A DNA stretch of 64,000 nucleotides, taken from Candidatus Woesearchaeota archaeon (lineage in GTDB: Archaea; Nanobdellota; Nanobdellia; Woesearchaeales; JAFGPW01). The position numbers and the translations under genes are program-made. The stretch's first letter is position 1. Each line of letters begins with the position of its first letter. This document shows positions 1 to 64,000 of this stretch, piece after piece. The stretch spans positions 152,752 through 216,751 of the forward strand of contig JAFGPW010000004.1 of the NCBI GenBank assembly GCA_016935985.1, written 5' to 3'. The notes under the pieces were generated by a model. It was given only the letters and a program-made list of their open reading frames with translations, ran no database searches and was not told where the DNA came from.

Positions 1-921
1 AAGGTCTTCCGGCTGCAGCGGAGCGAGAGCCTCATCGTGGTGACCGACACGAAGCGCCGACGGCTCGCCGAGAAGTTCTTCGCGGTCGCGAAAGGAGCGA
101 CCCCGCACGCGGTGCTCGTCGAGATCCCTGAGCTCTCCCTCTCGGGCCAGGAGCCGCCGAGAGGGATCGCCGAGGCCATGGGAGGCTTCGACGCCGCGGT
201 CCTGATGACGACCGCCTCGCTCACCCACACCGTAGCCACCACGCTCGCCCGGAAGCGGGGCGCACGGATCGCATCCATGCCCGGCATCACCGAGACGATG
301 ATGAGGAGCGGCATCGTCACCGACCTCGTGCGCATCATCCGGACCAACCGCCGGCTCATGCCCTACCTATCCCGAGGGAAGACCATCACGATCACGGCGC
401 CAGGAGGCACTGACATCACGGCGTCGATCGCCGGCAGGAGGCCACATGCCGACGACGGCCTGCTGCATCGCAGGGGCGGGCTCATCAACATCCCGTCAGG
501 CGAGGTCTTCATCGCGCCGGTCGAGGGGACCGCGCACGGGCGGTACGTCGTCGACGCGACGATCGCCGGCGGCAGGGCGAAGTCGCTCAGCATCTCGGTC
601 GAGAGAGGGAGAGCGGCCGGCTTTTCCGGCGACCGGGCCCGCGAGGTCTCGGCGCTCTTCCGGCGACCGGAGCTCAAGAGGTACGGGAGAAGGGTTTACA
701 CCGTCGCCGAGATCGGCATCGGCACGAACCCGACGGCGCGGATCGTCGGCTCGACGCTGCAGGACGAGAAGGTTCTCGGGACCGCACACATCGCGCTCGG
801 CAAGAACACGGGCTTCGGCGGAAGGACCGAGGTGCCGGTGCACTACGACGGGGTGTTTAGGCGGCCTACGATCGCGATCGACGGCAGGGCTATCATGCAG
901 GACGGGCGGCTGCTCGTCTGA
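1..921 (+). CDS. Aminopeptidase, peptidase M29 (AmpS/aminopeptidase T-like), C-terminal ~300 aa; the N-terminus lies upstream of the window
   Basis: The ORF runs in frame from the window edge. Motifs GEVFIAP, EIGIGTNP and GTAHIALG..HYDGV are typical of thermophilic M29 aminopeptidases. Confidence 0.6.
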   Translation, partial: KVFRLQRSESLIVVTDTKRRRLAEKFFAVAKGATPHAVLVEIPELSLSGQEPPRGIAEAMGGFDAAVLMTTASLTHTVATTLARKRGARIASMPGITETMMRSGIVTDLVRIIRTNRRLMPYLSRGKTITITAPGGTDITASIAGRRPHADDGLLHRRGGLINIPSGEVFIAPVEGTAHGRYVVDATIAGGRAKSLSISVERGRAAGFSGDRAREVSALFRRPELKRYGRRVYTVAEIGIGTNPTARIVGSTLQDEKVLGTAHIALGKNTGFGGRTEVPVHYDGVFRRPTIAIDGRAIMQDGRLLV

Positions 922-953
922 TGCGCTCGCAAGGCTATCAGGAGTGATACCAT

Positions 954-1574
954 ATGGTCGACATCGAATGGATCGGACACGCATCGTTCAGGCTCGCCGG
1001 GAGCAAGGTCGTCTACATCGACCCGTATGAGATCGAGGAGACGAGGGAGGATGCGGACATCGTCCTCATCACGCACAGCCACTACGACCACTGCTCGCCC
1101 GGCGACATCGCGAAGGTGAGGAAGGGAGGAACGGCGATCATCGCCACCGCGGACTGCGCGGGCACGCTGAACGAGGATTTCACCGCGGTCGAGCCGGGAA
1201 GCGCGCTCGAGATCGAAGGCATCACGATCACTGCGGTCCCTGCCTACAACAGGGAGAAGCCCTTCCATCCGAAGAGGAAAAAGTGGGTCGGCTACGTCAT
1301 CGACATCGACGGCGAGCGCATCTACCACGCCGGCGACACAGACTTCATCCCCGAGATGAGGGAGCTGAAGAACGTCGACGTCGCGCTCGTCCCGATCGGC
1401 GGCGAGTACACCATGAACCCCGAGCAGGCGGCAGAGGCTGTCGCGAGCTTCAGGCCGCACAAGGCGATCCCCATGCACTGGGGCAAGATCATCGGCTCGC
1501 GGAACGACGCCCTGCGGTTCCAGAGCATCGCGACGGTGCCCGTCGAGATCCTCAGGAAGAACGACTTCCAGTAG
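954..1574 (+). CDS. Metallo-beta-lactamase-fold metal-dependent hydrolase (UPF0173-like)
   Basis: HxHxDH motif (ITHSHYDHCSP), a downstream His/Asp ligand pattern and ~206 aa length. Confidence 0.7.
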   Translation: MVDIEWIGHASFRLAGSKVVYIDPYEIEETREDADIVLITHSHYDHCSPGDIAKVRKGGTAIIATADCAGTLNEDFTAVEPGSALEIEGITITAVPAYNREKPFHPKRKKWVGYVIDIDGERIYHAGDTDFIPEMRELKNVDVALVPIGGEYTMNPEQAAEAVASFRPHKAIPMHWGKIIGSRNDALRFQSIATVPVEILRKNDFQ

Positions 1575-1613
1575 GGAGACTGAAGGGGACAGGATAGGAA
1601 GGCGCAGGAGCCT

Positions 1614-2288
1614 TCATTTCTTCGGCGGCGGCGCGGTCACCGCGCCCTTGATCGCGTTCGTCACGCGGGTGAGCTCGTTCACGTTCTCGGTGAAGGTCGG
1701 GAGCACCTTCGAGAAGACCTTCTCCATCGCCTTGAGCTCCGCCCCGATGTTGGTGATGTTCTGGTCGTACTCGCCGATGCGGCCGAGCACGCCCTTATGG
1801 AGCGCGTCGAACTCGGCGCGCATGTCCTTCATCTGCTGCTCGAGCTGGGCGATCTTCGCCTCGGTCTTGTTCTTCCACTCGATGATTTTGTTGATGTTCT
1901 TTACGAGCTCGTTCCACTTCTCGTCGATGATGGCCTCCGCGAGCTCCTCGATGCGCTCGACGTCGGTGCTGCCTGCCGAAGTGTAGGGCTGCTCCATGCC
2001 GCCTGCCTGGCCGTAGCCCTGCGACGCTGGCTGTGGGCTGAATATCATGGGATTCCCGGGGGCGGGATTGCTGAACTGGTCGGGTGGCATCTTCTCTACA
2101 CCTCCTTTTATGTCTGCCTGGTTGATCGCGTCGAAGACCTGCGTCTGGTTGTACCCCTCACGCTGGAGGGTCTGGATGATCTGGTTGTTCGAGAGCCCCT
2201 GCTGGCGCATCGCGACCACTGCCTCGAGCGGAAGCCCTGGCTGGAGCTGAGGAGCCGCCGTATTCCCATCCTTCTTCTTGCCGAACAT
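1614..2288 (-). CDS. Hypothetical coiled-coil protein (small N-terminal globular domain, P/Q/G-rich linker, C-terminal coiled coil)
   Basis: Heptad-like pattern in the C-terminal 110 aa, a low-complexity Pro/Gln linker and a K-rich tail. It is divergent from the pilus-like operon. Confidence 0.5.
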   Translation of the reverse strand: MFGKKKDGNTAAPQLQPGLPLEAVVAMRQQGLSNNQIIQTLQREGYNQTQVFDAINQADIKGGVEKMPPDQFSNPAPGNPMIFSPQPASQGYGQAGGMEQPYTSAGSTDVERIEELAEAIIDEKWNELVKNINKIIEWKNKTEAKIAQLEQQMKDMRAEFDALHKGVLGRIGEYDQNITNIGAELKAMEKVFSKVLPTFTENVNELTRVTNAIKGAVTAPPPKK

Positions 2289-2368
2289 GGCGCATGCACC
2301 TCAGAACGCGAGCACGATACAGAGCCCTGAACGAACGTCCCGGGAGAGAATTCAGTCGTCCTTGGTTT

Positions 2369-2857
2369 TTAAAGCTTTCGCTTCAGGAGGGCGCTCTCGA
2401 CCTCCTGCTCGACGATCCGCTCGACCTCGCGTTGGGTCACGAAGTTTATCGGCTCCCACATCTCGATGTACTTCTTCAGGATAGTCACATTGTCCTTCTT
2501 CGCGCAGGTCCGTAGCTCCTGGATGATGACCTTCATCTTCTCGCGCAGGTCGATGATGTCGCGGCGCAGTTCCTGGATGTCGAGGTTCGCGGTCTTGATC
2601 TCGTCGAGCGCCGTCCGATGCTGGTTGATCATGTTCTGCTCGGTCACCTGGAGCTTGCGCTGGAGGTTGGTGTAGCGCTCCTCCATGATCCGCATCCTGC
2701 GCAACAGGTCGTTTATTGAGTTCAGGATCTCCGCGAGGTCAGGTCCGGGAGCGGGCTTGCCGCCGCCGAAGAGGCCGTGCTTCGCCGGCTGGGCGGGCGC
2801 CCCCTGCGAGGGCTCCATGCTCGGGAACGGCGGCGGAAGGTTGTCTGCCATGGGCAT
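2369..2857 (-). CDS. Hypothetical coiled-coil protein with a P/G-rich N-terminus (possibly a FlaC/prefoldin-like coiled coil)
   Basis: ORF with continuous heptad periodicity (LRRMRIMEERYTNLQRKLQVTEQNM...). It lies in tandem with the 1614-2288 gene on the same strand. Confidence 0.5.
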   Translation of the reverse strand: MPMADNLPPPFPSMEPSQGAPAQPAKHGLFGGGKPAPGPDLAEILNSINDLLRRMRIMEERYTNLQRKLQVTEQNMINQHRTALDEIKTANLDIQELRRDIIDLREKMKVIIQELRTCAKKDNVTILKKYIEMWEPINFVTQREVERIVEQEVESALLKRKL

Positions 2858-2968
2858 AACCAGGTCGAGAGACCTCTTAAAGTTTGTGTTAGCATATGGC
2901 AGTGGTAAGCATGGCCGGCAGACGACGGCACCGCAAGATTAAAGAGAAGGATCTGCCACGCCGTTTCC

Positions 2969-3634
2969 ATGCCGTTCTCCTGCCTCCACTGCGGCGCCTG
3001 CTGCGAGCTCCCCGAGACCCAGATCGCGGTCACCCTGGGGGACATCAGGCGGCTCTCGCGGCACATCGGGAAGCCAGTGGCAGAGCTCTTCAGGGAGCGC
3101 ATCGGCTTACGGCCGTTCGCTGTCGATGGTTCCTGCACGGTCTTTAAGACCGGTCTCGGCCTGAGGATACCCTGTGCGAGCAGGGAGGGCAGGCGGTGCG
3201 CCGTTTATCCTGCGCGGCCGCTCAACTGCCGGCTCTTCCCATTCCACCTGCTCGCTCGGATGAGCCAGGAGGAGCTCGATGCCTTCGACGACCCTGCTGT
3301 CCGCTGCATGCAGGGCATCTCGATCTCAGCGGAGGAAAGGGGGAAGTACCGCCGGTATGTCGAGCGTCTCGCCGATATCCTCGCGAGGGAGCAGGCGGCG
3401 ACCGAAGCTCTGCTCAAGGAGCACGGCCTTCTCAGGACGGTCGACATCACCACGCATGAGGACATCTCCCGGCTGTGCGCCGGAAGCGGCAGGGAGAGGG
3501 ACAGGGAGCTCGTCCGGCTCGCGGTCCGGATGATCGAGGGGCAGCCCCTGCCAGACCTGCCGTCACTCGTCGCGGAGGCGATCAGGCGTCATGCGAAGAC
3601 GCTCGCCGACACGCTCCCTCCTAATCCCATCTGA
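2969..3634 (+). CDS. YkgJ/UPF0153 family Fe-S or Zn cluster protein (CxxCxxCC; the family includes flagellin N-methylase FliB)
   Basis: N-terminal CLHCGACC motif and a downstream RP..C..FPF motif. It lies directly upstream of the PilB/PilC-like operon. Confidence 0.65.
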   Translation: MPFSCLHCGACCELPETQIAVTLGDIRRLSRHIGKPVAELFRERIGLRPFAVDGSCTVFKTGLGLRIPCASREGRRCAVYPARPLNCRLFPFHLLARMSQEELDAFDDPAVRCMQGISISAEERGKYRRYVERLADILAREQAATEALLKEHGLLRTVDITTHEDISRLCAGSGRERDRELVRLAVRMIEGQPLPDLPSLVAEAIRRHAKTLADTLPPNPI

Positions 3635-3661
3635 TCCCCTCCCGATGTGCGTCGCCGATAG

Positions 3662-3680
3662 AAATATTTATAAATAACTA
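3662..3680 (+). promoter_or_regulatory. Archaeal BRE/TATA-like element (gaaatatttataaataact) for the RHH-pilB-pilC operon
   Basis: An AT-rich TATA box in otherwise GC-rich DNA, about 80 nt upstream of the first RHH GTG start codon; the predicted TSS lies near 3700. Confidence 0.45.
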
Positions 3681-3700
3681 AATTAACATATCCTAGTAAA

Positions 3701-3736
3701 GGAGCTTAGTTTGATTAACTAACTTAACTAAGCTCC
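3701..3736. repeat. 11-bp perfect inverted repeat GGAGCTTAGTT(n14)AACTAAGCTCC with internal TTAACTAA direct repeats; candidate operator
   Basis: Read directly from the sequence. It sits at the predicted TSS, between the TATA box and the RHH start codon. Confidence 0.6.
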
Positions 3737-3756
3737 CGCGACGAGGCGCGATCGGC

Positions 3757-3891
3757 GTGGGACGCATCAACATCGAGCTCGAGGACGAGGTCCATCGGAA
3801 GATACGCGCGGTTTCTGCCCTCAAGGGCATCACGCTCATCGAGTACATCAACCAGGCGCTGAAAGAGAGTGTGGGACAGGAGAGGATTTGA
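3757..3891 (+). CDS. Small ribbon-helix-helix (CopG/antitoxin-like) DNA-binding protein, 44 aa, GTG start
   Basis: VGRINIELEDEVHRKIRAVSALKGITLIEYINQALKE matches the beta-strand plus two-helix RHH pattern. A second copy follows immediately. Confidence 0.5.
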   Translation: MGRINIELEDEVHRKIRAVSALKGITLIEYINQALKESVGQERI

Positions 3892-4026
3892 GTGGGACGC
3901 ATCAACATCGAGCTGGACGACGCGGTGCACCGCAAGGCGAAGGCCGTCTGCGCGCTCAGAGAGATCACGCTCATCGAGTTTGTCAACCAGGCGCTGAAAG
4001 AGAAGATCGCGAAGGAGAAGATATGA
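3892..4026 (+). CDS. Small RHH-like protein, tandem paralog (about 68% identical to the upstream copy), GTG start, stop overlaps the ATPase start (ATGA)
   Basis: VGRINIELDDAVHRKAKAVCALREITLIEFVNQALKEKIAKEKI; it lies in a different frame from the ATPase, and the ORF-track 3888 start is an artefact. Confidence 0.5.
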   Translation: MGRINIELDDAVHRKAKAVCALREITLIEFVNQALKEKIAKEKI

Positions 4027-6317
4027 TGGCACTGTTCGGAAACAACCCGAAACCCGACTCGTATGAGATCGTCCGCGAGGGCGACGAGGACATCATGCGC
4101 ATCGACTATGAGGATGCGACGATACTCCCCTCTATCGAGGACAACCCCGTCGTGATGGGCAGGACGATCGACAAGCTGATGGAGTCGCCGAACGTCTCGA
4201 AGATCGTCTTCATCCAGAAGCGAGACTATGAGTACGACTTCGCCCAGACCCAGGTGCTCGCCGAGATCGCCCGCCTCTACAAGCAGCTGATCAAGCAGCG
4301 CGACCTCGTCGGCTACCAGGCGGTCGCCGGCGGCAGGGGACGGATGGCGGATGCGCGCTACACGCGCCTCCAGAACATCATCATGAACCTGATGAAGACT
4401 GACCCTGTCGGCGCCTACATCGAGCTCAAGCGCTTCGCGAGGAATGAGCGCATCGAGATGCAGAAGACAATCGAGACCGAGCACACCCGGCAGATGAACC
4501 GCTTCGTCCAGGTGCTCGACTACATCGTCGAGAAGCTCGAGGCGACGAGGCTCATCACGCTCGCGCGGCCGCACATCGCCGGCTATGAGGTGGGCGACCG
4601 CAGCGTCTACCGCAGGATCTTCACCCCGTTCATCAAGCCGGACTTCATGTTCACCAAGCTCATGTCGACCTACCCCGTCGACGCCGAGGAGATGGCGAAC
4701 TACACCGTCGGCGACGACATCGAGATTACGATCTTCAAGCAGCCGGACAACGTGCAGTACATCTACCATGTCATCCCGCCGGAGTTCAAGCTCGACGAGG
4801 ACAAGTACGAGCTGCTCGACATGGCGCGAAAGATCATGGCCGAGCACAAGCCCAAGAAGAGCGAGTTCGTGGACCCCAAGCGCATGCGCCAGGTGTTCTT
4901 CAACGTCGGCCACGACCTCCTCGAGGAGCTCGCCGATTACAAGAACATCCGCATGCGGGGCAAGGATCTCGACAAGCTCACGAACATCCTGGTCAGGTAC
5001 ACCGTCGGCTTCGGCCTCATCGAGGTGCTCCTCGCCGACGAGAAGATCCAGGACATCTCCATCAACTCACCCATGGGGAAGATCCCCATGTTCATCGTGC
5101 ATGGCGACTTCGACGACTGCACGACGAACATCGTGCCCACCCGCACCGAGGCGGAGAGCTGGGCGTCGAAACTCAGGCTCATTTCAGGCAGGCCCTTGGA
5201 CGAGGCTGATCCGATTCTGGACACCGAACTCGAACTCCCCGGAGCGTCCACACGCGTGTCAGTGATTGCTCCCCCACTCAATCCAACGGGCCTTGCCTAT
5301 TCTTTCCGGCGGCACCGCGACCGGCCGTGGACGCTGCCCCTCTTCATCAAGAACAGGACCATCAACGACCTCGCGGCGGGCCTCTACTCGTTCCTCATCG
5401 ACGGGACGAGGGCGATGCTGATCGCCGGCACCAGGAGCTCGGGCAAGACCTCGTTCCTCTCCGGGCTCCTCATCGAAATCATGCGGCGCTACAGGATGAT
5501 CACCATCGAGGACACGCTCGAGCTCCCCACGGGGTCCATGCGCGACCTCGGCTTCAACATCCAGCCGATGAAGGTCGCGAGCGCGCTCGCGCGCGGCGGC
5601 ACCGAGATGGACGCGACCGACGGCATCAGGTCGACGCTGCGCCTCGGCGACTCGGCACTGATCGTCGGCGAGGTGCGCAGCAAGGAGGCGGTGGCGCTCT
5701 ACGAGGCGATGCGGGTCGGCGCCGCCGCGAACGTCGTCGCCGGCACCATCCACTCCGACTCCCCCTACGGCGTCTTCGACCGCGTGGTGAACGACATAGG
5801 TGTGCCGAAGACGTCCTTCAAGGCGACCGACATCATCACCGTGGTGAACCCCATCAAGAGCGCGGACGGCATGCACAAGTTCCGCCGCGTCCTCTCCATC
5901 ACCGAGGTGCGCAAGTTCTGGAACGAGGATCCAGTGGCGGAAGGGGGCTTCGTCGACCTCATGAAGTACGACGCGCGGCAGGATACGCTCGTCCCCACCG
6001 ACGAACTCGTCAACGGCGATTCGGAGTGCCTCAAGACGATCGCGGGCAACGTCCGCGACTTCGCCGGCAACTGGGACGCGGTCTGGCAGAACATCCAGCT
6101 CCGCGCGAACATCAAGAAGGCGATCGTCGACGTCGCCGAGCAGTACAGCGACCCCGAGCTCCTCGAGGCCGAGTTCGTGATACGCTGCAACGACGCCTAC
6201 CACATCATCGCCGAGCGGGTGAAGGAGGAGACCGGCGTCTTCGACAACGACCGCATCTTCTACGAATGGATGGAGTGGCTGAAGCGGGACATCAAGAAGC
6301 GAAAGATGATAACGTGA
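4023..6317 (+). CDS. Type IV pilus/archaellum-family secretion ATPase (FlaI/PilB/VirB11 superfamily), unusually long at 764 aa
   Basis: Walker A motif GTRSSGKTSFL, Asp box and Walker B motif (ITIEDTLEL), and the His-box region. An N-terminal extension and a ~170-aa C-terminal extension flank the FlaI-like core. Confidence 0.8.
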   Translation: MMALFGNNPKPDSYEIVREGDEDIMRIDYEDATILPSIEDNPVVMGRTIDKLMESPNVSKIVFIQKRDYEYDFAQTQVLAEIARLYKQLIKQRDLVGYQAVAGGRGRMADARYTRLQNIIMNLMKTDPVGAYIELKRFARNERIEMQKTIETEHTRQMNRFVQVLDYIVEKLEATRLITLARPHIAGYEVGDRSVYRRIFTPFIKPDFMFTKLMSTYPVDAEEMANYTVGDDIEITIFKQPDNVQYIYHVIPPEFKLDEDKYELLDMARKIMAEHKPKKSEFVDPKRMRQVFFNVGHDLLEELADYKNIRMRGKDLDKLTNILVRYTVGFGLIEVLLADEKIQDISINSPMGKIPMFIVHGDFDDCTTNIVPTRTEAESWASKLRLISGRPLDEADPILDTELELPGASTRVSVIAPPLNPTGLAYSFRRHRDRPWTLPLFIKNRTINDLAAGLYSFLIDGTRAMLIAGTRSSGKTSFLSGLLIEIMRRYRMITIEDTLELPTGSMRDLGFNIQPMKVASALARGGTEMDATDGIRSTLRLGDSALIVGEVRSKEAVALYEAMRVGAAANVVAGTIHSDSPYGVFDRVVNDIGVPKTSFKATDIITVVNPIKSADGMHKFRRVLSITEVRKFWNEDPVAEGGFVDLMKYDARQDTLVPTDELVNGDSECLKTIAGNVRDFAGNWDAVWQNIQLRANIKKAIVDVAEQYSDPELLEAEFVIRCNDAYHIIAERVKEETGVFDNDRIFYEWMEWLKRDIKKRKMIT

Positions 6318-6373
6318 GCCCTGACAGCCGCGGACCGGCCGGCCGGGGAAGAAAAGAGAGGTGAGCGGGCGGC

Positions 6374-8614
6374 ATGCCTGAGATAGAGAGGAAGGAGATC
6401 GAGGATATCCTGAAGAAGTACCAGCGCAAGCTCGACGAGGATCTTGGCGAGGAGGAGGTGACCGCCGAAGTCAGGCCCGGGAGCTCCCGCGAGTACCGCC
6501 AGTTCAAGACCGAGATACTGCCGCCGCACATGACCGCCTATGAGACGCTGTGCAACCTCTCCGAGAGGATAATCAAGATACCCCCCGACAGGAGGAAGGA
6601 GGCGAGGCTCCTCGAGTCAATCGAGACCTGCCATCTCAACATCACGCCCACCGGCGTCACCACCTTCGCGATGGTCCTCCCGGTCCTCGTGCTCGTTCTC
6701 GGGTCCGGCATCTCCTTCCTCGTCTACGAGGAGGTCTTCTTCACCCTGTTCTTCGCGATTATCGCGGTCTCTCTCATCTTCCCGCTCTCGAACCTCCCTC
6801 ACACCCTCGCCGAGCGATGGCGGATGCGCGCCTCGAACGAGATGGTCCTCTCGATATTCTACATCGTGACGTACATGCGCCACACCTCGAACCTCGAGCG
6901 CGCCATCAACTTCGCGGCGGAGCACCTCAACGGCCCGCTCGCGCTCGACCTCAAGAAGGTCGTCTGGAACGTCGAGACCGAGAAGTACGAGTCGATCAAG
7001 GAGTCGCTCGACATGTACCTCGAGAGCTGGCGCAAGTACAACCTTGAGTTCATCGAGGCGTGCCACCTCATCGAGTCCTCGCTCTATGAGGGGTCGGAGG
7101 ACCGGCGCCTGCTGATGCTCGACAAGGCGCTCGCCGTCCTCCTCGAGGAGACGTACGAGAAGATGCTCCACTACGCGCAGAACCTCAAGAGCCCAATCAC
7201 GACGCTCCACATGCTGGGCATCATCCTGCCGGTGCTCGGCCTCGTCATCCTGCCGCTCGTCGTGAGCTTCATGGAGGGCGTCAGGTGGTACCACATCGCG
7301 ATGCTGTACGACGTCGCGCTCCCGGCGATCGTCTACTATATGGGGAAGAGCATCCTCGGGACGCGCCCCACCGGCTACGGCGAGGCGGACATATCGAAGC
7401 ACAGGCGCATGAAGAAGTACCGGGATATCCTCATCACCATCGCCGGCTTCGAGATCAGGCTCTCGCCGCTCTGGTTCGCTGTCATCATCTTCGCCGTGTT
7501 CTTCCTCCTCGGCCTCTCGCCCATCATGCTCAACGCGATGAACTGCAACTTCGACTACGTGGTCGCGTCGGAAGGCTCGAAGACCGTCTTCAAGACCGTC
7601 TTCTCCGACACGCCGCAGTGCGACGGCGTCGTCGAGCCGACGGCGACCTTCTACTTCCTCGGCTACCGCGAGGCCCAGAAGCCGGACGAGGAGTCAGGAG
7701 AGATACGGCCGATCGGCCCGTTCGGGTTCGGCGCCGCGGTCCTCTCGGTCTTCATCCCGGTGGCGCTGGGGATCGCCATTGGCTTCTATTACAAGAAGCG
7801 CTCGCAGAACCTGATCAAGATCAGGAAGGATGCCAAGCAGCTCGAGGACGAGTTCGCCTCAGCCCTCTTCCAGCTGGGCAACCGGCTCGGCGACGGGCTG
7901 CCTGCCGAGATCGCCTTCGACAAGGTGGCGGAGGTCATGGCCGACACCAAGTCCGGCGCGTTCTTCTCGATTGTCTCGGGCAACATCAAGAAGATGGGCG
8001 TCGGGGTCGAGCAGGCGATCTTCGACCCGCAGTTCGGGGCGATGAAGTACTACCCGTCGAACGTCATCGAGTCGAGCATGAAGGTGCTCATCGAGAGCAT
8101 CAAGAAAGGCCCGCAGATCGCGGCGCAGGCGCTCGTGAACGTATCGCAGTACATCAAGGAGATGCACCGCGTGGAGGAGCGGCTCAAGGACCTCCTCTCT
8201 GACATCATCTCGTCGATGAAGTCGCAGATCAGCTTCCTTACCCCAGTGATCGCAGGGATCGTCGTCGGCATCACGGCCATGGTCTCCGGCATCCTCGGCC
8301 AGCTCCAGATCCAGATGGCGCAGATCGCGGCCAAGACCGAAACCGGCGTGGGCTCGATCGTGTCGCTGTTCGGCGACGGGATCCCGACCTACTATTTCCA
8401 GGTCATCGTCGGCATCTATGTCGTCTCGCTCGTCTACATCCTGACCGTCATCACGAACGGCATCGAGAACGGGCAGGACAAGCTCAACGAGCGGTTCCTT
8501 CTCGGCAGGAACATGACCAAGAGCACGATGCTGTACACCGTCGTCTCGACGGTGATCATGCTGCTGTTCAACTTCATCTCCTCGCAGATACTCTCCGCGA
8601 CGCTCGCGCCATGA
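6374..8614 (+). CDS. FlaJ/TadC/PilC-like polytopic membrane platform protein (two T2SS-F-like domains), 746 aa
   Basis: Two repeated cytoplasmic helical domains, each followed by TM helix clusters. It lies immediately downstream of the ATPase, and a purine-rich SD-like stretch precedes the ATG. Confidence 0.75.
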   Translation: MPEIERKEIEDILKKYQRKLDEDLGEEEVTAEVRPGSSREYRQFKTEILPPHMTAYETLCNLSERIIKIPPDRRKEARLLESIETCHLNITPTGVTTFAMVLPVLVLVLGSGISFLVYEEVFFTLFFAIIAVSLIFPLSNLPHTLAERWRMRASNEMVLSIFYIVTYMRHTSNLERAINFAAEHLNGPLALDLKKVVWNVETEKYESIKESLDMYLESWRKYNLEFIEACHLIESSLYEGSEDRRLLMLDKALAVLLEETYEKMLHYAQNLKSPITTLHMLGIILPVLGLVILPLVVSFMEGVRWYHIAMLYDVALPAIVYYMGKSILGTRPTGYGEADISKHRRMKKYRDILITIAGFEIRLSPLWFAVIIFAVFFLLGLSPIMLNAMNCNFDYVVASEGSKTVFKTVFSDTPQCDGVVEPTATFYFLGYREAQKPDEESGEIRPIGPFGFGAAVLSVFIPVALGIAIGFYYKKRSQNLIKIRKDAKQLEDEFASALFQLGNRLGDGLPAEIAFDKVAEVMADTKSGAFFSIVSGNIKKMGVGVEQAIFDPQFGAMKYYPSNVIESSMKVLIESIKKGPQIAAQALVNVSQYIKEMHRVEERLKDLLSDIISSMKSQISFLTPVIAGIVVGITAMVSGILGQLQIQMAQIAAKTETGVGSIVSLFGDGIPTYYFQVIVGIYVVSLVYILTVITNGIENGQDKLNERFLLGRNMTKSTMLYTVVSTVIMLLFNFISSQILSATLAP

Positions 8615-8739
8615 GCAGGGGACGGGCGGCGGCAGGACGATAAGGAGGAAGGGGGAAACGGGGATGAGAACCGACGGTTCCGTCCGTTGAGACCGAAGGC
8701 CGGCATGCGCAGCACGCAGCCGACCGAAGAAGAAGGGAG

Positions 8740-8813
8740 TGGGAACGCGGGGATTTGAACCCCGGACCCCTACGTCTTCAGCGTAGTGCTCTCCCAGTCT
8801 GAGCTACGTTCCC
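8740..8813 (-). tRNA. tRNA-Phe (GAA)
   Basis: The reverse complement folds as a cloverleaf with acceptor GGGAACG/CGUUCCC, anticodon loop CUGAAGA, T-loop TTCAAAT and discriminator A. It is 74 nt long. Confidence 0.85.
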
Positions 8814-8846
8814 GGAAAGATGGAAAAGGGGTGGAAAGGGCGAGGC

Positions 8847-9278
8847 CTAGTCCTCGTCGGGGTCGTCGATGTCCTCCTCCTCGAGGTCAATGCCAGCATC
8901 GTCGTCCGGACCCTCATCCGGTTCGTCGGCAGGCGCAGGCTTCGACGCAGGAGCAGGCTTCACCGCCGGCGCGCCGGGGAGCGTCTCCTGCGCCTCGAGC
9001 ACCTCGATCTGACCGAACTTGCCGGTGCCGAGCTGCTTCTCGCCCTGCCACTCGCTCACATAACCATTCGTGATATGGACCTTGCAGCCGGGCTTCACGC
9101 GATCGATGTCGTCGTTCCAGAGCGTGAGCTTTATCTCGCCCGTCTCGTCCTTCGCGGTCGCGTTCGCCACGCGGCCGCTCTTCCCGAACTTCGAAAACTC
9201 GCGCACCTGGCCGACATCGGTCACCTCGACGATGATGTCGACGTTGCCCTGGCGCGCCTCGAGATCCTTGATTGCCAT
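8847..9278 (-). CDS. ssb: Single-OB-fold ssDNA-binding protein (SSB/RPA-like) with an acidic C-terminal tail
   Basis: The OB-fold region carries aromatic/basic ssDNA-contact residues, and the D/E-rich tail is DEPDEGPDDDAGIDLEEEDIDDPDED. A TATA-like box lies ~30 nt upstream. Confidence 0.65.
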   Translation of the reverse strand: MAIKDLEARQGNVDIIVEVTDVGQVREFSKFGKSGRVANATAKDETGEIKLTLWNDDIDRVKPGCKVHITNGYVSEWQGEKQLGTGKFGQIEVLEAQETLPGAPAVKPAPASKPAPADEPDEGPDDDAGIDLEEEDIDDPDED

Positions 9279-9327
9279 GGGTAATCCCTCCGTTTCTCGG
9301 CGATGGATTCGCTCATCATTTAAAAAA

Positions 9328-10833
9328 TTATTCCTTCATAAGCGCCGAGAAGGCGATGCCCCCTTCCAGGAGCCTGCCGAGGACCTCCGCGAGCTCCCTG
9401 GTCCTCACCCTTGCCTGCGCGGTCGTCTCGCGGTCCCGGACCGTCACGGTCCCGTCCTCGAGACCTTCGAAGTCGACGGTGACGCAGTAGGGGATGCCGA
9501 GCTCGTCGGCGCGGGCGTACCGCCTGCCGATGCTCCCTGAGCGGTCGAACTGGGCGACGAAGGCCTTCCTGAGGGTGCCGAAGACCTTCCGCGCCTCTGC
9601 GTCGAGCTTCCCCACGAGCGGGAAGACCGCGACCTTCGTGGGCGCGAGCTGGGGGTGGAAGCGCAAGACGATATTGCCCCGTTCCTTATCGTCGTCATAG
9701 GCCTCATAGAGGAACGCGAGCAGCGCGCGCTCGATGCCCTGCGAGGGCTCGGACGCGACATAGGGCCTGACCTTCTCGCGCGTCTCCTCGTCGAAGTAGG
9801 CGAGCTCCTTGCCCGAGAACTCGGCATGCCGGTCGAGGTCGAAGGTCGTCCGGTCGGCGTTGCCGTGGATCTCCTTCCAGCCGGACGGGAAGCGGTATTC
9901 TATGTCGAAGCAGGCCGCCGCATAATGGGCGAGCTCGTCCTTCGCGTGCTCCCGGAGCCTGAGGCTCTCCGGCCGGATGCCGTAATCGAGGAAGAACTGG
10001 CAGAATCCCGCGAGCCAGTAGGCGTGCCAGGGGCCCGCCTTCTTGCGCGCGACAAGCTCCTTGAAGGTGATCGTCTCCGCTTCCTTTGCCCCATCGAACA
10101 GGACCGCGACCGTGAGGTCGGCCACATCGGCAAGGAGCGGGCAGTCGTCCTTCTTTTTCCCGTCCACGAAGAACTCGATCTCGAACTGCTCGAACTCGCG
10201 GGAGCGGAAGAGGAAGTCCCGGGGGCTGATCTCGTTCCTGAAGGCCTTGCCGGTCTGGGCGATGCCGAACGGCAGCCTGACCCGAGCGGTGTCGAGCACC
10301 TGCTTGAAGTCGGTGAAGATGACCTGCGCGGTCTCGGGCCTGAGGTAGGCGACGCTTTTTGGGTCCTTCCCTGCGCCCACGTTCGTCTCGAACATGAGGT
10401 TGAAGGCTGCTCCTTTCGAGAGGGATTTATTGCATTTCGGGCAGGCGAGCCGCTCATTCTCGATGATATGGTCGATCCGCTCGATCGGGACGCCGTCGAC
10501 GTCCTTTCCGAGCACGTCAGCTATCAGCAGGTCTGCCCGGTACTTCTCCTTGCAGCCGGTGCAGACGAGCATGATGTCGTTGAATTTCTCGGTATGGCCG
10601 GAGGCCTCCCACACGCGCGGGTGGGTGATGATTGCGCCGTCGATGCCCACGATGTCCTCCCGCTCCCAGACGAATCGCTTCCAGAAGAGGCGCTTGATGT
10701 TGTTCTTGAGCTCGACACCTTGAGGTCCGAAGTCCCAGAAGCCCGCGAGCTTCCCGTATATCTCGGAGGAGGGATAGACAAGCCCTTTCTTCTTGGCGAA
10801 GGCCGCCATCTCCTCGATCGAGGGTTTTGCCAT
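9328..10833 (-). CDS. glyS: Glycyl-tRNA synthetase, archaeal/eukaryotic alpha2 type
   Basis: The WDFGPQGVELKNNI motif, class II motifs and an anticodon-binding C-terminal domain, ~500 aa. A TATA-like box (aatatata) lies ~30 nt upstream. Confidence 0.85.
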   Translation of the reverse strand: MAKPSIEEMAAFAKKKGLVYPSSEIYGKLAGFWDFGPQGVELKNNIKRLFWKRFVWEREDIVGIDGAIITHPRVWEASGHTEKFNDIMLVCTGCKEKYRADLLIADVLGKDVDGVPIERIDHIIENERLACPKCNKSLSKGAAFNLMFETNVGAGKDPKSVAYLRPETAQVIFTDFKQVLDTARVRLPFGIAQTGKAFRNEISPRDFLFRSREFEQFEIEFFVDGKKKDDCPLLADVADLTVAVLFDGAKEAETITFKELVARKKAGPWHAYWLAGFCQFFLDYGIRPESLRLREHAKDELAHYAAACFDIEYRFPSGWKEIHGNADRTTFDLDRHAEFSGKELAYFDEETREKVRPYVASEPSQGIERALLAFLYEAYDDDKERGNIVLRFHPQLAPTKVAVFPLVGKLDAEARKVFGTLRKAFVAQFDRSGSIGRRYARADELGIPYCVTVDFEGLEDGTVTVRDRETTAQARVRTRELAEVLGRLLEGGIAFSALMKE

Positions 10834-10982
10834 GGTAGGCTGCGTGTTTGCTGAGGGCTATATATTCTTTTCCCAAAGGGCGAGGGAGAGCGTGTGGATA
10901 AGGTTGTCCTAAAGTTTTATCACCATATAGGGACTACAAAATAGGAAGTTTTATATAGAAGATCTTCCTGCCCAACCCATCA

Positions 10983-11047
10983 GTATCTGTTCTCAACACC
11001 ACCCTCGTGCCAGGGTTCCCTGGAATCCTGGCACACCCCCTCTTTTC
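10983..11047 (+). ncRNA. Candidate small RNA: a TATA box (gttttatata at 10949-10958), then an 8-bp perfect hairpin GTGCCAGG(n12)CCTGGCAC, then a TCTTTT tract
   Basis: Seen in sequence only. It lies in the 300-nt glyS/PEP-protein intergenic region, and no homology was assessed. Confidence 0.2.
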
Positions 11048-11158
11048 TGCCGGATAACGCCCCAATCAGGCCGAAATACGGAAGATTAAAAAAGGCCGAT
11101 ACATCCCTGAATCCGAGCGGGGTGAACGGAGGGATATGCCAAAACAGCGGCTTTCCCC

Positions 11159-12706
11159 ATGAAAATGGCTGCAGAAAAGTGTTATACCGTCTATGACCAT
11201 TCATTCAACGCTAATATCCTCACTATAAACCTTCTCGTTCTCGGTTTCCATAAGAAGAAGCTCAGAACGACGCTTGGTGGTCATATAAAGGACAGTGTGA
11301 CTGAATTCTCGGAAGGAGAGGCCAGATGGAGCACCTCCGAGGTGCTCTGGGAGCGGCTCGCGAAGTCGGCGCTCTCCAAGGTCAAGAAGGACAAGCGCTA
11401 CTCGAAACGCATCGCAGCGACCGTCGATGAGGCAGGAGCCGAGATGCAGCGCATCTACAAGGAGTTCGTCAAGGTTGACATCGAGAAGGCGACGAGCCAG
11501 AAGATGCTCAATTATTACAAGAAGATCATCCATGCCCAGGAGAATCTCGGATTGGCCGTGATCGCCGTCAAGCTCCTCGATCCTGCTGGATCGCCGTTCG
11601 CCGATTTCCTCAAGGACCAGATAAAGCGGCAGAAGCGACGGCACCTGCGGCAGGGCACCATCGAGGAGCAGTACACGGCCCTAGTCAGGCCTGACGCAGC
11701 GGAATCCCTCATCCGCAAGGAGACAAAATCGATGCACCGGCTCGCGATCGCGGTCTGCAAGCAGAAGGAGCTCTACCGGAAGCTCCACTTCCTCAGGATC
11801 GACGACATCAACACGGTGCTCAACAAGAAGTACAAGAAGATCTACAAGCTGCTCGAGACCCACGCACACAGCTTCAAGTGGGTCCAGTACGGCTTCCAGG
11901 GGCCCTCGTTCGACAAGTACCATTATCTCATGGGCCTGAAGAAGATGGTGATGGGCTGCCATCCGAAGGACGAGCTCGCGCGCATCGAGGAGAGGGAGGA
12001 CAAGGCGAGGAAGCGGCAGAAGGCGCTCGAGAAGGAGCTCAGGCTCAGCGCCCAGCAGGAGGACCTCTTCGCTGCGGCGCGTGAGCTCAGCCATCTCAAG
12101 GAGTACGCGCAGCAGCTGTTCTACCTCTCGTTCTACATGGTCGACAAGATGCTCTGGGAGCTCTCGAGGAGGCACTCGCTCAGCCACCAGCAGGTGCGTA
12201 ACTGCACGATGCCTGAGGTCGAGCGGATGCTCACGAAGGAGGAGCATCCCGACCCTGCGGTTCTCGACCGGCGGCAGGATGGCTGCGTGCTCCTGATCGA
12301 GGACGAGAAGGGGAGCGTGCTATATGACAAGGAGGCCCGTGCCGCGCTCCGCGACCGCGGCTTCAAGACGAAGCCCCTGCGTCAGGCGAAAATCGTCCAG
12401 GGCACGACCGCGTACCAGGGCATGGTGAAGGGGAGGGCGAAGGTCATCAGGAGTCCGGCAGACCTCGAGAAGATCGAGGAAGGCGACATCGTCATCTGCC
12501 AGGCGACGACCCCTGAGTACCTGCCGTACCTGCGCCGTGCAGCCGCCTTCGTCACCGACAGCGACGGCCTGCAGTGCCACACCGCGCTGATGGCGAAGGA
12601 CCTCAAGAAGCCCTGCATCATCGCCGCCCAGAACGCGACGCAGATATTCGCGGACGACGACCTCGTCGAGGTCCATGGCGAGCAGGGGTTCGTCAAGAAG
12701 GCGTAG
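11159..12706 (+). CDS. PEP-utilizing enzyme mobile (swivel phosphohistidine) domain protein with a ~400-aa N-terminal region I cannot assign
   Basis: The C-terminal ~90 aa carries the TALMAKDLKKPCIIAA/GG..(C/S)H motif of PEP synthase/PPDK swivel domains. The N-terminus is K/E-rich and helical. Confidence 0.55.
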   Translation: MKMAAEKCYTVYDHSFNANILTINLLVLGFHKKKLRTTLGGHIKDSVTEFSEGEARWSTSEVLWERLAKSALSKVKKDKRYSKRIAATVDEAGAEMQRIYKEFVKVDIEKATSQKMLNYYKKIIHAQENLGLAVIAVKLLDPAGSPFADFLKDQIKRQKRRHLRQGTIEEQYTALVRPDAAESLIRKETKSMHRLAIAVCKQKELYRKLHFLRIDDINTVLNKKYKKIYKLLETHAHSFKWVQYGFQGPSFDKYHYLMGLKKMVMGCHPKDELARIEEREDKARKRQKALEKELRLSAQQEDLFAAARELSHLKEYAQQLFYLSFYMVDKMLWELSRRHSLSHQQVRNCTMPEVERMLTKEEHPDPAVLDRRQDGCVLLIEDEKGSVLYDKEARAALRDRGFKTKPLRQAKIVQGTTAYQGMVKGRAKVIRSPADLEKIEEGDIVICQATTPEYLPYLRRAAAFVTDSDGLQCHTALMAKDLKKPCIIAAQNATQIFADDDLVEVHGEQGFVKKA

Positions 12707-12712
12707 GGCAGG

Positions 12713-13936
12713 TCAGCGACGCTCCCTGAGCCAAGCGATCTCCTCTGAATCGAGGCCGTATTCCTCAGCGATCGCCACGGCCGCCACGGCGTCCTGCCTG
12801 CACACCGCCGCGAGGTAGGGCACCATATCCTGGATAACCCTTCTCGTCGAGCTGTGCGTGCCTGCCGCAATCTTCTCGGCGATCGACCGGCGCCTGAGGT
12901 AGCGCTGGTTCGCCTGCCAGATCTTCAGTGGCCGCATCGGCCGGCGATAGGAAGGGAAACCCTTATATTTCTCCTTCTTCGCGAGCGCGACCCCTACGGT
13001 CAGCAGCTCCCTGATGTAGACCAGGAACCGCCAGTGCTGCTGCCGGCGGATCCGGCCGCGGTAGACGTCGGCGCGCGAGAGCGCGTCGTAGGCGGCGGCG
13101 AGGTCTTCAGGCCTCCCGTATTCCCGCGGCAGGTTCTCGTCCAGCCACAGCAGGACCTCATCCAGGTCCTCGTCGGTGCTGTCGAGAGCCGCCCTCGCGA
13201 CCGCCTCATCGGTCGTCTTCAGGATGCGCATGATCGCCTGGGCGATGGGTTCGGTCTGGCGGCGTCCGCCGAGGAGCGCGAGGTCGCCAGCGGAGAACCG
13301 CCTCGTCTCCGACGATACGGTCTGGAGGTCGTTGATCGCGGCGCGGACATCCCCTCCGCTCGAGCGGGCGAGCGCAACAATCGCCGCATCGTCCGCCTCG
13401 ACCCCTTCCGCCAAGGCGATGCGGGAAAGGACCTTCGCGACGCTCTGGTAGGTAAGCGTCCTGAACTCGATGAGCTCGCACGTGGAGCGGAGGGACGAGA
13501 ACTTGCTGTCCCATATCTCGTTCGCAGTGAGGATGATGGGATGCGCGCTCGTGCGGATGAGCTTCGTGACCGCCGCGAGGCCGCCGCGGTCCTTCGTCCC
13601 TGAGAGGCCATCAATCTCGTCGAGCAGGATGAGCTTCCCCCTGAAGAAGAGCGACCGCTGGGAGAGGGCGGTCCCGACGCGCTCCCTGATCGCCGCCTCG
13701 TTGCGCACATCTGAGGCGTTCACCTCGAGGAGCTCGAGACCGAGGTCGCGGGAGATGGCGTGGACGGCGCACGTCTTCCCGCTGCCGGTGGGGCCGTACA
13801 GGAGCGCCGCCCGCTTCTTCTGGCTCCGGTAGCCGGTGAGGTACGCCTTCAGGCCTGCAATCGCTCTGTCATGACCCTGCACCTCTGCCAAGGTCTTCGG
13901 CGCGTACTTCCTGATCCAGGGAACGGTCGCCTGCAT
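12713..13936 (-). CDS. rfcL: Replication factor C large subunit
   Basis: N-terminal WIRKYAPKTL, Walker A GPTGSGKT, DEID(G) and sensor motifs, ~400 aa. Confidence 0.8.
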   Translation of the reverse strand: MQATVPWIRKYAPKTLAEVQGHDRAIAGLKAYLTGYRSQKKRAALLYGPTGSGKTCAVHAISRDLGLELLEVNASDVRNEAAIRERVGTALSQRSLFFRGKLILLDEIDGLSGTKDRGGLAAVTKLIRTSAHPIILTANEIWDSKFSSLRSTCELIEFRTLTYQSVAKVLSRIALAEGVEADDAAIVALARSSGGDVRAAINDLQTVSSETRRFSAGDLALLGGRRQTEPIAQAIMRILKTTDEAVARAALDSTDEDLDEVLLWLDENLPREYGRPEDLAAAYDALSRADVYRGRIRRQQHWRFLVYIRELLTVGVALAKKEKYKGFPSYRRPMRPLKIWQANQRYLRRRSIAEKIAAGTHSSTRRVIQDMVPYLAAVCRQDAVAAVAIAEEYGLDSEEIAWLRERR

Positions 13937-13938
13937 GG

Positions 13939-14898
13939 TCAGCCCCTCTCAGTCCCCTGGCCGCGGACGCCCGAGCGTCCCCTCATCGTCCGCCTCTTCG
14001 CCGTCCGCAGGCGCTCCGGCCTCGGGATGTCCTTCTTGTAGACGACCGTGCGGTACGGGAAGGGAATCTCGACCCCCTCACGATCGAAGCGCTCCTTGAT
14101 GCTCTTGCGCAGGTCGCACAGCATGGCGAATCCCTTCGCCGGCGTCTCCGCCCACGCCCAGGCGCGGAGGCTGATGGAGGAGTCGCCAAAGCCGATGACC
14201 CGTACCGGAACGATCGGTTCCCCCCTCCGCTTCTCCTCATCCGTCCGGTTGTCGATCAGGTCGGGATGCCGCCCGCACTCCTCACGCATGATCCGCATCG
14301 CGAGGTCGATGTCGGAGTCGTACGAGATGCCGATCTCCACGAACTTGCATATCTTCTCGTCCCCGATGTTGGAGTTCTCGATGACCTCCCGGTTGAGGAC
14401 CGCGTTCGGGATGATGATGCGCTTGTTCTCGAAGCTCTTGATGACCGTATGGCGCAGCGTGATGTCCTCTATCTTACCCGCAGGGTAGGTGCCGACCTGG
14501 ACCACGTCGCCCACGCGTATCGGCCTGAAGATCACGATGAAGACGCCCGAGACTATATTGGAGAACGCCTCCTGGCTCGCGAAACCGACGACGACCGCGA
14601 GGATGCCGGCGCCGGCGAAGACCGAGACCGAGAGCGTGCGGAGAGGGGGAATCACGTAGACCGCGAGCGAGAGGCCGAGGATGTAGGTGAGCGCGGAAAG
14701 GAAGTGGCGCATGAAGCGGTAGTGCGTCGGATCGACATGCATCTTGCGCGAGGCGCGCGTGAAGGACCGGTCGACGAGCTTCCGCACCACCTTCGCAGCG
14801 ATAATCGTCGCTATGATGATTAGCGCTATCACGATGATGCGTTCGAACGAGTCCAAGAAAAGGTCTCCGTAGTCGACAAGCGTGAGCATGCAAGCCAC
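13939..14898 (-). CDS. mscS: Small-conductance mechanosensitive channel (MscS family)
   Basis: Three N-terminal TM helices, then the conserved MscS beta domain (GDVVQVG..GKIEDITLRHTVIK..NKRIIIPNA). Confidence 0.8.
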   Translation of the reverse strand: MACMLTLVDYGDLFLDSFERIIVIALIIIATIIAAKVVRKLVDRSFTRASRKMHVDPTHYRFMRHFLSALTYILGLSLAVYVIPPLRTLSVSVFAGAGILAVVVGFASQEAFSNIVSGVFIVIFRPIRVGDVVQVGTYPAGKIEDITLRHTVIKSFENKRIIIPNAVLNREVIENSNIGDEKICKFVEIGISYDSDIDLAMRIMREECGRHPDLIDNRTDEEKRRGEPIVPVRVIGFGDSSISLRAWAWAETPAKGFAMLCDLRKSIKERFDREGVEIPFPYRTVVYKKDIPRPERLRTAKRRTMRGRSGVRGQGTERG

Positions 14899-15145
14899 CC
14901 CTTATTATACAGCGATGCGCGGATGGTTAATAAAGGTTATGCTGCTGAGCCATTTATTTTCAATATTGCAATCAATACAGGCAAAGTTTAAATACTTTCG
15001 GCTGTTTACTGCGGACCATGAGGCTCGCCAAGGACCACGTCACAGCAGTGGGTGTCGTCGTCGTAGCATGAGCCTGCTCGTTCTCTGGCGGTGCGGCACA
15101 GCGCTTCCTGACGCCTAAGGGCCCGCAAGGGAAGGGGTACAGCGT

Positions 15146-17593
15146 GTGGTGCGGACAATGGAACTTCAGAAATGGTATGACATCGCGGCCGAGGAGGCGA
15201 AGTGGCAGGCATTCTGGGAGGAGAAGAAGATATTCAGGTTCGACCCCGACGGCACGGGAGAGGTCTTTGCCGTCGACACCCCGCCGCCGACGGTCTCGGG
15301 CAAGATGCACCTCGGGCACGCGTTCTCCTATGCCCAGCAGGATTTCGTGGTCCGCTACCGGCGCATGCGCGGCATGCATGTCTACTTCCCGTTCGGCACG
15401 GACGACAACGGCCTTCCCACCCTGCGCCTGATCGAGAAGACGAAAGGGGTCAAGGCAGAAAAGATGGGGCGCGAGAGGTTCCGTAAGCTCTGCGTAGAGA
15501 CGCTCGAGAACGATCTCCGGCCCGGCTATATCAAGGACTGGAAGCGCATCGCGATGAGCTGCGACTTCGACTCCTTCTACACCACGATCAACAACCACTG
15601 CCGGCGCATCTCCCAGAAGTCCTTCATCGACCTTTACAAGGCGGGCCGCGAGTACCGGAAGGAAGCGCCGGCCATGTACTGCACCGAGTGCAGGACCGCG
15701 ATCTCCCAGGTCGAGCTCCAGGACGCTGAGCTCGACTCCTTCTTCAACGACATCGTCTTCGAGCTGGAGGACGGAAGCGACCTCATCATCGCGACGACCA
15801 GGCCCGAACTGCTCCCCGCCTGCGTCGCCATATTCGCGCATCCTGAGGACGAGCGCTACGCCAAGCTCTTCGGGAAGAGGGCGAAGGTCCCGCTCTTCGA
15901 CTTCTGGGTGCCGATCATGCCGTCCCCTCGCGCGGACCCTGAGAAGGGGACCGGCATCCTGATGTGCTGCACCTTCGGGGACCAGGATGACGTCGAGCAC
16001 TATCTCGAGCACAAGCTGCCGCTGAAGGTCGCGATCGACGGCGAGGGGAACATGACGGATCTCGCGGGAAGCTACAAGGGCATGAGCGTGAGCATCGCGC
16101 GCAGGATGATCATCGAGGACCTCAAGGGCCGGCGCAAGCTCCTCTCCCAGACGCCGATCAGGCACACGGTGAACGTGCACGAGCGCTGCGGCACCGAAGT
16201 GCAGATCCTCAACTCCAAGCAGTGGTTCATCAGGTATCTCGACCTCAAGGAGCAGATGCTCGCGTGGGGGCGGGAGCTCAACTGGTATCCCAACCACATG
16301 CGCGTCAGGTACGAGAACTGGGTGAACGGCCTCAGGTGGGACTGGTGCATCTCGCGGCAGATCTACTTCGGCATCCCCTTCCCGGTCTGGTACTGCGCCA
16401 AGTGCGAGGCCGTCATCCTGGCGCGCGAGGAGGACCTGCCGGTCGATCCGATAACTGACAGGCCGCCGGTGACAAAATGCCCGAAGTGCGGGCATGGCGA
16501 ATTCGTCCCCGAGACCGACATCATCAACACGTGGGCGACCTCCAGCCTGACGCCGCAGATAGCCGCAGACCTCTATAAGGGCCATCCCATTCACCAGAGG
16601 CTGTATCCGATGAGCATGCGGCCGCAGGCGCACGACATCATCACGTTCTGGCTGTTCAACACCGTGGTGAAGAGCAGGCTCCACAACGGCGTCAACCCAT
16701 GGAAGGACTGCGTGATCTCCGGCCATGCCCTCGACCCGAGGGGGAAGAAGATGAGCAAGAGCAAGGGCAATGTCGTCGAGCCGCAGAAGGTGATGGATGA
16801 GTACGGCGCCGACTGCCTGCGGTTCTGGGCTGCCTCGAGCAAGCTCGGTGAGGACCTGCCGTTCATGGAAAAAGACCTCGTCACCGGGCGGAAGTTCATT
16901 ACCAAGCTCTGGAACGCATCGAGGTTCGCGCTGATGCACCTCGGCGGCTATGCCGGCGCGCGGCCGAAGCGCCTCGCTCCGATCGATGCGTGGCTCCTCT
17001 CACGGCTGCACCGCCTCATCAAGGGGGCGACCGAGTCGTTCGAGAGGTATGAGTACGCGCGCACCAGGCTCGAGACCGAGAAGTTCTTCTGGCAGGTCTT
17101 CTGCGACAATTACCTCGAGTTCGTGAAAGAGCGGCTCTATAACAGCGAGGCCTTTGGCCCCGACGAAGTGCTCTCGGCGAAGTACACGCTCTACCAAGCG
17201 AACCTCGCGATCATCAAGCTGATGGCGCCGATCATGCCGCACATCACGGAAGCGGTCTTCCAGCTCTACTACGCCAAGCACGAGAACGAGAAGAGCATCC
17301 ATCTCTCCCAATGGCCCGCCTACGACGCGAAGCTGGTCGACGAGAAGGCGGAGAAGGCAGGCGACCTCGCGGTCGTGATAGTGGGGGCAGTGCGCCGCCA
17401 CAAGTCTGAGAACGCGCTCTCGCTCAAGACCGAACTCGCGATGATCACCGTCGAATGCACCAAGCAGGAGGAGGCGCTGCTGAGCGGGATCGAGAAAGAC
17501 CTCCTCGGCGTCACGAAGGCGAGGCGGATCGCGTTCGGCAAGGCGGATCAGGATATCCCTGACACCGCGCTCAGGATCTCTATCGAGCAGTAG
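15146..17593 (+). CDS. valS: Valyl-tRNA synthetase
   Basis: Class I HIGH (MHLGHAF) and KMSKS (KMSKSKGN) motifs, an editing domain, and 815 aa. Confidence 0.9.
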   Translation: MVRTMELQKWYDIAAEEAKWQAFWEEKKIFRFDPDGTGEVFAVDTPPPTVSGKMHLGHAFSYAQQDFVVRYRRMRGMHVYFPFGTDDNGLPTLRLIEKTKGVKAEKMGRERFRKLCVETLENDLRPGYIKDWKRIAMSCDFDSFYTTINNHCRRISQKSFIDLYKAGREYRKEAPAMYCTECRTAISQVELQDAELDSFFNDIVFELEDGSDLIIATTRPELLPACVAIFAHPEDERYAKLFGKRAKVPLFDFWVPIMPSPRADPEKGTGILMCCTFGDQDDVEHYLEHKLPLKVAIDGEGNMTDLAGSYKGMSVSIARRMIIEDLKGRRKLLSQTPIRHTVNVHERCGTEVQILNSKQWFIRYLDLKEQMLAWGRELNWYPNHMRVRYENWVNGLRWDWCISRQIYFGIPFPVWYCAKCEAVILAREEDLPVDPITDRPPVTKCPKCGHGEFVPETDIINTWATSSLTPQIAADLYKGHPIHQRLYPMSMRPQAHDIITFWLFNTVVKSRLHNGVNPWKDCVISGHALDPRGKKMSKSKGNVVEPQKVMDEYGADCLRFWAASSKLGEDLPFMEKDLVTGRKFITKLWNASRFALMHLGGYAGARPKRLAPIDAWLLSRLHRLIKGATESFERYEYARTRLETEKFFWQVFCDNYLEFVKERLYNSEAFGPDEVLSAKYTLYQANLAIIKLMAPIMPHITEAVFQLYYAKHENEKSIHLSQWPAYDAKLVDEKAEKAGDLAVVIVGAVRRHKSENALSLKTELAMITVECTKQEEALLSGIEKDLLGVTKARRIAFGKADQDIPDTALRISIEQ

Positions 17594-17608
17594 GGAGAGA
17601 AAGGACGC

Positions 17609-19012
17609 TCAGGCGCGCTTCCAGCGCACGCCCGTCTTGCCGTCCTCGAGGATGATACCTTTCTCTTTCAGCTCGTCGCGGATCCGGTCGGCGGTCTTCC
17701 AGTCCCGCGCCACCCGCGCCTTCTCGCGCTCCTCTATCAGCGCCTCGACCGCCGCGCCTATAGTCACCTCCTCGAAGTCGAGGATGCCGAGCACGATGTC
17801 GAACCGTTCCATCTGGGCCCTGACCTCCTTGGCGTCAGCCTTCGAGAGCTTCCCGTCCTGGAGGAGCTTGTTCACCCCCTTCATGAACGAGAAGACCGCG
17901 GCGAGCGCCTCGGATATCGAGAGGTCGTCGTCCATCGCGTTGCGGAATCCGGTATCCGCCTCCCTCACGAGCGCGTCCGTCCCCTTCGCGCCTGTCCCGT
18001 GCGCCGCGTCCAGGTTCGTCAGGAAATCGCGGAACTTCTTGACAGTCGACTCCGCCGCCGCAAGGCCGTCCTCGGTGAAGTTGAGCGGCACCTTGTAGTG
18101 CGTCGCGAGCAGCAGGTAGCGTATCGCCTTCGGTGAGTGGCCCATCCTGAGCACGTCGCGGAGCGTGTAGAAGTTCCCGAGCGACTTGCTCATCTTCTTC
18201 CCCTCGACGAGCAGCCACTCGTTGTGCAGCCAGTAGTTGACGAACGCGTGCCCTGAGCAGCCCTCGCTCTGGGCGATCTCGTTCTCGTGGTGGGGGAAGA
18301 CGAGGTCGACGCCGCCGGTGTGGATGTCGAAGTGGTCGCCGAGGTACTCCGTCGACATCGCGCTGCACTCGATATGCCAGCCTGGCCTGCCGGGCCCCCA
18401 TGGCGAGTCCCACTTCACGTCGCCGTCGTCCTTCGTGTACGCCTTCCAGAGCGCGAAGTCATTCGCCGATTCCTTCTCGTACTCGTCCTGCGTCACTCGC
18501 GCCCCCGCCTTCAGCCGGTCGACGTGGATCCGCGAGAGCTTGCCGTAGCCCTTGAACTTGCGGACATTATAGTAGACGCACCCGTCATCGCCGAGGTAGG
18601 CGATGCCCTTGTCCATCAGCCCCTTGATGATCAAGAACATCTGCTCCAGGTGCTCGGTCGCCTTCGGGAAGATGTCAGCCGGGTCGATGTTGAGCGTTTT
18701 AAGGTCCTCGAAGAACGCCTTGATGTACCTCTCGGTATACTGCTTGAGCGGAATCCCCTCTCTCTGGCTTCCCCGGATCGTCTTGTCATCCACGTCGGTG
18801 AGGTTCATCACATGCCGCACCGCATAGCCGAGGTAGGTCAGGTAGCGCTTGAGGACGTCGGCTGCCATGTACGCCCTGAAGTTCCCGACATGGGCGTAGT
18901 CGTAGACCGTCGGGCCGCAGGTGTACATCCTGACTTTCCCTTTCTCGATCTCCCTGAACGGTTCCTTCTTCCGCGAGAGCGTGTTATAGAGCATGAGCGC
19001 CATGTGCTTCAC
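17609..19012 (-). CDS. cysS: Cysteinyl-tRNA synthetase
   Basis: HIGH-like (HVGN) and KMSKS (KMSKSLGN) motifs, Zn-ligand cysteines and 467 aa. Confidence 0.9.
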   Translation of the reverse strand: MKHMALMLYNTLSRKKEPFREIEKGKVRMYTCGPTVYDYAHVGNFRAYMAADVLKRYLTYLGYAVRHVMNLTDVDDKTIRGSQREGIPLKQYTERYIKAFFEDLKTLNIDPADIFPKATEHLEQMFLIIKGLMDKGIAYLGDDGCVYYNVRKFKGYGKLSRIHVDRLKAGARVTQDEYEKESANDFALWKAYTKDDGDVKWDSPWGPGRPGWHIECSAMSTEYLGDHFDIHTGGVDLVFPHHENEIAQSEGCSGHAFVNYWLHNEWLLVEGKKMSKSLGNFYTLRDVLRMGHSPKAIRYLLLATHYKVPLNFTEDGLAAAESTVKKFRDFLTNLDAAHGTGAKGTDALVREADTGFRNAMDDDLSISEALAAVFSFMKGVNKLLQDGKLSKADAKEVRAQMERFDIVLGILDFEEVTIGAAVEALIEEREKARVARDWKTADRIRDELKEKGIILEDGKTGVRWKRA

Positions 19013-19704
19013 CTGCGTGCGGACCTCTTCACCACGAAGAGCGCGTGGTCCTTCTCGAACGGGTCGAGCTCCCGGTGGTCGACCACGGTTATCCTCTGCT
19101 CGAGCTCCTTGAGGACCGTCCGGTACAGCTGCTTCGGCTTCTTGGTGACGTCGATCGAGCGCGCCTTGACGCAGAGGACGGCGAAGCCCTCATCCTTGAG
19201 GAAGAGGTCACAGTTCTTGAGGAAGATCCGCACCTGGTCCTTCTGCGCGACGTCCATGTAGACGAAGTCGGCGAGGCAGACGCGCCGCGCGAGCTCCTTC
19301 GTGTCGTTCGCGTCGCAGAGGATGGGGACGACCGTCGGCCGCTTCTCTGCCATGAAGAGCAGGTCGCGCATGGTCCGGTACGCCATGTCGACCGCGAAGA
19401 CGAGGCCGCGCTTGCCGACGATGTCGGCGACGTGCGAGACAGTCGTCCCTGAGGCGGCGCCGAGGTAGAGGACATAGTCGCCTTCCCTGACCCCGATCTG
19501 GGATATCCCTTTCATGATGGCTGCCGCGAGCTTGCTCCGCGATGGGTCCCAGGAACGATACTCACTCTTGCCGTCCCTGAGGAGCTCTTCTCCGTAGACC
19601 GGCTCGCCAGGGACGAGGCTCTTCGTATAGAGCGCTTTCCGGTTCCCCTTTCTGCCGAGGAAGATGTTCGGGAACTTCTGCCCGAGCGGGCTCAGCTGCG
19701 GCAC
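19009..19704 (-). CDS. flpA: Fibrillarin-like rRNA/tRNA 2'-O-methyltransferase
   Basis: The SAM-MTase motif VLYLGAASGTTVSHVADIV, 231 aa, and a 13-nt overlap with the upstream nop5 gene. Confidence 0.9.
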   Translation of the reverse strand: MPQLSPLGQKFPNIFLGRKGNRKALYTKSLVPGEPVYGEELLRDGKSEYRSWDPSRSKLAAAIMKGISQIGVREGDYVLYLGAASGTTVSHVADIVGKRGLVFAVDMAYRTMRDLLFMAEKRPTVVPILCDANDTKELARRVCLADFVYMDVAQKDQVRIFLKNCDLFLKDEGFAVLCVKARSIDVTKKPKQLYRTVLKELEQRITVVDHRELDPFEKDHALFVVKRSARR

Positions 19705-20597
19705 AGCTTCACCTCCAGCTCCTCGTACAGGCGGTCGGCGACGTACGTGCCCTTGAAGTAGTCGACCCGCGCCGCGATCACGATCTTGTCGGCGAGCATC
19801 CTCGCCGCCCTGCCCTTGTCGCCCCGCTTCGCGCCGGAGACGAGCGGGTGCTGGGATATCAGGCCGTGCTTAGGTGGCGGCGCCTTGGTGCGCATGTGGC
19901 GAAAGAGCGCCTTCTCGGCGCCGAGCATCTGGAGCTTGGAGGCGGTCATGCGGACGATCGCGGCAAACGATCCCGCGTGCGCGAGCAGGCGGGCGCCGAC
20001 GGCGGCGCCGGCGAGGCGCGTGTAGTTCGGATAGAGCCGCTCCATGCCGGTCTTGATATACTCTGCCTGACACCTCTTGACATCAGCGAGCGAGACGATC
20101 ACTTCGGCGAGGGAGCGCACCGCACGGTCGTCGGCCTCCGGGAGGCCTACGCCGAGCGAGGAGCTATCGTCCATGCCGAGTGAGGCGAGAAGCTCGCTGC
20201 GCGAGGACCCTGCGATCCGCTTCGCGAGCGTCTCTGCTGCTGGTATCGCCTCGACGAGCTCGGGAAGCGTGATTGCGTACCATTCGGCGAGGCGCTTCCC
20301 CAGGAGGCCCATCGCCTTGTCGATCTCCTCGAGCAGGTGGGCGGCGTGGATGAGGAGGATGTCGTCATAGTGATGCCCCTTGATTGCTCTCCGGGTCTGC
20401 GCGGTGTTGGTGGTCCGGAACCGGTGAGCCGGCACTTGCGAGCGGAGCGCCGCAAGGAATTCGCGCAGGTGGCCTTCTGGCAAAGGGGGGAGGCCTTCTG
20501 TTCCTCTCACGCCGTCTGCCCCGACGATCGAGCCGTCGCCCGCCACCGCGTACGCGCCCGAGAGGTGGTTGAAACGGTATCTTGGTGCTGTCGCCAT
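19692..20597 (-). CDS. nop5: Nop5/Nop56/58 C/D box snoRNP protein (short form)
   Basis: The NOP domain (KALFRHMRTKAPPPKHGLISQHPLV..GKGRAARMLA..ARVDYF). The start is placed at the Met leaderless to a TATA-like box at ~20622-20633, and the upstream ORF-track extension is rejected. Confidence 0.75.
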   Translation of the reverse strand: MATAPRYRFNHLSGAYAVAGDGSIVGADGVRGTEGLPPLPEGHLREFLAALRSQVPAHRFRTTNTAQTRRAIKGHHYDDILLIHAAHLLEEIDKAMGLLGKRLAEWYAITLPELVEAIPAAETLAKRIAGSSRSELLASLGMDDSSSLGVGLPEADDRAVRSLAEVIVSLADVKRCQAEYIKTGMERLYPNYTRLAGAAVGARLLAHAGSFAAIVRMTASKLQMLGAEKALFRHMRTKAPPPKHGLISQHPLVSGAKRGDKGRAARMLADKIVIAARVDYFKGTYVADRLYEELEVKLCRS

Positions 20598-20639
20598 GGG
20601 CCTTGCGGAAGACCTCCTGCCTATATTATCTTTTCGCAA

Positions 20640-20896
20640 TAGGGGAGGAGCCCCCAACAATAGACCGCTCGTATGCTTCTTGGCAGATATAGAATTAAAG
20701 CAGATATTGACCTTTTTTAGACAAAAGAAAGCAAATTTTATCTTATTTATACTTACATTGTAAGTAGAAAAATCAAGCGAAATGGCTCGACAGCATGATG
20801 AAGTACGCGCAAATGGAAAGATTTATATATTTCATACCACCTTAGTATATCAATTCGTATATTGATTGGGTTTACCAATCAAGTATCCGAGAAAAA
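20640..20896. promoter_or_regulatory. AT-rich (~30% GC) divergent promoter region with three inverted repeats (CTTACAttGTAAG; ATCAATtcgtatATTGAT; TTGATTGGgtttaCCAATCAA)
   Basis: Read directly from the sequence. It separates nop5 (minus strand) from the glycoprotein gene (plus strand), and a TATA-like tttatatat lies at ~20820. Confidence 0.4.
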
Positions 20897-21769
20897 ATGA
20901 GAATTATACTGAAGCGACGGGACATCGCAGCCATGCTGCTCGCTCTCACCGCACTCTTCCTGGTCCCCTCAGCCCCTGACGCCCTCGCCGCGGTCACGAA
21001 CATCACCTTCACGGTCCACCTCACGGTCGGCAACTATCCGCCGACAATCGATTGGATTGTCACTGTCCCCGCCCAGGACCCGACCGAAGCTGCCAACACC
21101 ACGTTCTACGTCTGGTACAACGTCTCCGATCCTGACGGCGCCGGAACCATCAACAACAACACCGCCGAGGTCGTGATCAACCGGTCCGGCGTCTCGCTCA
21201 CCGCGATCAGCTGCTCGAACGCCACGATCAACGGCACCATGCAGACAATCAACTGCACCATGGAGATCGAGTATTACCGGAACGCCGGCGGCTGGGACAT
21301 CAACGTCTCTATCAGGGACATCAGCTCGGCGTTCGCGAACGACACATCCAACTCCTTCACGTACAACATGCTCTCCGCGCTCTGGATGAACACGACTGCG
21401 ATTAGCTTCGGGAGCGTCAACATCGGCCAGACGAACGTCGCGCCGAACTCCTCTCTCGTGCTCAACAATACGGGGAACGTCGACTTCACCGAGGTCAACA
21501 TAACGGCGTACGACCTCGTCGGCTTCACGAACCCCAGCTACTCGATCGCAGCCGACAACTTCACCGTCCGCCTGAACGCATCGACCCTCGGCGGCGATGT
21601 TCTCGACAACGTGACGAACACGACGGTCACCGGCGCGACGGTGCCGCACGGCGCGCCGCCGGCATCGAACGAATCGCTCTGGATCTACATCAACCAGGTC
21701 CCCGGCGGCCTGATCTCGCAGGACTACAACACCACAAACTCTCTCGATTGGTGGGTCCTCGTCGGATAA
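20897..21769 (+). CDS. Secreted protein with a Sec signal peptide and about 20 N-x-S/T sequons in 290 aa (predicted heavily N-glycosylated surface protein)
   Basis: The signal peptide is MRIILKRRDIAAMLLALTALFLVPSAPDALAA. The sequon count was made by eye. Confidence 0.6.
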   Translation: MRIILKRRDIAAMLLALTALFLVPSAPDALAAVTNITFTVHLTVGNYPPTIDWIVTVPAQDPTEAANTTFYVWYNVSDPDGAGTINNNTAEVVINRSGVSLTAISCSNATINGTMQTINCTMEIEYYRNAGGWDINVSIRDISSAFANDTSNSFTYNMLSALWMNTTAISFGSVNIGQTNVAPNSSLVLNNTGNVDFTEVNITAYDLVGFTNPSYSIAADNFTVRLNASTLGGDVLDNVTNTTVTGATVPHGAPPASNESLWIYINQVPGGLISQDYNTTNSLDWWVLVG

Positions 21770-21771
21770 GC

Positions 21772-22365
21772 ATGATGGTCTTTGGATACCAAACCCTGGC
21801 GCTACTCTGCACGCTCATCCTGGCGGCAATCCCGTCCGCTGTGGCTATTGGGGTCGCCGCCGACTACCTCGAGGGCGACGTTCTCGAGCTGCCGCAGGGC
21901 GGCTGGACGACGTATGGTATCAGGCTCCAGAACCCGACGTCGGGGACCTATGAGGTCGAGCTCGACTACGACGATTCCCTCGGGACAGTCATCGGCGGGC
22001 AGAAGCGCTTCATCCTCGAGCCCCAGACATACAGGAACGCGGTCACCTTCAACATCACTGGCCCGCCGGGAGCCCGGCCGGGCGACGAGTTCACCTTCTT
22101 CTACTCTATGGTGCCAATCGTCCAGCCCGATTCGGGGGCGATCTCCATCAAGACCCGGGTCGGCAACCGGTTCACGCTGCGGATCGTGGGGAATCCTGAC
22201 CTCATCCCTCCGGACGGGGAGCAAGCCTCATCCGGCGCAGCGACGGCGAACCCGTGGCTGCTCGTGGGCATCCTCGTCCTCGCGTCGGGAATCGCGTACG
22301 TCCTCGCCGGCAGGACCGTCAGCGACGGCGGACCCCTTCCTAGGCAAAAGCGAAGGATTAAATAG
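21772..22365 (+). CDS. Secreted protein with a C-terminal TM anchor and basic tail; second gene of the glycoprotein pair
   Basis: N-terminal hydrophobic signal MMVFGYQTLALLCTLILAAIPSAVA; C-terminal LLVGILVLASGIAYVLAG then RQKRRIK. The ATG lies 3 nt after the upstream stop codon. Confidence 0.55.
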   Translation: MMVFGYQTLALLCTLILAAIPSAVAIGVAADYLEGDVLELPQGGWTTYGIRLQNPTSGTYEVELDYDDSLGTVIGGQKRFILEPQTYRNAVTFNITGPPGARPGDEFTFFYSMVPIVQPDSGAISIKTRVGNRFTLRIVGNPDLIPPDGEQASSGAATANPWLLVGILVLASGIAYVLAGRTVSDGGPLPRQKRRIK

Positions 22366-22386
22366 GCCGCATCCCTCCTTCGGGCC

Positions 22387-23109
22387 ATGGCGAGGATCGC
22401 GAGGGAGAGGTGGAAGACCAGGGACGCGGTCTTCGACCAGTTCACGCTGCGCACCCTGTTCAGGCTCTCGGCGACGCTCGGCCTCTCAGAGGACATAAGC
22501 CCGATGAAGATCGGCAAGGAGGCGAATGTCTTCTCGGCGAGGACGGACGACCGGACGGTCGCGATCAAGATCTACCGGCTCGAGACATGCGACTTCAACC
22601 GCATGTACGACTACATCAGGTACGACCCCCGTTACGCGCACCTCAAGAACAACCGCCGCAAGACCATCTTCGCCTGGACGCAGCGCGAGTTCCGCAACCT
22701 GCAGAAGGCGCACGCCGCCGGCGTCACCGTCCCCCAGCCGTATGCGTTCTCGAACAATATCGTGGCGATGCAGTTCATCGGCGGGAGCGAGCCTGCCCCG
22801 CAGCTCAAGGACGCGCGGCCCTTGGACCCTGACAGGTTCTTCGCTGACACAGTCTCGTCGCTCCAGCTGCTCTACCGCGCCGGCCTCGTGCACGGCGATC
22901 TCTCCACATTCAACATCCTCAACGACGATGAGCGGCCGGTGCTGATCGACTTCTCCCAGGCGACACCGACGAACAGCGCGCGCGCCGACGAGCTCCTCGC
23001 AAGGGACGCGAAGAATCTCGCCGGATACTTCGCCAAGCTCGGCATACGGACCGACCCCGCCTCGTTCGCAGACAGGGTGCGGGCATCGGGGCCCATCCAC
23101 AAGATTTAA
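22387..23109 (+). CDS. rio1: RIO-type serine/threonine protein kinase (Rio1)
   Basis: RIO domain motifs: the VAIKIYR lysine, the catalytic loop LVHGDLSTFNIL, and DFSQA. Confidence 0.85.
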   Translation: MARIARERWKTRDAVFDQFTLRTLFRLSATLGLSEDISPMKIGKEANVFSARTDDRTVAIKIYRLETCDFNRMYDYIRYDPRYAHLKNNRRKTIFAWTQREFRNLQKAHAAGVTVPQPYAFSNNIVAMQFIGGSEPAPQLKDARPLDPDRFFADTVSSLQLLYRAGLVHGDLSTFNILNDDERPVLIDFSQATPTNSARADELLARDAKNLAGYFAKLGIRTDPASFADRVRASGPIHKI

Positions 23110-23134
23110 AAAAGGGGTTCGATTTGCCAGGGGC

Positions 23135-23704
23135 ATGACCCGGTTTTCCTATGAGCTCAAGGTCCCGAGAGAACGTATCGCGGTCCTCATCGGCAAGAAC
23201 GGCGAGGTGAAGCGGCAGCTCGAGGAGCTCACCCGTTCGACCATCAGGGTTGACTCCGAGGAAGGGGACGTCTTCGTCGAGGGCGACGATGCGCTCTCGC
23301 TCTACACCACGCGCGAGATAATCCAGGCGGTCTCCCGCGGCTTCAACCCTGAGGTGGCGACGCTCCTCCTCAAGCAGGACTACGCCCTCGAGATACTCTC
23401 CATCGCCGACTTCGCGAAGACCAAGAACCATCTGGTGCGGATCAAGGGACGCATTATAGGGAGCGAGGGGAAGGCCCGGCGGGCCATCGAGGCGCTCACC
23501 GACGCCCACATCTCGGTGTACGGCAAGACCGTCGCGATCATCGGCGAGACCGAGGCGGCACTCTACGCCAAGCGGGCGATCGAGATGCTGCTCTCGGGCA
23601 GCCCGCACACGAACGTCTACAAGATGCTCGAGAAGCGTCGCAAGGAGATGAAGCTGAAATGGATGCTGCCGCGGGACGATGGTAAGGGGGACGAAGAGCC
23701 ATGA
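23135..23704 (+). CDS. KH-domain RNA-binding protein (Dim2/Pno1-like partner of Rio kinase)
   Basis: Two KH-like segments with GKNG/GSEG loops ([17 protein letters not shown]), placed immediately after rio1. Confidence 0.7.
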
Positions 23705-25380
23705 GCGCTGATATGGACAGCATCAAGACGAAGGCGCAGGAGATGGCGACCAAGCAGCGCGAGATATCGGTCGCCGAGTTCTTCGCCAAGAACCGCCACC
23801 TGCTCGGCTTCGACAACAAACGCAAGGCCCTGATGACGACGGTGAAGGAGGCGGTCGACAACTCGCTCGACGCGTGCGAGGAGGCAGGGATACTCCCTGA
23901 GGTCTCTATCGATATCATCGACATGAAGGAGGACCGGTACCGGATCATCGTCGAGGACAACGGGCCGGGCATCGTCAAGCAGCAGATTCCGAAGATCTTC
24001 GCGAAACTCCTCTATGGCAGCAAGTTCCACCGGCTGAAGATGAGCCGCGGCCAGCAGGGGATCGGCATCTCGGCGTCGGTCATGTACGCCCAGATGACGA
24101 CCGGCAGGCCCGCGAAGATCGTCTCCAAGATCCACCCGAACGAGCCGGCACACTACTACGAGCTCCATATCGATACCGAGAAGAACCGGCCCGACATCGT
24201 CAAGGAAGACACGGTCGAGTGGGCGAAGGAGCACGGGACCAAGATTGAGCTCGACCTCGAAGGCACCTACCAGGTTGGGAACCAGTCGGTCGACGAGTAC
24301 CTCAAGGAGACCGCGATCACGAACCCCCATATCACCATCATCTACACCAATCCCAAGGCCCAGCAGCTGATATTCCCGCGCGCGACCGAGACGCTGCCCG
24401 ACGAGCCGAAGGAGATCGCGCCGCACCCGTACGGCGTCGAGCTCGGCATGCTCTTCAAGATGATGCAGCAGACGCAGTACCGGACGCTCCAGGCGTTCCT
24501 GACGAACGAGTTCTCGCGCGTCGGCGCGGGCACCGCGAAGCAGATTTGCGAGAACGCTGCGCTGCTCCCGAACGCCGCCCCCTCCAAGCTCTCGCGCGTG
24601 CAGGCGGAGCAGCTGCTCAAGGGGATCAACGCGACGAAGATCATGGCGCCGCCGACCGATTGCATCAGCCCGATCGGCGCCGACCCCCTTGAGAAGGGCC
24701 TGCGGAAGGAGATCAACGCCGAGTTCTACGCGACGACGACCCGGTCGCCGGCGGTCTATCGCGGCAATCCCTTCATCATCGAGGTGGGCATCGCCTACGG
24801 CGGCGACCAGCCGGGCGACACGCCGGTCAGGCTCATGCGGTTCGCGAACAGGGTGCCGCTCCTCTACCAGCAGGGCGCGTGCGTCATGAACAAGGCGACG
24901 GTCGGCACGGCCTGGCGGTCCTACGGCCTCTCCCAAAGCCAGGGGGCGCTTCCCGTCGGACCGATGACGATCATCATCCACATCGCGAGCGTATGGGTGC
25001 CGTTCACCTCGGAGTCGAAAGAGGCGATCGCGCACTACCCGGAGATCTACAAGGAGATGAGGCTCGCTCTCCAGGAGGTCGGGCGCAAGCTGTCGAGCTA
25101 CGTGAACCGGAAGAGGCGGGTGCGCGACGAGCTCAACAAGCGCTCGTTCATCGAGAAGTACATCCCGCATGTCGCTGAGGCGCTCAAGGAGCTCGTCGGC
25201 GCGAAGGGGTTTGACGGGCGCGCGGTCGAGGAGTCGCTCAAGAAGATCCTCGAGAAAAAGCGCGGCACGGTCGAGCCGCTGGAGTTCGACAAGGAGGCGA
25301 ACGTCGATTTCGACGAGGAGTTCGCGCGGATAGGGAAGGAAGGCGATGAGGAAGGAGAGGGAGGCGATGACGATGAGTGA
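23701..25380 (+). CDS. top6B: DNA topoisomerase VI subunit B
   Basis: GHKL ATPase Bergerat fold ([20 protein letters not shown]), 559 aa, and an acidic C-terminal tail. Confidence 0.9.
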
Positions 25381-26458
25381 GGAGACCGGGAAGCGGATAC
25401 AGGGCATCGCGAAGGGCATCTACGACGACATCCTCAGGAAGAAGCAGCCCCACGTCGACATGCCGCTGCGCTCTCTCCAGAACGTCACCTACGACCCGAA
25501 GGAGGGGTATTTCCAGCTCGACGGCAAGGTCAAGCAGCGCACGCTCACGGCATCCACCATCAAGACCTTCGCCCAGACGCTGCGCATGATGGCGCTCTCC
25601 AAGGACCTGGTCTCGGCCGATGACATCGCGACGAAGAGGGAGGTCTACTACGTCTCCAAGAACTGGGACGAATGCCGATTCAACGAGCAGGCCGAGTCGG
25701 ACAACGTGATGGACGACATCGAGGCGATGCTCATGATGAACCGCGAGCAGATGGGCTTCATCCCTGAGGAGAAGGGAGGGGCGGTCGCCGGACGGCTCAC
25801 GGTCATCGACAAGGATCCGGAGACGGGAAAAGAGATCAAGATTGATTGCACCAAGATGGGATCGGGCGCGTACTCCATCCCGAACAGCGTCGAGGAGCTG
25901 CAGTTCGAGACCAAGGCCGACTTCATCCTCGCGATCGAGACCGCCGGTATGCACCAACGGCTGGTCAAGCATCTCTTCTGGAAGAAGAAGAACTGTATCC
26001 TCATCTCCCTCGGCGGTGTCCCCACGCGCGCCTGCAGGAGGTTCATCAGGCGCCTCGCCGACGAGCATAGGATCCCGGTCTACGGCTTCGTCGACGGCGA
26101 TATGTACGGCTGGACGAATATCTACCGGACGCTGAAGGTGGGGTCGGGCAACGCCGCGCACATCAACAAGTATTTCTGCGTGCCGCAGGCGAGCCTCTTC
26201 GGCATCACCGCCCAGGACATCGTCGACTACAAGCTGCCGACACACCCTCTGAAGGAGGTCGACATCAAGAGGGGCAAGGACGCGCTCAAGAACGACCCGT
26301 TCATCATCCAGCACAAGGAATGGCAGAAGTGCATCAAGGACCTCATCGCGATGCGGAAGAGGGCGGAGCAGCAGGCTCTCGCCAAGCACGGCCTCAATTT
26401 CGTGATCAGCGATTACTTGCCGGCGAAGCTCGAGAACGACCAGACCTGGCTGCCGTGA
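25346..26458 (+). CDS. top6A: DNA topoisomerase VI subunit A (Spo11 homolog)
   Basis: The Spo11/TopoVIA catalytic Tyr region and a Toprim domain (E..DGD). It overlaps the 3' end of top6B, and the true start may be the Met at 25367. Confidence 0.9.
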
Positions 26459-26505
26459 CGGATCCCGGGCAACATTTATAAATGGACCCTGCATCCTCCG
26501 GTCAT

Positions 26506-26618
26506 GGACCTGTAGCCCAGCCTGGATAAGGCGCCGGCCTTCTACGCGAGGATCGGAGCTCTCGGGCTCTCCTTGCAAAGAGAGCCGGAGATCGGGGGTT
26601 CGAATCCCTCCAGGTCCA
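26506..26618 (+). tRNA. tRNA-Arg (UCU) with a ~38-nt intron at the canonical 37/38 position
   Basis: Acceptor GGACCTG/CAGGTCC; anticodon stem CCGGC/GCCGG with loop C-U-UCU-A interrupted by the intron; T-loop TTCGAAT; discriminator A. A TATA box (tttataaa) lies ~30 nt upstream. Confidence 0.7.
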
Positions 26619-26673
26619 TTAACGGCAAATCAAAACTTTTATTAACGTGCATGGTGTTGCCGTGCCTACGAAT

Positions 26674-26799
26674 GCGGGGGTAGCCAAGCGGCTAAGGCGA
26701 TCGGCTGCAGAGCCGGTACCGCGATCGGTACGACGGGTCCTGCGGGACGATGACTGCGCTGATACCGATTATTCGGGGGTTCGAATCCCCCCCCTCGCT
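26674..26799 (+). tRNA. tRNA-Cys (GCA) with a ~53-nt intron at the 37/38 position
   Basis: Acceptor GCGGGGG/CCCTCGC (one G-U pair); anticodon stem ATCGG/CCGAT with loop C-U-GCA-G then the intron; T-loop TTCGAAT; discriminator U, the Cys identity element. An oligo-T tract follows. Confidence 0.65.
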
Positions 26800-26806
26800 T
26801 TTTTCT
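26799..26806 (+). terminator. Oligo-T tract (TTTTTTCTTC) after tRNA-Cys; archaeal-type terminator
   Basis: Poly-T immediately 3' of the tRNA. Confidence 0.4.
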
Positions 26807-26865
26807 TCTCTCTCACTCCATGAGCAACAGATTTAAATAGCACCATCGCGGGTATCACCATCGGG

Positions 26866-28083
26866 ATGGACTGGCATCATCACAAGGAACTGGTCATGCT
26901 GCTCTTGTTCCTCATGGCGGCGTTCGTCCTCAGCGCGCTTGTCGTCATCCTCAAGGTGACCCCCGGTTATCTCGGCCATCTGGTCGCGGAAGGCGGCAAC
27001 ATGACGAGCTTGAACATCAGCCAGCGCGAGCAGGCCGCAAGCTGGGAGGGAGTGTATGGGAACATCAGCGTCGGCGGCAGCGCCATGAGCGTCTCGGTCG
27101 GAGGCGGCGCGATCCAGCGGGTCGACATCGTCACCGCTGACAGCGGATACGCGAACGGCTCATTCAATGTCTATGCCTCCAACCAGTCGAGCCTCGACTT
27201 CGCCTGTCTCGAGCCGGCGGCGCCGTCCGACGTGGACCTCCACCTCGGCGTGGGCGCCGGCAGCCTCGGCTCCGGCACCGGCACCTTCACCGCGCAGGCG
27301 CTCTTCATGGTCTATGGCCAGAACGCGAGCCACCTGCTCAACGCGACCCTCACAAACCCGCCATCGAGCGGGTTCTGGGAAGGCATCATGCGCGACAACA
27401 GCACCGGCAACCTCGTGTTCGTCGGGAAAGTGCTGCCCGCAGGCGTCGCCTACAACGGCGAGACCGTCAACTATCAGCTGCTGCTACCGGTGAGCCCCAG
27501 CGGGAACGACACATACCATTTCTTCCTCGACCAATACGGCTGCACCGAGGAGATCGAGATCGAGCTCGCCGACAACCTCATCTCGTTCGTGTGCAACCCT
27601 ACCGACCCGAACATCTCGGTGGTTCTCGCGCCGATCGACGGCGAGTACGAGTCTGCGCACCACTACGACGACGAGGACCCGATCGACCATTGGAAGGTCT
27701 ACAACCCGGCGCTGCCCGGCTGGGTCGTGCAGGACCTCGCGACGCTCAACAGCTCGATGGGATTCTGGCTCAAGATGAACGCCTCTGACAACCTGACCGT
27801 CACCGGCTCCATGACCGGGAATAAGTTCCAGCCTCTCGGACTCGACTACAACATGGTGGGCTATCCGACGACCGTGCCGATGGCGATTAACCTCTCGCTC
27901 GCGAGCATCGAGAACAACTACACATCGATCCACATGTACAACGCATCTGACACTGCGGACCATTGGAAGGTCTACAACCCGGCGCTGCCCGGCTGGGTCG
28001 TGCAGGACCTCACGCGGACGGTGCCGCACCAAGGGTACTGGATACGCATGAACCAGACCGAGGTCTGGGAGATTATGTGGTGA
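26866..28083 (+). CDS. N-terminally membrane-anchored surface protein with two ~50-aa repeats of the form (S.H.YNA.D.ADHWKVYNPALPGWVVQDL...G(F/Y)W(I/L)(R/K)MN)
   Basis: A TATA box (gatttaaata) ~30 nt upstream, a leaderless ATG, an N-terminal hydrophobic segment MLLLFLMAAFVLSALVVIL, and repeats at aa ~265-315 and ~355-405. Confidence 0.6.
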   Translation: MDWHHHKELVMLLLFLMAAFVLSALVVILKVTPGYLGHLVAEGGNMTSLNISQREQAASWEGVYGNISVGGSAMSVSVGGGAIQRVDIVTADSGYANGSFNVYASNQSSLDFACLEPAAPSDVDLHLGVGAGSLGSGTGTFTAQALFMVYGQNASHLLNATLTNPPSSGFWEGIMRDNSTGNLVFVGKVLPAGVAYNGETVNYQLLLPVSPSGNDTYHFFLDQYGCTEEIEIELADNLISFVCNPTDPNISVVLAPIDGEYESAHHYDDEDPIDHWKVYNPALPGWVVQDLATLNSSMGFWLKMNASDNLTVTGSMTGNKFQPLGLDYNMVGYPTTVPMAINLSLASIENNYTSIHMYNASDTADHWKVYNPALPGWVVQDLTRTVPHQGYWIRMNQTEVWEIMW

Positions 28084-28086
28084 GTA

Positions 28087-28898
28087 TGAGAACGGCCCTG
28101 TCACGCATCGGCATCTGCATCCTTCTCATGCTTGCAGCGACCGGGATGACGCAGGCCACTGACACACCAATCCTCTCGGCAGAGCTGTATGGCACCCTAA
28201 CGATCAACGGCGAGGACGCTCCGATCGGCGCTGAGGTCGTGGTCACTGACCCCTCGGGCACGGTCTGCGGCAGGTTCACGGTCGAGACGATCGGCAGGTA
28301 TGGGCTGCTTTCGTGCCATGGCGACATCGGAACGACGCCCGAGGATGAGGGGGCGGTTCCGGGAGAGACGCTGAGCTTCGCCGTCGAGGGAACGGTTGCC
28401 GTCCCGGCAGCGCCGGTCGCGTACGCTGCAGGCGAATTCATCGAGGTCGGCATCGCCGCCGACATCCCTGGCTATTGGGACGTGCCAGCCGTTCCATCGG
28501 ACCGGTCTCCGGAAGAGAAGGAAGACGGCGACAGCGTCGGCAGGGGGGCGCCTTCGGGGAGCGTGCCCTTTCCACGGGAGCGGCAGATCGGCGGCACTGT
28601 TCCAAGCGATGAGAATCGCTCGGATTTTGAGATCCTCCTCGAGAGCGGTGGGGTTGCGACCGAAGAGCCGCGCGCGGTGGAGGGCGAGTCAGGCCTCGAT
28701 TTCTCGATCCTCAAGCTCTTCGGCCAGGACAAGGAAGGCAAGAGCAGGAACCCGTTCAGGGATCCGTTCGCCGGGCTCTGGATCCCGCTCATCCTCAGTT
28801 TCGCAATCCTGGTGATCTATCTGGTCGCACGGATGGTCCGTCTCGAGCGGCGACTCAGGCGGAAAGAGAGGGAATCCGAAGCGCGCACGCTCGAGTAG
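28087..28898 (+). CDS. Secreted, C-terminally membrane-anchored surface protein carrying a shared ~100-aa N-terminal module (paralog of the 30218 and 30736 genes)
   Basis: A Sec signal (cleavage after TQA), the module LYGTLTINGEDAP..GRFTVETIGRYGLLSCHGD..EDEGAVPGE, and a C-terminal TM helix plus R/K-rich tail. Confidence 0.6.
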
Positions 28899-28962
28899 CC
28901 GTCGCATCTCTCCATTGTCGTCTTTTCAGACCGAAAGGTATAAATAGGAGCGAATCCACTTT

Positions 28963-28975
28963 TCTGATTATCAGA
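28963..28975. repeat. 13-bp perfect palindrome TCTGATtATCAGA (operator-like site 1), just downstream of a TATA-like ggtataaatagg at 28938-28949
   Basis: Read directly from the sequence. Confidence 0.6.
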
Positions 28976-29026
28976 TATTAATTTAGAAAGAGTAATAAAA
29001 TTTCGTATAATCATATTTAAAAATAT

Positions 29027-29061
29027 ATTATCAGATATTATCTCTGATTATCAGAATATAT
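29027..29061. promoter_or_regulatory. Operator-like array ATTATCAGATATTAtctcTCTGATtATCAGAATATATT; the second TCTGATtATCAGA palindrome abuts a TATA-like aatatatt upstream of the AbrB-like gene
   Basis: Half-site ATCAGA occurs three times and TCTGAT twice within 28963-29055. The array overlaps the core promoter of the 29108 gene. Confidence 0.5.
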
Positions 29062-29107
29062 TCCTAGGTATGGACCAGGAAAAGAAGCGAAAAAAAGAGG
29101 CGCCCAG

Positions 29108-29398
29108 GTGAAGAGGTATCCCCGTATTGTCCAGAGCGACAGACGCGGCCAGATCGTCATCCCAAAGGACATCAGGGCAGAGCTCGGCATCGAGGAAGGA
29201 TCCGGATTCTGGGTCTACGCGATAGAGGGCGAAGGGATCCTTCTCAGGAAGATCGATGACGAGGAGCTCTCCGAAGACAACCCGGTCGTCAGGAAGCTGA
29301 AGGAGAAATCCGACAAGACATCCCTTTCTTATAAGAAGATCGACGCGACCGTGAAGCGGTACAAGCGGACGAGGAAGGGAAACCTCGAGGTGGTATGA
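29108..29398 (+). CDS. AbrB/MazE/SpoVT-family (swapped-hairpin) DNA-binding transcriptional regulator, 96 aa
   Basis: The N-terminal motif RRGQIVIPKDIRAELGIEEGSGFWVYAIEGEGILLRKI is typical of SpoVT/AbrB domains. The gene has a GTG start and a K/R-rich C-terminal tail. Confidence 0.6.
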   Translation: MKRYPRIVQSDRRGQIVIPKDIRAELGIEEGSGFWVYAIEGEGILLRKIDDEELSEDNPVVRKLKEKSDKTSLSYKKIDATVKRYKRTRKGNLEVV

Positions 29399-30049
29399 GT
29401 GCGGCCTCTCCTGCTCATCACGATCATGCTCCTCATCACCGCCTGCGCCGCCAGCGTCGCTCTCAGCCAGGGCCTTCCGCTCGGCGTATCCCTCTTCATT
29501 ATTGGCGCGAACCAGACCGAATTCGACTTCGATCTCGACTGGAACCTCGCCTCGCTCCAGATCATCCCCAACGACACGAACGTCTCACGCATGCTCACGC
29601 CCATCCTCGGCAAGTACATCTCGGTCCATTACTACAACGCGACCGACATGGCGGACCACTGGAAGGTCTACAACCCGAGCCTGCCAATATGGGTCACCCA
29701 GGACCTCACGAATCTCGATGAGAAGAAGGGATTCTGGATACGGATCAACGAGTCGGTCAACCTGACCGTCAACGGATCGCAGAACTCATACAACGATATC
29801 CCGATACAGCCCGACTGGAACATGGTCGGCTACCCATCCCTCTTCAAGAGGAACGTTACGGTCGCGCTCACATCAATCTGGGGGAATTTCAGCTCAGTCC
29901 ATATGTACAACGCGACCGACATGGCGGACCACTGGAAGGTCTACAACCCGGCGCTGCCCGACTGGGTCGTGCAGGACCTCCTTTGGTTGGTTCCCAAACA
30001 CGGCTACTGGATAAGAGGAAACGACACGGACACATGGAGGGTGGAATAG
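29399..30049 (+). CDS. Secreted protein with two DHWKVYNP(A/S)LPxWVxQDL repeats and multiple N-x-S/T sequons
   Basis: A GTG start gives the signal peptide MRPLLLITIMLLITACAASVALS. Repeats occur at aa ~75-125 and ~160-210. Confidence 0.55.
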   Translation: MRPLLLITIMLLITACAASVALSQGLPLGVSLFIIGANQTEFDFDLDWNLASLQIIPNDTNVSRMLTPILGKYISVHYYNATDMADHWKVYNPSLPIWVTQDLTNLDEKKGFWIRINESVNLTVNGSQNSYNDIPIQPDWNMVGYPSLFKRNVTVALTSIWGNFSSVHMYNATDMADHWKVYNPALPDWVVQDLLWLVPKHGYWIRGNDTDTWRVE

Positions 30050-30217
30050 GTGAGATGATGGGGCGCTCCTGAAACTGCAGGATGAGGGATTCCTCGCGGT
30101 TGCAATCGGCCTCGTCGCTGCAGTGGCGTGCGCTGTGCCCCCAATCCCTAGGGAGATGTACCGGCAAGCCGCCGAGGAAGATGGATATGATGGTGAGAGC
30201 ACATGAGAGATGACCAC

Positions 30218-30739
30218 ATGAGCAAAGCAGTGGCCCTGCTGGCGATCGCGCTCCTCGCGGCTCCTGCAGCGGCCGCGGTGCCGCCGATAGCGATGGAGAT
30301 TTATGGCGGGATCACGATCGACGGCGAGGACGCGATCGAAGGGATCCTCGTAGAGGCGTACGGCGAGGACGGCCGGCTCTGCGGCCGGTTCGTCGTCGAA
30401 GTGCCGGGAAAATACGGCCTGCTCTCCTGCAATGCCGACGATCCCGACACCGAGGAGGACGAGGGAGCGTCGCCGGGCGAGGCGATCGTGTTCAGGATCA
30501 ATCGGCAGGCGGCCGTCGCTGAGCGGCAGGTCCTCTTCGAGGCAGGAGAGTTCGCTGAGGTGAGGCTTGCCGCGTCGCTCCCTGACGGCCAGCAGCCGTT
30601 TATGGAGGTGCCGGCAGACGATGAGGGCGGCGCGCCATGGAAGACCATCTTCGTCGCGATCATCGTCGTCCTCGCCCTCATCGTATGGAACAAGCGGCTC
30701 GAGCTCCGGATAAAGGATCTCACCAGGAAACGCGAATGA
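30218..30739 (+). CDS. Secreted, C-terminally anchored protein carrying the shared N-terminal module (IYGGITIDGEDA..GRFVVEVPGKYGLLSCNAD..EDEGASPGE)
   Basis: Signal peptide MSKAVALLAIALLAAPAAAA; a C-terminal TM helix plus a basic tail; the stop overlaps the next start (ATGA). Confidence 0.6.
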   Translation: MSKAVALLAIALLAAPAAAAVPPIAMEIYGGITIDGEDAIEGILVEAYGEDGRLCGRFVVEVPGKYGLLSCNADDPDTEEDEGASPGEAIVFRINRQAAVAERQVLFEAGEFAEVRLAASLPDGQQPFMEVPADDEGGAPWKTIFVAIIVVLALIVWNKRLELRIKDLTRKRE

Positions 30740-33666
30740 GGAAGAGCAGCTCACAGCGGACCGTGCAGGCGATCTTGGTAGCAGTCGCCCTCATCATGGT
30801 CATGCGTCTCGCCTCGGCGGTGCCGCCGATACCTGCGTCCTTCTCAGGAACGCTCACCATCGACGGCGCGAACGCGCCTCCCGGCACGAACGTATCGGCG
30901 TTCGACCCCGACGGCGTGATGTGCGGCCAGTTCATCTCCACTGTCGTCGGCTTCTACGGCCTGCTCGACTGCGAGGGCGACGACACGGACACCGGCCCTG
31001 ATGAGGGAGCCGAGGACGGCGACACGATAACATTCTACGTCGACGGCGACCTCGCGGACGCCGTCGGGAGCACGACCTGGACCGCAGGAGGGTTCCCGGT
31101 GGCGAACCTGAACGCGCAGAACGACCCGCCGACGATTTCGTCGATATCCGGGCTCTCGGGGACCGTGCCGGCAGGCTCCCTGCAGACCGTCGACTCGGTG
31201 ACGAGCGACCCGAACCCGACCTTCGGGACTAAGGACCAGGTGCGGCTCATCATCTGCACGACGAACTCCGCGTCTGACGGCTCCGGCTGCGACGCCGCGA
31301 CCGTCTGTAGCGGCGCGCTCGCCGCCGACGACCCGAGCTGCTCATTCAACGTCGAAGGCAGCACCGGCTCCTGGACGCGCTACGTCTTCGCCATGGACGA
31401 GCACGACGAGGTCTCGCTCTCATCGCGGCAGCTCACCTATTCGACCGACGGATCGCCGCCCTCGATCACGGGCATCACGCCGACGAACAACTCCTGGCAG
31501 AACGCGACCCCGCTCCCGCTCAACGTCAACACCGACGAGAACGGCTGGTGCAAGTACGACTTCGCCGTGGGGATCGCGTTCGCGGCTAAGGCGAACCTCA
31601 TGACCGGCGGCGGGTCATCGGCCCACGATGGCAACGTCGCGCTCGCGCCGGGGAACAACGATTTCTACATCCAGTGCAACGACACTTTCGGCAACGTCAT
31701 GGCGCTCGCCGACGAGGTCCACCACCGCCTCCGGTACGATGACGCTAACCCCACCTCCGGCGGCGCGACCGTGTGGATCGACGGCGGCGACCCGAACAGC
31801 ACGATCGGGAACGTCTACGTCAACTGGACTGGCTTCACCGACGCGCAGTCGGGCATCATGGGCTACTACTACAACACCGCCAACAACCAAGGAACGATCG
31901 GCGGGACCTACACCGCGAACACCTTCGCGAGCATGGCCCTGCCTGAGGGCGCGGCGCCCGCGGTCTACGTCTGGCCGATTGACATTTCCTATCGCATCGG
32001 AAACGCCGCGTCAGACACCATCATGGTCGACCTTACCCCACCCACCCTCTCCAATTGGGCGGAATCGCCGCCTGACCTCAACTCGAGCTCACCCGAGAAC
32101 TTCACCGTGTCGGTGACCGCGGCAGATGCGGTCTCAGGCCTCAACGGCAGCCCCCAGCTGCGGTACCGCAGGGGGAGCTACGACTCCTCATACACCTCCT
32201 GGCAGACGATGTCAGGCGCCGGCCCCTCTTACAGCCATACCATCCCGCAGCCGACCGGCGGCTGGTTCACGATCATCGACGAGTATGTCTATTACCAGGT
32301 CAGGGTCTGGGACCGCGTCGGTTGGAACCAGACGACCGGCATCCTCTCCGAGCGCGTGAACCGCATGAACTACCCGCCGGTCTTCGACGCGATCGGCAAC
32401 AAGGTCGCCCAGGAGGACGAGCTCATCTGGTTCTATATCCATGCTGCCGACAACGACAACGACACGCTCGCCTTCACGAGCAACCTCTCCGTCCTTTCCA
32501 TCGCCACTGTGAATCGGACCACCGCGAACGTCAGCTGGACGCCCGGCTACGCGTACAACGGCGACAACCATATCTATTTCACCGCGGATGACGGGACCGT
32601 CGCCGTGAACTCCTCGACGGTCAACATCTGGGTGAACGCGACGAACGATGCCCCTGTGCTCGCAACGATCGCTGACCAGACCGTCTACGTGCACGAGGAG
32701 CTGAGCATCCAGGCCATGGCGACCGATGAGGACAACGAGACGATCACCTATCATCAGGATCCCGGCTCGAGGAGCGTCTTCAGAATCGATCCGGCGACAG
32801 GGTGGATCAACTTCACCGCGCTCCTCGGCTATGTCGGACGCCGGAACGTCACCATCTACGCCTCCGACGGGAAGGTCAACGACTCCGAGAACTTCACGCT
32901 CACAATCTACTACTGCGGAGATGACATCTGCAACACGAACGAGAACTGCTCGTCCTGCCCGCAGGACTGCGGCAGCTGCAGCTCCCAGCGCCCTGACCGG
33001 CTCGCCATTGTCATCCAGCCGCGCAACTGCCTGAACCAGACCATGCTCATCAAGGTGTATGACATGACGGTGCGTGCGAACTGCACGACGATGGGGCTGA
33101 TCTATGAGGGCTATGAGGTGTGCGGCAACCTGAGCGATGTCGGGCTCACCATCTCCATCAAGGACGAGGGAACCGGCACCTACAACGAGAGCGCGGAGCT
33201 CTCCACCGACGATCTCGGCGAGGCGACATTCACGCCGATGATCCCCGGCCACTATCGGATCGTCGCGAAGAAGTCGGACTATCCCGACACCCTGATGCAC
33301 TTCGAGGCCGACTACTGCTACGCCAACGAGACGCTCAACGAGACGACGGCGCCGGCGGCCGTGAACCAGACCGGCGAGCCCACGACGGAGCCCGCCACGA
33401 AGCCGCCGGAGACCGAGGGGCCGGAGGAGGTTCTCCCCAAAGAGGAGACGAGCCTCTTCCTCTTCATCCTGTACTATGTCATCATCCCGATACTCCTCCT
33501 CTCGCTCTTCACCGCGAGCGCCTGGTACTACCAGAAGGAGAAGGACAACAGCATCGCGATCCTGAAGGCTCGGATATCGGTGAAGCGCCAGTACCTCGTG
33601 CTCGCGAAGTACGCCGAGTACTACTGGCACCTGCTCCTCGAGAGGATCGGGCTCGGCAAGAAATGA
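30736..33666 (+). CDS. Large (976 aa) secreted surface protein: shared N-terminal module, a long beta-rich N-glycosylation-rich region, a Cys-rich segment (YYCGDDICNTNENCSSCPQDCGSCSS), a Thr/Pro-rich stalk, and a C-terminal TM anchor
   Basis: Signal peptide cleavage after ASA; the shared module FSGTLTIDGANAP..GQFISTVVGFYGLLDCEGD..PDEGAEDGD; C-terminal LFLFILYYVIIPILLLSLFTASAWYY. Confidence 0.65.
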   Translation: MRKSSSQRTVQAILVAVALIMVMRLASAVPPIPASFSGTLTIDGANAPPGTNVSAFDPDGVMCGQFISTVVGFYGLLDCEGDDTDTGPDEGAEDGDTITFYVDGDLADAVGSTTWTAGGFPVANLNAQNDPPTISSISGLSGTVPAGSLQTVDSVTSDPNPTFGTKDQVRLIICTTNSASDGSGCDAATVCSGALAADDPSCSFNVEGSTGSWTRYVFAMDEHDEVSLSSRQLTYSTDGSPPSITGITPTNNSWQNATPLPLNVNTDENGWCKYDFAVGIAFAAKANLMTGGGSSAHDGNVALAPGNNDFYIQCNDTFGNVMALADEVHHRLRYDDANPTSGGATVWIDGGDPNSTIGNVYVNWTGFTDAQSGIMGYYYNTANNQGTIGGTYTANTFASMALPEGAAPAVYVWPIDISYRIGNAASDTIMVDLTPPTLSNWAESPPDLNSSSPENFTVSVTAADAVSGLNGSPQLRYRRGSYDSSYTSWQTMSGAGPSYSHTIPQPTGGWFTIIDEYVYYQVRVWDRVGWNQTTGILSERVNRMNYPPVFDAIGNKVAQEDELIWFYIHAADNDNDTLAFTSNLSVLSIATVNRTTANVSWTPGYAYNGDNHIYFTADDGTVAVNSSTVNIWVNATNDAPVLATIADQTVYVHEELSIQAMATDEDNETITYHQDPGSRSVFRIDPATGWINFTALLGYVGRRNVTIYASDGKVNDSENFTLTIYYCGDDICNTNENCSSCPQDCGSCSSQRPDRLAIVIQPRNCLNQTMLIKVYDMTVRANCTTMGLIYEGYEVCGNLSDVGLTISIKDEGTGTYNESAELSTDDLGEATFTPMIPGHYRIVAKKSDYPDTLMHFEADYCYANETLNETTAPAAVNQTGEPTTEPATKPPETEGPEEVLPKEETSLFLFILYYVIIPILLLSLFTASAWYYQKEKDNSIAILKARISVKRQYLVLAKYAEYYWHLLLERIGLGKK

Positions 33667-33676
33667 GCATGGAAGC

Positions 33677-34423
33677 GTGAATCAGACCATGGCACGCCAA
33701 CCCGTACGACGGATCCTGATCCATAGCGGCTCGGTCTTCTATGTCCGTGACCTCTCTTCCGACTACCACTGCCAGCACGGCAGGATCGCGAAGGCTGACC
33801 TCATGAAACGGGCGGGCTCGCGCATCAGGAGCAACACGGGCAGGGAGTTCGTGCTGCTGCGTCCGGGCTTCCGCGACCAGCTGGCGAGGATGCGGCGCGG
33901 CCCCCAAATCATCCCAGCGAAGGACGTGGGGGCGATTCTCGCGATGACCGGCATCGGCAAGACGAGCGCGGCGGTCGATGCCGGCTGCGGCAGCGGCGCG
34001 CTCGCCCTCTCTCTCTCCCAGGTGGCAAAAAGGGTCACGAGCTACGAGGTGCGGGAGGACTTCTTCAGGATCGCGGAGGAGAACAAGCGCCTCCTCAAGG
34101 CCGCCAACCTCACGCTCAAGAATCAGGACATCACGCTCGGCATCGACGAGCGTTCGGTCGACCTCGTCACCCTCGACCTCCCGGAGCCCTGGAAGGCGAT
34201 CCCGCACGCGCACGCGGCGCTCAAGCCCGGCGGGTGGCTCGTCTCCTACAGCCCGAGCGTCCCGCAGGCGATGGACTTCCTCGCGTCGCTCGGGGAGCGG
34301 TTCATGCATGTCCGGACGATCGAGCTCATCGAGCGCGAGTGGGAATTCGAGGGCAGGAAGGTGCGCCCCAGGAGCAGGATGCTCGGCCATTCGGGATTCC
34401 TCTCGTTCTGCCGAAAGGTTTAA
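33677..34423 (+). CDS. trmI: tRNA (adenine-N1)-methyltransferase TrmI/Gcd14-like
   Basis: The SAM-binding motif VDAGCGSGALALSL, the DLPEPW motif, and ~250 aa. Confidence 0.75.
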   Translation: MNQTMARQPVRRILIHSGSVFYVRDLSSDYHCQHGRIAKADLMKRAGSRIRSNTGREFVLLRPGFRDQLARMRRGPQIIPAKDVGAILAMTGIGKTSAAVDAGCGSGALALSLSQVAKRVTSYEVREDFFRIAEENKRLLKAANLTLKNQDITLGIDERSVDLVTLDLPEPWKAIPHAHAALKPGGWLVSYSPSVPQAMDFLASLGERFMHVRTIELIEREWEFEGRKVRPRSRMLGHSGFLSFCRKV

Positions 34424-34460
34424 ATCGGTCGCCCGCCTACCCCCTGTTGGGGGTGCAGCC

Positions 34461-34688
34461 ATGCTGGCATATGTCTTGGTGGCGCTCGCGACGAACCGGG
34501 AGAAGGACGTCTTCGACGCTCTATCCAATCTTCCGCAGGTGCGCAAGATCCACATCCTCTTCGGCGAATGGGACATGATCGTCGAGGTGCAGTGCGCTAG
34601 CCCTGAGGACCTCGCGGACTTCGTCATGAACAGCATTCGCACCACGAAGGACGTCAAGCTCACGAGCACGCTGATCGTCGCGCAGTGA
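34461..34688 (+). CDS. Stand-alone Lrp/AsnC C-terminal (RAM) regulatory domain protein, 75 aa
   Basis: A beta-alpha-beta-beta-alpha-beta pattern (VLVAL.T..EKDVFDALSNLPQVRKIHILFGEWDMIVEV) with no HTH region. Confidence 0.55.
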   Translation: MLAYVLVALATNREKDVFDALSNLPQVRKIHILFGEWDMIVEVQCASPEDLADFVMNSIRTTKDVKLTSTLIVAQ

Positions 34689-34743
34689 CGATCGCGCCGG
34701 GGGTTGGAAAGGTTTTAATAGGATAGGATCCCCTGTAGGGTGC

Positions 34744-35748
34744 ATGTCCATCGAGCTCATCCTCAAGCCGCTCTCGCTCGAACGGCGGCCGCGAAACATC
34801 TTCCCCTTCGGGCTCCTGTTCGCGACAATCGCAGTCATCCTCACGCTCCTCGCATTCCCCAGGGACAGCTCGATCCTGGTGGTCACTTTCACCGTCATCC
34901 CGCTCGTCCCTATCTTCATCAAGATCATCGAGATCGAGGAGCGGGACTACGAGCGGCGGCCGCGGCGGCTCTTCTTCAGGCACAACATCCTGCAGGTGTA
35001 CGCGTGGCTCTTCCTCTCGCTCATCATCGGCTTCTCGCTCTGGTACGGCTTCCTGCCCGAGGAGACGTCCTCGCGTGTCTTCGGCTCGCAGCTGCGGGCG
35101 CTCTACGACTCTTCCGAGGGGACCCCTGGGCAGCAGGGGAGCGCGAACTACGGCGCAGGACCGGTCTCGGCGCGCCTCTGCGACAGCTCGCTCCTCTCCG
35201 GACTCCTCATATCCCACGACATCACCGACTGCGTCGTCTCCGACGTCGACCATGACGGGGCCGCCGAGTACCTCGTCTATGAGCGTCAGGAGGGAAGGCC
35301 CTTCATCGTCTACCTGACGGCGGCGGGCGAGTACGTCTCGTACCGCACCTTCATGTCGAGAGTCATCATCCTGAACAACCTGCAGCTCCTGCTCTTCATC
35401 TTCCTCACCTCGTTCATCTTCGGCGCCGGCGCGCTCTTCGCCCTGATATGGAACGCCTCGATCATCGGCGTCTTCGTCGGCGCGAGCATGAGGGGGCTCT
35501 CCGGCACGCTCCCGCCGCTCGCCGCATATGCCCACTCGCTCGGGCTCTCGCTCTGGACGATCGCGCTCCACGGCGTCCCTGAGATGCTCGGCTTCTTCAT
35601 CGGGGCGCTTTCCGGCGGCATCGTGAGCGTCGCGGTCGTCAGGCACGGGCTATCGAGGCAGAGCCTGCCGGTCCTAAAGGATTCGCTCTGGCTCTTCGCG
35701 CTGGCGGTCGGCCTGATAGCCATCGCTGGCGTCATCGAGGTGCTCTGA
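34744..35748 (+). CDS. Integral membrane protein (6-7 TM; possibly DUF95/SpoIIM-like)
   Basis: Hydrophobicity pattern only. Confidence 0.4.
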   Translation: MSIELILKPLSLERRPRNIFPFGLLFATIAVILTLLAFPRDSSILVVTFTVIPLVPIFIKIIEIEERDYERRPRRLFFRHNILQVYAWLFLSLIIGFSLWYGFLPEETSSRVFGSQLRALYDSSEGTPGQQGSANYGAGPVSARLCDSSLLSGLLISHDITDCVVSDVDHDGAAEYLVYERQEGRPFIVYLTAAGEYVSYRTFMSRVIILNNLQLLLFIFLTSFIFGAGALFALIWNASIIGVFVGASMRGLSGTLPPLAAYAHSLGLSLWTIALHGVPEMLGFFIGALSGGIVSVAVVRHGLSRQSLPVLKDSLWLFALAVGLIAIAGVIEVL

Positions 35749-35750
35749 CG

Positions 35751-36320
35751 ATGCGGACGAAGCCCCAGATGCGCGTGCTCGGGATCGACGACGCGCCGTT
35801 CGACCGCAGCAGGAAGGGGGCGCGGGTGCGGCTCGTGGGGGTGGTCGTCCGCGGCGCGGACTACCTCGATGGCATCCTCTCCACCTCTGTGACGGTCGAC
35901 GGCAGGAACGCGACCGCTCGAATCGCCACCATGGTCAACGGCTCGAAGTGGAAGAGGCAGCTCCAAGCGATATTCCTCGACGGCATCGCGGTCGCCGGCT
36001 TCAATGTGATCGACATACGACGATTGCATGCGGAGACCGGCATCCCGGTGGTCGTGGTGATGCGGCGGCAGCCCGACATCGCGGCGATCCGCCGCGCGCT
36101 CGAGAGATCGGGGATGCCGGAGCGGATGCGGGTCATCGGCCGCGCGCCCCAACCCGAGAAGGTCGGCGACATCTATGTCCAGGCGATAGGCACGGAACGG
36201 GAGGAGATGAGGCGCGTGCTCAGGATATGCTGCGCGCATGCGAAGGTTCCTGAGGCGCTGCGGCTCGCGCACATCATCGCGTCAGGCGTGACCGACGGTG
36301 AGAGCAGGGGCCGCGCCTAG
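35751..36320 (+). CDS. UPF0215/DUF99 family protein
   Basis: The N-terminal motif MRVLGIDDAPF is characteristic of archaeal DUF99 proteins, ~190 aa. Confidence 0.55.
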   Translation: MRTKPQMRVLGIDDAPFDRSRKGARVRLVGVVVRGADYLDGILSTSVTVDGRNATARIATMVNGSKWKRQLQAIFLDGIAVAGFNVIDIRRLHAETGIPVVVVMRRQPDIAAIRRALERSGMPERMRVIGRAPQPEKVGDIYVQAIGTEREEMRRVLRICCAHAKVPEALRLAHIIASGVTDGESRGRA

Positions 36321-36322
36321 GA

Positions 36323-38077
36323 TCAGGTATAATAGCGTTTCCCGGCCTCCTTCTGCCTGCGGTCCATCACCGACCCTTCCTTGTTGATGCGGGGACGGTG
36401 CGACTCCTGGTCGCGCCGCATGGTGATGTCGAGGTCGCCGAGGAAGCGGTTCATGCCTTCCCCCATCGTGAACGGGCCGGTGACAGCGCCTCTCCTCGCC
36501 GGTTCGCCGTCGAAGACGATGAGCTTCTCTGAGAGGTAGTCGATGAAGAGGAGGTCGTGGTCGATGACCAAGACAGTCTTTCCCGCCTGCTCGGCGAAGT
36601 CGCGCAGCACCTTCGAGACGATGAGCCGCTGCTCGACGTCGAGGTAGGCAGAGGGCTCGTCGAGGAGATAGAGGTCTGCTTGCTGGGCGAGGCAACGGGC
36701 GATCGCGACGCGCTGGAGCTGGCCGCCGGAGAGCTCGGCAAGGGTCTTGTCCATGAGCCGGTCGAGCCCGAGCGGCCTGACGACCGTTGTCTGGTGTTTC
36801 GCGACCGCGTCGGCGAGGATCATGGCGGCAGGAGCGTCGCCTGCCTCGAGGTACTGCGGCTTATACGACACCTTCCCGGTGTCGGAGAGCTCGCCCGCGT
36901 CCGGCTGTATCTCGCCCGCGAGGATGCGCGCGAAGGTGGTCTTGCCGATGCCGTTCTCGCCGAGGATGCCGAGCACCTGCTCCCGCTGCGCCTCTCCCCC
37001 TTCTGCGGTGAGCTCGAAGTCGCCGAGCGTCTTCTTGAGGCCCTTCCAGGCGAGCAGCGTCTCGGTCCTCCTGGCGGATTCGGAGGGACGTGTCGAGAAG
37101 GCGATCGCACTGTCGCGGAAGCGCACGTTCTCTTCCTTCAGGTAGCCTGAGAGGTAGGTGTTGATGCCGGCCTTCGTCGCCTTCGGGCCGGACACGATGC
37201 CGTAGGCGTTCTCGGCGCCGTACATCAGGTGCACGAGGTCGGTCATGTAGTCGAGGATGATCAGGTCGTGCTCGACCACCAGGACCGCGGTCTCCTCATC
37301 GGCGAGCGAGCGTATGAACCGCGCGACCCTGATGCGCTGCTTGATGTCGAGGTGGGACGACGGCTCGTCGAAGACGAGCAGGTTCGCCCGCTTGAGGACC
37401 GTCGCCGCGATCGCGACGCGCTGGAGCTCGCCGCCGGAGATGTGCGTGATGTCCCGGTCGAGGATTTTCTCCAGCTGGAGCAGGGGGACGATCTCGTCGA
37501 GCATGCCGCGCTCGTCGGCCTTGGTGAGGAGGTCGCGGACCCTGCCGCTAAAGGCCTTCGGGATCTGGTCGATGTTCTGCGGTTTGTAGCCGATCCTGAT
37601 GCCGCCTGCCTTTACCTCCTCGAAGAAGCGCTGCATCTCGCTCCCCTTGAAGCGCTCGATCAGCTCCTCATGGCTCGGCTCCCCCCAGAGGTTGCCGAGG
37701 TTGGGCTTTAGCGTGCCGGCGAGGATCTTTATCGCGGTCGACTTGCCGATGCCGTTCCTGCCGAGGATGCCGACGACCTTGCCGAAGATGGGTATGGGGA
37801 GGTTGTAGAGGTGGAAGCCGTTCTCGCCGTACTGGTGGATCGGCGCTGAGCCGAGCTCCTCGGGCAGGTTGATTATGTGGATCGCGCCGAAGGGGCAGCG
37901 CTTGGGGCAGATGCCGCAGCCGGTGCAGAGCGCTTCGTCTATCCTGGCCTTGCCGTCCTCCCCTTGTGTGATGCAGTCGGTGCCGGTCCTGTTGACTGGG
38001 CAGAGCTTCCTGCAGAGGAAGTCGCCGCATTTTACGGGGAAGCACCGGTCCTTCTCGACGACAGCGATGCGTGCCAT
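36323..38077 (-). CDS. abcE1: ABCE1 / RNase L inhibitor-like ribosome recycling ATPase
   Basis: N-terminal 4Fe-4S ferredoxin cysteine clusters (CFPVKCGDFLCRKLCP; CTGCGICPKRCP) followed by two ABC ATPase domains with Walker A/B motifs and LSGGELQR/LSGGQLQR signatures. Confidence 0.9.
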   Translation of the reverse strand: MARIAVVEKDRCFPVKCGDFLCRKLCPVNRTGTDCITQGEDGKARIDEALCTGCGICPKRCPFGAIHIINLPEELGSAPIHQYGENGFHLYNLPIPIFGKVVGILGRNGIGKSTAIKILAGTLKPNLGNLWGEPSHEELIERFKGSEMQRFFEEVKAGGIRIGYKPQNIDQIPKAFSGRVRDLLTKADERGMLDEIVPLLQLEKILDRDITHISGGELQRVAIAATVLKRANLLVFDEPSSHLDIKQRIRVARFIRSLADEETAVLVVEHDLIILDYMTDLVHLMYGAENAYGIVSGPKATKAGINTYLSGYLKEENVRFRDSAIAFSTRPSESARRTETLLAWKGLKKTLGDFELTAEGGEAQREQVLGILGENGIGKTTFARILAGEIQPDAGELSDTGKVSYKPQYLEAGDAPAAMILADAVAKHQTTVVRPLGLDRLMDKTLAELSGGQLQRVAIARCLAQQADLYLLDEPSAYLDVEQRLIVSKVLRDFAEQAGKTVLVIDHDLLFIDYLSEKLIVFDGEPARRGAVTGPFTMGEGMNRFLGDLDITMRRDQESHRPRINKEGSVMDRRQKEAGKRYYT

Positions 38078-38323
38078 GGCGCGGGGAAAGGAGGGGGAGG
38101 ATTAAAAAGGTTTGCTGGTATTAATTATTTTCAATATAGTAAAAAAATGAGTACGCGAGGAAGACGACCTGACGACTCAAGCACGTCCCTCTCCCACGAG
38201 GCCGTGCGATTGACACAGAGAATCGGGGACCTGGACTGATCGCGGCGCTTGCGCGGTCCGGTAACGGCAGCCGCAGGCAAATCTTAAATAGAGAGACGCA
38301 CGATAGGGAATGTTACGATACAA

Positions 38324-38863
38324 ATGATGAGCATGGCCCTGCTTTTGGCTGGTGCTGTCGTCGCAGGCATCATCATCTATTATTCCGTATCAAAGGAGGG
38401 ACCGGTAGGAAGGATGGGAAAGGAAAAGAGGAAAAGCGTCGTCATGATCTGGATCTTGGGCATCTTCCTTGCAGCCATGATCTCAGGGTTCGTCAACCTC
38501 GGCATCGAGGTTTTTTACCCTTCACCGAAATACGAAGCGTACTGCACACCAGAGATCGTGAGCGACGAGGTGAGCAAAGAGGGGGATTATTATCCGAAGC
38601 AATGCGATCTCGAGTACCAAAGCGCCAGGGACGGATACAACCAGAACATCTTCTGGGTGCTCGCCCCCATCGGGTTCGTGCTGGTCGTGGCAGGGATATT
38701 CTATTCGAACCTGCTGATCAATCTGATAGGCGTTTTCGGCGGCAGCTTCCTGGTGATCGAGAGCATCATACGGAACCTGAGCAACAAGGTCATCGCGTTC
38801 ATCACGCTTGGCCTTATAATTATCCTCATAGGATACTTCGCGTTCAAGAAATACAAGGAATGA
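38324..38863 (+). CDS. Hypothetical small membrane protein (4 TM)
   Basis: An ORF with hydrophobic segments; AT-rich upstream region. Confidence 0.4.
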   Translation: MMSMALLLAGAVVAGIIIYYSVSKEGPVGRMGKEKRKSVVMIWILGIFLAAMISGFVNLGIEVFYPSPKYEAYCTPEIVSDEVSKEGDYYPKQCDLEYQSARDGYNQNIFWVLAPIGFVLVVAGIFYSNLLINLIGVFGGSFLVIESIIRNLSNKVIAFITLGLIIILIGYFAFKKYKE

Positions 38864-39025
38864 ACCAGGCGCTGCCCTCACATCCCCATCCCTATTTTTT
38901 TATAGGGTATAGGGCATGAGCTCCGTTAACGGGGCCTGTCCATGCGGATATTAATCCTTGAGTAGTATCATTTATATACAACCTCGATTCTGCCTACTGA
39001 TTACGGAGACGCGTCGTTGAGATGC

Positions 39026-40990
39026 ATGGCGAAACGCACACTGTGGAGAACACTGCTCCGGAGACTCAACGGAGATACGAACCGCAGCAAGGACCTGGAC
39101 ATCCTCTATGAACGGTTCCCTGCCATGAAAGGGCTGGTCAGGACCAGCCTCTACTTCGGGATCTTCAGGGGGCTCATGGATCTTTCGGTCGGCGCCAAGC
39201 TCTACATGAACCTGCCGGACATCGGCGTGCTGAGCACGCTGACCAGCTTTTCCTTCAACGTCCCCGGCGACTATCTCGGCGAGGTGCGGGGCACCGACTT
39301 CGTCAACGAGAGGGTCAACGCCATCAGCCCACGGAGCAAGGTCGCGTCCCTTCTCGAGAGCAGCTGCGGTTTCCTCGAAGACGCACCGATGAAGGCGCGG
39401 ATCTCCCTTGAGGAGTACCTAAAGGAAAAATATTTCGAGACAGACGCCGAGTTCGAGGAGCGCTATCTGAGGAATTTCAGCAGGATCGATTCCATACTGC
39501 AGCGGCATCCGGAGGGCGGGCAGGCAGCAAGGGAGATCGGCGACGTGCTCTTCGGCACGAGGTCGCCCTTGCCGTGCAAGGACCAAACCCTCATCTCGCT
39601 GCTTCAGGACCTCCGGCCGATCGATGCCGACGAGATAGAGCAGTCCTTGCGGAAATTCTACGGCCAGATATCCGCGATCCCAGCGAACATCCCAACCTCG
39701 AGCCGGCTGTGGACGAGGGGACGGTACATCGATCTGGTGCGGGGCTTTGCCAGCGTCGCGAAGAACGGCTTCTACGACGAGATGGACGAGGAGCTGAAGG
39801 TGATCCGCGAGGCCGAGGAGACCATCAAGGACATCAAGGAAGGGAAGAAGCTTTCCAGAGATGACTATGCCGACCTCGACCGGATCGCGAGGGAGTACCT
39901 GGCGTTCCTGATGACCACGCAGGTGGTTTTCCATGAGGGTGAGGAGAATCTGAACCGGGTCGCGAGGATCCTCGACGCCGTCAAGCGGGGGCATAACCTC
40001 GAGCCCGGCAGCAAGAGGTACCTCGGCGCCTTCATCGCTGAGTACCGGCGCTTCCTCGACCTGAGCAGGGCCTGTTTCCCCGACGCGGATCTCGCGAGCC
40101 TCGAATCCAAGCTGCACGCTGCAGGAACGTTCATGAACGGATGCGTGGAAACAAGACAAGGCAGTCCTGACGACGCGATCGGCCTCTTCACCGACTACAT
40201 GGCGAAGCTGCGCAGGGTGGACGCCTCGATGGACAAGGAGACGCTGGAGAGCAAGATACGGTCGGTCAGGGACCTTATCAGGAAGATCGGGTCGAAGGAG
40301 ATACACCAGAAGACCGAGGAGCTCGACGAGCTCCTCGCCTACATAGACTCCCGTGAGTATGCCATGAAATCCGCCGGCGTCTCGGAGAAACGGGCCTATT
40401 GCCCGCTGGCCGAAGCGAAGCGGCGGTTCATCGATTCCCCGCTCGCCGAATTCACTAGGGACCTGACGAAGGCGGAGACCGATTCGATCATCGGCCTCTG
40501 CTTTTCCGAGGCGGAACGGACCACGAAGTATGAGATAGCGACTCAAGGGACGCTCTTCGGGCTGCTCGGCCTCAGCTGGATCAGGCCGGAGTTCTCCGAG
40601 ACCACTTTAGTCAACGCGATCGCGTGGGGGCTCCCGCTTGCGGGCAGGTCGCTCATGGAGAGCTATTACACCACGAAAGGAGGCAGGGTGATGACCGCTG
40701 CCATGACCCATATCTTCTTCAAGAGCTTCGAAAAAGAGGGCATCAACGCCGAGACGGCGTTCAGCGAGTACGACTCGACCATGATGCAGGCATATAACAG
40801 GGGATATTTCGGAGCGATGGCAGGCTCGCTCCTTCCCGCCTACTACGCGACGAGCTCCGCCAACCCCTTGCCCCTCACGGTCCCTATCTTCGGCTCCCTG
40901 GTCTTCTTCGGCCTGGCATACAGGTCATGGTTCAGTTCAGTGCGGGCCTTGAAGTCCCAGATTTACGAGCACGCGAAAGGGCTCGCATAA
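39026..40990 (+). CDS. Hypothetical 654-aa protein: mostly alpha-helical and soluble-looking, with a hydrophobic C-terminal quarter
   Basis: A long ORF with balanced composition. The first ATG lies in frame 9 nt after the ORF-track TTG, and no domain is recognised. Confidence 0.5.
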   Translation: MAKRTLWRTLLRRLNGDTNRSKDLDILYERFPAMKGLVRTSLYFGIFRGLMDLSVGAKLYMNLPDIGVLSTLTSFSFNVPGDYLGEVRGTDFVNERVNAISPRSKVASLLESSCGFLEDAPMKARISLEEYLKEKYFETDAEFEERYLRNFSRIDSILQRHPEGGQAAREIGDVLFGTRSPLPCKDQTLISLLQDLRPIDADEIEQSLRKFYGQISAIPANIPTSSRLWTRGRYIDLVRGFASVAKNGFYDEMDEELKVIREAEETIKDIKEGKKLSRDDYADLDRIAREYLAFLMTTQVVFHEGEENLNRVARILDAVKRGHNLEPGSKRYLGAFIAEYRRFLDLSRACFPDADLASLESKLHAAGTFMNGCVETRQGSPDDAIGLFTDYMAKLRRVDASMDKETLESKIRSVRDLIRKIGSKEIHQKTEELDELLAYIDSREYAMKSAGVSEKRAYCPLAEAKRRFIDSPLAEFTRDLTKAETDSIIGLCFSEAERTTKYEIATQGTLFGLLGLSWIRPEFSETTLVNAIAWGLPLAGRSLMESYYTTKGGRVMTAAMTHIFFKSFEKEGINAETAFSEYDSTMMQAYNRGYFGAMAGSLLPAYYATSSANPLPLTVPIFGSLVFFGLAYRSWFSSVRALKSQIYEHAKGLA

Positions 40991-41036
40991 TTATTATTTT
41001 CTATATAGAAAATAAAAACCATGAAATAGGAGCTCA

Positions 41037-41708
41037 ATGCAATTAACAGGTATGGATCTCGGCACCAACTTCGTCGCGGTGCGGACCGCGATCCGCGAAG
41101 CGCTCCTGCGGAGCGGGAGACAGGGCGACGTGCAGATATGCGCAGCCACAAAATATGTCGGACCTGAGGAAATCGTCGCGCTCGGGCGGCTCGGCATCCG
41201 CCACATCGGCGAGAACCGCGTCCAGGACGCGGAGGAGAAGTTCGCCGATCTTCCGGACGGACTGCAGATGACGAAGCATCTCATCGGCACGCTCCAAGCG
41301 GGCAAGATCAACCGGGCGCTGAAGATATTCGACTGCATCCAGAGCGTGGACTCGCTCGGGCTCGCCGAAGCGATGGACGCGCGCGTCCCTGAGGAGAAGC
41401 GCCCGTTCCCGATATTCTTCCAGATCAACATTGCGGCTGACTTGCACAAGGCAGGAACCGCGCCCGAGGGCGCGCAGGATTTCTATCGGCAGCTTCAGGG
41501 GCTGCAGAACCTCGACGTCCGCGGCATCATGACGATCGCGCCGCTCGTCAGGGAGCCTGAGGAGCTGCGCGGCCTGTTCTCGAGGATGCGCGCCATCCGC
41601 GACGCGCTCGGCCTCCTGGATCTCTCGATGGGCATGTCGAACGACTACGTGATAGCGGTCGAAGAAGGCGCAACCATGGTGCGCATCGGCTCCGCGCTCT
41701 TTCAGTGA
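41037..41708 (+). CDS. YggS-family pyridoxal-phosphate homeostasis protein (alanine racemase N-terminal fold)
   Basis: The Lys motif ICAATKYV, and HIGENRVQ and GTLQ.NK motifs, ~223 aa. Confidence 0.8.
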   Translation: MQLTGMDLGTNFVAVRTAIREALLRSGRQGDVQICAATKYVGPEEIVALGRLGIRHIGENRVQDAEEKFADLPDGLQMTKHLIGTLQAGKINRALKIFDCIQSVDSLGLAEAMDARVPEEKRPFPIFFQINIAADLHKAGTAPEGAQDFYRQLQGLQNLDVRGIMTIAPLVREPEELRGLFSRMRAIRDALGLLDLSMGMSNDYVIAVEEGATMVRIGSALFQ

Positions 41709-42229
41709 CGCCGCAGCCGCGAGAGGAGCAGCAGCACTAATATGCCGGCAAAGGCGGTCATCGCCATGAACGGGATCGTGATGAACCCATAGGAGGTGAT
41801 GTATCTCGCTGAGCACTCAGCGCCAGCCGTGCACAAGATCGCGATCTCTGCCATCTGGCTCGCATAATGGTAGAGGGCGAGGAGGAGGCCGCCGACCGCG
41901 AACGGCGCCGCGTAATCGATCACCCCGCGGTCGCCTTTCATGAGCGCGATTCCGAATACCAGCACGAGCGGGTACATCAGGATGCGCTGGTACCAGCAGA
42001 GCGTGCAGGGCGTGAGCATCTCGACATTAGAGTAGAAGAGGCTGCCGAGCATCGAGGCGAGGGCGAGCGTGAACGCTCCCGGTATCGCAGAGGGGGCGAG
42101 CCGTCTGAGGAATACCTTCGCTGACGGATTCCTGCTCGCCGCCAACAGCGCGATGAGGGCTACGATCGCTATATCCGCGACTAGGACCGCAGTCGGGATG
42201 AGCCAGCCTATGAGGGGGACGTGCGCCAT
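41702..42229 (-). CDS. DsbB/BdbC-like disulfide bond formation membrane protein
   Basis: Four TM helices and the signature CTLCWYQRI followed by a second Cys pair (CTAGAEC). The ORF-track extension to 42553 is rejected because it is antisense to tRNA-Thr. Confidence 0.65.
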   Translation of the reverse strand: MAHVPLIGWLIPTAVLVADIAIVALIALLAASRNPSAKVFLRRLAPSAIPGAFTLALASMLGSLFYSNVEMLTPCTLCWYQRILMYPLVLVFGIALMKGDRGVIDYAAPFAVGGLLLALYHYASQMAEIAILCTAGAECSARYITSYGFITIPFMAMTAFAGILVLLLLSRLRRH

Positions 42230-42281
42230 CTGATGACGAACCGCGCGTCCGTATTTAAACTTTTTTGGGGTAAGTTTATAA

Positions 42282-42464
42282 ATGAAAGCGGTTTCCAACG
42301 GCAGCATGAAATGCGCGATCTGCAAGGCAGGGATCGGGGAGACATTCCTGAAGAAGATGATCGGGACGATAATCAAGGATGCGAAAGGGAAGAGGTACCC
42401 CGTCTGCCCAGCCTGCCAGCAGAAGCACCAGAACGACAAGAAGGAGATGCTCAAGGCACTCTGA
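42282..42464 (+). CDS. Small zinc-ribbon protein (C..C...C..C), 52-60 aa
   Basis: The motif CAICKAG...CPACQQ and a TATA-like element upstream. An alternative start lies at the Met at 42306. Confidence 0.4.
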   Translation: MKAVSNGSMKCAICKAGIGETFLKKMIGTIIKDAKGKRYPVCPACQQKHQNDKKEMLKAL

Positions 42465-42486
42465 AGAGTAGCGTGGACAGCACCGC

Positions 42487-42558
42487 GCCCTTGTAGCTCA
42501 GTGGTAGAGCGTCTGCCTCGTAAGCAGAAGGTCGGGGGTTCGATTCCCTCCAAGGGCT
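42487..42558 (+). tRNA. tRNA-Thr (CGU)
   Basis: A cloverleaf with acceptor GCCCTTG/CAAGGGC, D-arm GCTC/GAGC, anticodon loop CTCGTAA, T-loop TTCGATT and discriminator U. It is 72 nt long. Confidence 0.85.
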
Positions 42559-42596
42559 TGCATCATCATGGCCGTCATGCGGCCCCAGCAACGAGA

Positions 42597-43061
42597 ATGA
42601 GAGCGGAGACCATACGCACCAGGTGCAGGGAATGCGAAGCGTCGTGCTGCAGGCTCGGCGGCGTCGATGTCACCGGCAGGGAGCGGACCCGGATCCTCGC
42701 TGCAGGCCACCCCAACTTCTTCGTCCGCATCGGCCCTGACCACTATGAGATGCGGAGCGTCCGCGGCGTCTGCCCGTATCTCACCGAGGACCACGAGTGC
42801 TCGATCCACGCGGTCCGGCCGCTCATGTGCGAATGCTGGCCGGTGGACGTCGAGCTCGTCGAGGGGAAGCGCGAGTATGTCGTCAACGCCTGCCCGATCG
42901 CGGCCCTGTTCGATGAGGAGGAGCTGCAGGCGTCGAAGGAACGGCTCGCCGACGTCCCGGAGCGGATCCTCGCCGCCGGTATGCGGGACTCGCAGCTCCC
43001 GGCCGAGGACCTCGACCTCATCGAGATGCGCTCGGCGCGGTTCCGGTCGCGCAGGCTCTGA
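42597..43061 (+). CDS. YkgJ/UPF0153 family Fe-S or Zn cluster protein (second paralog)
   Basis: The motif CRECEASCC and a downstream RPLMCECWP motif resembling the 2969 gene (RPLNCRLFPF). The ORF-track start inside the tRNA is rejected. Confidence 0.55.
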   Translation: MRAETIRTRCRECEASCCRLGGVDVTGRERTRILAAGHPNFFVRIGPDHYEMRSVRGVCPYLTEDHECSIHAVRPLMCECWPVDVELVEGKREYVVNACPIAALFDEEELQASKERLADVPERILAAGMRDSQLPAEDLDLIEMRSARFRSRRL

Positions 43062-43077
43062 TAGCGGCATCACCATC

Positions 43078-44091
43078 TCAGAGGCGCTTTCCCTCGTACT
43101 GGGCGATATGCCGCAGACCGCCCATGAGCCGGGAGAAATGCTCGACCGTTATCGTCTGCGCCGCATCCGAGACCGACCGCTCGGGATCGGTGTGCACCTC
43201 GACCATGATGCCGTCGGCGCCTGCCGCTATCGCCGCCTTGCTCATCGGAATGATGTACTCCGGCCTGCCGGTCCCGTGCGAGGGATCGACGATGATCGGG
43301 AGGTGGGAGAGCTGCTTCACCGCAGGCACGACGCACAGGTCGAGGGTGTTGCGCGTGTAGTCGTTGAAGGTCCTGATACCCCGCTCGCACAGGATCACGT
43401 CAGGATTCCCCTCCTTCATGACGTACTCGGCGCTCATCAGGAACTCCTCGAGCGTCGCGCTCATCCCGCGCTTGAGCAGCACCGGCCGCCTGGCCTGCCC
43501 GACCGCACGGAGGAGATCGTAGTTCTGCATGTTGCGCGCGCCTATCTGGAGGATGTCGGCGTACTCGGCGACGAGCGGCACCAGCGCAGGGGTCATCACC
43601 TCGGTGACGACCGGAAGGCCGGTCGCCTCGCGCGCCTGCGCGAGATACACGAGTCCCTTCTCGCCAAGACCGTTGAAGGAATAGGGGCTGGAGCGCGGCT
43701 TGAAGGCGCCGCCGCGGAGCACTGTCGCCCCGACGTCCTTAACCGCATGGGCGATCTCGACGATCTGGTCCCTGCTCTCGACCGCACAGGGGCCAGCCAT
43801 CACGCAGAGCGTGCCGTTTCCGACGCTCGCGGCTCCCGCCGTGACGAGCGTGTCCTCGGCCTTCGTCTCCCGCGAGACGAGCTTGTACTGCGCGAGCACC
43901 CGTTTCACGTCCTCGACGCCGTGCATCGCCTGGAACGCCTCGACGTCGAGAGTGCGTTCATCACCGATGATCGCGATCACCGTCCGTTCGATGCCGTAGA
44001 GCGGCCGCGGCTCGAGCCCGACGCCGTTCACCCTATCGATGACATGCTGGATATCCGCTTCGTTCGCTCCCTTCTTCATGGTTATTATCAT
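43078..44091 (-). CDS. 3-deoxy-7-phosphoheptulonate (DAHP) synthase, type I-beta with an N-terminal ferredoxin-like regulatory domain (or the closely related KDO8P synthase family)
   Basis: A DAHP/KDO8PS TIM-barrel with the motifs [20 protein letters not shown] and DPSHG, plus a ~70-aa N-terminal ACT-like domain. The start is placed at MIITMKKG. Confidence 0.75.
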
Positions 44092-44348
44092 GGCATTCCA
44101 CCGTGTCCTTGAGGCGTCGAGAGCGTCCAATCTAGGTTTGTTCCGCATGGCCCCGCTTCCGGAATGATCAGAAGGGAGCCTTATTGATAGAAGAAAAACC
44201 CGAAGAACGCGCTCTGCCAGCTCGCACTGCATGCATGGTCCTGCCCGGGCTGGCTGCCACTCATGCCTCCCTGAAGCGCTGCAGTCATATAAATAAGTTT
44301 CGGGACCGAAGGCCAAGGCTTATATACGGACCCCTTTTCCGGCCACGC

Positions 44349-45383
44349 ATGGAGAATCTTCCCGCTGATCACGAGGAGACGGTCAGGAGAGCCGGAGAAG
44401 TCTTCAGAGGACGCTTCCCACCGACGACACGCTTCGAGCGCGCGCTGTTCTACGGCTGGTACTGCAGCATCGGCGACTGCGGTTTCTGCTACATGTCCCT
44501 CCCCCACAACCGGACGCGCCCTGGCGCGAGGCGGAGCGTCCACTCGCTCGTCGCCGAGACCGTCCTGTGCAGGGAGCTCGGCTGGAATCTCGGCTTCCTC
44601 TCAGGCGGCCATGACGCCCATACCCTCATCGACTTCCGGCGATTGGTGCGGGCGGTGAGCGAGGCCTATGGGGAAAAGGTATGGATCAACGCAGGCCCGC
44701 TCATGGCAGGAGATCTCAGGCCGCTGCTGCCGTACCTCAAAGGCATCGTGGCATCGATCGAGACGGCCAATCCAGGGATTCACGAACGAGTCTGCCCTTC
44801 AAAGCCGATGGGGCCTTTCGAGGAGTCGCTCAAGGCCGCCACTGGATTCGGCCTCGCGCGCGCGATGACGATCATCCTCGGGCTCGGCGAGACGACTGAC
44901 GACTATCCGCTGCTCAAGGAATTCATCACGAAGCACGGCATCTCCAAGATCCATTTCTACGGGCTCAACCCGCATCCAGGCACGGTCTTCGAGGACGCGA
45001 AGCCGCCGTCTGCCGCCTACCACTCCTGGTGGATCGCGAAGACCAGGATCGATTTCCCGGGAATCGACATCCAGGCAGGCATCTGGGAGGACCGTGCGGG
45101 AAATGTCGCAGAGCTCCTGCGCGCCGGCGCGAACTCGATCTCGAAGTTCCCTGCGATACGCCGGTTCGGAGGCGTCGCCGCGCGTGAGATCGAGCGGCAG
45201 GCGGCAGCCGCGGGAAGACGGTTCGAAGGAACGCTCACCGCGCTTCCTGAGGTCGACTGGCAGGCCCGCGTGGATGCGCTCGCGCTCCCGGAAGAGGACA
45301 GGGCGCTCGTCAGTGCGAAACTCCGCGCGTATCTGCAGAGGATGCGATCAGGGAGTCCCCGCCCGGATACAGCTCGAGCGTGA
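44349..45383 (+). CDS. Radical SAM-like protein with non-canonical Cys spacing (CSIGDCGFC = Cx4Cx2C); function not assigned
   Basis: A Cys triad near the N-terminus followed by a GG.D-like motif and a TIM-barrel-like pattern. A TATA box (catataaata) lies ~60 nt upstream, and the upstream ORF extension is rejected. Confidence 0.45.
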   Translation: MENLPADHEETVRRAGEVFRGRFPPTTRFERALFYGWYCSIGDCGFCYMSLPHNRTRPGARRSVHSLVAETVLCRELGWNLGFLSGGHDAHTLIDFRRLVRAVSEAYGEKVWINAGPLMAGDLRPLLPYLKGIVASIETANPGIHERVCPSKPMGPFEESLKAATGFGLARAMTIILGLGETTDDYPLLKEFITKHGISKIHFYGLNPHPGTVFEDAKPPSAAYHSWWIAKTRIDFPGIDIQAGIWEDRAGNVAELLRAGANSISKFPAIRRFGGVAAREIERQAAAAGRRFEGTLTALPEVDWQARVDALALPEEDRALVSAKLRAYLQRMRSGSPRPDTARA

Positions 45384-46767
45384 TCCCGGCATTCTGATAG
45401 AACAGGTAGGCGCTGCCCTTCGGCAGGATGACATGGAAGGGATTGTCGTCGTACGCCATCGGGGTCCAGGTACCGAAGAACTGGGGGTTGAGCGCCTTGA
45501 ACGAGTCCAGGGCGATGCCCGCATGCCGCGCGAGGTCGGCGATGCGCATCCGCTTCGGCACCATGACGATCTCGAGGCTGTCCCTCACGCCCTCGTCGAC
45601 CATGAAGCCGAACCTTGCGGGATCGGTCGCGATGACGTAGCCGGCGGCCATGATAAGGGGGTAGTTCTGATTCTCGAAGGTCCTGAAATGCGGCTGGAAA
45701 TCCATGAAGTCGACCGTGCCGTAATAGCCGTTCCAAGTGAAGAAGTCCTGTATCCCTTCGACGGGCGTCCCTCTCCGTGCCTCGGTGATGAGATAGTCCC
45801 AATAGCGGTTGTCGGGATCGATGTGGTACCGTGCCTGCACCGCAGGATCGCGGAGCGCTGCGTCGAGGTCCGCGATGAGGCCGCTTTTCCCCCGGTTGTA
45901 GCCTTCGAGCGCGAGGTGCCAGTCGCCCACGAGCGCGAAGAGCTCCCGCTTGTGGCCCGCAGCCGCGACGGTCGACCTGACGAGGTCGTAGCGCCCGTCG
46001 TACCGGTCGGCGTAGCCGTTCCTCTGGTCGCCGATGGCGATGCCGCTGCTCCTGGCGGTGCTGTACTTGAACTGCCACCAGCCCTTGGCACGCGCTCCCG
46101 ATTCCGCCGTGCCGTCGAATCCTGATTCGAAGAGCGCGTTCCAGGCGAGGGCGCTCGGCAGGCCGGCGACTGAGAAGAGCTGTTCCATGAAGCCGATGTA
46201 GGGCTGGGCTGCGGCGAGCGATTCGCCGGTCCTCCCGCGCATGCCACGCTTGTAGAAGAGGTCGTCGAAAGGTATGCCGAGCTCGCGCGAAAGCGCCGTC
46301 TTCTTCGCCCGCATGATCCGCTGGTCGACGGTGGTCGTGTCCCGCCAAGGGTCGGTGATGAGGTAGGGCCTGATCCCCCGCTTCTCGTAGACCTCGAGCG
46401 TGCGGTTGTTGTAGAAGAACACGCTGTCCTCGGTCGTGGTGAGGACGTCGATCCAGAAGTCGACCTTTGGGCCGGCGAGCGGCCGGTAGGCCTGGAAGGA
46501 CCCCTTCTCGAGGGCCGACACGTTTCGTGCAGGGAAGGATATCGTGATCGGGGAGCCATGCTCTGGCGCAGGGGCGTCCGCGGCGACAGAGTCGATCGAC
46601 CGCTCGATCACCGTCGGGAGGGAGGGAGAGGGGAGGTCAGGATAAGTCTTCTTAGGGAGTATCGAAGGAAGGTTCACGAGGAGATAGAGCCCGACGACGA
46701 CGGCGAGCGAGGAGAGCCCCGCCTTCGCGATCCTCCCGCTGTCCATGGCTACCTTCGGAGGGTCCAT
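45310..46767 (-). CDS. Membrane-anchored lytic transglycosylase-like protein (family 1 SLT catalytic domain)
   Basis: An N-terminal TM helix and the SLT motifs E-S (FESGFDGTAESG), GWWQF (GLMQ-like) and EGYNRGKSG (AYNxG-like). Its 3' end overlaps the convergent radical SAM gene by ~74 nt. Confidence 0.6.
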   Translation of the reverse strand: MDPPKVAMDSGRIAKAGLSSLAVVVGLYLLVNLPSILPKKTYPDLPSPSLPTVIERSIDSVAADAPAPEHGSPITISFPARNVSALEKGSFQAYRPLAGPKVDFWIDVLTTTEDSVFFYNNRTLEVYEKRGIRPYLITDPWRDTTTVDQRIMRAKKTALSRELGIPFDDLFYKRGMRGRTGESLAAAQPYIGFMEQLFSVAGLPSALAWNALFESGFDGTAESGARAKGWWQFKYSTARSSGIAIGDQRNGYADRYDGRYDLVRSTVAAAGHKRELFALVGDWHLALEGYNRGKSGLIADLDAALRDPAVQARYHIDPDNRYWDYLITEARRGTPVEGIQDFFTWNGYYGTVDFMDFQPHFRTFENQNYPLIMAAGYVIATDPARFGFMVDEGVRDSLEIVMVPKRMRIADLARHAGIALDSFKALNPQFFGTWTPMAYDDNPFHVILPKGSAYLFYQNAGITLELYPGGDSLIASSADTRGVSH

Positions 46768-46817
46768 GCGCGACAGGGAGCGCGAGGCACTATAAAAAAG
46801 TTGCGCGCGAGGGGACC

Positions 46818-48029
46818 TCACTCATACCGCAGCGCGTCGACCGGCTGCTGCCTGGATGCCTGCATCGCGGGAAGCACGCCGGAACCCGCGCCGACGACGA
46901 AGGCGAAGAGGATGCAACCGGCGGAGAGGTACCAAGGGAAAATCGGCTGGAGCGCGGAATAGCCGACCGCGGCGGCGATCGCGCCGGCAGCCGAGGAGAC
47001 CAGGTAGCCGGAGAGGACGCCGAGGACGCCGCCGATCATGCCGAGGACGCCTGCCTCGAAGATGAAGATGAAGAGGATATCCTCGTTCCGCGCGCCAATC
47101 GCCTTCATGATGCCGATCTCCTTGGTCCGCTCGAGGACGGCGGTGTACATAGTGTTCATGATGTTGACCGAGGCCACGACAACCGAGATGAGGGCTATCA
47201 GGATCAGCATGCCGACGATCACGTCGATCACCGTCCCGAAGGTCTCGAGGAGGTCCGCGTAGGTCTGGACATAGAAGGACTCTTTCCCCACATCCTCGCC
47301 GCGGCGCTTGCGCAGCTTGTCCTCGATGGTCTTGGCGAGCCCTTCGGGATCCGTGCCCTTGTCCGCCTCGATCAGCGCGTAGCCGAACTTGTCCGCCTTG
47401 TCCGGGAACATGCTCTCGAACATATCGAAGGAGAGGTAGACGTTCCCGTCGTCCTGAGGGTTGCCCACTTCCTCGTAGAACCCGACGATGGAGAATGGCT
47501 CGCCGTTAATCTCTACCCTCTCACCGAGCCGCAGCCCGCGCTTGAAGATCTTGTCATCGAGGAGGTAGTTGTAGCCGAGCACCACATTGTTCATGTCGCC
47601 GTCCTCGAGATTCCTGCCCTTGTCTACCTTGACCGTCATCGCCCGGTCGATGAAGTCGATGCTATCCGGGTCGAGGCCCGCGATGAAGTTATAGGCCTTC
47701 TCCTTGCCGGAGACGATCTCGCCGACGCCCATGTACATCCCGGTGGCCTGCGAGACGCCGTTGATGCGCTCGACGAAGTCGAGATCGGCCCCGGTCACGT
47801 AGAAGTTCGTGTCCATCCCAGGGGCGGCCGCGCCCTTCGACATCAGGAAGAGCATGCTCGCCCCCGCCTCGTCGGCGAGGGTGTTGACATAGTTGTTGAT
47901 GCCGAGGCCGAACGAGATGAGGGCATAGATTGCCATCACGCCGATGAGGATGGAGAGGACGGTGAGGAAGCTCCGCGTCTTGCGGTGCACGAGGTTCTGC
48001 AGGGAATAGCGCATCTCGTCGGCTCTCAT
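46818..48029 (-). CDS. ABC transporter permease, FtsX/MacB-like (N-terminal TM helix, large extracytoplasmic domain, three C-terminal TM helices)
   Basis: Topology and the conserved C-terminal FtsX region (IGIMKAIGARN...). Confidence 0.75.
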   Translation of the reverse strand: MRADEMRYSLQNLVHRKTRSFLTVLSILIGVMAIYALISFGLGINNYVNTLADEAGASMLFLMSKGAAAPGMDTNFYVTGADLDFVERINGVSQATGMYMGVGEIVSGKEKAYNFIAGLDPDSIDFIDRAMTVKVDKGRNLEDGDMNNVVLGYNYLLDDKIFKRGLRLGERVEINGEPFSIVGFYEEVGNPQDDGNVYLSFDMFESMFPDKADKFGYALIEADKGTDPEGLAKTIEDKLRKRRGEDVGKESFYVQTYADLLETFGTVIDVIVGMLILIALISVVVASVNIMNTMYTAVLERTKEIGIMKAIGARNEDILFIFIFEAGVLGMIGGVLGVLSGYLVSSAAGAIAAAVGYSALQPIFPWYLSAGCILFAFVVGAGSGVLPAMQASRQQPVDALRYE

Positions 48030-49255
48030 TTGACGAACCTCAGCGCGTCGACCGGCTGCATGCGGGACGCCTGGAGCGCAGGGACGATGCCTGCGGAAAG
48101 GCCGATGACGAAGGAGAAGATGAGCGCTCCCAATATGAGCATCGGGCTCACGTTCGCCTGGATGAGGTCAAACCCGAAGGCCGCACGCCCGGCCGCCGCC
48201 CCGCCGTAGGCGAGGAGCATGCCGAGCAGGATGCCGATGAGGCCGCCGACCATGCCCATCAGGCCTGACTCGATGGCAAAGAGCGAGAAGATCACCGAGT
48301 TCTTCGCGCCGATCGCCTTCATGATGCCGATCTCCCGGGTGCGCTCGAGGACGGCGGTGTACATCGTGTTCGTGATGCCGATGCCGCCGACGACGAGGGA
48401 GATCGACGCGATGATGTAGACGAAGAGCTGGATAGCGAACAGCGTCGAGTTGAGCGACTCGATCGCGTTCTGGGGGGATTCGACCGTGAAGTCCTCCTCG
48501 CCCTTCTTCACGCTCCGCTCCTTCCTGAGGACCTTCTCGATGTCCTCCTTGACGCGGTCCATCCTTGAGACGTCCTGGACCTTCACGCCGAGGATGTTGA
48601 TGTCGTCGCGGCTCCCGTTCCTGAAGAGGTCGAGCATGACATCCTCTTCCATCACCACGATGTTGTCGAAGAGGAAGCTCCCCTTCTTCTCCATGATGCC
48701 GACGACCTCGAACGGTCTGCCGCTGATGAGCACGCGGTCACCGGCATTGATGGGCTTGCCGAACGCGTCGCTCGAAAGGAAATTGTTGCCGAGCAACACA
48801 AGGTAGGTGTCGCCTTCCTTGAGGAGGCGTCCCTGCACCACCTTCATGTTGATCATCGTCTCGACAAGCTTGCGGTTCTTCCCGCCGGGCATCGACATGG
48901 CGTATCCGATGCCCTGGACGTCGTTGAACTCGAGCGTGCCGCTCTCGACGTAGCGGGGGATGACCGCCTCGACGCCGTTCACCCCCTCGATCGGCTTGAT
49001 GAGGTCCTCGGTGAGCGGCTCGACGACGCCGATGCCCGGCGGGCCCGCGAAGTCGAGCCCCTGCGCGCGCACTGAGAGGACGTCGGTGCCGAGGAAGCCG
49101 AACTGGGCTGAGATCGCGGTGCGTAGTCCCTCGCCGAGGCCGATGAGCCCCACCACCGCGGCGATGCCGATGAAGATGCCGAGCATGGTCAGCCAGGAGC
49201 GCAGTCGCCGCCTCGTGATGTTCGCGAGCGACATGAGGAGGTAGTCCTTGAGCAT
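48026..49255 (-). CDS. ABC transporter permease, FtsX/MacB-like (paralog)
   Basis: The same architecture (IGIMKAIGAKN...) and a 4-nt overlap with the downstream permease. Confidence 0.75.
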   Translation of the reverse strand: MLKDYLLMSLANITRRRLRSWLTMLGIFIGIAAVVGLIGLGEGLRTAISAQFGFLGTDVLSVRAQGLDFAGPPGIGVVEPLTEDLIKPIEGVNGVEAVIPRYVESGTLEFNDVQGIGYAMSMPGGKNRKLVETMINMKVVQGRLLKEGDTYLVLLGNNFLSSDAFGKPINAGDRVLISGRPFEVVGIMEKKGSFLFDNIVVMEEDVMLDLFRNGSRDDINILGVKVQDVSRMDRVKEDIEKVLRKERSVKKGEEDFTVESPQNAIESLNSTLFAIQLFVYIIASISLVVGGIGITNTMYTAVLERTREIGIMKAIGAKNSVIFSLFAIESGLMGMVGGLIGILLGMLLAYGGAAAGRAAFGFDLIQANVSPMLILGALIFSFVIGLSAGIVPALQASRMQPVDALRFVK

Positions 49256-49305
49256 CTCTCAGCACCGGGGCATGATGGAGGGGAAAAGAAAGGAAAGGGG
49301 GATGG

Positions 49306-50565
49306 TCACTTCTTCATCCCGTTGTGGTTGCGCCGCTTCTTGCGCCAGCGCCGCCAGAGCACGAAGCCCACGACGAGCACCACGACGACGCCGAGGTAGA
49401 TACCGACACCGCTCTTTTGGACGAGGCCGTACTGCTCCAGCTGCTCCGCCGTGTAGAGCGGGACCTTGAGCTCCACCCGCATGGAGTATTCCTTGTTGTT
49501 CGGGTCGAGGTAGGTCACCTGGAGGGGGAGCGTCACCGCGCCGGAGGCCGCCTTCTCGATGTAGAGGTCGAAGTCAGCGGTCTCGTAGTCATCGGAGTCA
49601 ATGTTGCCGAGGTAGAGCTCGGTGGGCGAGAAGACCTTGTAGAGGTCTGACCCTTCGAGCACGACGTTGACGAACTTGACGTCCGAGAGCCCGCGGTTGA
49701 CGAACTTGACCGTGACCTCTCCCTTCGAGCCGGAAGATCGGATGTCTGTGGTGTCGAGGATGACCGAGAGGTCGGGCGTGCTCCCCACCACGAGACTCGT
49801 CACCGCGGCCATGGTGTAGTCCTCGCCGTCCATGTCGCTGTAGGTGATGGCGACGGGGATCTTGTAGACGCCGGAAGCGGCGTCAGATTCCGCGATGAGC
49901 TTGAACTCGACCGCCTGCTCCTTGCCGGGGTCGAGCCGCTTGATGACCTTCTCGTTCGTCGAGTCGACCGGCGCGAACGGCACGTCAGTGCCCGAGAGCC
50001 CGAGGGAGACCTTGATGTCCTTGAGGCCGGTCCCGACCATGTTCTTCAGCCGCATGGAGACGTCGACCGTGTCGCCGGGGGAGACATGGGAGGGGTCTGC
50101 GGTGACGTCGACAATCGAGATGACGGCGTTCGATGAGCCGACCCTGACGTCGAAGTCGTCGGTGGGGTGCCAGATGTCGTCAGCCCCCTTCTTGTACCTG
50201 AGGCTGAGCTTGGAGATCCCGTCGATCGCGTCGGCATCGACCCTGAGCCGGTAGGCCATGATGGCCTCCTGGTCCTCGTCCGCGCTCGCTCGGATCGACC
50301 CGTAGTAGCGCATCGCCGAGGCGCCGGGATCGAGGGAGAATGGATAGTTGTATATGAGCTCGAAGCTCACGTCCTCCGCCTGCTGCGTGCCGACGTTCTC
50401 GATCAGGAACCTGACGTCGACGTAGCCGCCGGGCTCCGCCGGGAAGGGGTCCTGGTTGAGCAGGGTGACCGTGAGCTTCGATGCTGTCGGGGTCGCCCCG
50501 AACGCCGGCACGATGCCTATCATCATCATGACTGTCAATGCCATCGCGAATGCTGTCTTACGCAT
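49306..50565 (-). CDS. Secreted, C-terminally anchored protein built of repeated beta-sandwich (CARDB/COG1361-like) domains
   Basis: A signal peptide MRKTAFAMALTVMMMIGIVPAFGA; three to four ~100-aa repeats with alternating hydrophobic beta patterns; a C-terminal TM helix plus RRWRKKRR. Confidence 0.6.
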   Translation of the reverse strand: MRKTAFAMALTVMMMIGIVPAFGATPTASKLTVTLLNQDPFPAEPGGYVDVRFLIENVGTQQAEDVSFELIYNYPFSLDPGASAMRYYGSIRASADEDQEAIMAYRLRVDADAIDGISKLSLRYKKGADDIWHPTDDFDVRVGSSNAVISIVDVTADPSHVSPGDTVDVSMRLKNMVGTGLKDIKVSLGLSGTDVPFAPVDSTNEKVIKRLDPGKEQAVEFKLIAESDAASGVYKIPVAITYSDMDGEDYTMAAVTSLVVGSTPDLSVILDTTDIRSSGSKGEVTVKFVNRGLSDVKFVNVVLEGSDLYKVFSPTELYLGNIDSDDYETADFDLYIEKAASGAVTLPLQVTYLDPNNKEYSMRVELKVPLYTAEQLEQYGLVQKSGVGIYLGVVVVLVVGFVLWRRWRKKRRNHNGMKK

Positions 50566-51298
50566 GTGATTCACCTCGTCTGCTGGTGGGATTCGATGAG
50601 TGTGCATGGTTGTTCTTGGTGTCCTTGACGATCGCGCCGTCCTTCAGGTAGACCACCCGGTCGGCGTATTTCGCCAGGTTCTGGTCGTGCGTGACCATGA
50701 TGATCGTCTTGTGCTTCTCGCGGTTGAGCTTCTTCATGAACTCCATCACGTTGATGCCGGTCTTGGAGTCGAGGTTGCCGGTCGGCTCGTCGGCGAGGAT
50801 GACGTCGGGGTCGTTCACGAGCGAACGGGCGATCGCGACCCGCTGCTGCTGCCCGCCGGAGAGCTCGGTCGGCTTGTGGCCTATCCGGTCGCCGAGCCCG
50901 ACGAGCTCGAGCACTTCCCGCGCCTTCACGATGCGCTCCTCGTGCGGGACGTCCTGGAATGTCATGGGAAGCATCACGTTCTCGAGCGCCGTGAGCGTCG
51001 CTATCAGGTTGAAGTTCTGGAAGATGAAGCCGATTGTCTGGCCGCGGATCTGGGCGAGGTCGGACTCGTCCATCTCGGAGATGTCATCGCCGTTGAGGAA
51101 GATATGCCCTTCGGTCGGGATGTCGAGGCAGCCCACCATGTTCATCATGGTCGACTTGCCGCTGCCCGACGGGCCTTCGATCACGAGGAACTCGCCGGGA
51201 TAGATATCAAGGTTAGCATTGCAGACTGCCATCACATTGACCTCTCCCATCTGGTAGGTTTTGCATACGTCCTTGAGCCTGATGATCGGGTGCGCCAT
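50558..51298 (-). CDS. ABC transporter ATP-binding protein (MacB/LolD-like)
   Basis: Walker A GPSGSGKST, the signature LSGGQQQRVAIARSL, Walker B ILADEPTGNLD and an H-loop. Confidence 0.85.
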   Translation of the reverse strand: MAHPIIRLKDVCKTYQMGEVNVMAVCNANLDIYPGEFLVIEGPSGSGKSTMMNMVGCLDIPTEGHIFLNGDDISEMDESDLAQIRGQTIGFIFQNFNLIATLTALENVMLPMTFQDVPHEERIVKAREVLELVGLGDRIGHKPTELSGGQQQRVAIARSLVNDPDVILADEPTGNLDSKTGINVMEFMKKLNREKHKTIIMVTHDQNLAKYADRVVYLKDGAIVKDTKNNHAHSSNPTSRRGESHA

Positions 51299-51303
51299 GA
51301 TTC

Positions 51304-51786
51304 TCACATCCTCTCGATTTTCGCTTGCATCTCCTTCATGATGGCATCGAACCTCATCAGCTGCGTGTAGTAGTCGGTGATGATCTGGAGCTTCTTGCGC
51401 TCGATATCGGTGAGCTTCGCCTTTCTCGCGCTCTCGATGATGGGGGGGATGGTCCGCTTCGCCGGCTCGATGAAATGGGCAGTGAAGGCGTCCATCTTGC
51501 TGCGCAGGAGGGTAGGCAAATCGCTCTCTATATGATAGTAGACCTTCTTCGATCCCGGCCTCTTGGTCCGCTGGACCTGGCCGATGCTCTCGAAGAGCTT
51601 GAGCTTGCTCGAGACCGAGGCGAGAGAGTAGCCGGTCCGCTCCGCGAGCTCGTGTATCGATATCTCCCCCGGTTCCAGGAACAGTACGCCGACGAGCTTC
51701 GCGCCGAGCATATCCATGCCGAAACTCCTGAAAACCTGGATGATGAAATCCTGGAACTCCTTCTCGAATGCCGCCATTTTCACCAT
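51304..51786 (-). CDS. Winged-helix transcriptional regulator (MarR/TrmB-like) heading the ABC operon
   Basis: An HTH region (ISIHELAERTGYSLASVSSKLKLFESIGQV) followed by a wing (RTKRPGSKKVYY). Confidence 0.55.
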   Translation of the reverse strand: MVKMAAFEKEFQDFIIQVFRSFGMDMLGAKLVGVLFLEPGEISIHELAERTGYSLASVSSKLKLFESIGQVQRTKRPGSKKVYYHIESDLPTLLRSKMDAFTAHFIEPAKRTIPPIIESARKAKLTDIERKKLQIITDYYTQLMRFDAIMKEMQAKIERM

Positions 51787-51930
51787 TTATCGAATTTTCA
51801 GTATAATCTGGATATGATGATTATTGAGGTATATAAAGGTTATGAAAGGACATACAGTTTTCAGTATTGAAAACAATCCATGCCGCAGCCACCGTAAAGA
51901 ATAAATAGTGCAGAGCCGTTCGCGGGCAGA

Positions 51931-52536
51931 ATGCGGCGCAAAAGGAAGGACACGCTCCTGTCCGGCAAGAACCTCATGGCAGGATTCATCGTCAGCATCA
52001 TGGTGCTCTCGGTGCTCGGCTTCATGTGGGGCAGGGAGGCTGACACCCAAGGGAGCCTCACTTATGATGGCATCGTGTTCGACAGGGTCCAGGAAGGCTG
52101 GCAGACGGAGGTCGGCGGCAGCAGCCACCTTTTCCAGTATTTCCCCGGCGAGGTGGATGCAATCGACTTCTCGTCCGCTGACGCCGTGATGGTCCGTGAC
52201 GCGAGGATGATGGTCTTCCTCTTCGACCCTGATGACCCCGACCTCGTGACTCTCGACACCCTGCGGCTCGACCTTTCGGACGCCTTCGCGACCGGCTTTG
52301 ACAGCTATCTCTCGAGCGCGACGACCGCGGCATCCGACCTATACGCGCTTCCGGTCCTCGGCTGCGCGAACGCCTCGCAGTATATCCCCTTCATCTATTT
52401 CACGCGCGGCAACGAGACGGGGATCGCGCCATCGGCCGAGAGCCCGTACTGCCTGGTGCTCTCTGGCAGCTCAGGGATGCACTATGTCCAGCTCAAGGAC
52501 CGGCTCCTCTACGGCATGCTCGGGGTGATCGGATGA
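51931..52536 (+). CDS. Hypothetical N-terminally anchored extracytoplasmic protein
   Basis: An ORF with a single N-terminal TM helix; no motif recognised. Confidence 0.4.
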   Translation: MRRKRKDTLLSGKNLMAGFIVSIMVLSVLGFMWGREADTQGSLTYDGIVFDRVQEGWQTEVGGSSHLFQYFPGEVDAIDFSSADAVMVRDARMMVFLFDPDDPDLVTLDTLRLDLSDAFATGFDSYLSSATTAASDLYALPVLGCANASQYIPFIYFTRGNETGIAPSAESPYCLVLSGSSGMHYVQLKDRLLYGMLGVIG

Positions 52537-53258
52537 AAGCCGGGAAGAAGGGCGAGGTGAAGGAAGGGCGTCCTGAAGAGAAGGATGAGAAGGCCACCGG
52601 GAAAGGCGATACCAATCTCTACCTGCTCGGAGGGACGATCGTCGTCGTGATCCTCGCCATCGCGGGCGTCGCCTGGTACGCGATGACCCATCAGGAGCCC
52701 CAGACCATCAACGACCGTTTCCAGGAGCTTGAGGAGGAGGGCCCGGCAGCGGTCGACGATGACAACCTCATCTACAACAACTTCGTGTTCATCAGGTACG
52801 ACGGCCTCTGGTACACGAAGGTGCGGACCCAGAGCGCGGAGTATGAGATCCCGCTCCACTTCAGCCCGCCCGAGGTGATGGATGTCCCGGTGACCGGCGA
52901 CATCATGCGATTCTTCCGCGACAGCCACCAGCTGTGGGGCGGGCGCGCCTTCATCACCTTCGATCCTGCCGCGACCGACCTCTCCTATGTCGCGCTCGCG
53001 AACGGCGAGCTCTCGATGAGCCTTATCAAGGCGATCGAGATACGGCTGTTTGCCGCGTGCACCGAGAACATCACCGGCATCTGCCAGACGGTCCCGACCG
53101 TCACCTGCGGGACCAATCGGACGGTCATCTACCTCAAGCAGGACCCGGAGACAGCGGTCATCGTCGACGGCAGCTGCCTGATTCTGCAGGGCGCAGGACC
53201 GGGGCTCGTCAAGGCGGTCGACCGGGTCCTCTACACGATCTACGGCATCATGCCCTAG
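52533..53258 (+). CDS. Hypothetical N-terminally anchored extracytoplasmic protein (four Cys in the C-terminal half)
   Basis: A charged N-terminus then a TM helix, with the start overlapping the upstream stop (ATGA). Confidence 0.4.
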   Translation: MKAGKKGEVKEGRPEEKDEKATGKGDTNLYLLGGTIVVVILAIAGVAWYAMTHQEPQTINDRFQELEEEGPAAVDDDNLIYNNFVFIRYDGLWYTKVRTQSAEYEIPLHFSPPEVMDVPVTGDIMRFFRDSHQLWGGRAFITFDPAATDLSYVALANGELSMSLIKAIEIRLFAACTENITGICQTVPTVTCGTNRTVIYLKQDPETAVIVDGSCLILQGAGPGLVKAVDRVLYTIYGIMP

Positions 53259-53262
53259 GACG

Positions 53263-53856
53263 ATGGCGCATTACTTCTCCCCCAAGCAGGACTCGGAACT
53301 GCGGACGAGGGAGTTCAGGGTGCGGCTACGGGGGGAGGGGATAACGCTCTTAGCGGGGTCGGGAGTCTTCTCGATGCACAGGGTCGATCCCGGCTCGAGG
53401 CTCCTCATCGAGAGCGCGGAGATACGGCCCGGCACGCGCGTCCTCGACCTCGGTTGCGGTTATGGGCCGATGGGGATCGCGATCGCGAGGGCGTTCCCGG
53501 ATTGCGAGGTCGTGATGACCGACGTGAACGAGCGGGCGGTAGCGCTCGCGAGGAAGAACGCGAAGCTGAACCGGATCGAAGCGACGATTCTCTCAGGCGA
53601 CGGTTTCGCGAAGGTCGAGGGACCGTTCGACGCCATCCTCCTCAACCCGCCGCAGTCGGCCGGAAAGGAGGTCTGCTTCTCGCTCATCGGTCAGGCGAAG
53701 GGGTTCTTGAGGAAGGGAGGCACGCTGCAGGTCGTCGCGCGCCACAACAAGGGCGGCAAGACGCTCTCTGCGAAGATGGGGGAGGTCTTCGGCGACGTGC
53801 GCGACGTCGCGAAGTCCGGCGGCTACAGGGTCTATATATCCGAGAAGTCACGGTAG
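53263..53856 (+). CDS. Class I SAM-dependent methyltransferase (RsmC/RlmG-like small-domain MTase)
   Basis: SAM motif I VLDLGCGYGPMG, acidic motif II (MTDVN) and the NPP substrate motif (ILLNPPQ). Confidence 0.75.
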   Translation: MAHYFSPKQDSELRTREFRVRLRGEGITLLAGSGVFSMHRVDPGSRLLIESAEIRPGTRVLDLGCGYGPMGIAIARAFPDCEVVMTDVNERAVALARKNAKLNRIEATILSGDGFAKVEGPFDAILLNPPQSAGKEVCFSLIGQAKGFLRKGGTLQVVARHNKGGKTLSAKMGEVFGDVRDVAKSGGYRVYISEKSR

Positions 53857-54489
53857 GGCGTCATACCCCGGCTTCCAAGGGATGCCGCCCTTCTTGAACT
53901 CTGCCTTCAGCTTGCGCTTGAGGACCTTGAGCATCCCTCCCAGTTCAGGGAAGGCCTTGACCGCGTCGTCGGCGTAGTTGGCTATGAATTCCGGCTTGTC
54001 GTAGATGGTATGGCCGGTCTCATAGAGCTGGGTGGTCGTCTCGATCTTGTCAAGAGCGTTCACGAAGCGGGCCTCAGGCGATTCCTGACGCGCGTATTCG
54101 TCCCACAGGGAAGAGAGCTCTGCCGCCGATCTCGGCGGGAGCAGCCCGCGAAGGGTGGCAATCGCCTCGGCTTCGAGCGCACGCTTCCGCTCGCGGGAGA
54201 ATGACCCCTCATAGAACTTGATAGCGTCGATGTCGCCGGTGATGGCTTCCGGAAGGTCATGGATGAGGGCGAGCTTCATCGTGCGCAGCACATCGACCTG
54301 CAGGCTGAGCTCCTCTGCGACGACAAAGGAGGTGAGCGCAAGGCGCCATGAGTGCTCGGCGCTCGACTCCTTCCGTCCTGAGGTGGTGGAGGAATACCTG
54401 AGCGTGGACTTGAGGCTCTCGATAGTATGGAGGAATGAGAATATCCGCCCGAGGGTCTGCTCGGTGACGGCAGGGTCGGTGCCTGGCAT
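53848..54489 (-). CDS. HD-domain phosphohydrolase (YfbR-like 5'-deoxynucleotidase family)
   Basis: The motifs H..R..HD (AEHSWRLAL ... IHDLPEAITGD). Confidence 0.7.
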   Translation of the reverse strand: MPGTDPAVTEQTLGRIFSFLHTIESLKSTLRYSSTTSGRKESSAEHSWRLALTSFVVAEELSLQVDVLRTMKLALIHDLPEAITGDIDAIKFYEGSFSRERKRALEAEAIATLRGLLPPRSAAELSSLWDEYARQESPEARFVNALDKIETTTQLYETGHTIYDKPEFIANYADDAVKAFPELGGMLKVLKRKLKAEFKKGGIPWKPGYDALP

Positions 54490-54496
54490 GCTGCCG

Positions 54497-54853
54497 TCAC
54501 ACCTCCCGCGGGCCCTCGTCGGTCATCCCGACGAGGCGGAACCCGACACCGAGCCGCATCACCGCCGAGAGCACCGCCATATGCTCCTTCCCGGTGCCGC
54601 TCGCGAGGTTGATGCCGACCTCAGTTCCGAGGACCCGGCCTTTGAGCGCCTTGCGGATGTCATCGACGAGCGCGGGCAACGGCTTTGAGGGGTCGATGAT
54701 CACGAGCGTCACGCTCTTGCCGCTCGAGAACTTCTCTTTTCCGAACTCGTTCGTGATCAGGAATATCTGGTCCCACCCGATGCCGTCGATCACCCGGGCG
54801 ACGTCGCCCCAGGTGCCCTTGCCGGTCGAGAGGCAGGCGATGAGGTCGGTCAT
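54497..54853 (-). CDS. Hypothetical 118-aa protein
   Basis: An ORF in an operon-like array with the HD and acidic-repeat genes; no motif recognised. Confidence 0.35.
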   Translation of the reverse strand: MTDLIACLSTGKGTWGDVARVIDGIGWDQIFLITNEFGKEKFSSGKSVTLVIIDPSKPLPALVDDIRKALKGRVLGTEVGINLASGTGKEHMAVLSAVMRLGVGFRLVGMTDEGPREV

Positions 54854-54925
54854 GGGGCCGGATAGTGAAGGGGATTATATAAAAGTTTAGAATAGGGAAA
54901 AAGGAGAAAAAAAGGAAGAAGGGGT

Positions 54926-56050
54926 TCAGCGGACCCCGAGCCTGCGGCACTCCGTCTTGACGTCGTCCTCGTAGTCCTCGGCGTCCTCGAGGTCATCCTC
55001 GAGATCCTCGAGGTCATCCTCGAGATCCTCGAGATCCTCTTCCTCATTGTCGAGGTCATCCTCGGCGCTCTCGAGCTCATCCTCGGCGTCCTCGAGGTCA
55101 TCCTCGAGGTCGCGGATCTCGTCGGCGTCAGTCGCGTTCGCGAGCAGCGCCTCGATCCCCGAGACCTCGTATTCCCAGTAGTTCACGTCGTCCTGGGCAG
55201 CATCGATGTCTTCCTCCTGGTCCTCAATGTCGTCCTCGGTGGTGTCGATGTCGTCCTCGAGGTCCTCGACAAGCTGACCGGCGTCGCGGATTGCCTGCGG
55301 GCAGGCCGCTGCGGTGAGCTCGGAGACGGTGAGGTAGGCCGCCGTCCCGCTGGCGCCGGGCGAGGTGTAGCCGCGCTCGAGCACCTTGCAGACCGCCTCG
55401 ATGTCGTCGATCAGGTCCTCCTGGTCCCCGATGTCGTCCTGGATGTCATCGAGGTTGTCCTCCTCGTCCTCCAGATCGTCCTCCAGATCGTCGAGCTCGT
55501 CCTCCCACTCCTCGAGGTCGTCGCGGAGCCGCTCCCGCTCGTCGGGGTCGGTCTCGTTCGCGAGCAGCGACTGCAGGCGGCCAATCTCATCCTCGGCGTC
55601 CTGGATGTCGCGCTCGATGTCCTTGATGTCGTCCTTGGAAGTGTCCTCGTCGTCCTCGAGGTCCTCGAGGTCGTTCTCGGCGTTCCTCAGCTCCTGGTCG
55701 CAGTTGACGGCGGTGAGCGTGAGCTCCTCGCCGCGGTAGGTGATGATGGTCTGGGAAGGGATGTCCGATTCCTCCTCAGGCTCTTCTTCTTCCTCAGGCT
55801 CCTGGAAGGGGACTGGCTCCTGCTCTTCAGGCTCCTCCTCAGGCTGCGCAGCGAAGACCTCATACTTCACCACGGTCGGCTGCTGCGTGTACTGGAGCTG
55901 CGAACCGGTCGGCATGGTCGTTACGTACGAGCCGGTGACCGAGGCTGTCCCGCCCTCGAACTCGAGCAGCTGCTGGACCGTGAAGTAGCCGAGGCCCAGC
56001 ACGATGATTATCAAAATGACCAACAGAATCGTCAAGAGTGCTTTCTTCAT
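54926..56050 (-). CDS. N-terminally membrane-anchored, extremely acidic repeat protein (LEDLEDD/DDLEDxEDEL repeats; internally duplicated ~115-aa module containing a Cys and a LLAN(E/A)TD(P/A)DE motif)
   Basis: A TM helix MKKALLTILLVILIIIVLGLGYF followed by >45% D+E. DNA-level tandem repeats gaggtcatcctcgagatcctc are visible. Confidence 0.5.
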   Translation of the reverse strand: MKKALLTILLVILIIIVLGLGYFTVQQLLEFEGGTASVTGSYVTTMPTGSQLQYTQQPTVVKYEVFAAQPEEEPEEQEPVPFQEPEEEEEPEEESDIPSQTIITYRGEELTLTAVNCDQELRNAENDLEDLEDDEDTSKDDIKDIERDIQDAEDEIGRLQSLLANETDPDERERLRDDLEEWEDELDDLEDDLEDEEDNLDDIQDDIGDQEDLIDDIEAVCKVLERGYTSPGASGTAAYLTVSELTAAACPQAIRDAGQLVEDLEDDIDTTEDDIEDQEEDIDAAQDDVNYWEYEVSGIEALLANATDADEIRDLEDDLEDAEDELESAEDDLDNEEEDLEDLEDDLEDLEDDLEDAEDYEDDVKTECRRLGVR

Positions 56051-56140
56051 TGTTCATCCACCCCTAAGTGTTGATGCCAGGCCGGATACACGCTCCTGTC
56101 ATATATAAATTTTACTATTTTAAAGAAGTAAAAAATCTGG

Positions 56141-56581
56141 CTAGTCGGAAGACGCGTCCTTGATCTCCTTGAGCGTGAGCCTGAAGTGCAGGGTCTTGCC
56201 AGCGAGCGGGTGGTTGAGGTCGATCGTCACCTTGGCATCGTCCGCCTTCATGATGCGCGCGGGGATGATCTGGCCGTTCGGCGCCTTGAGCGCGAGGACG
56301 ACGCCTTCCTTCACCTCGATCTGAGCGGGGACCGCATCGCGTGGGACCTCTTGGGTAAGCCTCTCGTCACGCTCGCCGTAGGCCTTCTCAGGCGGGAGCG
56401 TGATCTCCGTCGACCCTCCAGGCTCAAGAGACAAGACCGCCTCCTCGAACCCGGGGATGACCGCGTTCGCGCCGAGCGGGAACTCGATCGGATCCTTGCC
56501 GTCGGTGGTGTCGAACATCGTACCGTCGTCGAGCGTCCCGACATACTCGACAACAGCCACCTTCTTCGTCTCTTCAGCCAT
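56141..56581 (-). CDS. slyD: FKBP-type peptidyl-prolyl cis-trans isomerase (SlyD-like with an IF insert)
   Basis: FKBP motifs (VEYVGTLDDGTMFDTT, AVIPGFEEAVLSLEPG) and ~147 aa. The ORF-track upstream extension is rejected. Confidence 0.75.
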   Translation of the reverse strand: MAEETKKVAVVEYVGTLDDGTMFDTTDGKDPIEFPLGANAVIPGFEEAVLSLEPGGSTEITLPPEKAYGERDERLTQEVPRDAVPAQIEVKEGVVLALKAPNGQIIPARIMKADDAKVTIDLNHPLAGKTLHFRLTLKEIKDASSD

Positions 56582-56741
56582 CGTGATAGACCTCCCCGGC
56601 ACAGGTGAGCCAGCGCCGTATCCCTCATTGGGCGAGAATATGGTGCAGAGCCGTATACGTGCCGCGAATGGGCCATCATATTTAAAGCTACCCCATCGGT
56701 GCACCGCAAACGATAAATACACGGCCGGGTTCCTGCAGGTC

Positions 56742-57314
56742 ATGTTCTCCCTCGCCGAGACCATCGACCTCGTCATCATGACCGTGTTCGTTGGATTCAT
56801 CTTCTCAGGGGTCTTCACGCGTCCTGACCGCCGCGAGCTCGATGTCATGGCGATGTACCGGAAGCGGCGTTTCGACTGGGACGGCTTCACGACCGCGGTC
56901 ATCATCACCGCCCCCGCCATAATCCTCCATGAGATGGGGCACAAGTTCGTCGCGATCGGCTTTGGCCTGAACGCGGTTTTCCACGCCTCCTACACCTGGC
57001 TTGGCCTCGGCGTGCTGCTCAGGCTCCTCAATTTCGGCTTCATCTTCTTCGTCCCCGGCTACGTCTCGATACCTCTTCTCGGAAGCCCGCTCCAGCACGC
57101 GGCAATCGCGTTCGCAGGCCCAGGCATCAACCTGCTCATCTGGCTCATCGCGTTCGCCGTGCTCAAGTCAGGGGTCTCGCTCTCGCGAAACGGAAGGTAT
57201 ATCCTCACGGTCACCAAGCAAATCAACCTCTTCCTCTTCTTCTTCAACATGATCCCGATCCCGCCGTTCGACGGGTTCTCGGTCTTCTCGTCGCTGTGGC
57301 GCGCGGTCGCCTGA
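56742..57314 (+). CDS. Small intramembrane metalloprotease, peptidase M50 (S2P)-like
   Basis: HExxH in a TM helix (ILHEMGHKFVA), a downstream ligand Asp (FFNMIPIPPFDG), and TATA-like boxes at ~56680 and ~56712. Confidence 0.6.
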   Translation: MFSLAETIDLVIMTVFVGFIFSGVFTRPDRRELDVMAMYRKRRFDWDGFTTAVIITAPAIILHEMGHKFVAIGFGLNAVFHASYTWLGLGVLLRLLNFGFIFFVPGYVSIPLLGSPLQHAAIAFAGPGINLLIWLIAFAVLKSGVSLSRNGRYILTVTKQINLFLFFFNMIPIPPFDGFSVFSSLWRAVA

Positions 57315-57404
57315 GCGACGGGCCTCGACGCGCCATCCACCCTATGCCAACATATAGGTTCCGGGCGAGAAATGCATAAATATATCCCAGCATGCCGTCA
57401 GGAA

Positions 57405-59057
57405 ATGCCCCACAGAAAGACGCGGTACATAGTCGTCACCGGCGGCGTGCTCTCCGGATTGGGGAAGGGCGTCGTCGTCTCCTCGATCGGCAGGATACTC
57501 TCGTTTCTCGGCTATAAGGTGACGGGCGTCAAGATAGACCCGTACATCAACATGGACGCCGGCACCATGCGCCCGACCGAGCACGGCGAGGTGTTCGTGA
57601 CGTACGACGGCGGCGAGACCGACCAGGATATCGGGACGTACGAGCGCTTCTTCGCGGGCAGGCTCTCCCGCACGGCGAATATCACGACCGGCCAGGTCTA
57701 CGATACGGTGATCAGGCGCGAGCGGAACCTCGAGTACGCCGGGAAGTGCGTCGAGGTCATCCCTCACATCCCCGAGGAGGTGCGCAGGCGCATCTACGGC
57801 GCGGCGAGGGCGAACGACGCCGACTTCGTGGTCATCGAGATCGGCGGAACGGTAGGCGATTATCAGAACGTCCTCTTCCTCGAGGCGGCGCGCCACATGA
57901 AGATCACGCGGAACAATGTCGTGTTCGTGCACGTCGTCTATCTCCCGGTGCCGAACAACATCGGCGAGATGAAGACGAAGCCGGCGCAGCACTCGGTCAG
58001 GCAGCTGATGGAGAACGGCATCCAGCCCGACTTCCTCGTCGCGCGCTCGAGCAGGCCGGTGGACGAGATCAGGAAGGAGAAGCTCTCGATATTCTGCAAC
58101 ACGCCGAAGGGGAACGTGATATCCGCGCCGGACGTCGAGTCCATCTACGAGCTCCCGCTCATCTTCCTCGGCCAGGGCTTCCACACGAGCCTGCTCAAGA
58201 AGTTCCATGCCTCCCTGCGCCCGCTGAGGAGCGCCGAGGTCGCCTCGTGGAAGCGCCTCGTCAGGCGAATCAAGACCGTGAAGGATGAGGTCACTGTCGG
58301 CATCATCGGCAAGTACTTCGACATCGGCGACTTCACGCTCGAGGATTCCTATGTCTCGGTCATCGAGGCGGTCAAGCACGCCGCCTGGCACTGCGGCATG
58401 AGGCCGGTGGTACGATGGATCGACTCCAAGGCGTATGAGAAGAGCCGGGCGAGGCTCTCTGAGCTCGATGGGTGCGACGCGGTCATCGTCCCCGGCGGCT
58501 TCGGCGCGAGCGGGGTGGAAGGGAAGATCATGGCGATCACGTACGCCCGGGAGAAGCGCATCCCCTACCTCGGCCTGTGCTATGGCATGCAGCTCGCGGT
58601 TGTCGAGTACGCGCGTCATGCGGCAGGGCTCAAGGGAGCGCACACGACCGAGATCGACCCCAAGACCCGGCACCCGGTGATCGATATCCTTCCTGAGCAA
58701 AAGGAGCTGCTCGCGAAGAGCGACTACGGCGCGACCATGCGGCTCGGCGAGTATCCGGCGCGGCTCGCCGAGGGGACGCTCGTCCGGCGGCTCTACGGAA
58801 AGCCCCTCGTGCATGAGCGGCACCGCCACCGCTATGAGGTCAATCCTGACTACATCGGCCGCCTCGAGGCGGCAGGCCTCGTCTTCTCGGGCAAATCCCC
58901 AGACCGGACGCTCATGGAGTTCATGGAGATCCCGGACCATCCCTACTTCATCGGGACCCAGGCGCATCCTGAGTTCACCTCCCGGCCGATGCGGCCGAAC
59001 CCCCTCTTCTTCGGGCTGCTCCAGGCAGCGAAAAGCCGCAGGCGATCCCGCCGGTAA
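57405..59057 (+). CDS. pyrG: CTP synthase
   Basis: N-terminal YIVVTGGV.SGLGKG, a synthetase domain and a C-terminal glutamine amidotransferase domain (GLCYGMQ, HRHRYE). A TATA box (gcataaatata) lies ~25 nt upstream. Confidence 0.9.
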   Translation: MPHRKTRYIVVTGGVLSGLGKGVVVSSIGRILSFLGYKVTGVKIDPYINMDAGTMRPTEHGEVFVTYDGGETDQDIGTYERFFAGRLSRTANITTGQVYDTVIRRERNLEYAGKCVEVIPHIPEEVRRRIYGAARANDADFVVIEIGGTVGDYQNVLFLEAARHMKITRNNVVFVHVVYLPVPNNIGEMKTKPAQHSVRQLMENGIQPDFLVARSSRPVDEIRKEKLSIFCNTPKGNVISAPDVESIYELPLIFLGQGFHTSLLKKFHASLRPLRSAEVASWKRLVRRIKTVKDEVTVGIIGKYFDIGDFTLEDSYVSVIEAVKHAAWHCGMRPVVRWIDSKAYEKSRARLSELDGCDAVIVPGGFGASGVEGKIMAITYAREKRIPYLGLCYGMQLAVVEYARHAAGLKGAHTTEIDPKTRHPVIDILPEQKELLAKSDYGATMRLGEYPARLAEGTLVRRLYGKPLVHERHRHRYEVNPDYIGRLEAAGLVFSGKSPDRTLMEFMEIPDHPYFIGTQAHPEFTSRPMRPNPLFFGLLQAAKSRRRSRR

Positions 59058-59143
59058 GGCCTCCCCTTCTCCTCGATATCCCTGGCCTGGCATCCTCCCT
59101 GGATACAGTAAGGTTTATAAATGACACCCGGTTCCCTGAGGCC

Positions 59144-60163
59144 ATGTCGAGGAAGTCCCGGTTCAAGCGGATGCTGCGCAGGCAGCAGGAGTATGCCCCG
59201 GCTGATGAGGGGACCGGAGGCGCAGGGCAGACGCCTGATGCGACGCATGAGCATCAGGAGCGCCACGCGCACGCCCGGCGGAGCGAACACGCGGGATTCC
59301 TAGGGTTCTTCGATTCCAATTGGAAGCTGCTCATGACCATCCCGCTCGCTATGCTGATCGTAGCGCTCCTCTTCCTCAGCGCGAAGTTCGCGATGACCGG
59401 TGACGTCATCGACAAGGGAGTCTCGTTGAAGGGAGGGGTCACGATCACCATCGCGGAAATCGGCGACCTGACGGTCCTGACGCTTGAGGAAGGGCTCCGA
59501 TCCCGGTTCGCTGGCTCCGACCTTTCCGTGCGGAGCATAAGCCAGGCGGGGACGCCGATCGGCATCATCATCGAGGCGACCGATATCGATCCCAGAGACC
59601 TCTCGGACCACCTGGAGGGCCGGTACGGCCTCGGGCCTGACAGCTATTCGGTCGAGACCATGGGCTCCTCGCTCGGCGCGTCCTTCTTCAAGGAGACGAT
59701 CATCGCAGTCCTCATCGCCTTCGTCTTCATGGGGATCGTCGTGATCCTCTATTTCAAGAACTTCGTCCCGAGCGTCGCGGTGATCCTCGCGGCGTTCTCG
59801 GACATCGTGGTGACGCTCGCCGTCATCTCCGCCCTCGGAATCAAGCTCTCGACGGGCGGCGTCGCCGCGTTCCTCATGCTGATCGGCTACTCGGTCGACA
59901 CCGACATGCTCCTCACTACCAGAGTGCTCAAGAAGAAGGAGGGAAGCGTCTTCGAGCGCATCCTCGGGGCGGCGAAGACCGGGCTCACCATGAACGTCAC
60001 CACCATGATTGCGATCAGCGTCGCGCTCATATTCACCGACTCTGAGGTCATCGGCCAGATCATGACGATCCTGCTCATCGGCCTCTTCGTCGATATCATC
60101 AACACCTGGATCCAGAACGCAGGGATCCTCCGCTGGTACCTGGAACGGAAGAAGCCGGAGTGA
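59144..60163 (+). CDS. secF: Protein-export membrane protein SecF
   Basis: SecD/F family TM core (six TM helices), a periplasmic-like domain and a K/R-rich N-terminus. A TATA box (gtttataaat) lies ~25 nt upstream. Confidence 0.8.
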   Translation: MSRKSRFKRMLRRQQEYAPADEGTGGAGQTPDATHEHQERHAHARRSEHAGFLGFFDSNWKLLMTIPLAMLIVALLFLSAKFAMTGDVIDKGVSLKGGVTITIAEIGDLTVLTLEEGLRSRFAGSDLSVRSISQAGTPIGIIIEATDIDPRDLSDHLEGRYGLGPDSYSVETMGSSLGASFFKETIIAVLIAFVFMGIVVILYFKNFVPSVAVILAAFSDIVVTLAVISALGIKLSTGGVAAFLMLIGYSVDTDMLLTTRVLKKKEGSVFERILGAAKTGLTMNVTTMIAISVALIFTDSEVIGQIMTILLIGLFVDIINTWIQNAGILRWYLERKKPE

Positions 60164-61905
60164 GGACAAGGACGATGGGAAAGCTCAAGAGGATGCTCAC
60201 GAACGTCAGGGTGATCATACTCCTGATAGCCCTCGTCTTCGCGGTCGTCGCCATCCACCCCAACCCCGACGCGAGCGGCGTCGCGGTGCGCTCGGTCATC
60301 TCGAACAGCTCGGCATCGGTCGCAGGCTTCGTCTCGCCGAAGCCCTCGACGCCGCCCATGTCACGGGAGCTCATCGTCGGGATCGACTCGAAGCCGATCG
60401 AGACCCTGCAGGATTATTACCAAGCGGTCGAGGACTTCGTGCCGAACAGGACCTACCGCCTCAAGACCGCGGCCGAAGCGACCTACCTGGTGACGACGAG
60501 ACCGATAACGGAGACCATCATGCTCAACGAGACCGAGGAGATCGTCCTCCCGGAGATGGTGACCTTCGTCGAGGAGATCGACGGCGAGAACGTCTCGGTG
60601 AACATGACTGTCAATACGACGCTAACGGTCAACAAGACCCTGACACGGGTCATCGGCACGCAGGACATCGGCCTCTCGGTCTACGAGGCCCCGACGACGA
60701 ACCTGCGCAAAGGGCTCGACCTGCAGGGCGGGACGAGGGTGCTCCTCCAGCCCCAGGAGGAGGTGTCGGCGGATGACATGGCGACCATCATCGACAATAT
60801 GAAGGAGCGCCTGAACGTCTTCGGCCTCTCCGACGTCATCGTGCGCGAGGCGCGCGACCTCTCGGGGGACACGTTCATCCTCGTCGAGATCGCGGGAGCG
60901 AACAAGGAAGAGGTCGACGAGCTGCTCGCCAAGCAGGGCAAGTTCGAGGCGACCATCAGGAACGAGACGGTCTTCGTCGGCGGCAGGGACATCACGTATG
61001 TCTGCCGCTCCGCCGACTGCTCGGGGATAGACCCGATGCGCGGCTGCGGCCAGACCGGCGACGGGACTTGGGCATGCAGGTTCCGCTTTTCCATATCGCT
61101 CACGCCGGAAGCCGCGCAGCGCCAGGCCGACCTCACCAAGGACCTGCAGGTGACCACCGAGAACGGCCAGGAATACCTCAACGAGTCGCTCGTGCTGTAT
61201 CTCGACGACCAGGTGGTCGACTCTCTCAACATCGGCGCCGACCTCCGCGGCCGGGCGGTGACCGACATCGAGATCTCAGGGAGCGGTGTGGGATCGAACC
61301 AGCAGGAGGCGACGTTCGACTCGCTCAAGAACATGAAGCGCCTGCAGACAATCCTCATCACCGGGTCGCTCCCCATCAAGCTCGACGTCGTCAAGAGCGA
61401 CAGCATCTCGCCGGTGCTCGGCGGCGAGTTCATCAGGAACGCGCTCCTTGTGGGCGCGCTCGCGATTGTCGCGGTGGCGCTCGTCATATTCGCCCGGTAC
61501 CGCAGGTTCACGGTCGTTATCCCGATCATCATCACCAGCTCATCCGAGATCATCCTCCTGCTCGGCCTCGCCGCGCTCATCGGCTGGAACCTCGACCTCG
61601 CGGCTATCGGCGGCATCATCATCGCTATCGGCACGGGAGTCGACCATCAGATCCTCATCACCGACGAGGTCCTCGCAAAGAGGCGGGAGACGTTCACCAA
61701 CTGGAAGGAACGGATCAGGAACGCCTTCTTCATCATCATGGGCACGTATTTCACCACGCTCGTCGCGATGCTGCCGCTCTGGTTCGCCGGTGCCGGCCTC
61801 CTCAAGGGCTTCGCCATCACCACCATCTTCGGCATCACGTTCGGCGTCTTCATCACCAGGCCCGCGTACGCGGCGGTCATCGAGCTTCTCCTCAAGGAGG
61901 AGTGA
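60160..61905 (+). CDS. secD: Protein-export membrane protein SecD
   Basis: A large extracytoplasmic domain and a C-terminal SecD/F TM core; the start overlaps the secF stop. Confidence 0.8.
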   Translation: MRTRTMGKLKRMLTNVRVIILLIALVFAVVAIHPNPDASGVAVRSVISNSSASVAGFVSPKPSTPPMSRELIVGIDSKPIETLQDYYQAVEDFVPNRTYRLKTAAEATYLVTTRPITETIMLNETEEIVLPEMVTFVEEIDGENVSVNMTVNTTLTVNKTLTRVIGTQDIGLSVYEAPTTNLRKGLDLQGGTRVLLQPQEEVSADDMATIIDNMKERLNVFGLSDVIVREARDLSGDTFILVEIAGANKEEVDELLAKQGKFEATIRNETVFVGGRDITYVCRSADCSGIDPMRGCGQTGDGTWACRFRFSISLTPEAAQRQADLTKDLQVTTENGQEYLNESLVLYLDDQVVDSLNIGADLRGRAVTDIEISGSGVGSNQQEATFDSLKNMKRLQTILITGSLPIKLDVVKSDSISPVLGGEFIRNALLVGALAIVAVALVIFARYRRFTVVIPIIITSSSEIILLLGLAALIGWNLDLAAIGGIIIAIGTGVDHQILITDEVLAKRRETFTNWKERIRNAFFIIMGTYFTTLVAMLPLWFAGAGLLKGFAITTIFGITFGVFITRPAYAAVIELLLKEE

Positions 61906-61959
61906 GCCATCACGCGTCCAGCGCCGTTGCGGCGCCCAACGAGAGAATGAGGTGAGACC

Positions 61960-62640
61960 ATGGGAAAGCTAGCCGTCATATCGCTCGGCGGATCCCTCAT
62001 CATGCCGGGCGAGGTCGATGTGGCCTACCTCAGGCGGTTCAGGAGGACGGTCCTGCGTCTTGTAGGCGAGGGCTACCGGTTCATCCTCGTCTGCGGCGGC
62101 GGCGCGGTGTGCAGGAAGTACCAACGCGCGCTCGAGCTGATCCGCGGCAAGGACCACTACACCCTGGACATGCTCGGCATCTACGCCACCTACCTCAACG
62201 CCAAGCTCGTCCAGCTCATGTTCTCCGACGTCGCGGAGCCCGAGATCGTGCGGGACCCGACGAAGCCGAAGCGCTTCGCCGCGAAGGTTCTCGTCGCGTC
62301 CGGCTGGAAGCCGGGATGGAGCACCGACTATGTCGCTGCCGTCCTCGCGAGGCGCTACGGGGCGCGGGAGGTCATCAACCTCAGCGACATCGCGCACGTG
62401 TATTCTGCGGACCCGAAGAGGGACCCGTCCGCGAAACGCTACCGCAGGCTCACCTGGGACGAGTATATCGGCATCATCGGCCAGGAGCGCATGCCGGGCA
62501 TGAACACGCCGTTCGACCCTGTCGCCGCGATGTTCTGCAGGCAGCACCGGCTCCGGGCGGTGACGCTCGACGGGAAGCGGCTCGTCCAGCTCGCGAGGCA
62601 TCTCAAGGGCGAGCGGTCCGCCGGCACGCTCATCGGCTGA
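61960..62640 (+). CDS. pyrH: UMP kinase (archaeal type)
   Basis: The amino acid kinase fold motifs ISLGGS and VCGGG, ~226 aa. Confidence 0.85.
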   Translation: MGKLAVISLGGSLIMPGEVDVAYLRRFRRTVLRLVGEGYRFILVCGGGAVCRKYQRALELIRGKDHYTLDMLGIYATYLNAKLVQLMFSDVAEPEIVRDPTKPKRFAAKVLVASGWKPGWSTDYVAAVLARRYGAREVINLSDIAHVYSADPKRDPSAKRYRRLTWDEYIGIIGQERMPGMNTPFDPVAAMFCRQHRLRAVTLDGKRLVQLARHLKGERSAGTLIG

Positions 62641-62714
62641 ATCGGCGGCGATAAGCACTGCGCTGCAATAGCTTTATAAACTCCGGCATCAGCACTCCCG
62701 GCGGTGGGGTGACA

Positions 62715-64000
62715 ATGGGCCTGATCAACCTTCTCAAGGACATCAAGGACATACGGCGCTTCGAGCAGATCCTCCACGCGCTCATCAAGCATGAGCTCGG
62801 CTTCGTCGTCGACCGGCTGAAGCTTCGCGCCTACCTGCCGCTGCCGAAGATCATGGACAAGGAGAAGTACATCGAGCGCGAGACCCAGCCGCAGCGGATC
62901 AGGATGGTGCTGGAGGACCTCGGCGGCGCCTTCATCAAGCTCGGCCAGCTGCTCTCCCTGCGCCCTGACCTCATCCCCCAAGAATACTGCGACGAGCTCG
63001 CGAAGCTGCAGGACAAGGTCCCGCCCTTTCCGACCGAGAAGGCGCGCGAGATCGTCGAGCTGGAGCTGGGAAGGCCCATCGAGAAGGTCTTCGCCTACTT
63101 TTCCGAGAGGCCGATCGCCGCTGCGTCGGTCTCGCAGGTGCATGAGGCGGTCCTGAAGAACGGCACGAAGGTCGTGGTCAAGGTCCAGCGACCTGGCATC
63201 AGGAAGGTCTTCCAGACCGACATCGACATCCTGTCCTTCTTCGCGCGTAGGATCGAGGCGCAGTACAAGCCGGAGATCATCAACCCGATCGACATCGTCA
63301 AGGAGTTCGAGTCCTATACCGAGAGCGAGCTCGACTTCGAGCGCGAGCGGCGCAACGTCGAGCGCTTCTACGAACGCTACCTGCAGGACAAGGCCGTGAC
63401 CATCCCGAAGGCATACAAGGAATCCTCCACCTCACGCGTGCTCACCCTCAGGCACATCCAGGGACCGACGGCAGGGGAGGTCATCAGGCATCCTGAGGGG
63501 TTCGACCGCAAGGGGGTCGCCTCGGCGATCACCAACGCCATGTTCAAGCAGGTGTTCCTCTTCGGCTTCTTCCACGCTGACCCGCACCCCGGGAACATCC
63601 TCGTGCTCAAACGCAACCGCATCGTCTTCCTCGACTTCGGCATCGTCGGCTCGATCTCCGACACGCTGCGGGAGAAGACCCAGAACCTCTTCATCGCGAT
63701 GATCCAGGCCGACGCCGACGCCATGGCCGATGCCATCATCGACATGGGCATCGCCGAGACGCGCGTTGATCGGGAGCGCCTGCGCGACGACCTCAAGCTC
63801 AATCTCTCGCAGTACTACGGGACCGCGATCAAGCGGATCAACATATCGGTCCTGTTCTTCAGCCTGCTGACGCTCGCGAAGCGCAACCGGATCAGGCTGC
63901 CGGCGAACTTCGTGCTGCTGGGGAAGGCCATCATCACCATCGAAGGCATCGCGCGCAGCCTCAATCCCGACTTCGACTTCGTCACCGAGGCCCAGCCGTT
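62715..64000 (+). CDS. ABC1/UbiB (AarF-domain) atypical kinase family protein, N-terminal ~428 aa; it continues past the window end
   Basis: An ORF open to the window edge (absent from the ORF track because it has no stop). The motifs AAASVSQVH, KVQRPG, HADPHPGN and DFG. A TATA box (gctttataaact) lies ~35 nt upstream. Confidence 0.75.
   Translation, partial: MGLINLLKDIKDIRRFEQILHALIKHELGFVVDRLKLRAYLPLPKIMDKEKYIERETQPQRIRMVLEDLGGAFIKLGQLLSLRPDLIPQEYCDELAKLQDKVPPFPTEKAREIVELELGRPIEKVFAYFSERPIAAASVSQVHEAVLKNGTKVVVKVQRPGIRKVFQTDIDILSFFARRIEAQYKPEIINPIDIVKEFESYTESELDFERERRNVERFYERYLQDKAVTIPKAYKESSTSRVLTLRHIQGPTAGEVIRHPEGFDRKGVASAITNAMFKQVFLFGFFHADPHPGNILVLKRNRIVFLDFGIVGSISDTLREKTQNLFIAMIQADADAMADAIIDMGIAETRVDRERLRDDLKLNLSQYYGTAIKRINISVLFFSLLTLAKRNRIRLPANFVLLGKAIITIEGIARSLNPDFDFVTEAQP

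Follow-up and report, generated by a model that had tools for sequence, protein, structure and literature searches.

A Cys-bracketed, strongly acidic helical-hairpin protein, proposed as a cation-binding rod on the surface of a DPANN archaeon

The gene described here, located on the minus strand of a 64,000-nucleotide window (the whole stretch of DNA that was analysed), encodes a member of an unnamed DPANN family of surface proteins, referred to below as the Cys-bracketed helical-hairpin family. The product is proposed, with about even confidence, to be a type-II protein anchored in the membrane at the surface of a DPANN (Woesearchaeota/Nanoarchaeia-like) archaeon, where it would serve as a polyanionic rod or spacer that binds cations on the outer side of the membrane. 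The genomes of DPANN archaea are tiny, and the majority of these organisms need contact with a host cell; to our knowledge, their envelope proteins are almost wholly uncharacterised. All relatives are annotated as hypothetical, and a literature search covering the surface proteins of DPANN archaea, as well as coiled coils, helical hairpins and disulfides, brought up no description of the hairpin family. The features of the gene and of its product are collected in Table 1.

The minus-strand frame is a real gene, as evidenced by a codon-position GC typical for genes in the window (GC1/2/3 of 0.73/0.29/0.87), by a TATA box of its own and by syntenic orthologues. The Ser/Arg-rich frames of the plus strand, which an earlier note on this DNA had suspected of being spurious, are indeed so, with GC1/GC2 values of 0.21/0.77 against about 0.6/0.4 in real genes of the window. 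The same note had named an assembly artefact of a repeat as a possible refutation; this is unlikely, since distant syntenic orthologues share the architecture. A protein identical to the product was also called on the Logan contig SRR13394437_646088. The TATA-like octamer of the gene has six exact matches in the window, where 0.03 are expected from shuffling, and all six lie 20–200 nt upstream of the start of a same-strand ORF. A scan for bacterial sigma-70 promoters was set aside, the organism being an archaeon. The acidic gene is separately transcribed, and the next gene downstream (118 aa, 54497–54853) has its own TATA box at 54876–54883. This 118-aa gene, for which 553 or more relatives were counted among DPANN genomes, was considered as an operon partner and rejected, given the separate TATA boxes and the fact that a hairpin gene directly precedes it in the window, L001 and L037 alone.

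Table 1. Features of the acidic gene and its product (window coordinates; residue numbers refer to the protein).
Feature	Position	Strand	Details or basis
TATA-like box (archaeal) TTTATATA	56102..56109	-	~52 nt upstream of ATG
Purine-rich GGGGTGGA	6–13 nt upstream of ATG of acidic gene	-	sequence
Complete ORF	54926..56050	-	374 aa + stop; net charge -115; D+E 36%
Signal anchor / TM helix, N-terminal, residues ~4–25	55976..56041	-	MKK before, net-negative flank after
Disordered stalk, residues 26–99, including Pro/Glu-rich tract 69–95 PEEEPEEQEPVPFQEPEEEEEPEEE	55754..55975	-	AF2
Module 1: Cys117 (d), helix 117–165, tip, helix 169–227 with Cys221 (a)	55388..55702	-	AF2, heptad register
Predicted hairpin tip 1 LLANETDPDERE, residues 162–173, sequon N165-E-T	55532..55567	-	AF2 loop 166–168
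Inter-module linker, neutral, flexible, residues 228–246 YTSPGASGTAAYLTVSELT	55313..55369	-	AF2 pLDDT <50 at ~227–240
Module 2: Cys250 (d), helix 247–305, tip, helix 309–370 with Cys368 (a)	54947..55303	-	AF2, heptad register
Predicted hairpin tip 2 LLANATDADEIR, residues 302–313, sequon N305-A-T	55112..55147	-	AF2 loop on motif
21-nt periodic DNA encoding (LEDLEDD)n, arm B of module 2	54975..55106	.	period 21, 6.3 copies, 79% matches
C-terminal tail RRLGVR, short, basic, past last Cys	54929..54946	-	sequence
T-rich tract straight after stop; likely archaeal oligo-T terminator	54893..54925	-	stem + T-run

The single N-terminal transmembrane helix claimed earlier was recovered as the only hydrophobic segment of the protein. 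By using the Kyte-Doolittle scale over 19 residues, a maximum of 3.0 was obtained at residues 5–23 and no second hydrophobic segment was detected in the 374-aa protein; in the AF2 model, the anchor helix spans residues 2–30. The earlier note had also asked on which side of the membrane the acidic domain lies, and the topology is predicted as N-in/C-out, which would place the ectodomain outside. This assignment follows from the flanks of the segment, with charges of +3 on the N-terminal and -2 on the C-terminal side, which fit the positive-inside rule, and from homologues that have a lipobox-type signal peptide in place of the anchor (LVSC in P0004, LTSC/LSAC in P0010/P0023, LSGC in L078) or sequon-rich linkers, such as the 6–8 sequons in the L005 and L004 paralogues. 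In the stalk, the AF2 pLDDT falls below 50 for residues ~31–98, and Pro-rich linkers occupy the equivalent place in P0001, P0004, P0005 and P0008. A class III signal peptide (archaeal type IV pilin-like) was considered and rejected: the MKK-A-LLTI of the window protein fits the loose [KR]-[GA]-hydrophobic site by eye, but the N-termini of relatives do not (MANTKNTIL in P0003, MSKTAIAI in P0009, MNKTALMI in L037), and a pilin-like globular domain is absent from the AF2 model.

Each of the two modules is predicted to be an antiparallel two-helix coiled coil. Based on a nine-sequence alignment, AF2 modelled both as antiparallel helical hairpins with pLDDT above 90 (93–97 in module 1), giving rods of about 7–9 nm overall, of which the module 1 hairpin measures about 7 nm. 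The heptad pattern is far above chance: position a is hydrophobic in 91% and position d in 81% of cases, while Glu occupies 22 of 33 e positions, Asp 20 of 33 f positions, and one or the other of them 24 of 33 g positions. Strong hydrophobics share a single a/d phase in all four helices (9/10, 12/15, 11/15 and 11/12), which bears out a heptad-repeated, coiled-coil-like character. The internal duplication is equally clear, with 48% identity over 73 aa between the modules; in the DNA, the two tip regions, separated by 420 nt, agree at 89% of positions along 35 nt. The alignment of module 1 with module 2 shows a 7-aa gap, and the arms of module 2 are each exactly one heptad longer (49 to 56 and 53 to 60 in Cys-to-tip counts). 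This difference of one heptad on each arm indicates that arm lengths are constrained to match, so that the cysteines stay in register. Residues 229–260, which take in most of the linker between the modules, have a D+E content of 6%.

Although one Cys per module had been counted before, there are actually two, 117/221 and 250/368, which bracket each module at core heptad positions. Their positions (d, a, d, a) are those of a mixed a-d' core layer in an antiparallel coiled coil. The paired cysteines occupy d and a core positions of opposite arms, as would suit a disulfide clasp, which probably closes the open end of each hairpin. Organisms of the Woesearchaeota type are mostly anaerobes, and extracellular disulfide formation in them is unproven. 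The LLAN(E/A)TD motif pointed out in the earlier note was located at residues 162 and 302, and it is, in the models, the hairpin tip combined with an N-x-T sequon, the AF2 loops falling exactly on the N-x-T motifs. The tip may function as a putative N-glycosylation site, as a helix cap, or in both ways. Pure helix capping, with Asn as C-cap and Ser/Thr/Asp as N-cap and no glycosylation, could also account for the N-x-[ST]-D sequence.

The homologue search suggested earlier yielded divergent relatives with one to three modules in DPANN archaea. The family was defined from P0001, P0003, P0004, P0005, P0008, P0009, P0011, P0025, L037 and the L005/L004 paralogues, and membership was judged by architecture together with synteny. 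E-values alone were not trusted because about half of the phmmer matches are unrelated repeat or coiled-coil proteins, including the tail-fibre-like P0002, P0014 and P0021, and also P0006; an exhaustive phmmer search gave only 22 matches, all with E ≥ 9e-10. Word-indexed searches with the protein, the family alignment and a less acidic alignment returned almost nothing, as low-complexity acidic words swamped the results, and no close relatives were found in two metagenome scans. The family architecture, also present in the window protein, comprises an N-terminal signal anchor or lipobox peptide, a Pro/Thr/Gln/Glu-rich low-complexity linker, and one to three modules of about 93–128 residues, bracketed by Cys(d) on the N-side and Cys(a) on the C-side. 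Of 22 modules in the family, 16 have their N-terminal Cys at d and 17 their C-terminal Cys at a. Among the 24 modules scored, 21 have their paired cysteines 93–118 residues apart and the other three show spacings of 123, 128 and 175; a sequon lies within seven residues of the midpoint of the Cys pair in 18/24 modules, both window modules included, against 1.5 expected. For the less acidic three-module orthologue P0005, AF2 gave three hairpins with loops at N149, N285 and N417, and each of the four window cysteines has an aligned counterpart in P0001. In the window/L003, L001 and L004, CTP synthase, M50 protease, (FKBP) and the hairpin gene follow one another in this order, which supports the orthology of the window gene with the L001 and L004 copies; the CTP synthase, M50 and FKBP neighbourhood is not present at P0003, P0009 and P0004.

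No family in Pfam, NCBIfam or the PDB matched the window protein at threshold. Curated coiled-coil families of the SMC, Rad50 or tropomyosin type scored below their cut-offs (TPR_MLP1_2, 28.4 vs 36; SMC_prok_B, 51.7 vs 567), and profile searches of the PDB brought up tropomyosin and the dynein stalk alone, at E-values no better than 3e-6. Foldseek returned nothing at E ≤ 1e-3. The hairpins of TolC and membrane-fusion proteins and the tektins were rejected (Foldseek E ≥ 0.02, TM-scores ≤ 0.32), as were PspA/ESCRT-III, FliJ and the CT398 hairpin, for which only isolated matches under the cut-offs were obtained. The module can be defined as Cys(d), a tip with N-x-S/T, and Cys(a), around an antiparallel coiled coil, with one to three such units carried by a Pro-rich stalk. 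This definition lies outside Pfam/NCBIfam coverage, and it can be used to annotate "hypothetical" surface proteins of Woesearchaeota and Nanoarchaeia.

The acidity had been put at more than 45% Asp+Glu after the transmembrane helix, a value that stands inside the modules (48% and 52%) but not for the whole ectodomain (39% past the anchor). With 36% D+E over the whole protein, the product is by far the most acidic of the window, whose proteins average 12.7% and otherwise reach at most 24%, and this extreme acidity is particular to the protein and not to the proteome. Halophile adaptation was rejected as its source, since no proteome-wide excess of Asp/Glu over Lys/Arg is seen among the 56 window ORFs (D+E 12.7%, K+R 11.7%, many with pI >9). 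A GC-content artefact was likewise discarded: L001, with a GC of 38%, has an orthologue with 34% D+E, and the window, with a GC of 62%, a protein with 36%. The net charge of relatives runs from -4 to -78, compared with -115 in the window protein, and the arms are net negative in every relative examined except three arms (0 or +2). Judging from composition, the ectodomain may bind cations or minerals, as had been suggested. Profiles of Ca2+-binding folds (EF-hand, calsequestrin, RTX) gave no match in Pfam (E ≤ 0.1) or NCBIfam (E ≤ 0.01), and no specific Ca/Mg-binding motif was detected in the Pfam/NCBIfam profile output. As the charge of the relatives varies so widely, extreme acidity is not the conserved property of the family, whose core function may be unrelated to cation binding.

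In the structure proposed, a disordered Pro/Glu-rich stalk of ~70 residues outside the membrane would carry two tandem rods. Each rod would be built around a hydrophobic a/d seam, stapled between Cys(d) of arm A and Cys(a) of arm B and carrying N-x-T at the closed tip, while Asp/Glu at nearly all of the solvent-facing b, c, e, f and g positions would make the ectodomain a polyanion tethered to the membrane, its net charge being close to -115. Such rods could make a negative, counter-ion-condensing layer at the outer face of the membrane, which would bind and buffer cations such as Mg2+ and Ca2+ and provide spacing within the envelope through charge and steric bulk. They would thus be the protein counterpart of teichoic acids, or an analogue of the coiled coils known as envelope spacers; both the spacer role and N-glycosylation are putative for this predicted surface protein. 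Two arms with net charges of -20 and -34 may fail to pair unless counter-ions or a basic partner are present, and AF2 is largely blind to charge repulsion. Given the strong acidity and high Asp content of all four arms, folding or stiffening of the rods would be expected to depend on charge neutralisation by cations. Carried further, the protein could be a cation-gated "acid zipper", in which the clasped hairpins stay disordered as long as the activity of divalent cations is low and close up into stiff rods of ~8 nm once Mg2+/Ca2+ neutralise the carboxylates at e, g, b, c and f; this extension is doubtful. If it were true, a DPANN episymbiont would have a protein equivalent of teichoic acids, at once a surface cation reservoir and an ion-responsive spacer, and the hairpins would represent an archaeal envelope-protein family not previously described and a new envelope principle for archaea. 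If the function were merely structural, the gain would be a modest one in annotation. As the extreme acidic member of the family (-115), the window copy is a handy test case for whether folding depends on counter-ions and whether such proteins serve as cation buffers or as spacers.

Other readings of the protein have to be weighed against the proposed one. The arms could form an acid-zipper docking module that binds a basic helical partner, either on the S-layer or envelope of its own cell or on the host of this presumably episymbiotic DPANN archaeon, thereby working as an adhesin or anchor. Positions e and g are almost exclusively Glu/Asp, which by the general rule for coiled coils makes pairing between two acidic strands unfavourable and Lys/Arg-rich helices the preferred partners; the protein is predicted at the cell surface, DPANN organisms rely on cell-cell contact, and a sub-threshold similarity to SEC10/PgrA surface-exclusion stalks recurs in family members. 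However, the Cys bracket, the mid-point tip and the matched arms suggest that the two acidic arms pair mutually. In addition, no basic coiled-coil partner was found among the predicted secreted proteins of the window, those with N-terminal hydrophobic segments having pI values of 4.1–5.1, and the adjoining genes are housekeeping genes; docking is unlikely. A passive strut, that is, a spacer between membrane and S-layer like Lpp or SlaB whose hyper-acidity is neutral or solubility-driven lineage drift, would agree with the geometric nature of the conserved features (module length, Cys bracket, tip and Pro-rich stalk) alongside a net charge varying from -4 to -115, and rods of ~7–9 nm on a flexible stalk would suit envelope spacing. 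Selection for negative charge is nevertheless suggested by orthologues with at least 34% D+E in genomes of both 38% and 62% GC, and by the net negative arms of the relatives; there is also no sign of an S-layer-binding domain, and a strut of this purely passive kind is rather improbable.

The neighbouring SecDF and FKBP genes suggest an extracytoplasmic polyanionic chaperone or holdase for exported proteins, the order SecD/SecF, CTP synthase, M50, FKBP, hairpin gene being conserved; poly-D/E tracts can serve as folding enablers. This function is very unlikely, as the FKBP is a cytoplasmic SlyD-type protein with its own transcription unit, the acidic gene is under its own TATA box, the neighbourhood is missing at three of the family loci (P0003, P0009 and P0004), and the a/d seam alone is hydrophobic, with no client-binding hydrophobic surface. 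Even less credence is given to a cytoplasmic acidic domain whose paired cysteines bind metal instead of forming disulfides, for example in a Zn or Fe-S site upon dimerisation. Two conserved cysteines per module would supply four per dimer, and the organism is probably anaerobic, but the positive-inside rule puts the N-terminus inside, the lipobox anchors and sequon-rich linkers of homologues indicate export, and the cysteines face each other in the a/d core layer of one hairpin. At the DNA level, the tandem repeats described in the earlier note stand as a 21-nt periodicity (54975–55106) on the unit that it quoted, with weaker arrays at 55203–55269, 55457–55522 and 55590–55679, 21 nt being one heptad; exact tandem copies, in turn, are few and amount to 2 x 21 nt plus 2 x 12 nt. 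This periodicity and these exact copies could be taken as signs of a contingency locus that varies in length by slippage or of a collapsed or mis-assembled repeat, and the real gene could be sought on the opposite strand. All of this is highly improbable: most repeat copies are only 62–79% identical in DNA, the arm lengths match to the heptad in both modules, orthologues at 22–33% identity retain module size and synteny, and the opposite-strand ORFs have an aberrant codon-position GC. The likely length variability inferred earlier from the repeats is not supported, the repeats being degenerate (two exact copies), the module length conserved across relatives and the arms matched to the heptad.

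Returning to the proposed surface rod, several known systems share part of its design. SEC10/PgrA (PrgA; TIGR04320) proteins are likewise surface proteins with a long antiparallel helical-hairpin stalk, and this profile is the most consistent sub-threshold match across the family (43.9, 36.9, 32.8 and 24.4 bits). Membership was rejected, since the window protein reaches 43.9 bits against a cut-off of 70 and the similarity is that of a generic coiled coil; unlike SEC10/PgrA, it has no CAP-like head domain, LPXTG or Gram-positive context. Acidic leucine zippers (Fos-type, ACID-p1/E-coil) follow the same logic of Leu at a/d and Glu/Asp at e/g, in which self-pairing is electrostatically costly. 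Those zippers, however, are short (~30–35 aa), parallel and intermolecular and pair with a basic strand, whereas the window arms of ~50–60 aa are joined by the tip and probably by a disulfide. A high carboxylate density is held in common with calsequestrin and acidic biomineralisation proteins, the modules having 48–52% D+E, but the window protein lacks a thioredoxin-like fold or homology to such binders, its acidity is laid on a strict heptad scaffold, and its cation binding is putative. Teichoic acids, as a functional analogue, are extracytoplasmic and surface-tethered, as predicted here. The CHCH twin-CX9C proteins and plant alpha-hairpinins also present a helix-turn-helix held by inter-helix Cys pairs, yet with helices of 15–25 residues, two disulfides and CX9C/CX3C motifs, in contrast with the hairpin family, in which a single Cys pair, its members 93–128 residues apart and free of CX9C/CX3C, sits at the open end of a long coiled coil. 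The Pro/Glu-rich segment at residues 69–95, following an N-terminal signal anchor, resembles the Pro-Glu/Pro-Lys linker of TonB in composition only, as there is neither a TonB C-terminal domain nor a Pfam match.

As for envelope spacers, Lpp, the SlaB stalk of Sulfolobales and the tetrabrachion stalk of Staphylothermus share with the window protein a small anchor, a rod-like coiled coil extending into the envelope and a likely spacing role. These spacers assemble as parallel trimers or tetramers, lack Cys clasps and are not hyper-acidic, whereas each window rod is predicted as an intramolecular antiparallel hairpin, bracketed by Cys(d)-Cys(a') and bearing a sequon at its tip; neither sequence nor profile comparison revealed any similarity to spacers of this type. 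A Braun lipoprotein (Lpp)-type spacer was rejected in particular, given that the window protein has no lipobox, is a predicted antiparallel hairpin and ends in RRLGVR without a C-terminal Lys. This ending belongs to a C-x-R-(L/F)-G tail that recurs among the relatives, as CRRLGVR in the window protein, CRNFGVR in P0009, and CRSFGITS and CQRFGFKE in others.

The 374-aa, poly-acidic hairpin protein is encoded by a real, separately transcribed gene, and the product has a single anchor and two copies of a module that follows a strict heptad pattern, is bracketed by Cys and is conserved in DPANN archaea. The codon-position GC of this gene is 0.73/0.29/0.87, with a high GC3 as in the adjoining genes. 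The S/R-rich ORFs that overlap it on the plus strand show an aberrant GC1/GC2 of 0.21/0.77, and the suspicion that they are spurious was borne out. Six exact copies of the octamer TTTATATA occur in the window versus 0.03 expected, in all six cases 20–200 nt upstream of a same-strand ORF start; it is this genome's TATA box, and a sharply defined one. As the hairpin gene has its own box and a T-rich tract 3' of its stop, and the next gene (118 aa) also has its own box, it constitutes a transcription unit of its own.

The observation in the earlier note is confirmed, with three corrections. Asp and Glu make up 36% of the whole protein (net charge −115), so that the figure of more than 45% given for everything after the TM helix holds within the two modules (48% and 52%) and fails past the anchor overall (39%). 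Each module has two Cys rather than one, at positions 117/221 and 250/368, respectively. The 21-nt periodicity underlying the reported tandem DNA repeats is present, accompanied by three weaker arrays, but exact repetition is slight, being limited to 2 × 21 nt and 2 × 12 nt. The internal duplication was upheld by 48% identity between the modules over 73 aa and by tip-coding DNA that is 89% identical over 35 nt, 420 nt apart; so was the single TM helix, residues ~4–25 being the only hydrophobic segment. The flanks of this segment, MKK before and net-negative after, predict an N-in/C-out topology.

By using AlphaFold2 with a 9-sequence family alignment (true residue number = model + 1), a model was obtained with a mean pLDDT of 78, and of 93–98 in the helices, whose two inter-helix loops coincide with N165-E-T-D and N305-A-T-D. 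A single, unbroken heptad phase runs through each of the four helices. In the pooled heptads, position a is 91% hydrophobic (L14, I10, V3) and position d 81%, while e is Glu in 22/33, f Asp in 20/33, g Asp/Glu in 24/33, c Asp in 17/33 and b Glu/Asp in 19/33. The core layers of antiparallel coiled coils are a–d' pairs, so the placement of Cys117 (d) with Cys221 (a), and of Cys250 (d) with Cys368 (a), is exactly what a disulfide joining the two arms, where each hairpin is open, would require. In both modules the sequon Asn lies 4 residues ahead of the Cys-pair midpoint. Module 2 is longer by one heptad per arm (49 to 56 and 53 to 60 residues), the arm-A addition appearing as a 7-aa gap in the alignment of the modules; a gain on both arms is expected if arm lengths must stay matched.

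Features of the window, of related loci and of the hairpin protein
Feature	Position	Strand	Remark
Hairpin-protein ORF	54926-56050	-	374 aa
21-nt periodicity	54975-55106		6.3 copies, 79% matches (Tandem Repeats Finder)
TATA box TTTATATA, hairpin gene	56102-56109	-	~52 nt upstream
TTTATATA copies	10950, 20822, 38971	+	exact octamer
TTTATATA copies	51830, 54876, 56102	-	exact octamer
118-aa gene	54497-54853	-	directly downstream of hairpin gene
TTTATATA box, 118-aa gene	54876-54883	-	~23 nt from ATG
M50/site-2-protease-like membrane protein	56742-57314 (ORF listed from 56400)	+	~190 aa; HEMGH, PFDG motifs
Conserved cluster	46818-51786	-	L001 counterpart 11334-16341
tRNA	26506-26618	+	113 nt
tRNA	26674-26799	+	126 nt, adjacent to the former
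Ordinary tRNA	8740-8813	-	
Ordinary tRNA	42487-42558	+	
Low-Lys+Arg ORFs	20897-21769, 26866-28083, 29399-33666	+	
P0009 (L005)	6001-7435 and 7388-10137 (P0009 and the paralogue after it)		
P0010 (L086)	133-597		
TM helix	N-terminal		AlphaFold2
Disordered stalk	residues ~31-98		Pro/Glu-rich tract 69-95; AlphaFold2
Small beta-hairpin	residues 101-112		AlphaFold2
Module 1 helices	residues 117-165, 169-227		AlphaFold2
Flexible linker	residues 228-246		between modules; AlphaFold2
Module 2 helices	residues 247-305, 309-370		AlphaFold2

Exhaustive searching of 1.84 billion representatives with HMMER returned only 22 matches at E ≤ 1e-3, not one of which reached E ≤ 1e-10. Since several of the 22 are unrelated repeat proteins, relatives were judged by architecture: an anchor or lipobox signal peptide, a Pro/Thr/Gln-rich and often sequon-rich linker, and one to three Cys-bracketed modules. 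This architecture is shared by the proteins P0001, P0003, P0004, P0005, P0008, P0009, P0010, P0011, P0023 and P0025, by ORFs in the loci L037, L078 and L018, and by paralogues beside P0009 (L005) and P0005 (L004). Of 24 family modules, 18 have a sequon no more than 7 residues from the midpoint of the Cys pair, against 1.5 expected from shuffles, and the N-terminal Cys occupies d in 16/22 and the C-terminal Cys a in 17/22, where chance gives ~3 each. P0005 (labelled Candidatus Nanoarchaeia; P0025 is labelled Woesearchaeota) has three modules and is far less acidic (25% D+E), and AlphaFold2 folds it as three hairpins, whose loops fall on N149, N285 and N417. The order SecDF, CTP synthase, M50, (FKBP), hairpin gene is found in the window/L003 and in L001, while L004 has the part that starts with CTP synthase; at the P0003 locus it is partly kept, with an MTS methyltransferase and a 118-aa gene close by. 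Gene order thus backs the orthology of the hairpin gene. P0010 and P0023 are single-module acidic lipoproteins (lipobox LTSC/LSAC) in a bacterial setting, next to YbeY and RNase T, and may be distant relatives or else convergent copies of the archaeal module. P0009 has an elaborated tip with four additional Cys; a paralogue comes next, and after that a cluster of polymorphic-toxin and immunity genes (YD-shell, colicin D, colicin immunity, barstar, ribonuclease).

For the window protein and eight relatives alike, every Pfam and NCBIfam model stayed below its cut-off, and the only ones to score were generic coiled-coil models; the most consistent profile match was the SEC10/PgrA surface-exclusion stalk, with 43.9 bits where 70 are required. 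Among PDB profiles the only matches were tropomyosin, dynein stalk and SMC, Foldseek gave nothing at E ≤ 1e-3 for the window-protein and P0005 models, and literature searches found no description of the family, whose database names are "hypothetical protein". In kind, the hairpin protein is a variant form of coiled-coil envelope protein with a membrane anchor, and no more acidic member is known of its family, the unnamed DPANN surface proteins made of Cys-clasped helical hairpins. Its value lies in defining that family and in offering an all-acidic antiparallel zipper that can be put to the test.

Family net charge ranges from −4 to −115, the window protein being the extreme, and arm B is usually more acidic than arm A. 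The L001 orthologue has 34% D+E in a genome of 38% GC, so acidity is not a by-product of GC content. A halophilic proteome was ruled out as its cause (D+E 12.7%, K+R 11.7% over 56 window ORFs), and acidity is therefore a property of the protein itself. The window has 62% GC (GC3 0.8–0.94) versus 32–50% in ten related DPANN loci measured, those named for the comparison being L001, L004, L006–L009 and L037 (same genes); it is an unusually GC-rich DPANN member of its group.

The positive-inside rule, the lipobox anchors of homologues, the sequon-rich linkers and the paired Cys argue strongly for an ectodomain outside the cell, against the rival of a cytoplasmic metal-binding protein. With similar strength, each module is taken to be an intramolecular antiparallel coiled-coil hairpin of ~7–9 nm, clasped at its base. 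Disulfides between the module Cys and N-glycosylation of the tips are proposed with less confidence, and the tip N-x-[ST]-D could just as well serve to cap the helices, as a C-cap/N-cap box. The earlier note expected a length-variable locus; the degeneracy of the DNA repeats, the matched lengths of the arms and the conservation of synteny and module size all speak against a repeat locus that is variable or artefactual.

As to function, we tentatively propose, while thinking it somewhat more probably wrong than right, that the hairpin rods would form a tethered polyanionic layer, condensing and buffering cations and providing electrostatic and steric spacing within the envelope. Both arms being highly acidic and Asp-rich, folding or stiffness of the rods would depend on charge neutralisation. 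The acidic arms might instead dock onto a basic partner, in the cell's own envelope or on a host; the protein might be a purely structural strut whose acidity is incidental, or an extracytoplasmic chaperone. Structure and the polyanionic-layer proposal, taken as one package, are in our judgement evenly poised.

The tRNA lengths of 113 and 126 nt indicate introns, and these two tRNAs, the TATA-type promoters, the ORFs resembling RFC, Topo VI and ABCE1 by N-terminal sequence and the Pfam-assigned M50 protease, FKBP and MTS methyltransferase together indicate an archaeal origin of the window. The M50-like gene is transcribed divergently from the hairpin gene and the FKBP gene, and it keeps its position in L001 and L004; site-2 proteases have type-II single-pass proteins as substrates. 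The conserved cluster, which comprises a TrmB-like regulator, an ABC ATPase, a 413–433-aa unassigned protein and two MacB/FtsX-type permeases, is found within a few kb of the hairpin gene both in the window and in L001, probably reflecting shared gene order and not a functional link. The several ORFs with very low Lys+Arg (3–6% Lys+Arg, pI 4.1–5.1, one of 1009 aa) have N-terminal hydrophobic segments; their products are candidates for envelope or S-layer proteins and suggest that the organism's entire surface proteome is acidic.

The 118-aa protein, with invariant G-[TS]-G-K-E-H-M-A and MTDLIA motifs, has at least 553 tblastn-confirmed relatives (best identity 68%), the best 80 of which are almost all labelled Woesearchaeota, Nanoarchaeota, Nanoarchaeia or "uncultured Methanosarcinales". 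Together with the labels of P0005 and P0025, this places the window in a DPANN archaeon. It matched nothing in Pfam, NCBIfam or PDB even with a 34-sequence profile (best DciF, E = 0.27), and is a small, widespread, apparently cytoplasmic DPANN protein; the proximity of its box to the ATG suggests a leaderless transcript. Many GTDB records named "uncultured Methanosarcinales archaeon" (L009–L011, L013, L014 and others) carry a DPANN-type 118-aa gene at 55–65% identity on contigs of ~34% GC, and these MAGs may bear unreliable organism names.
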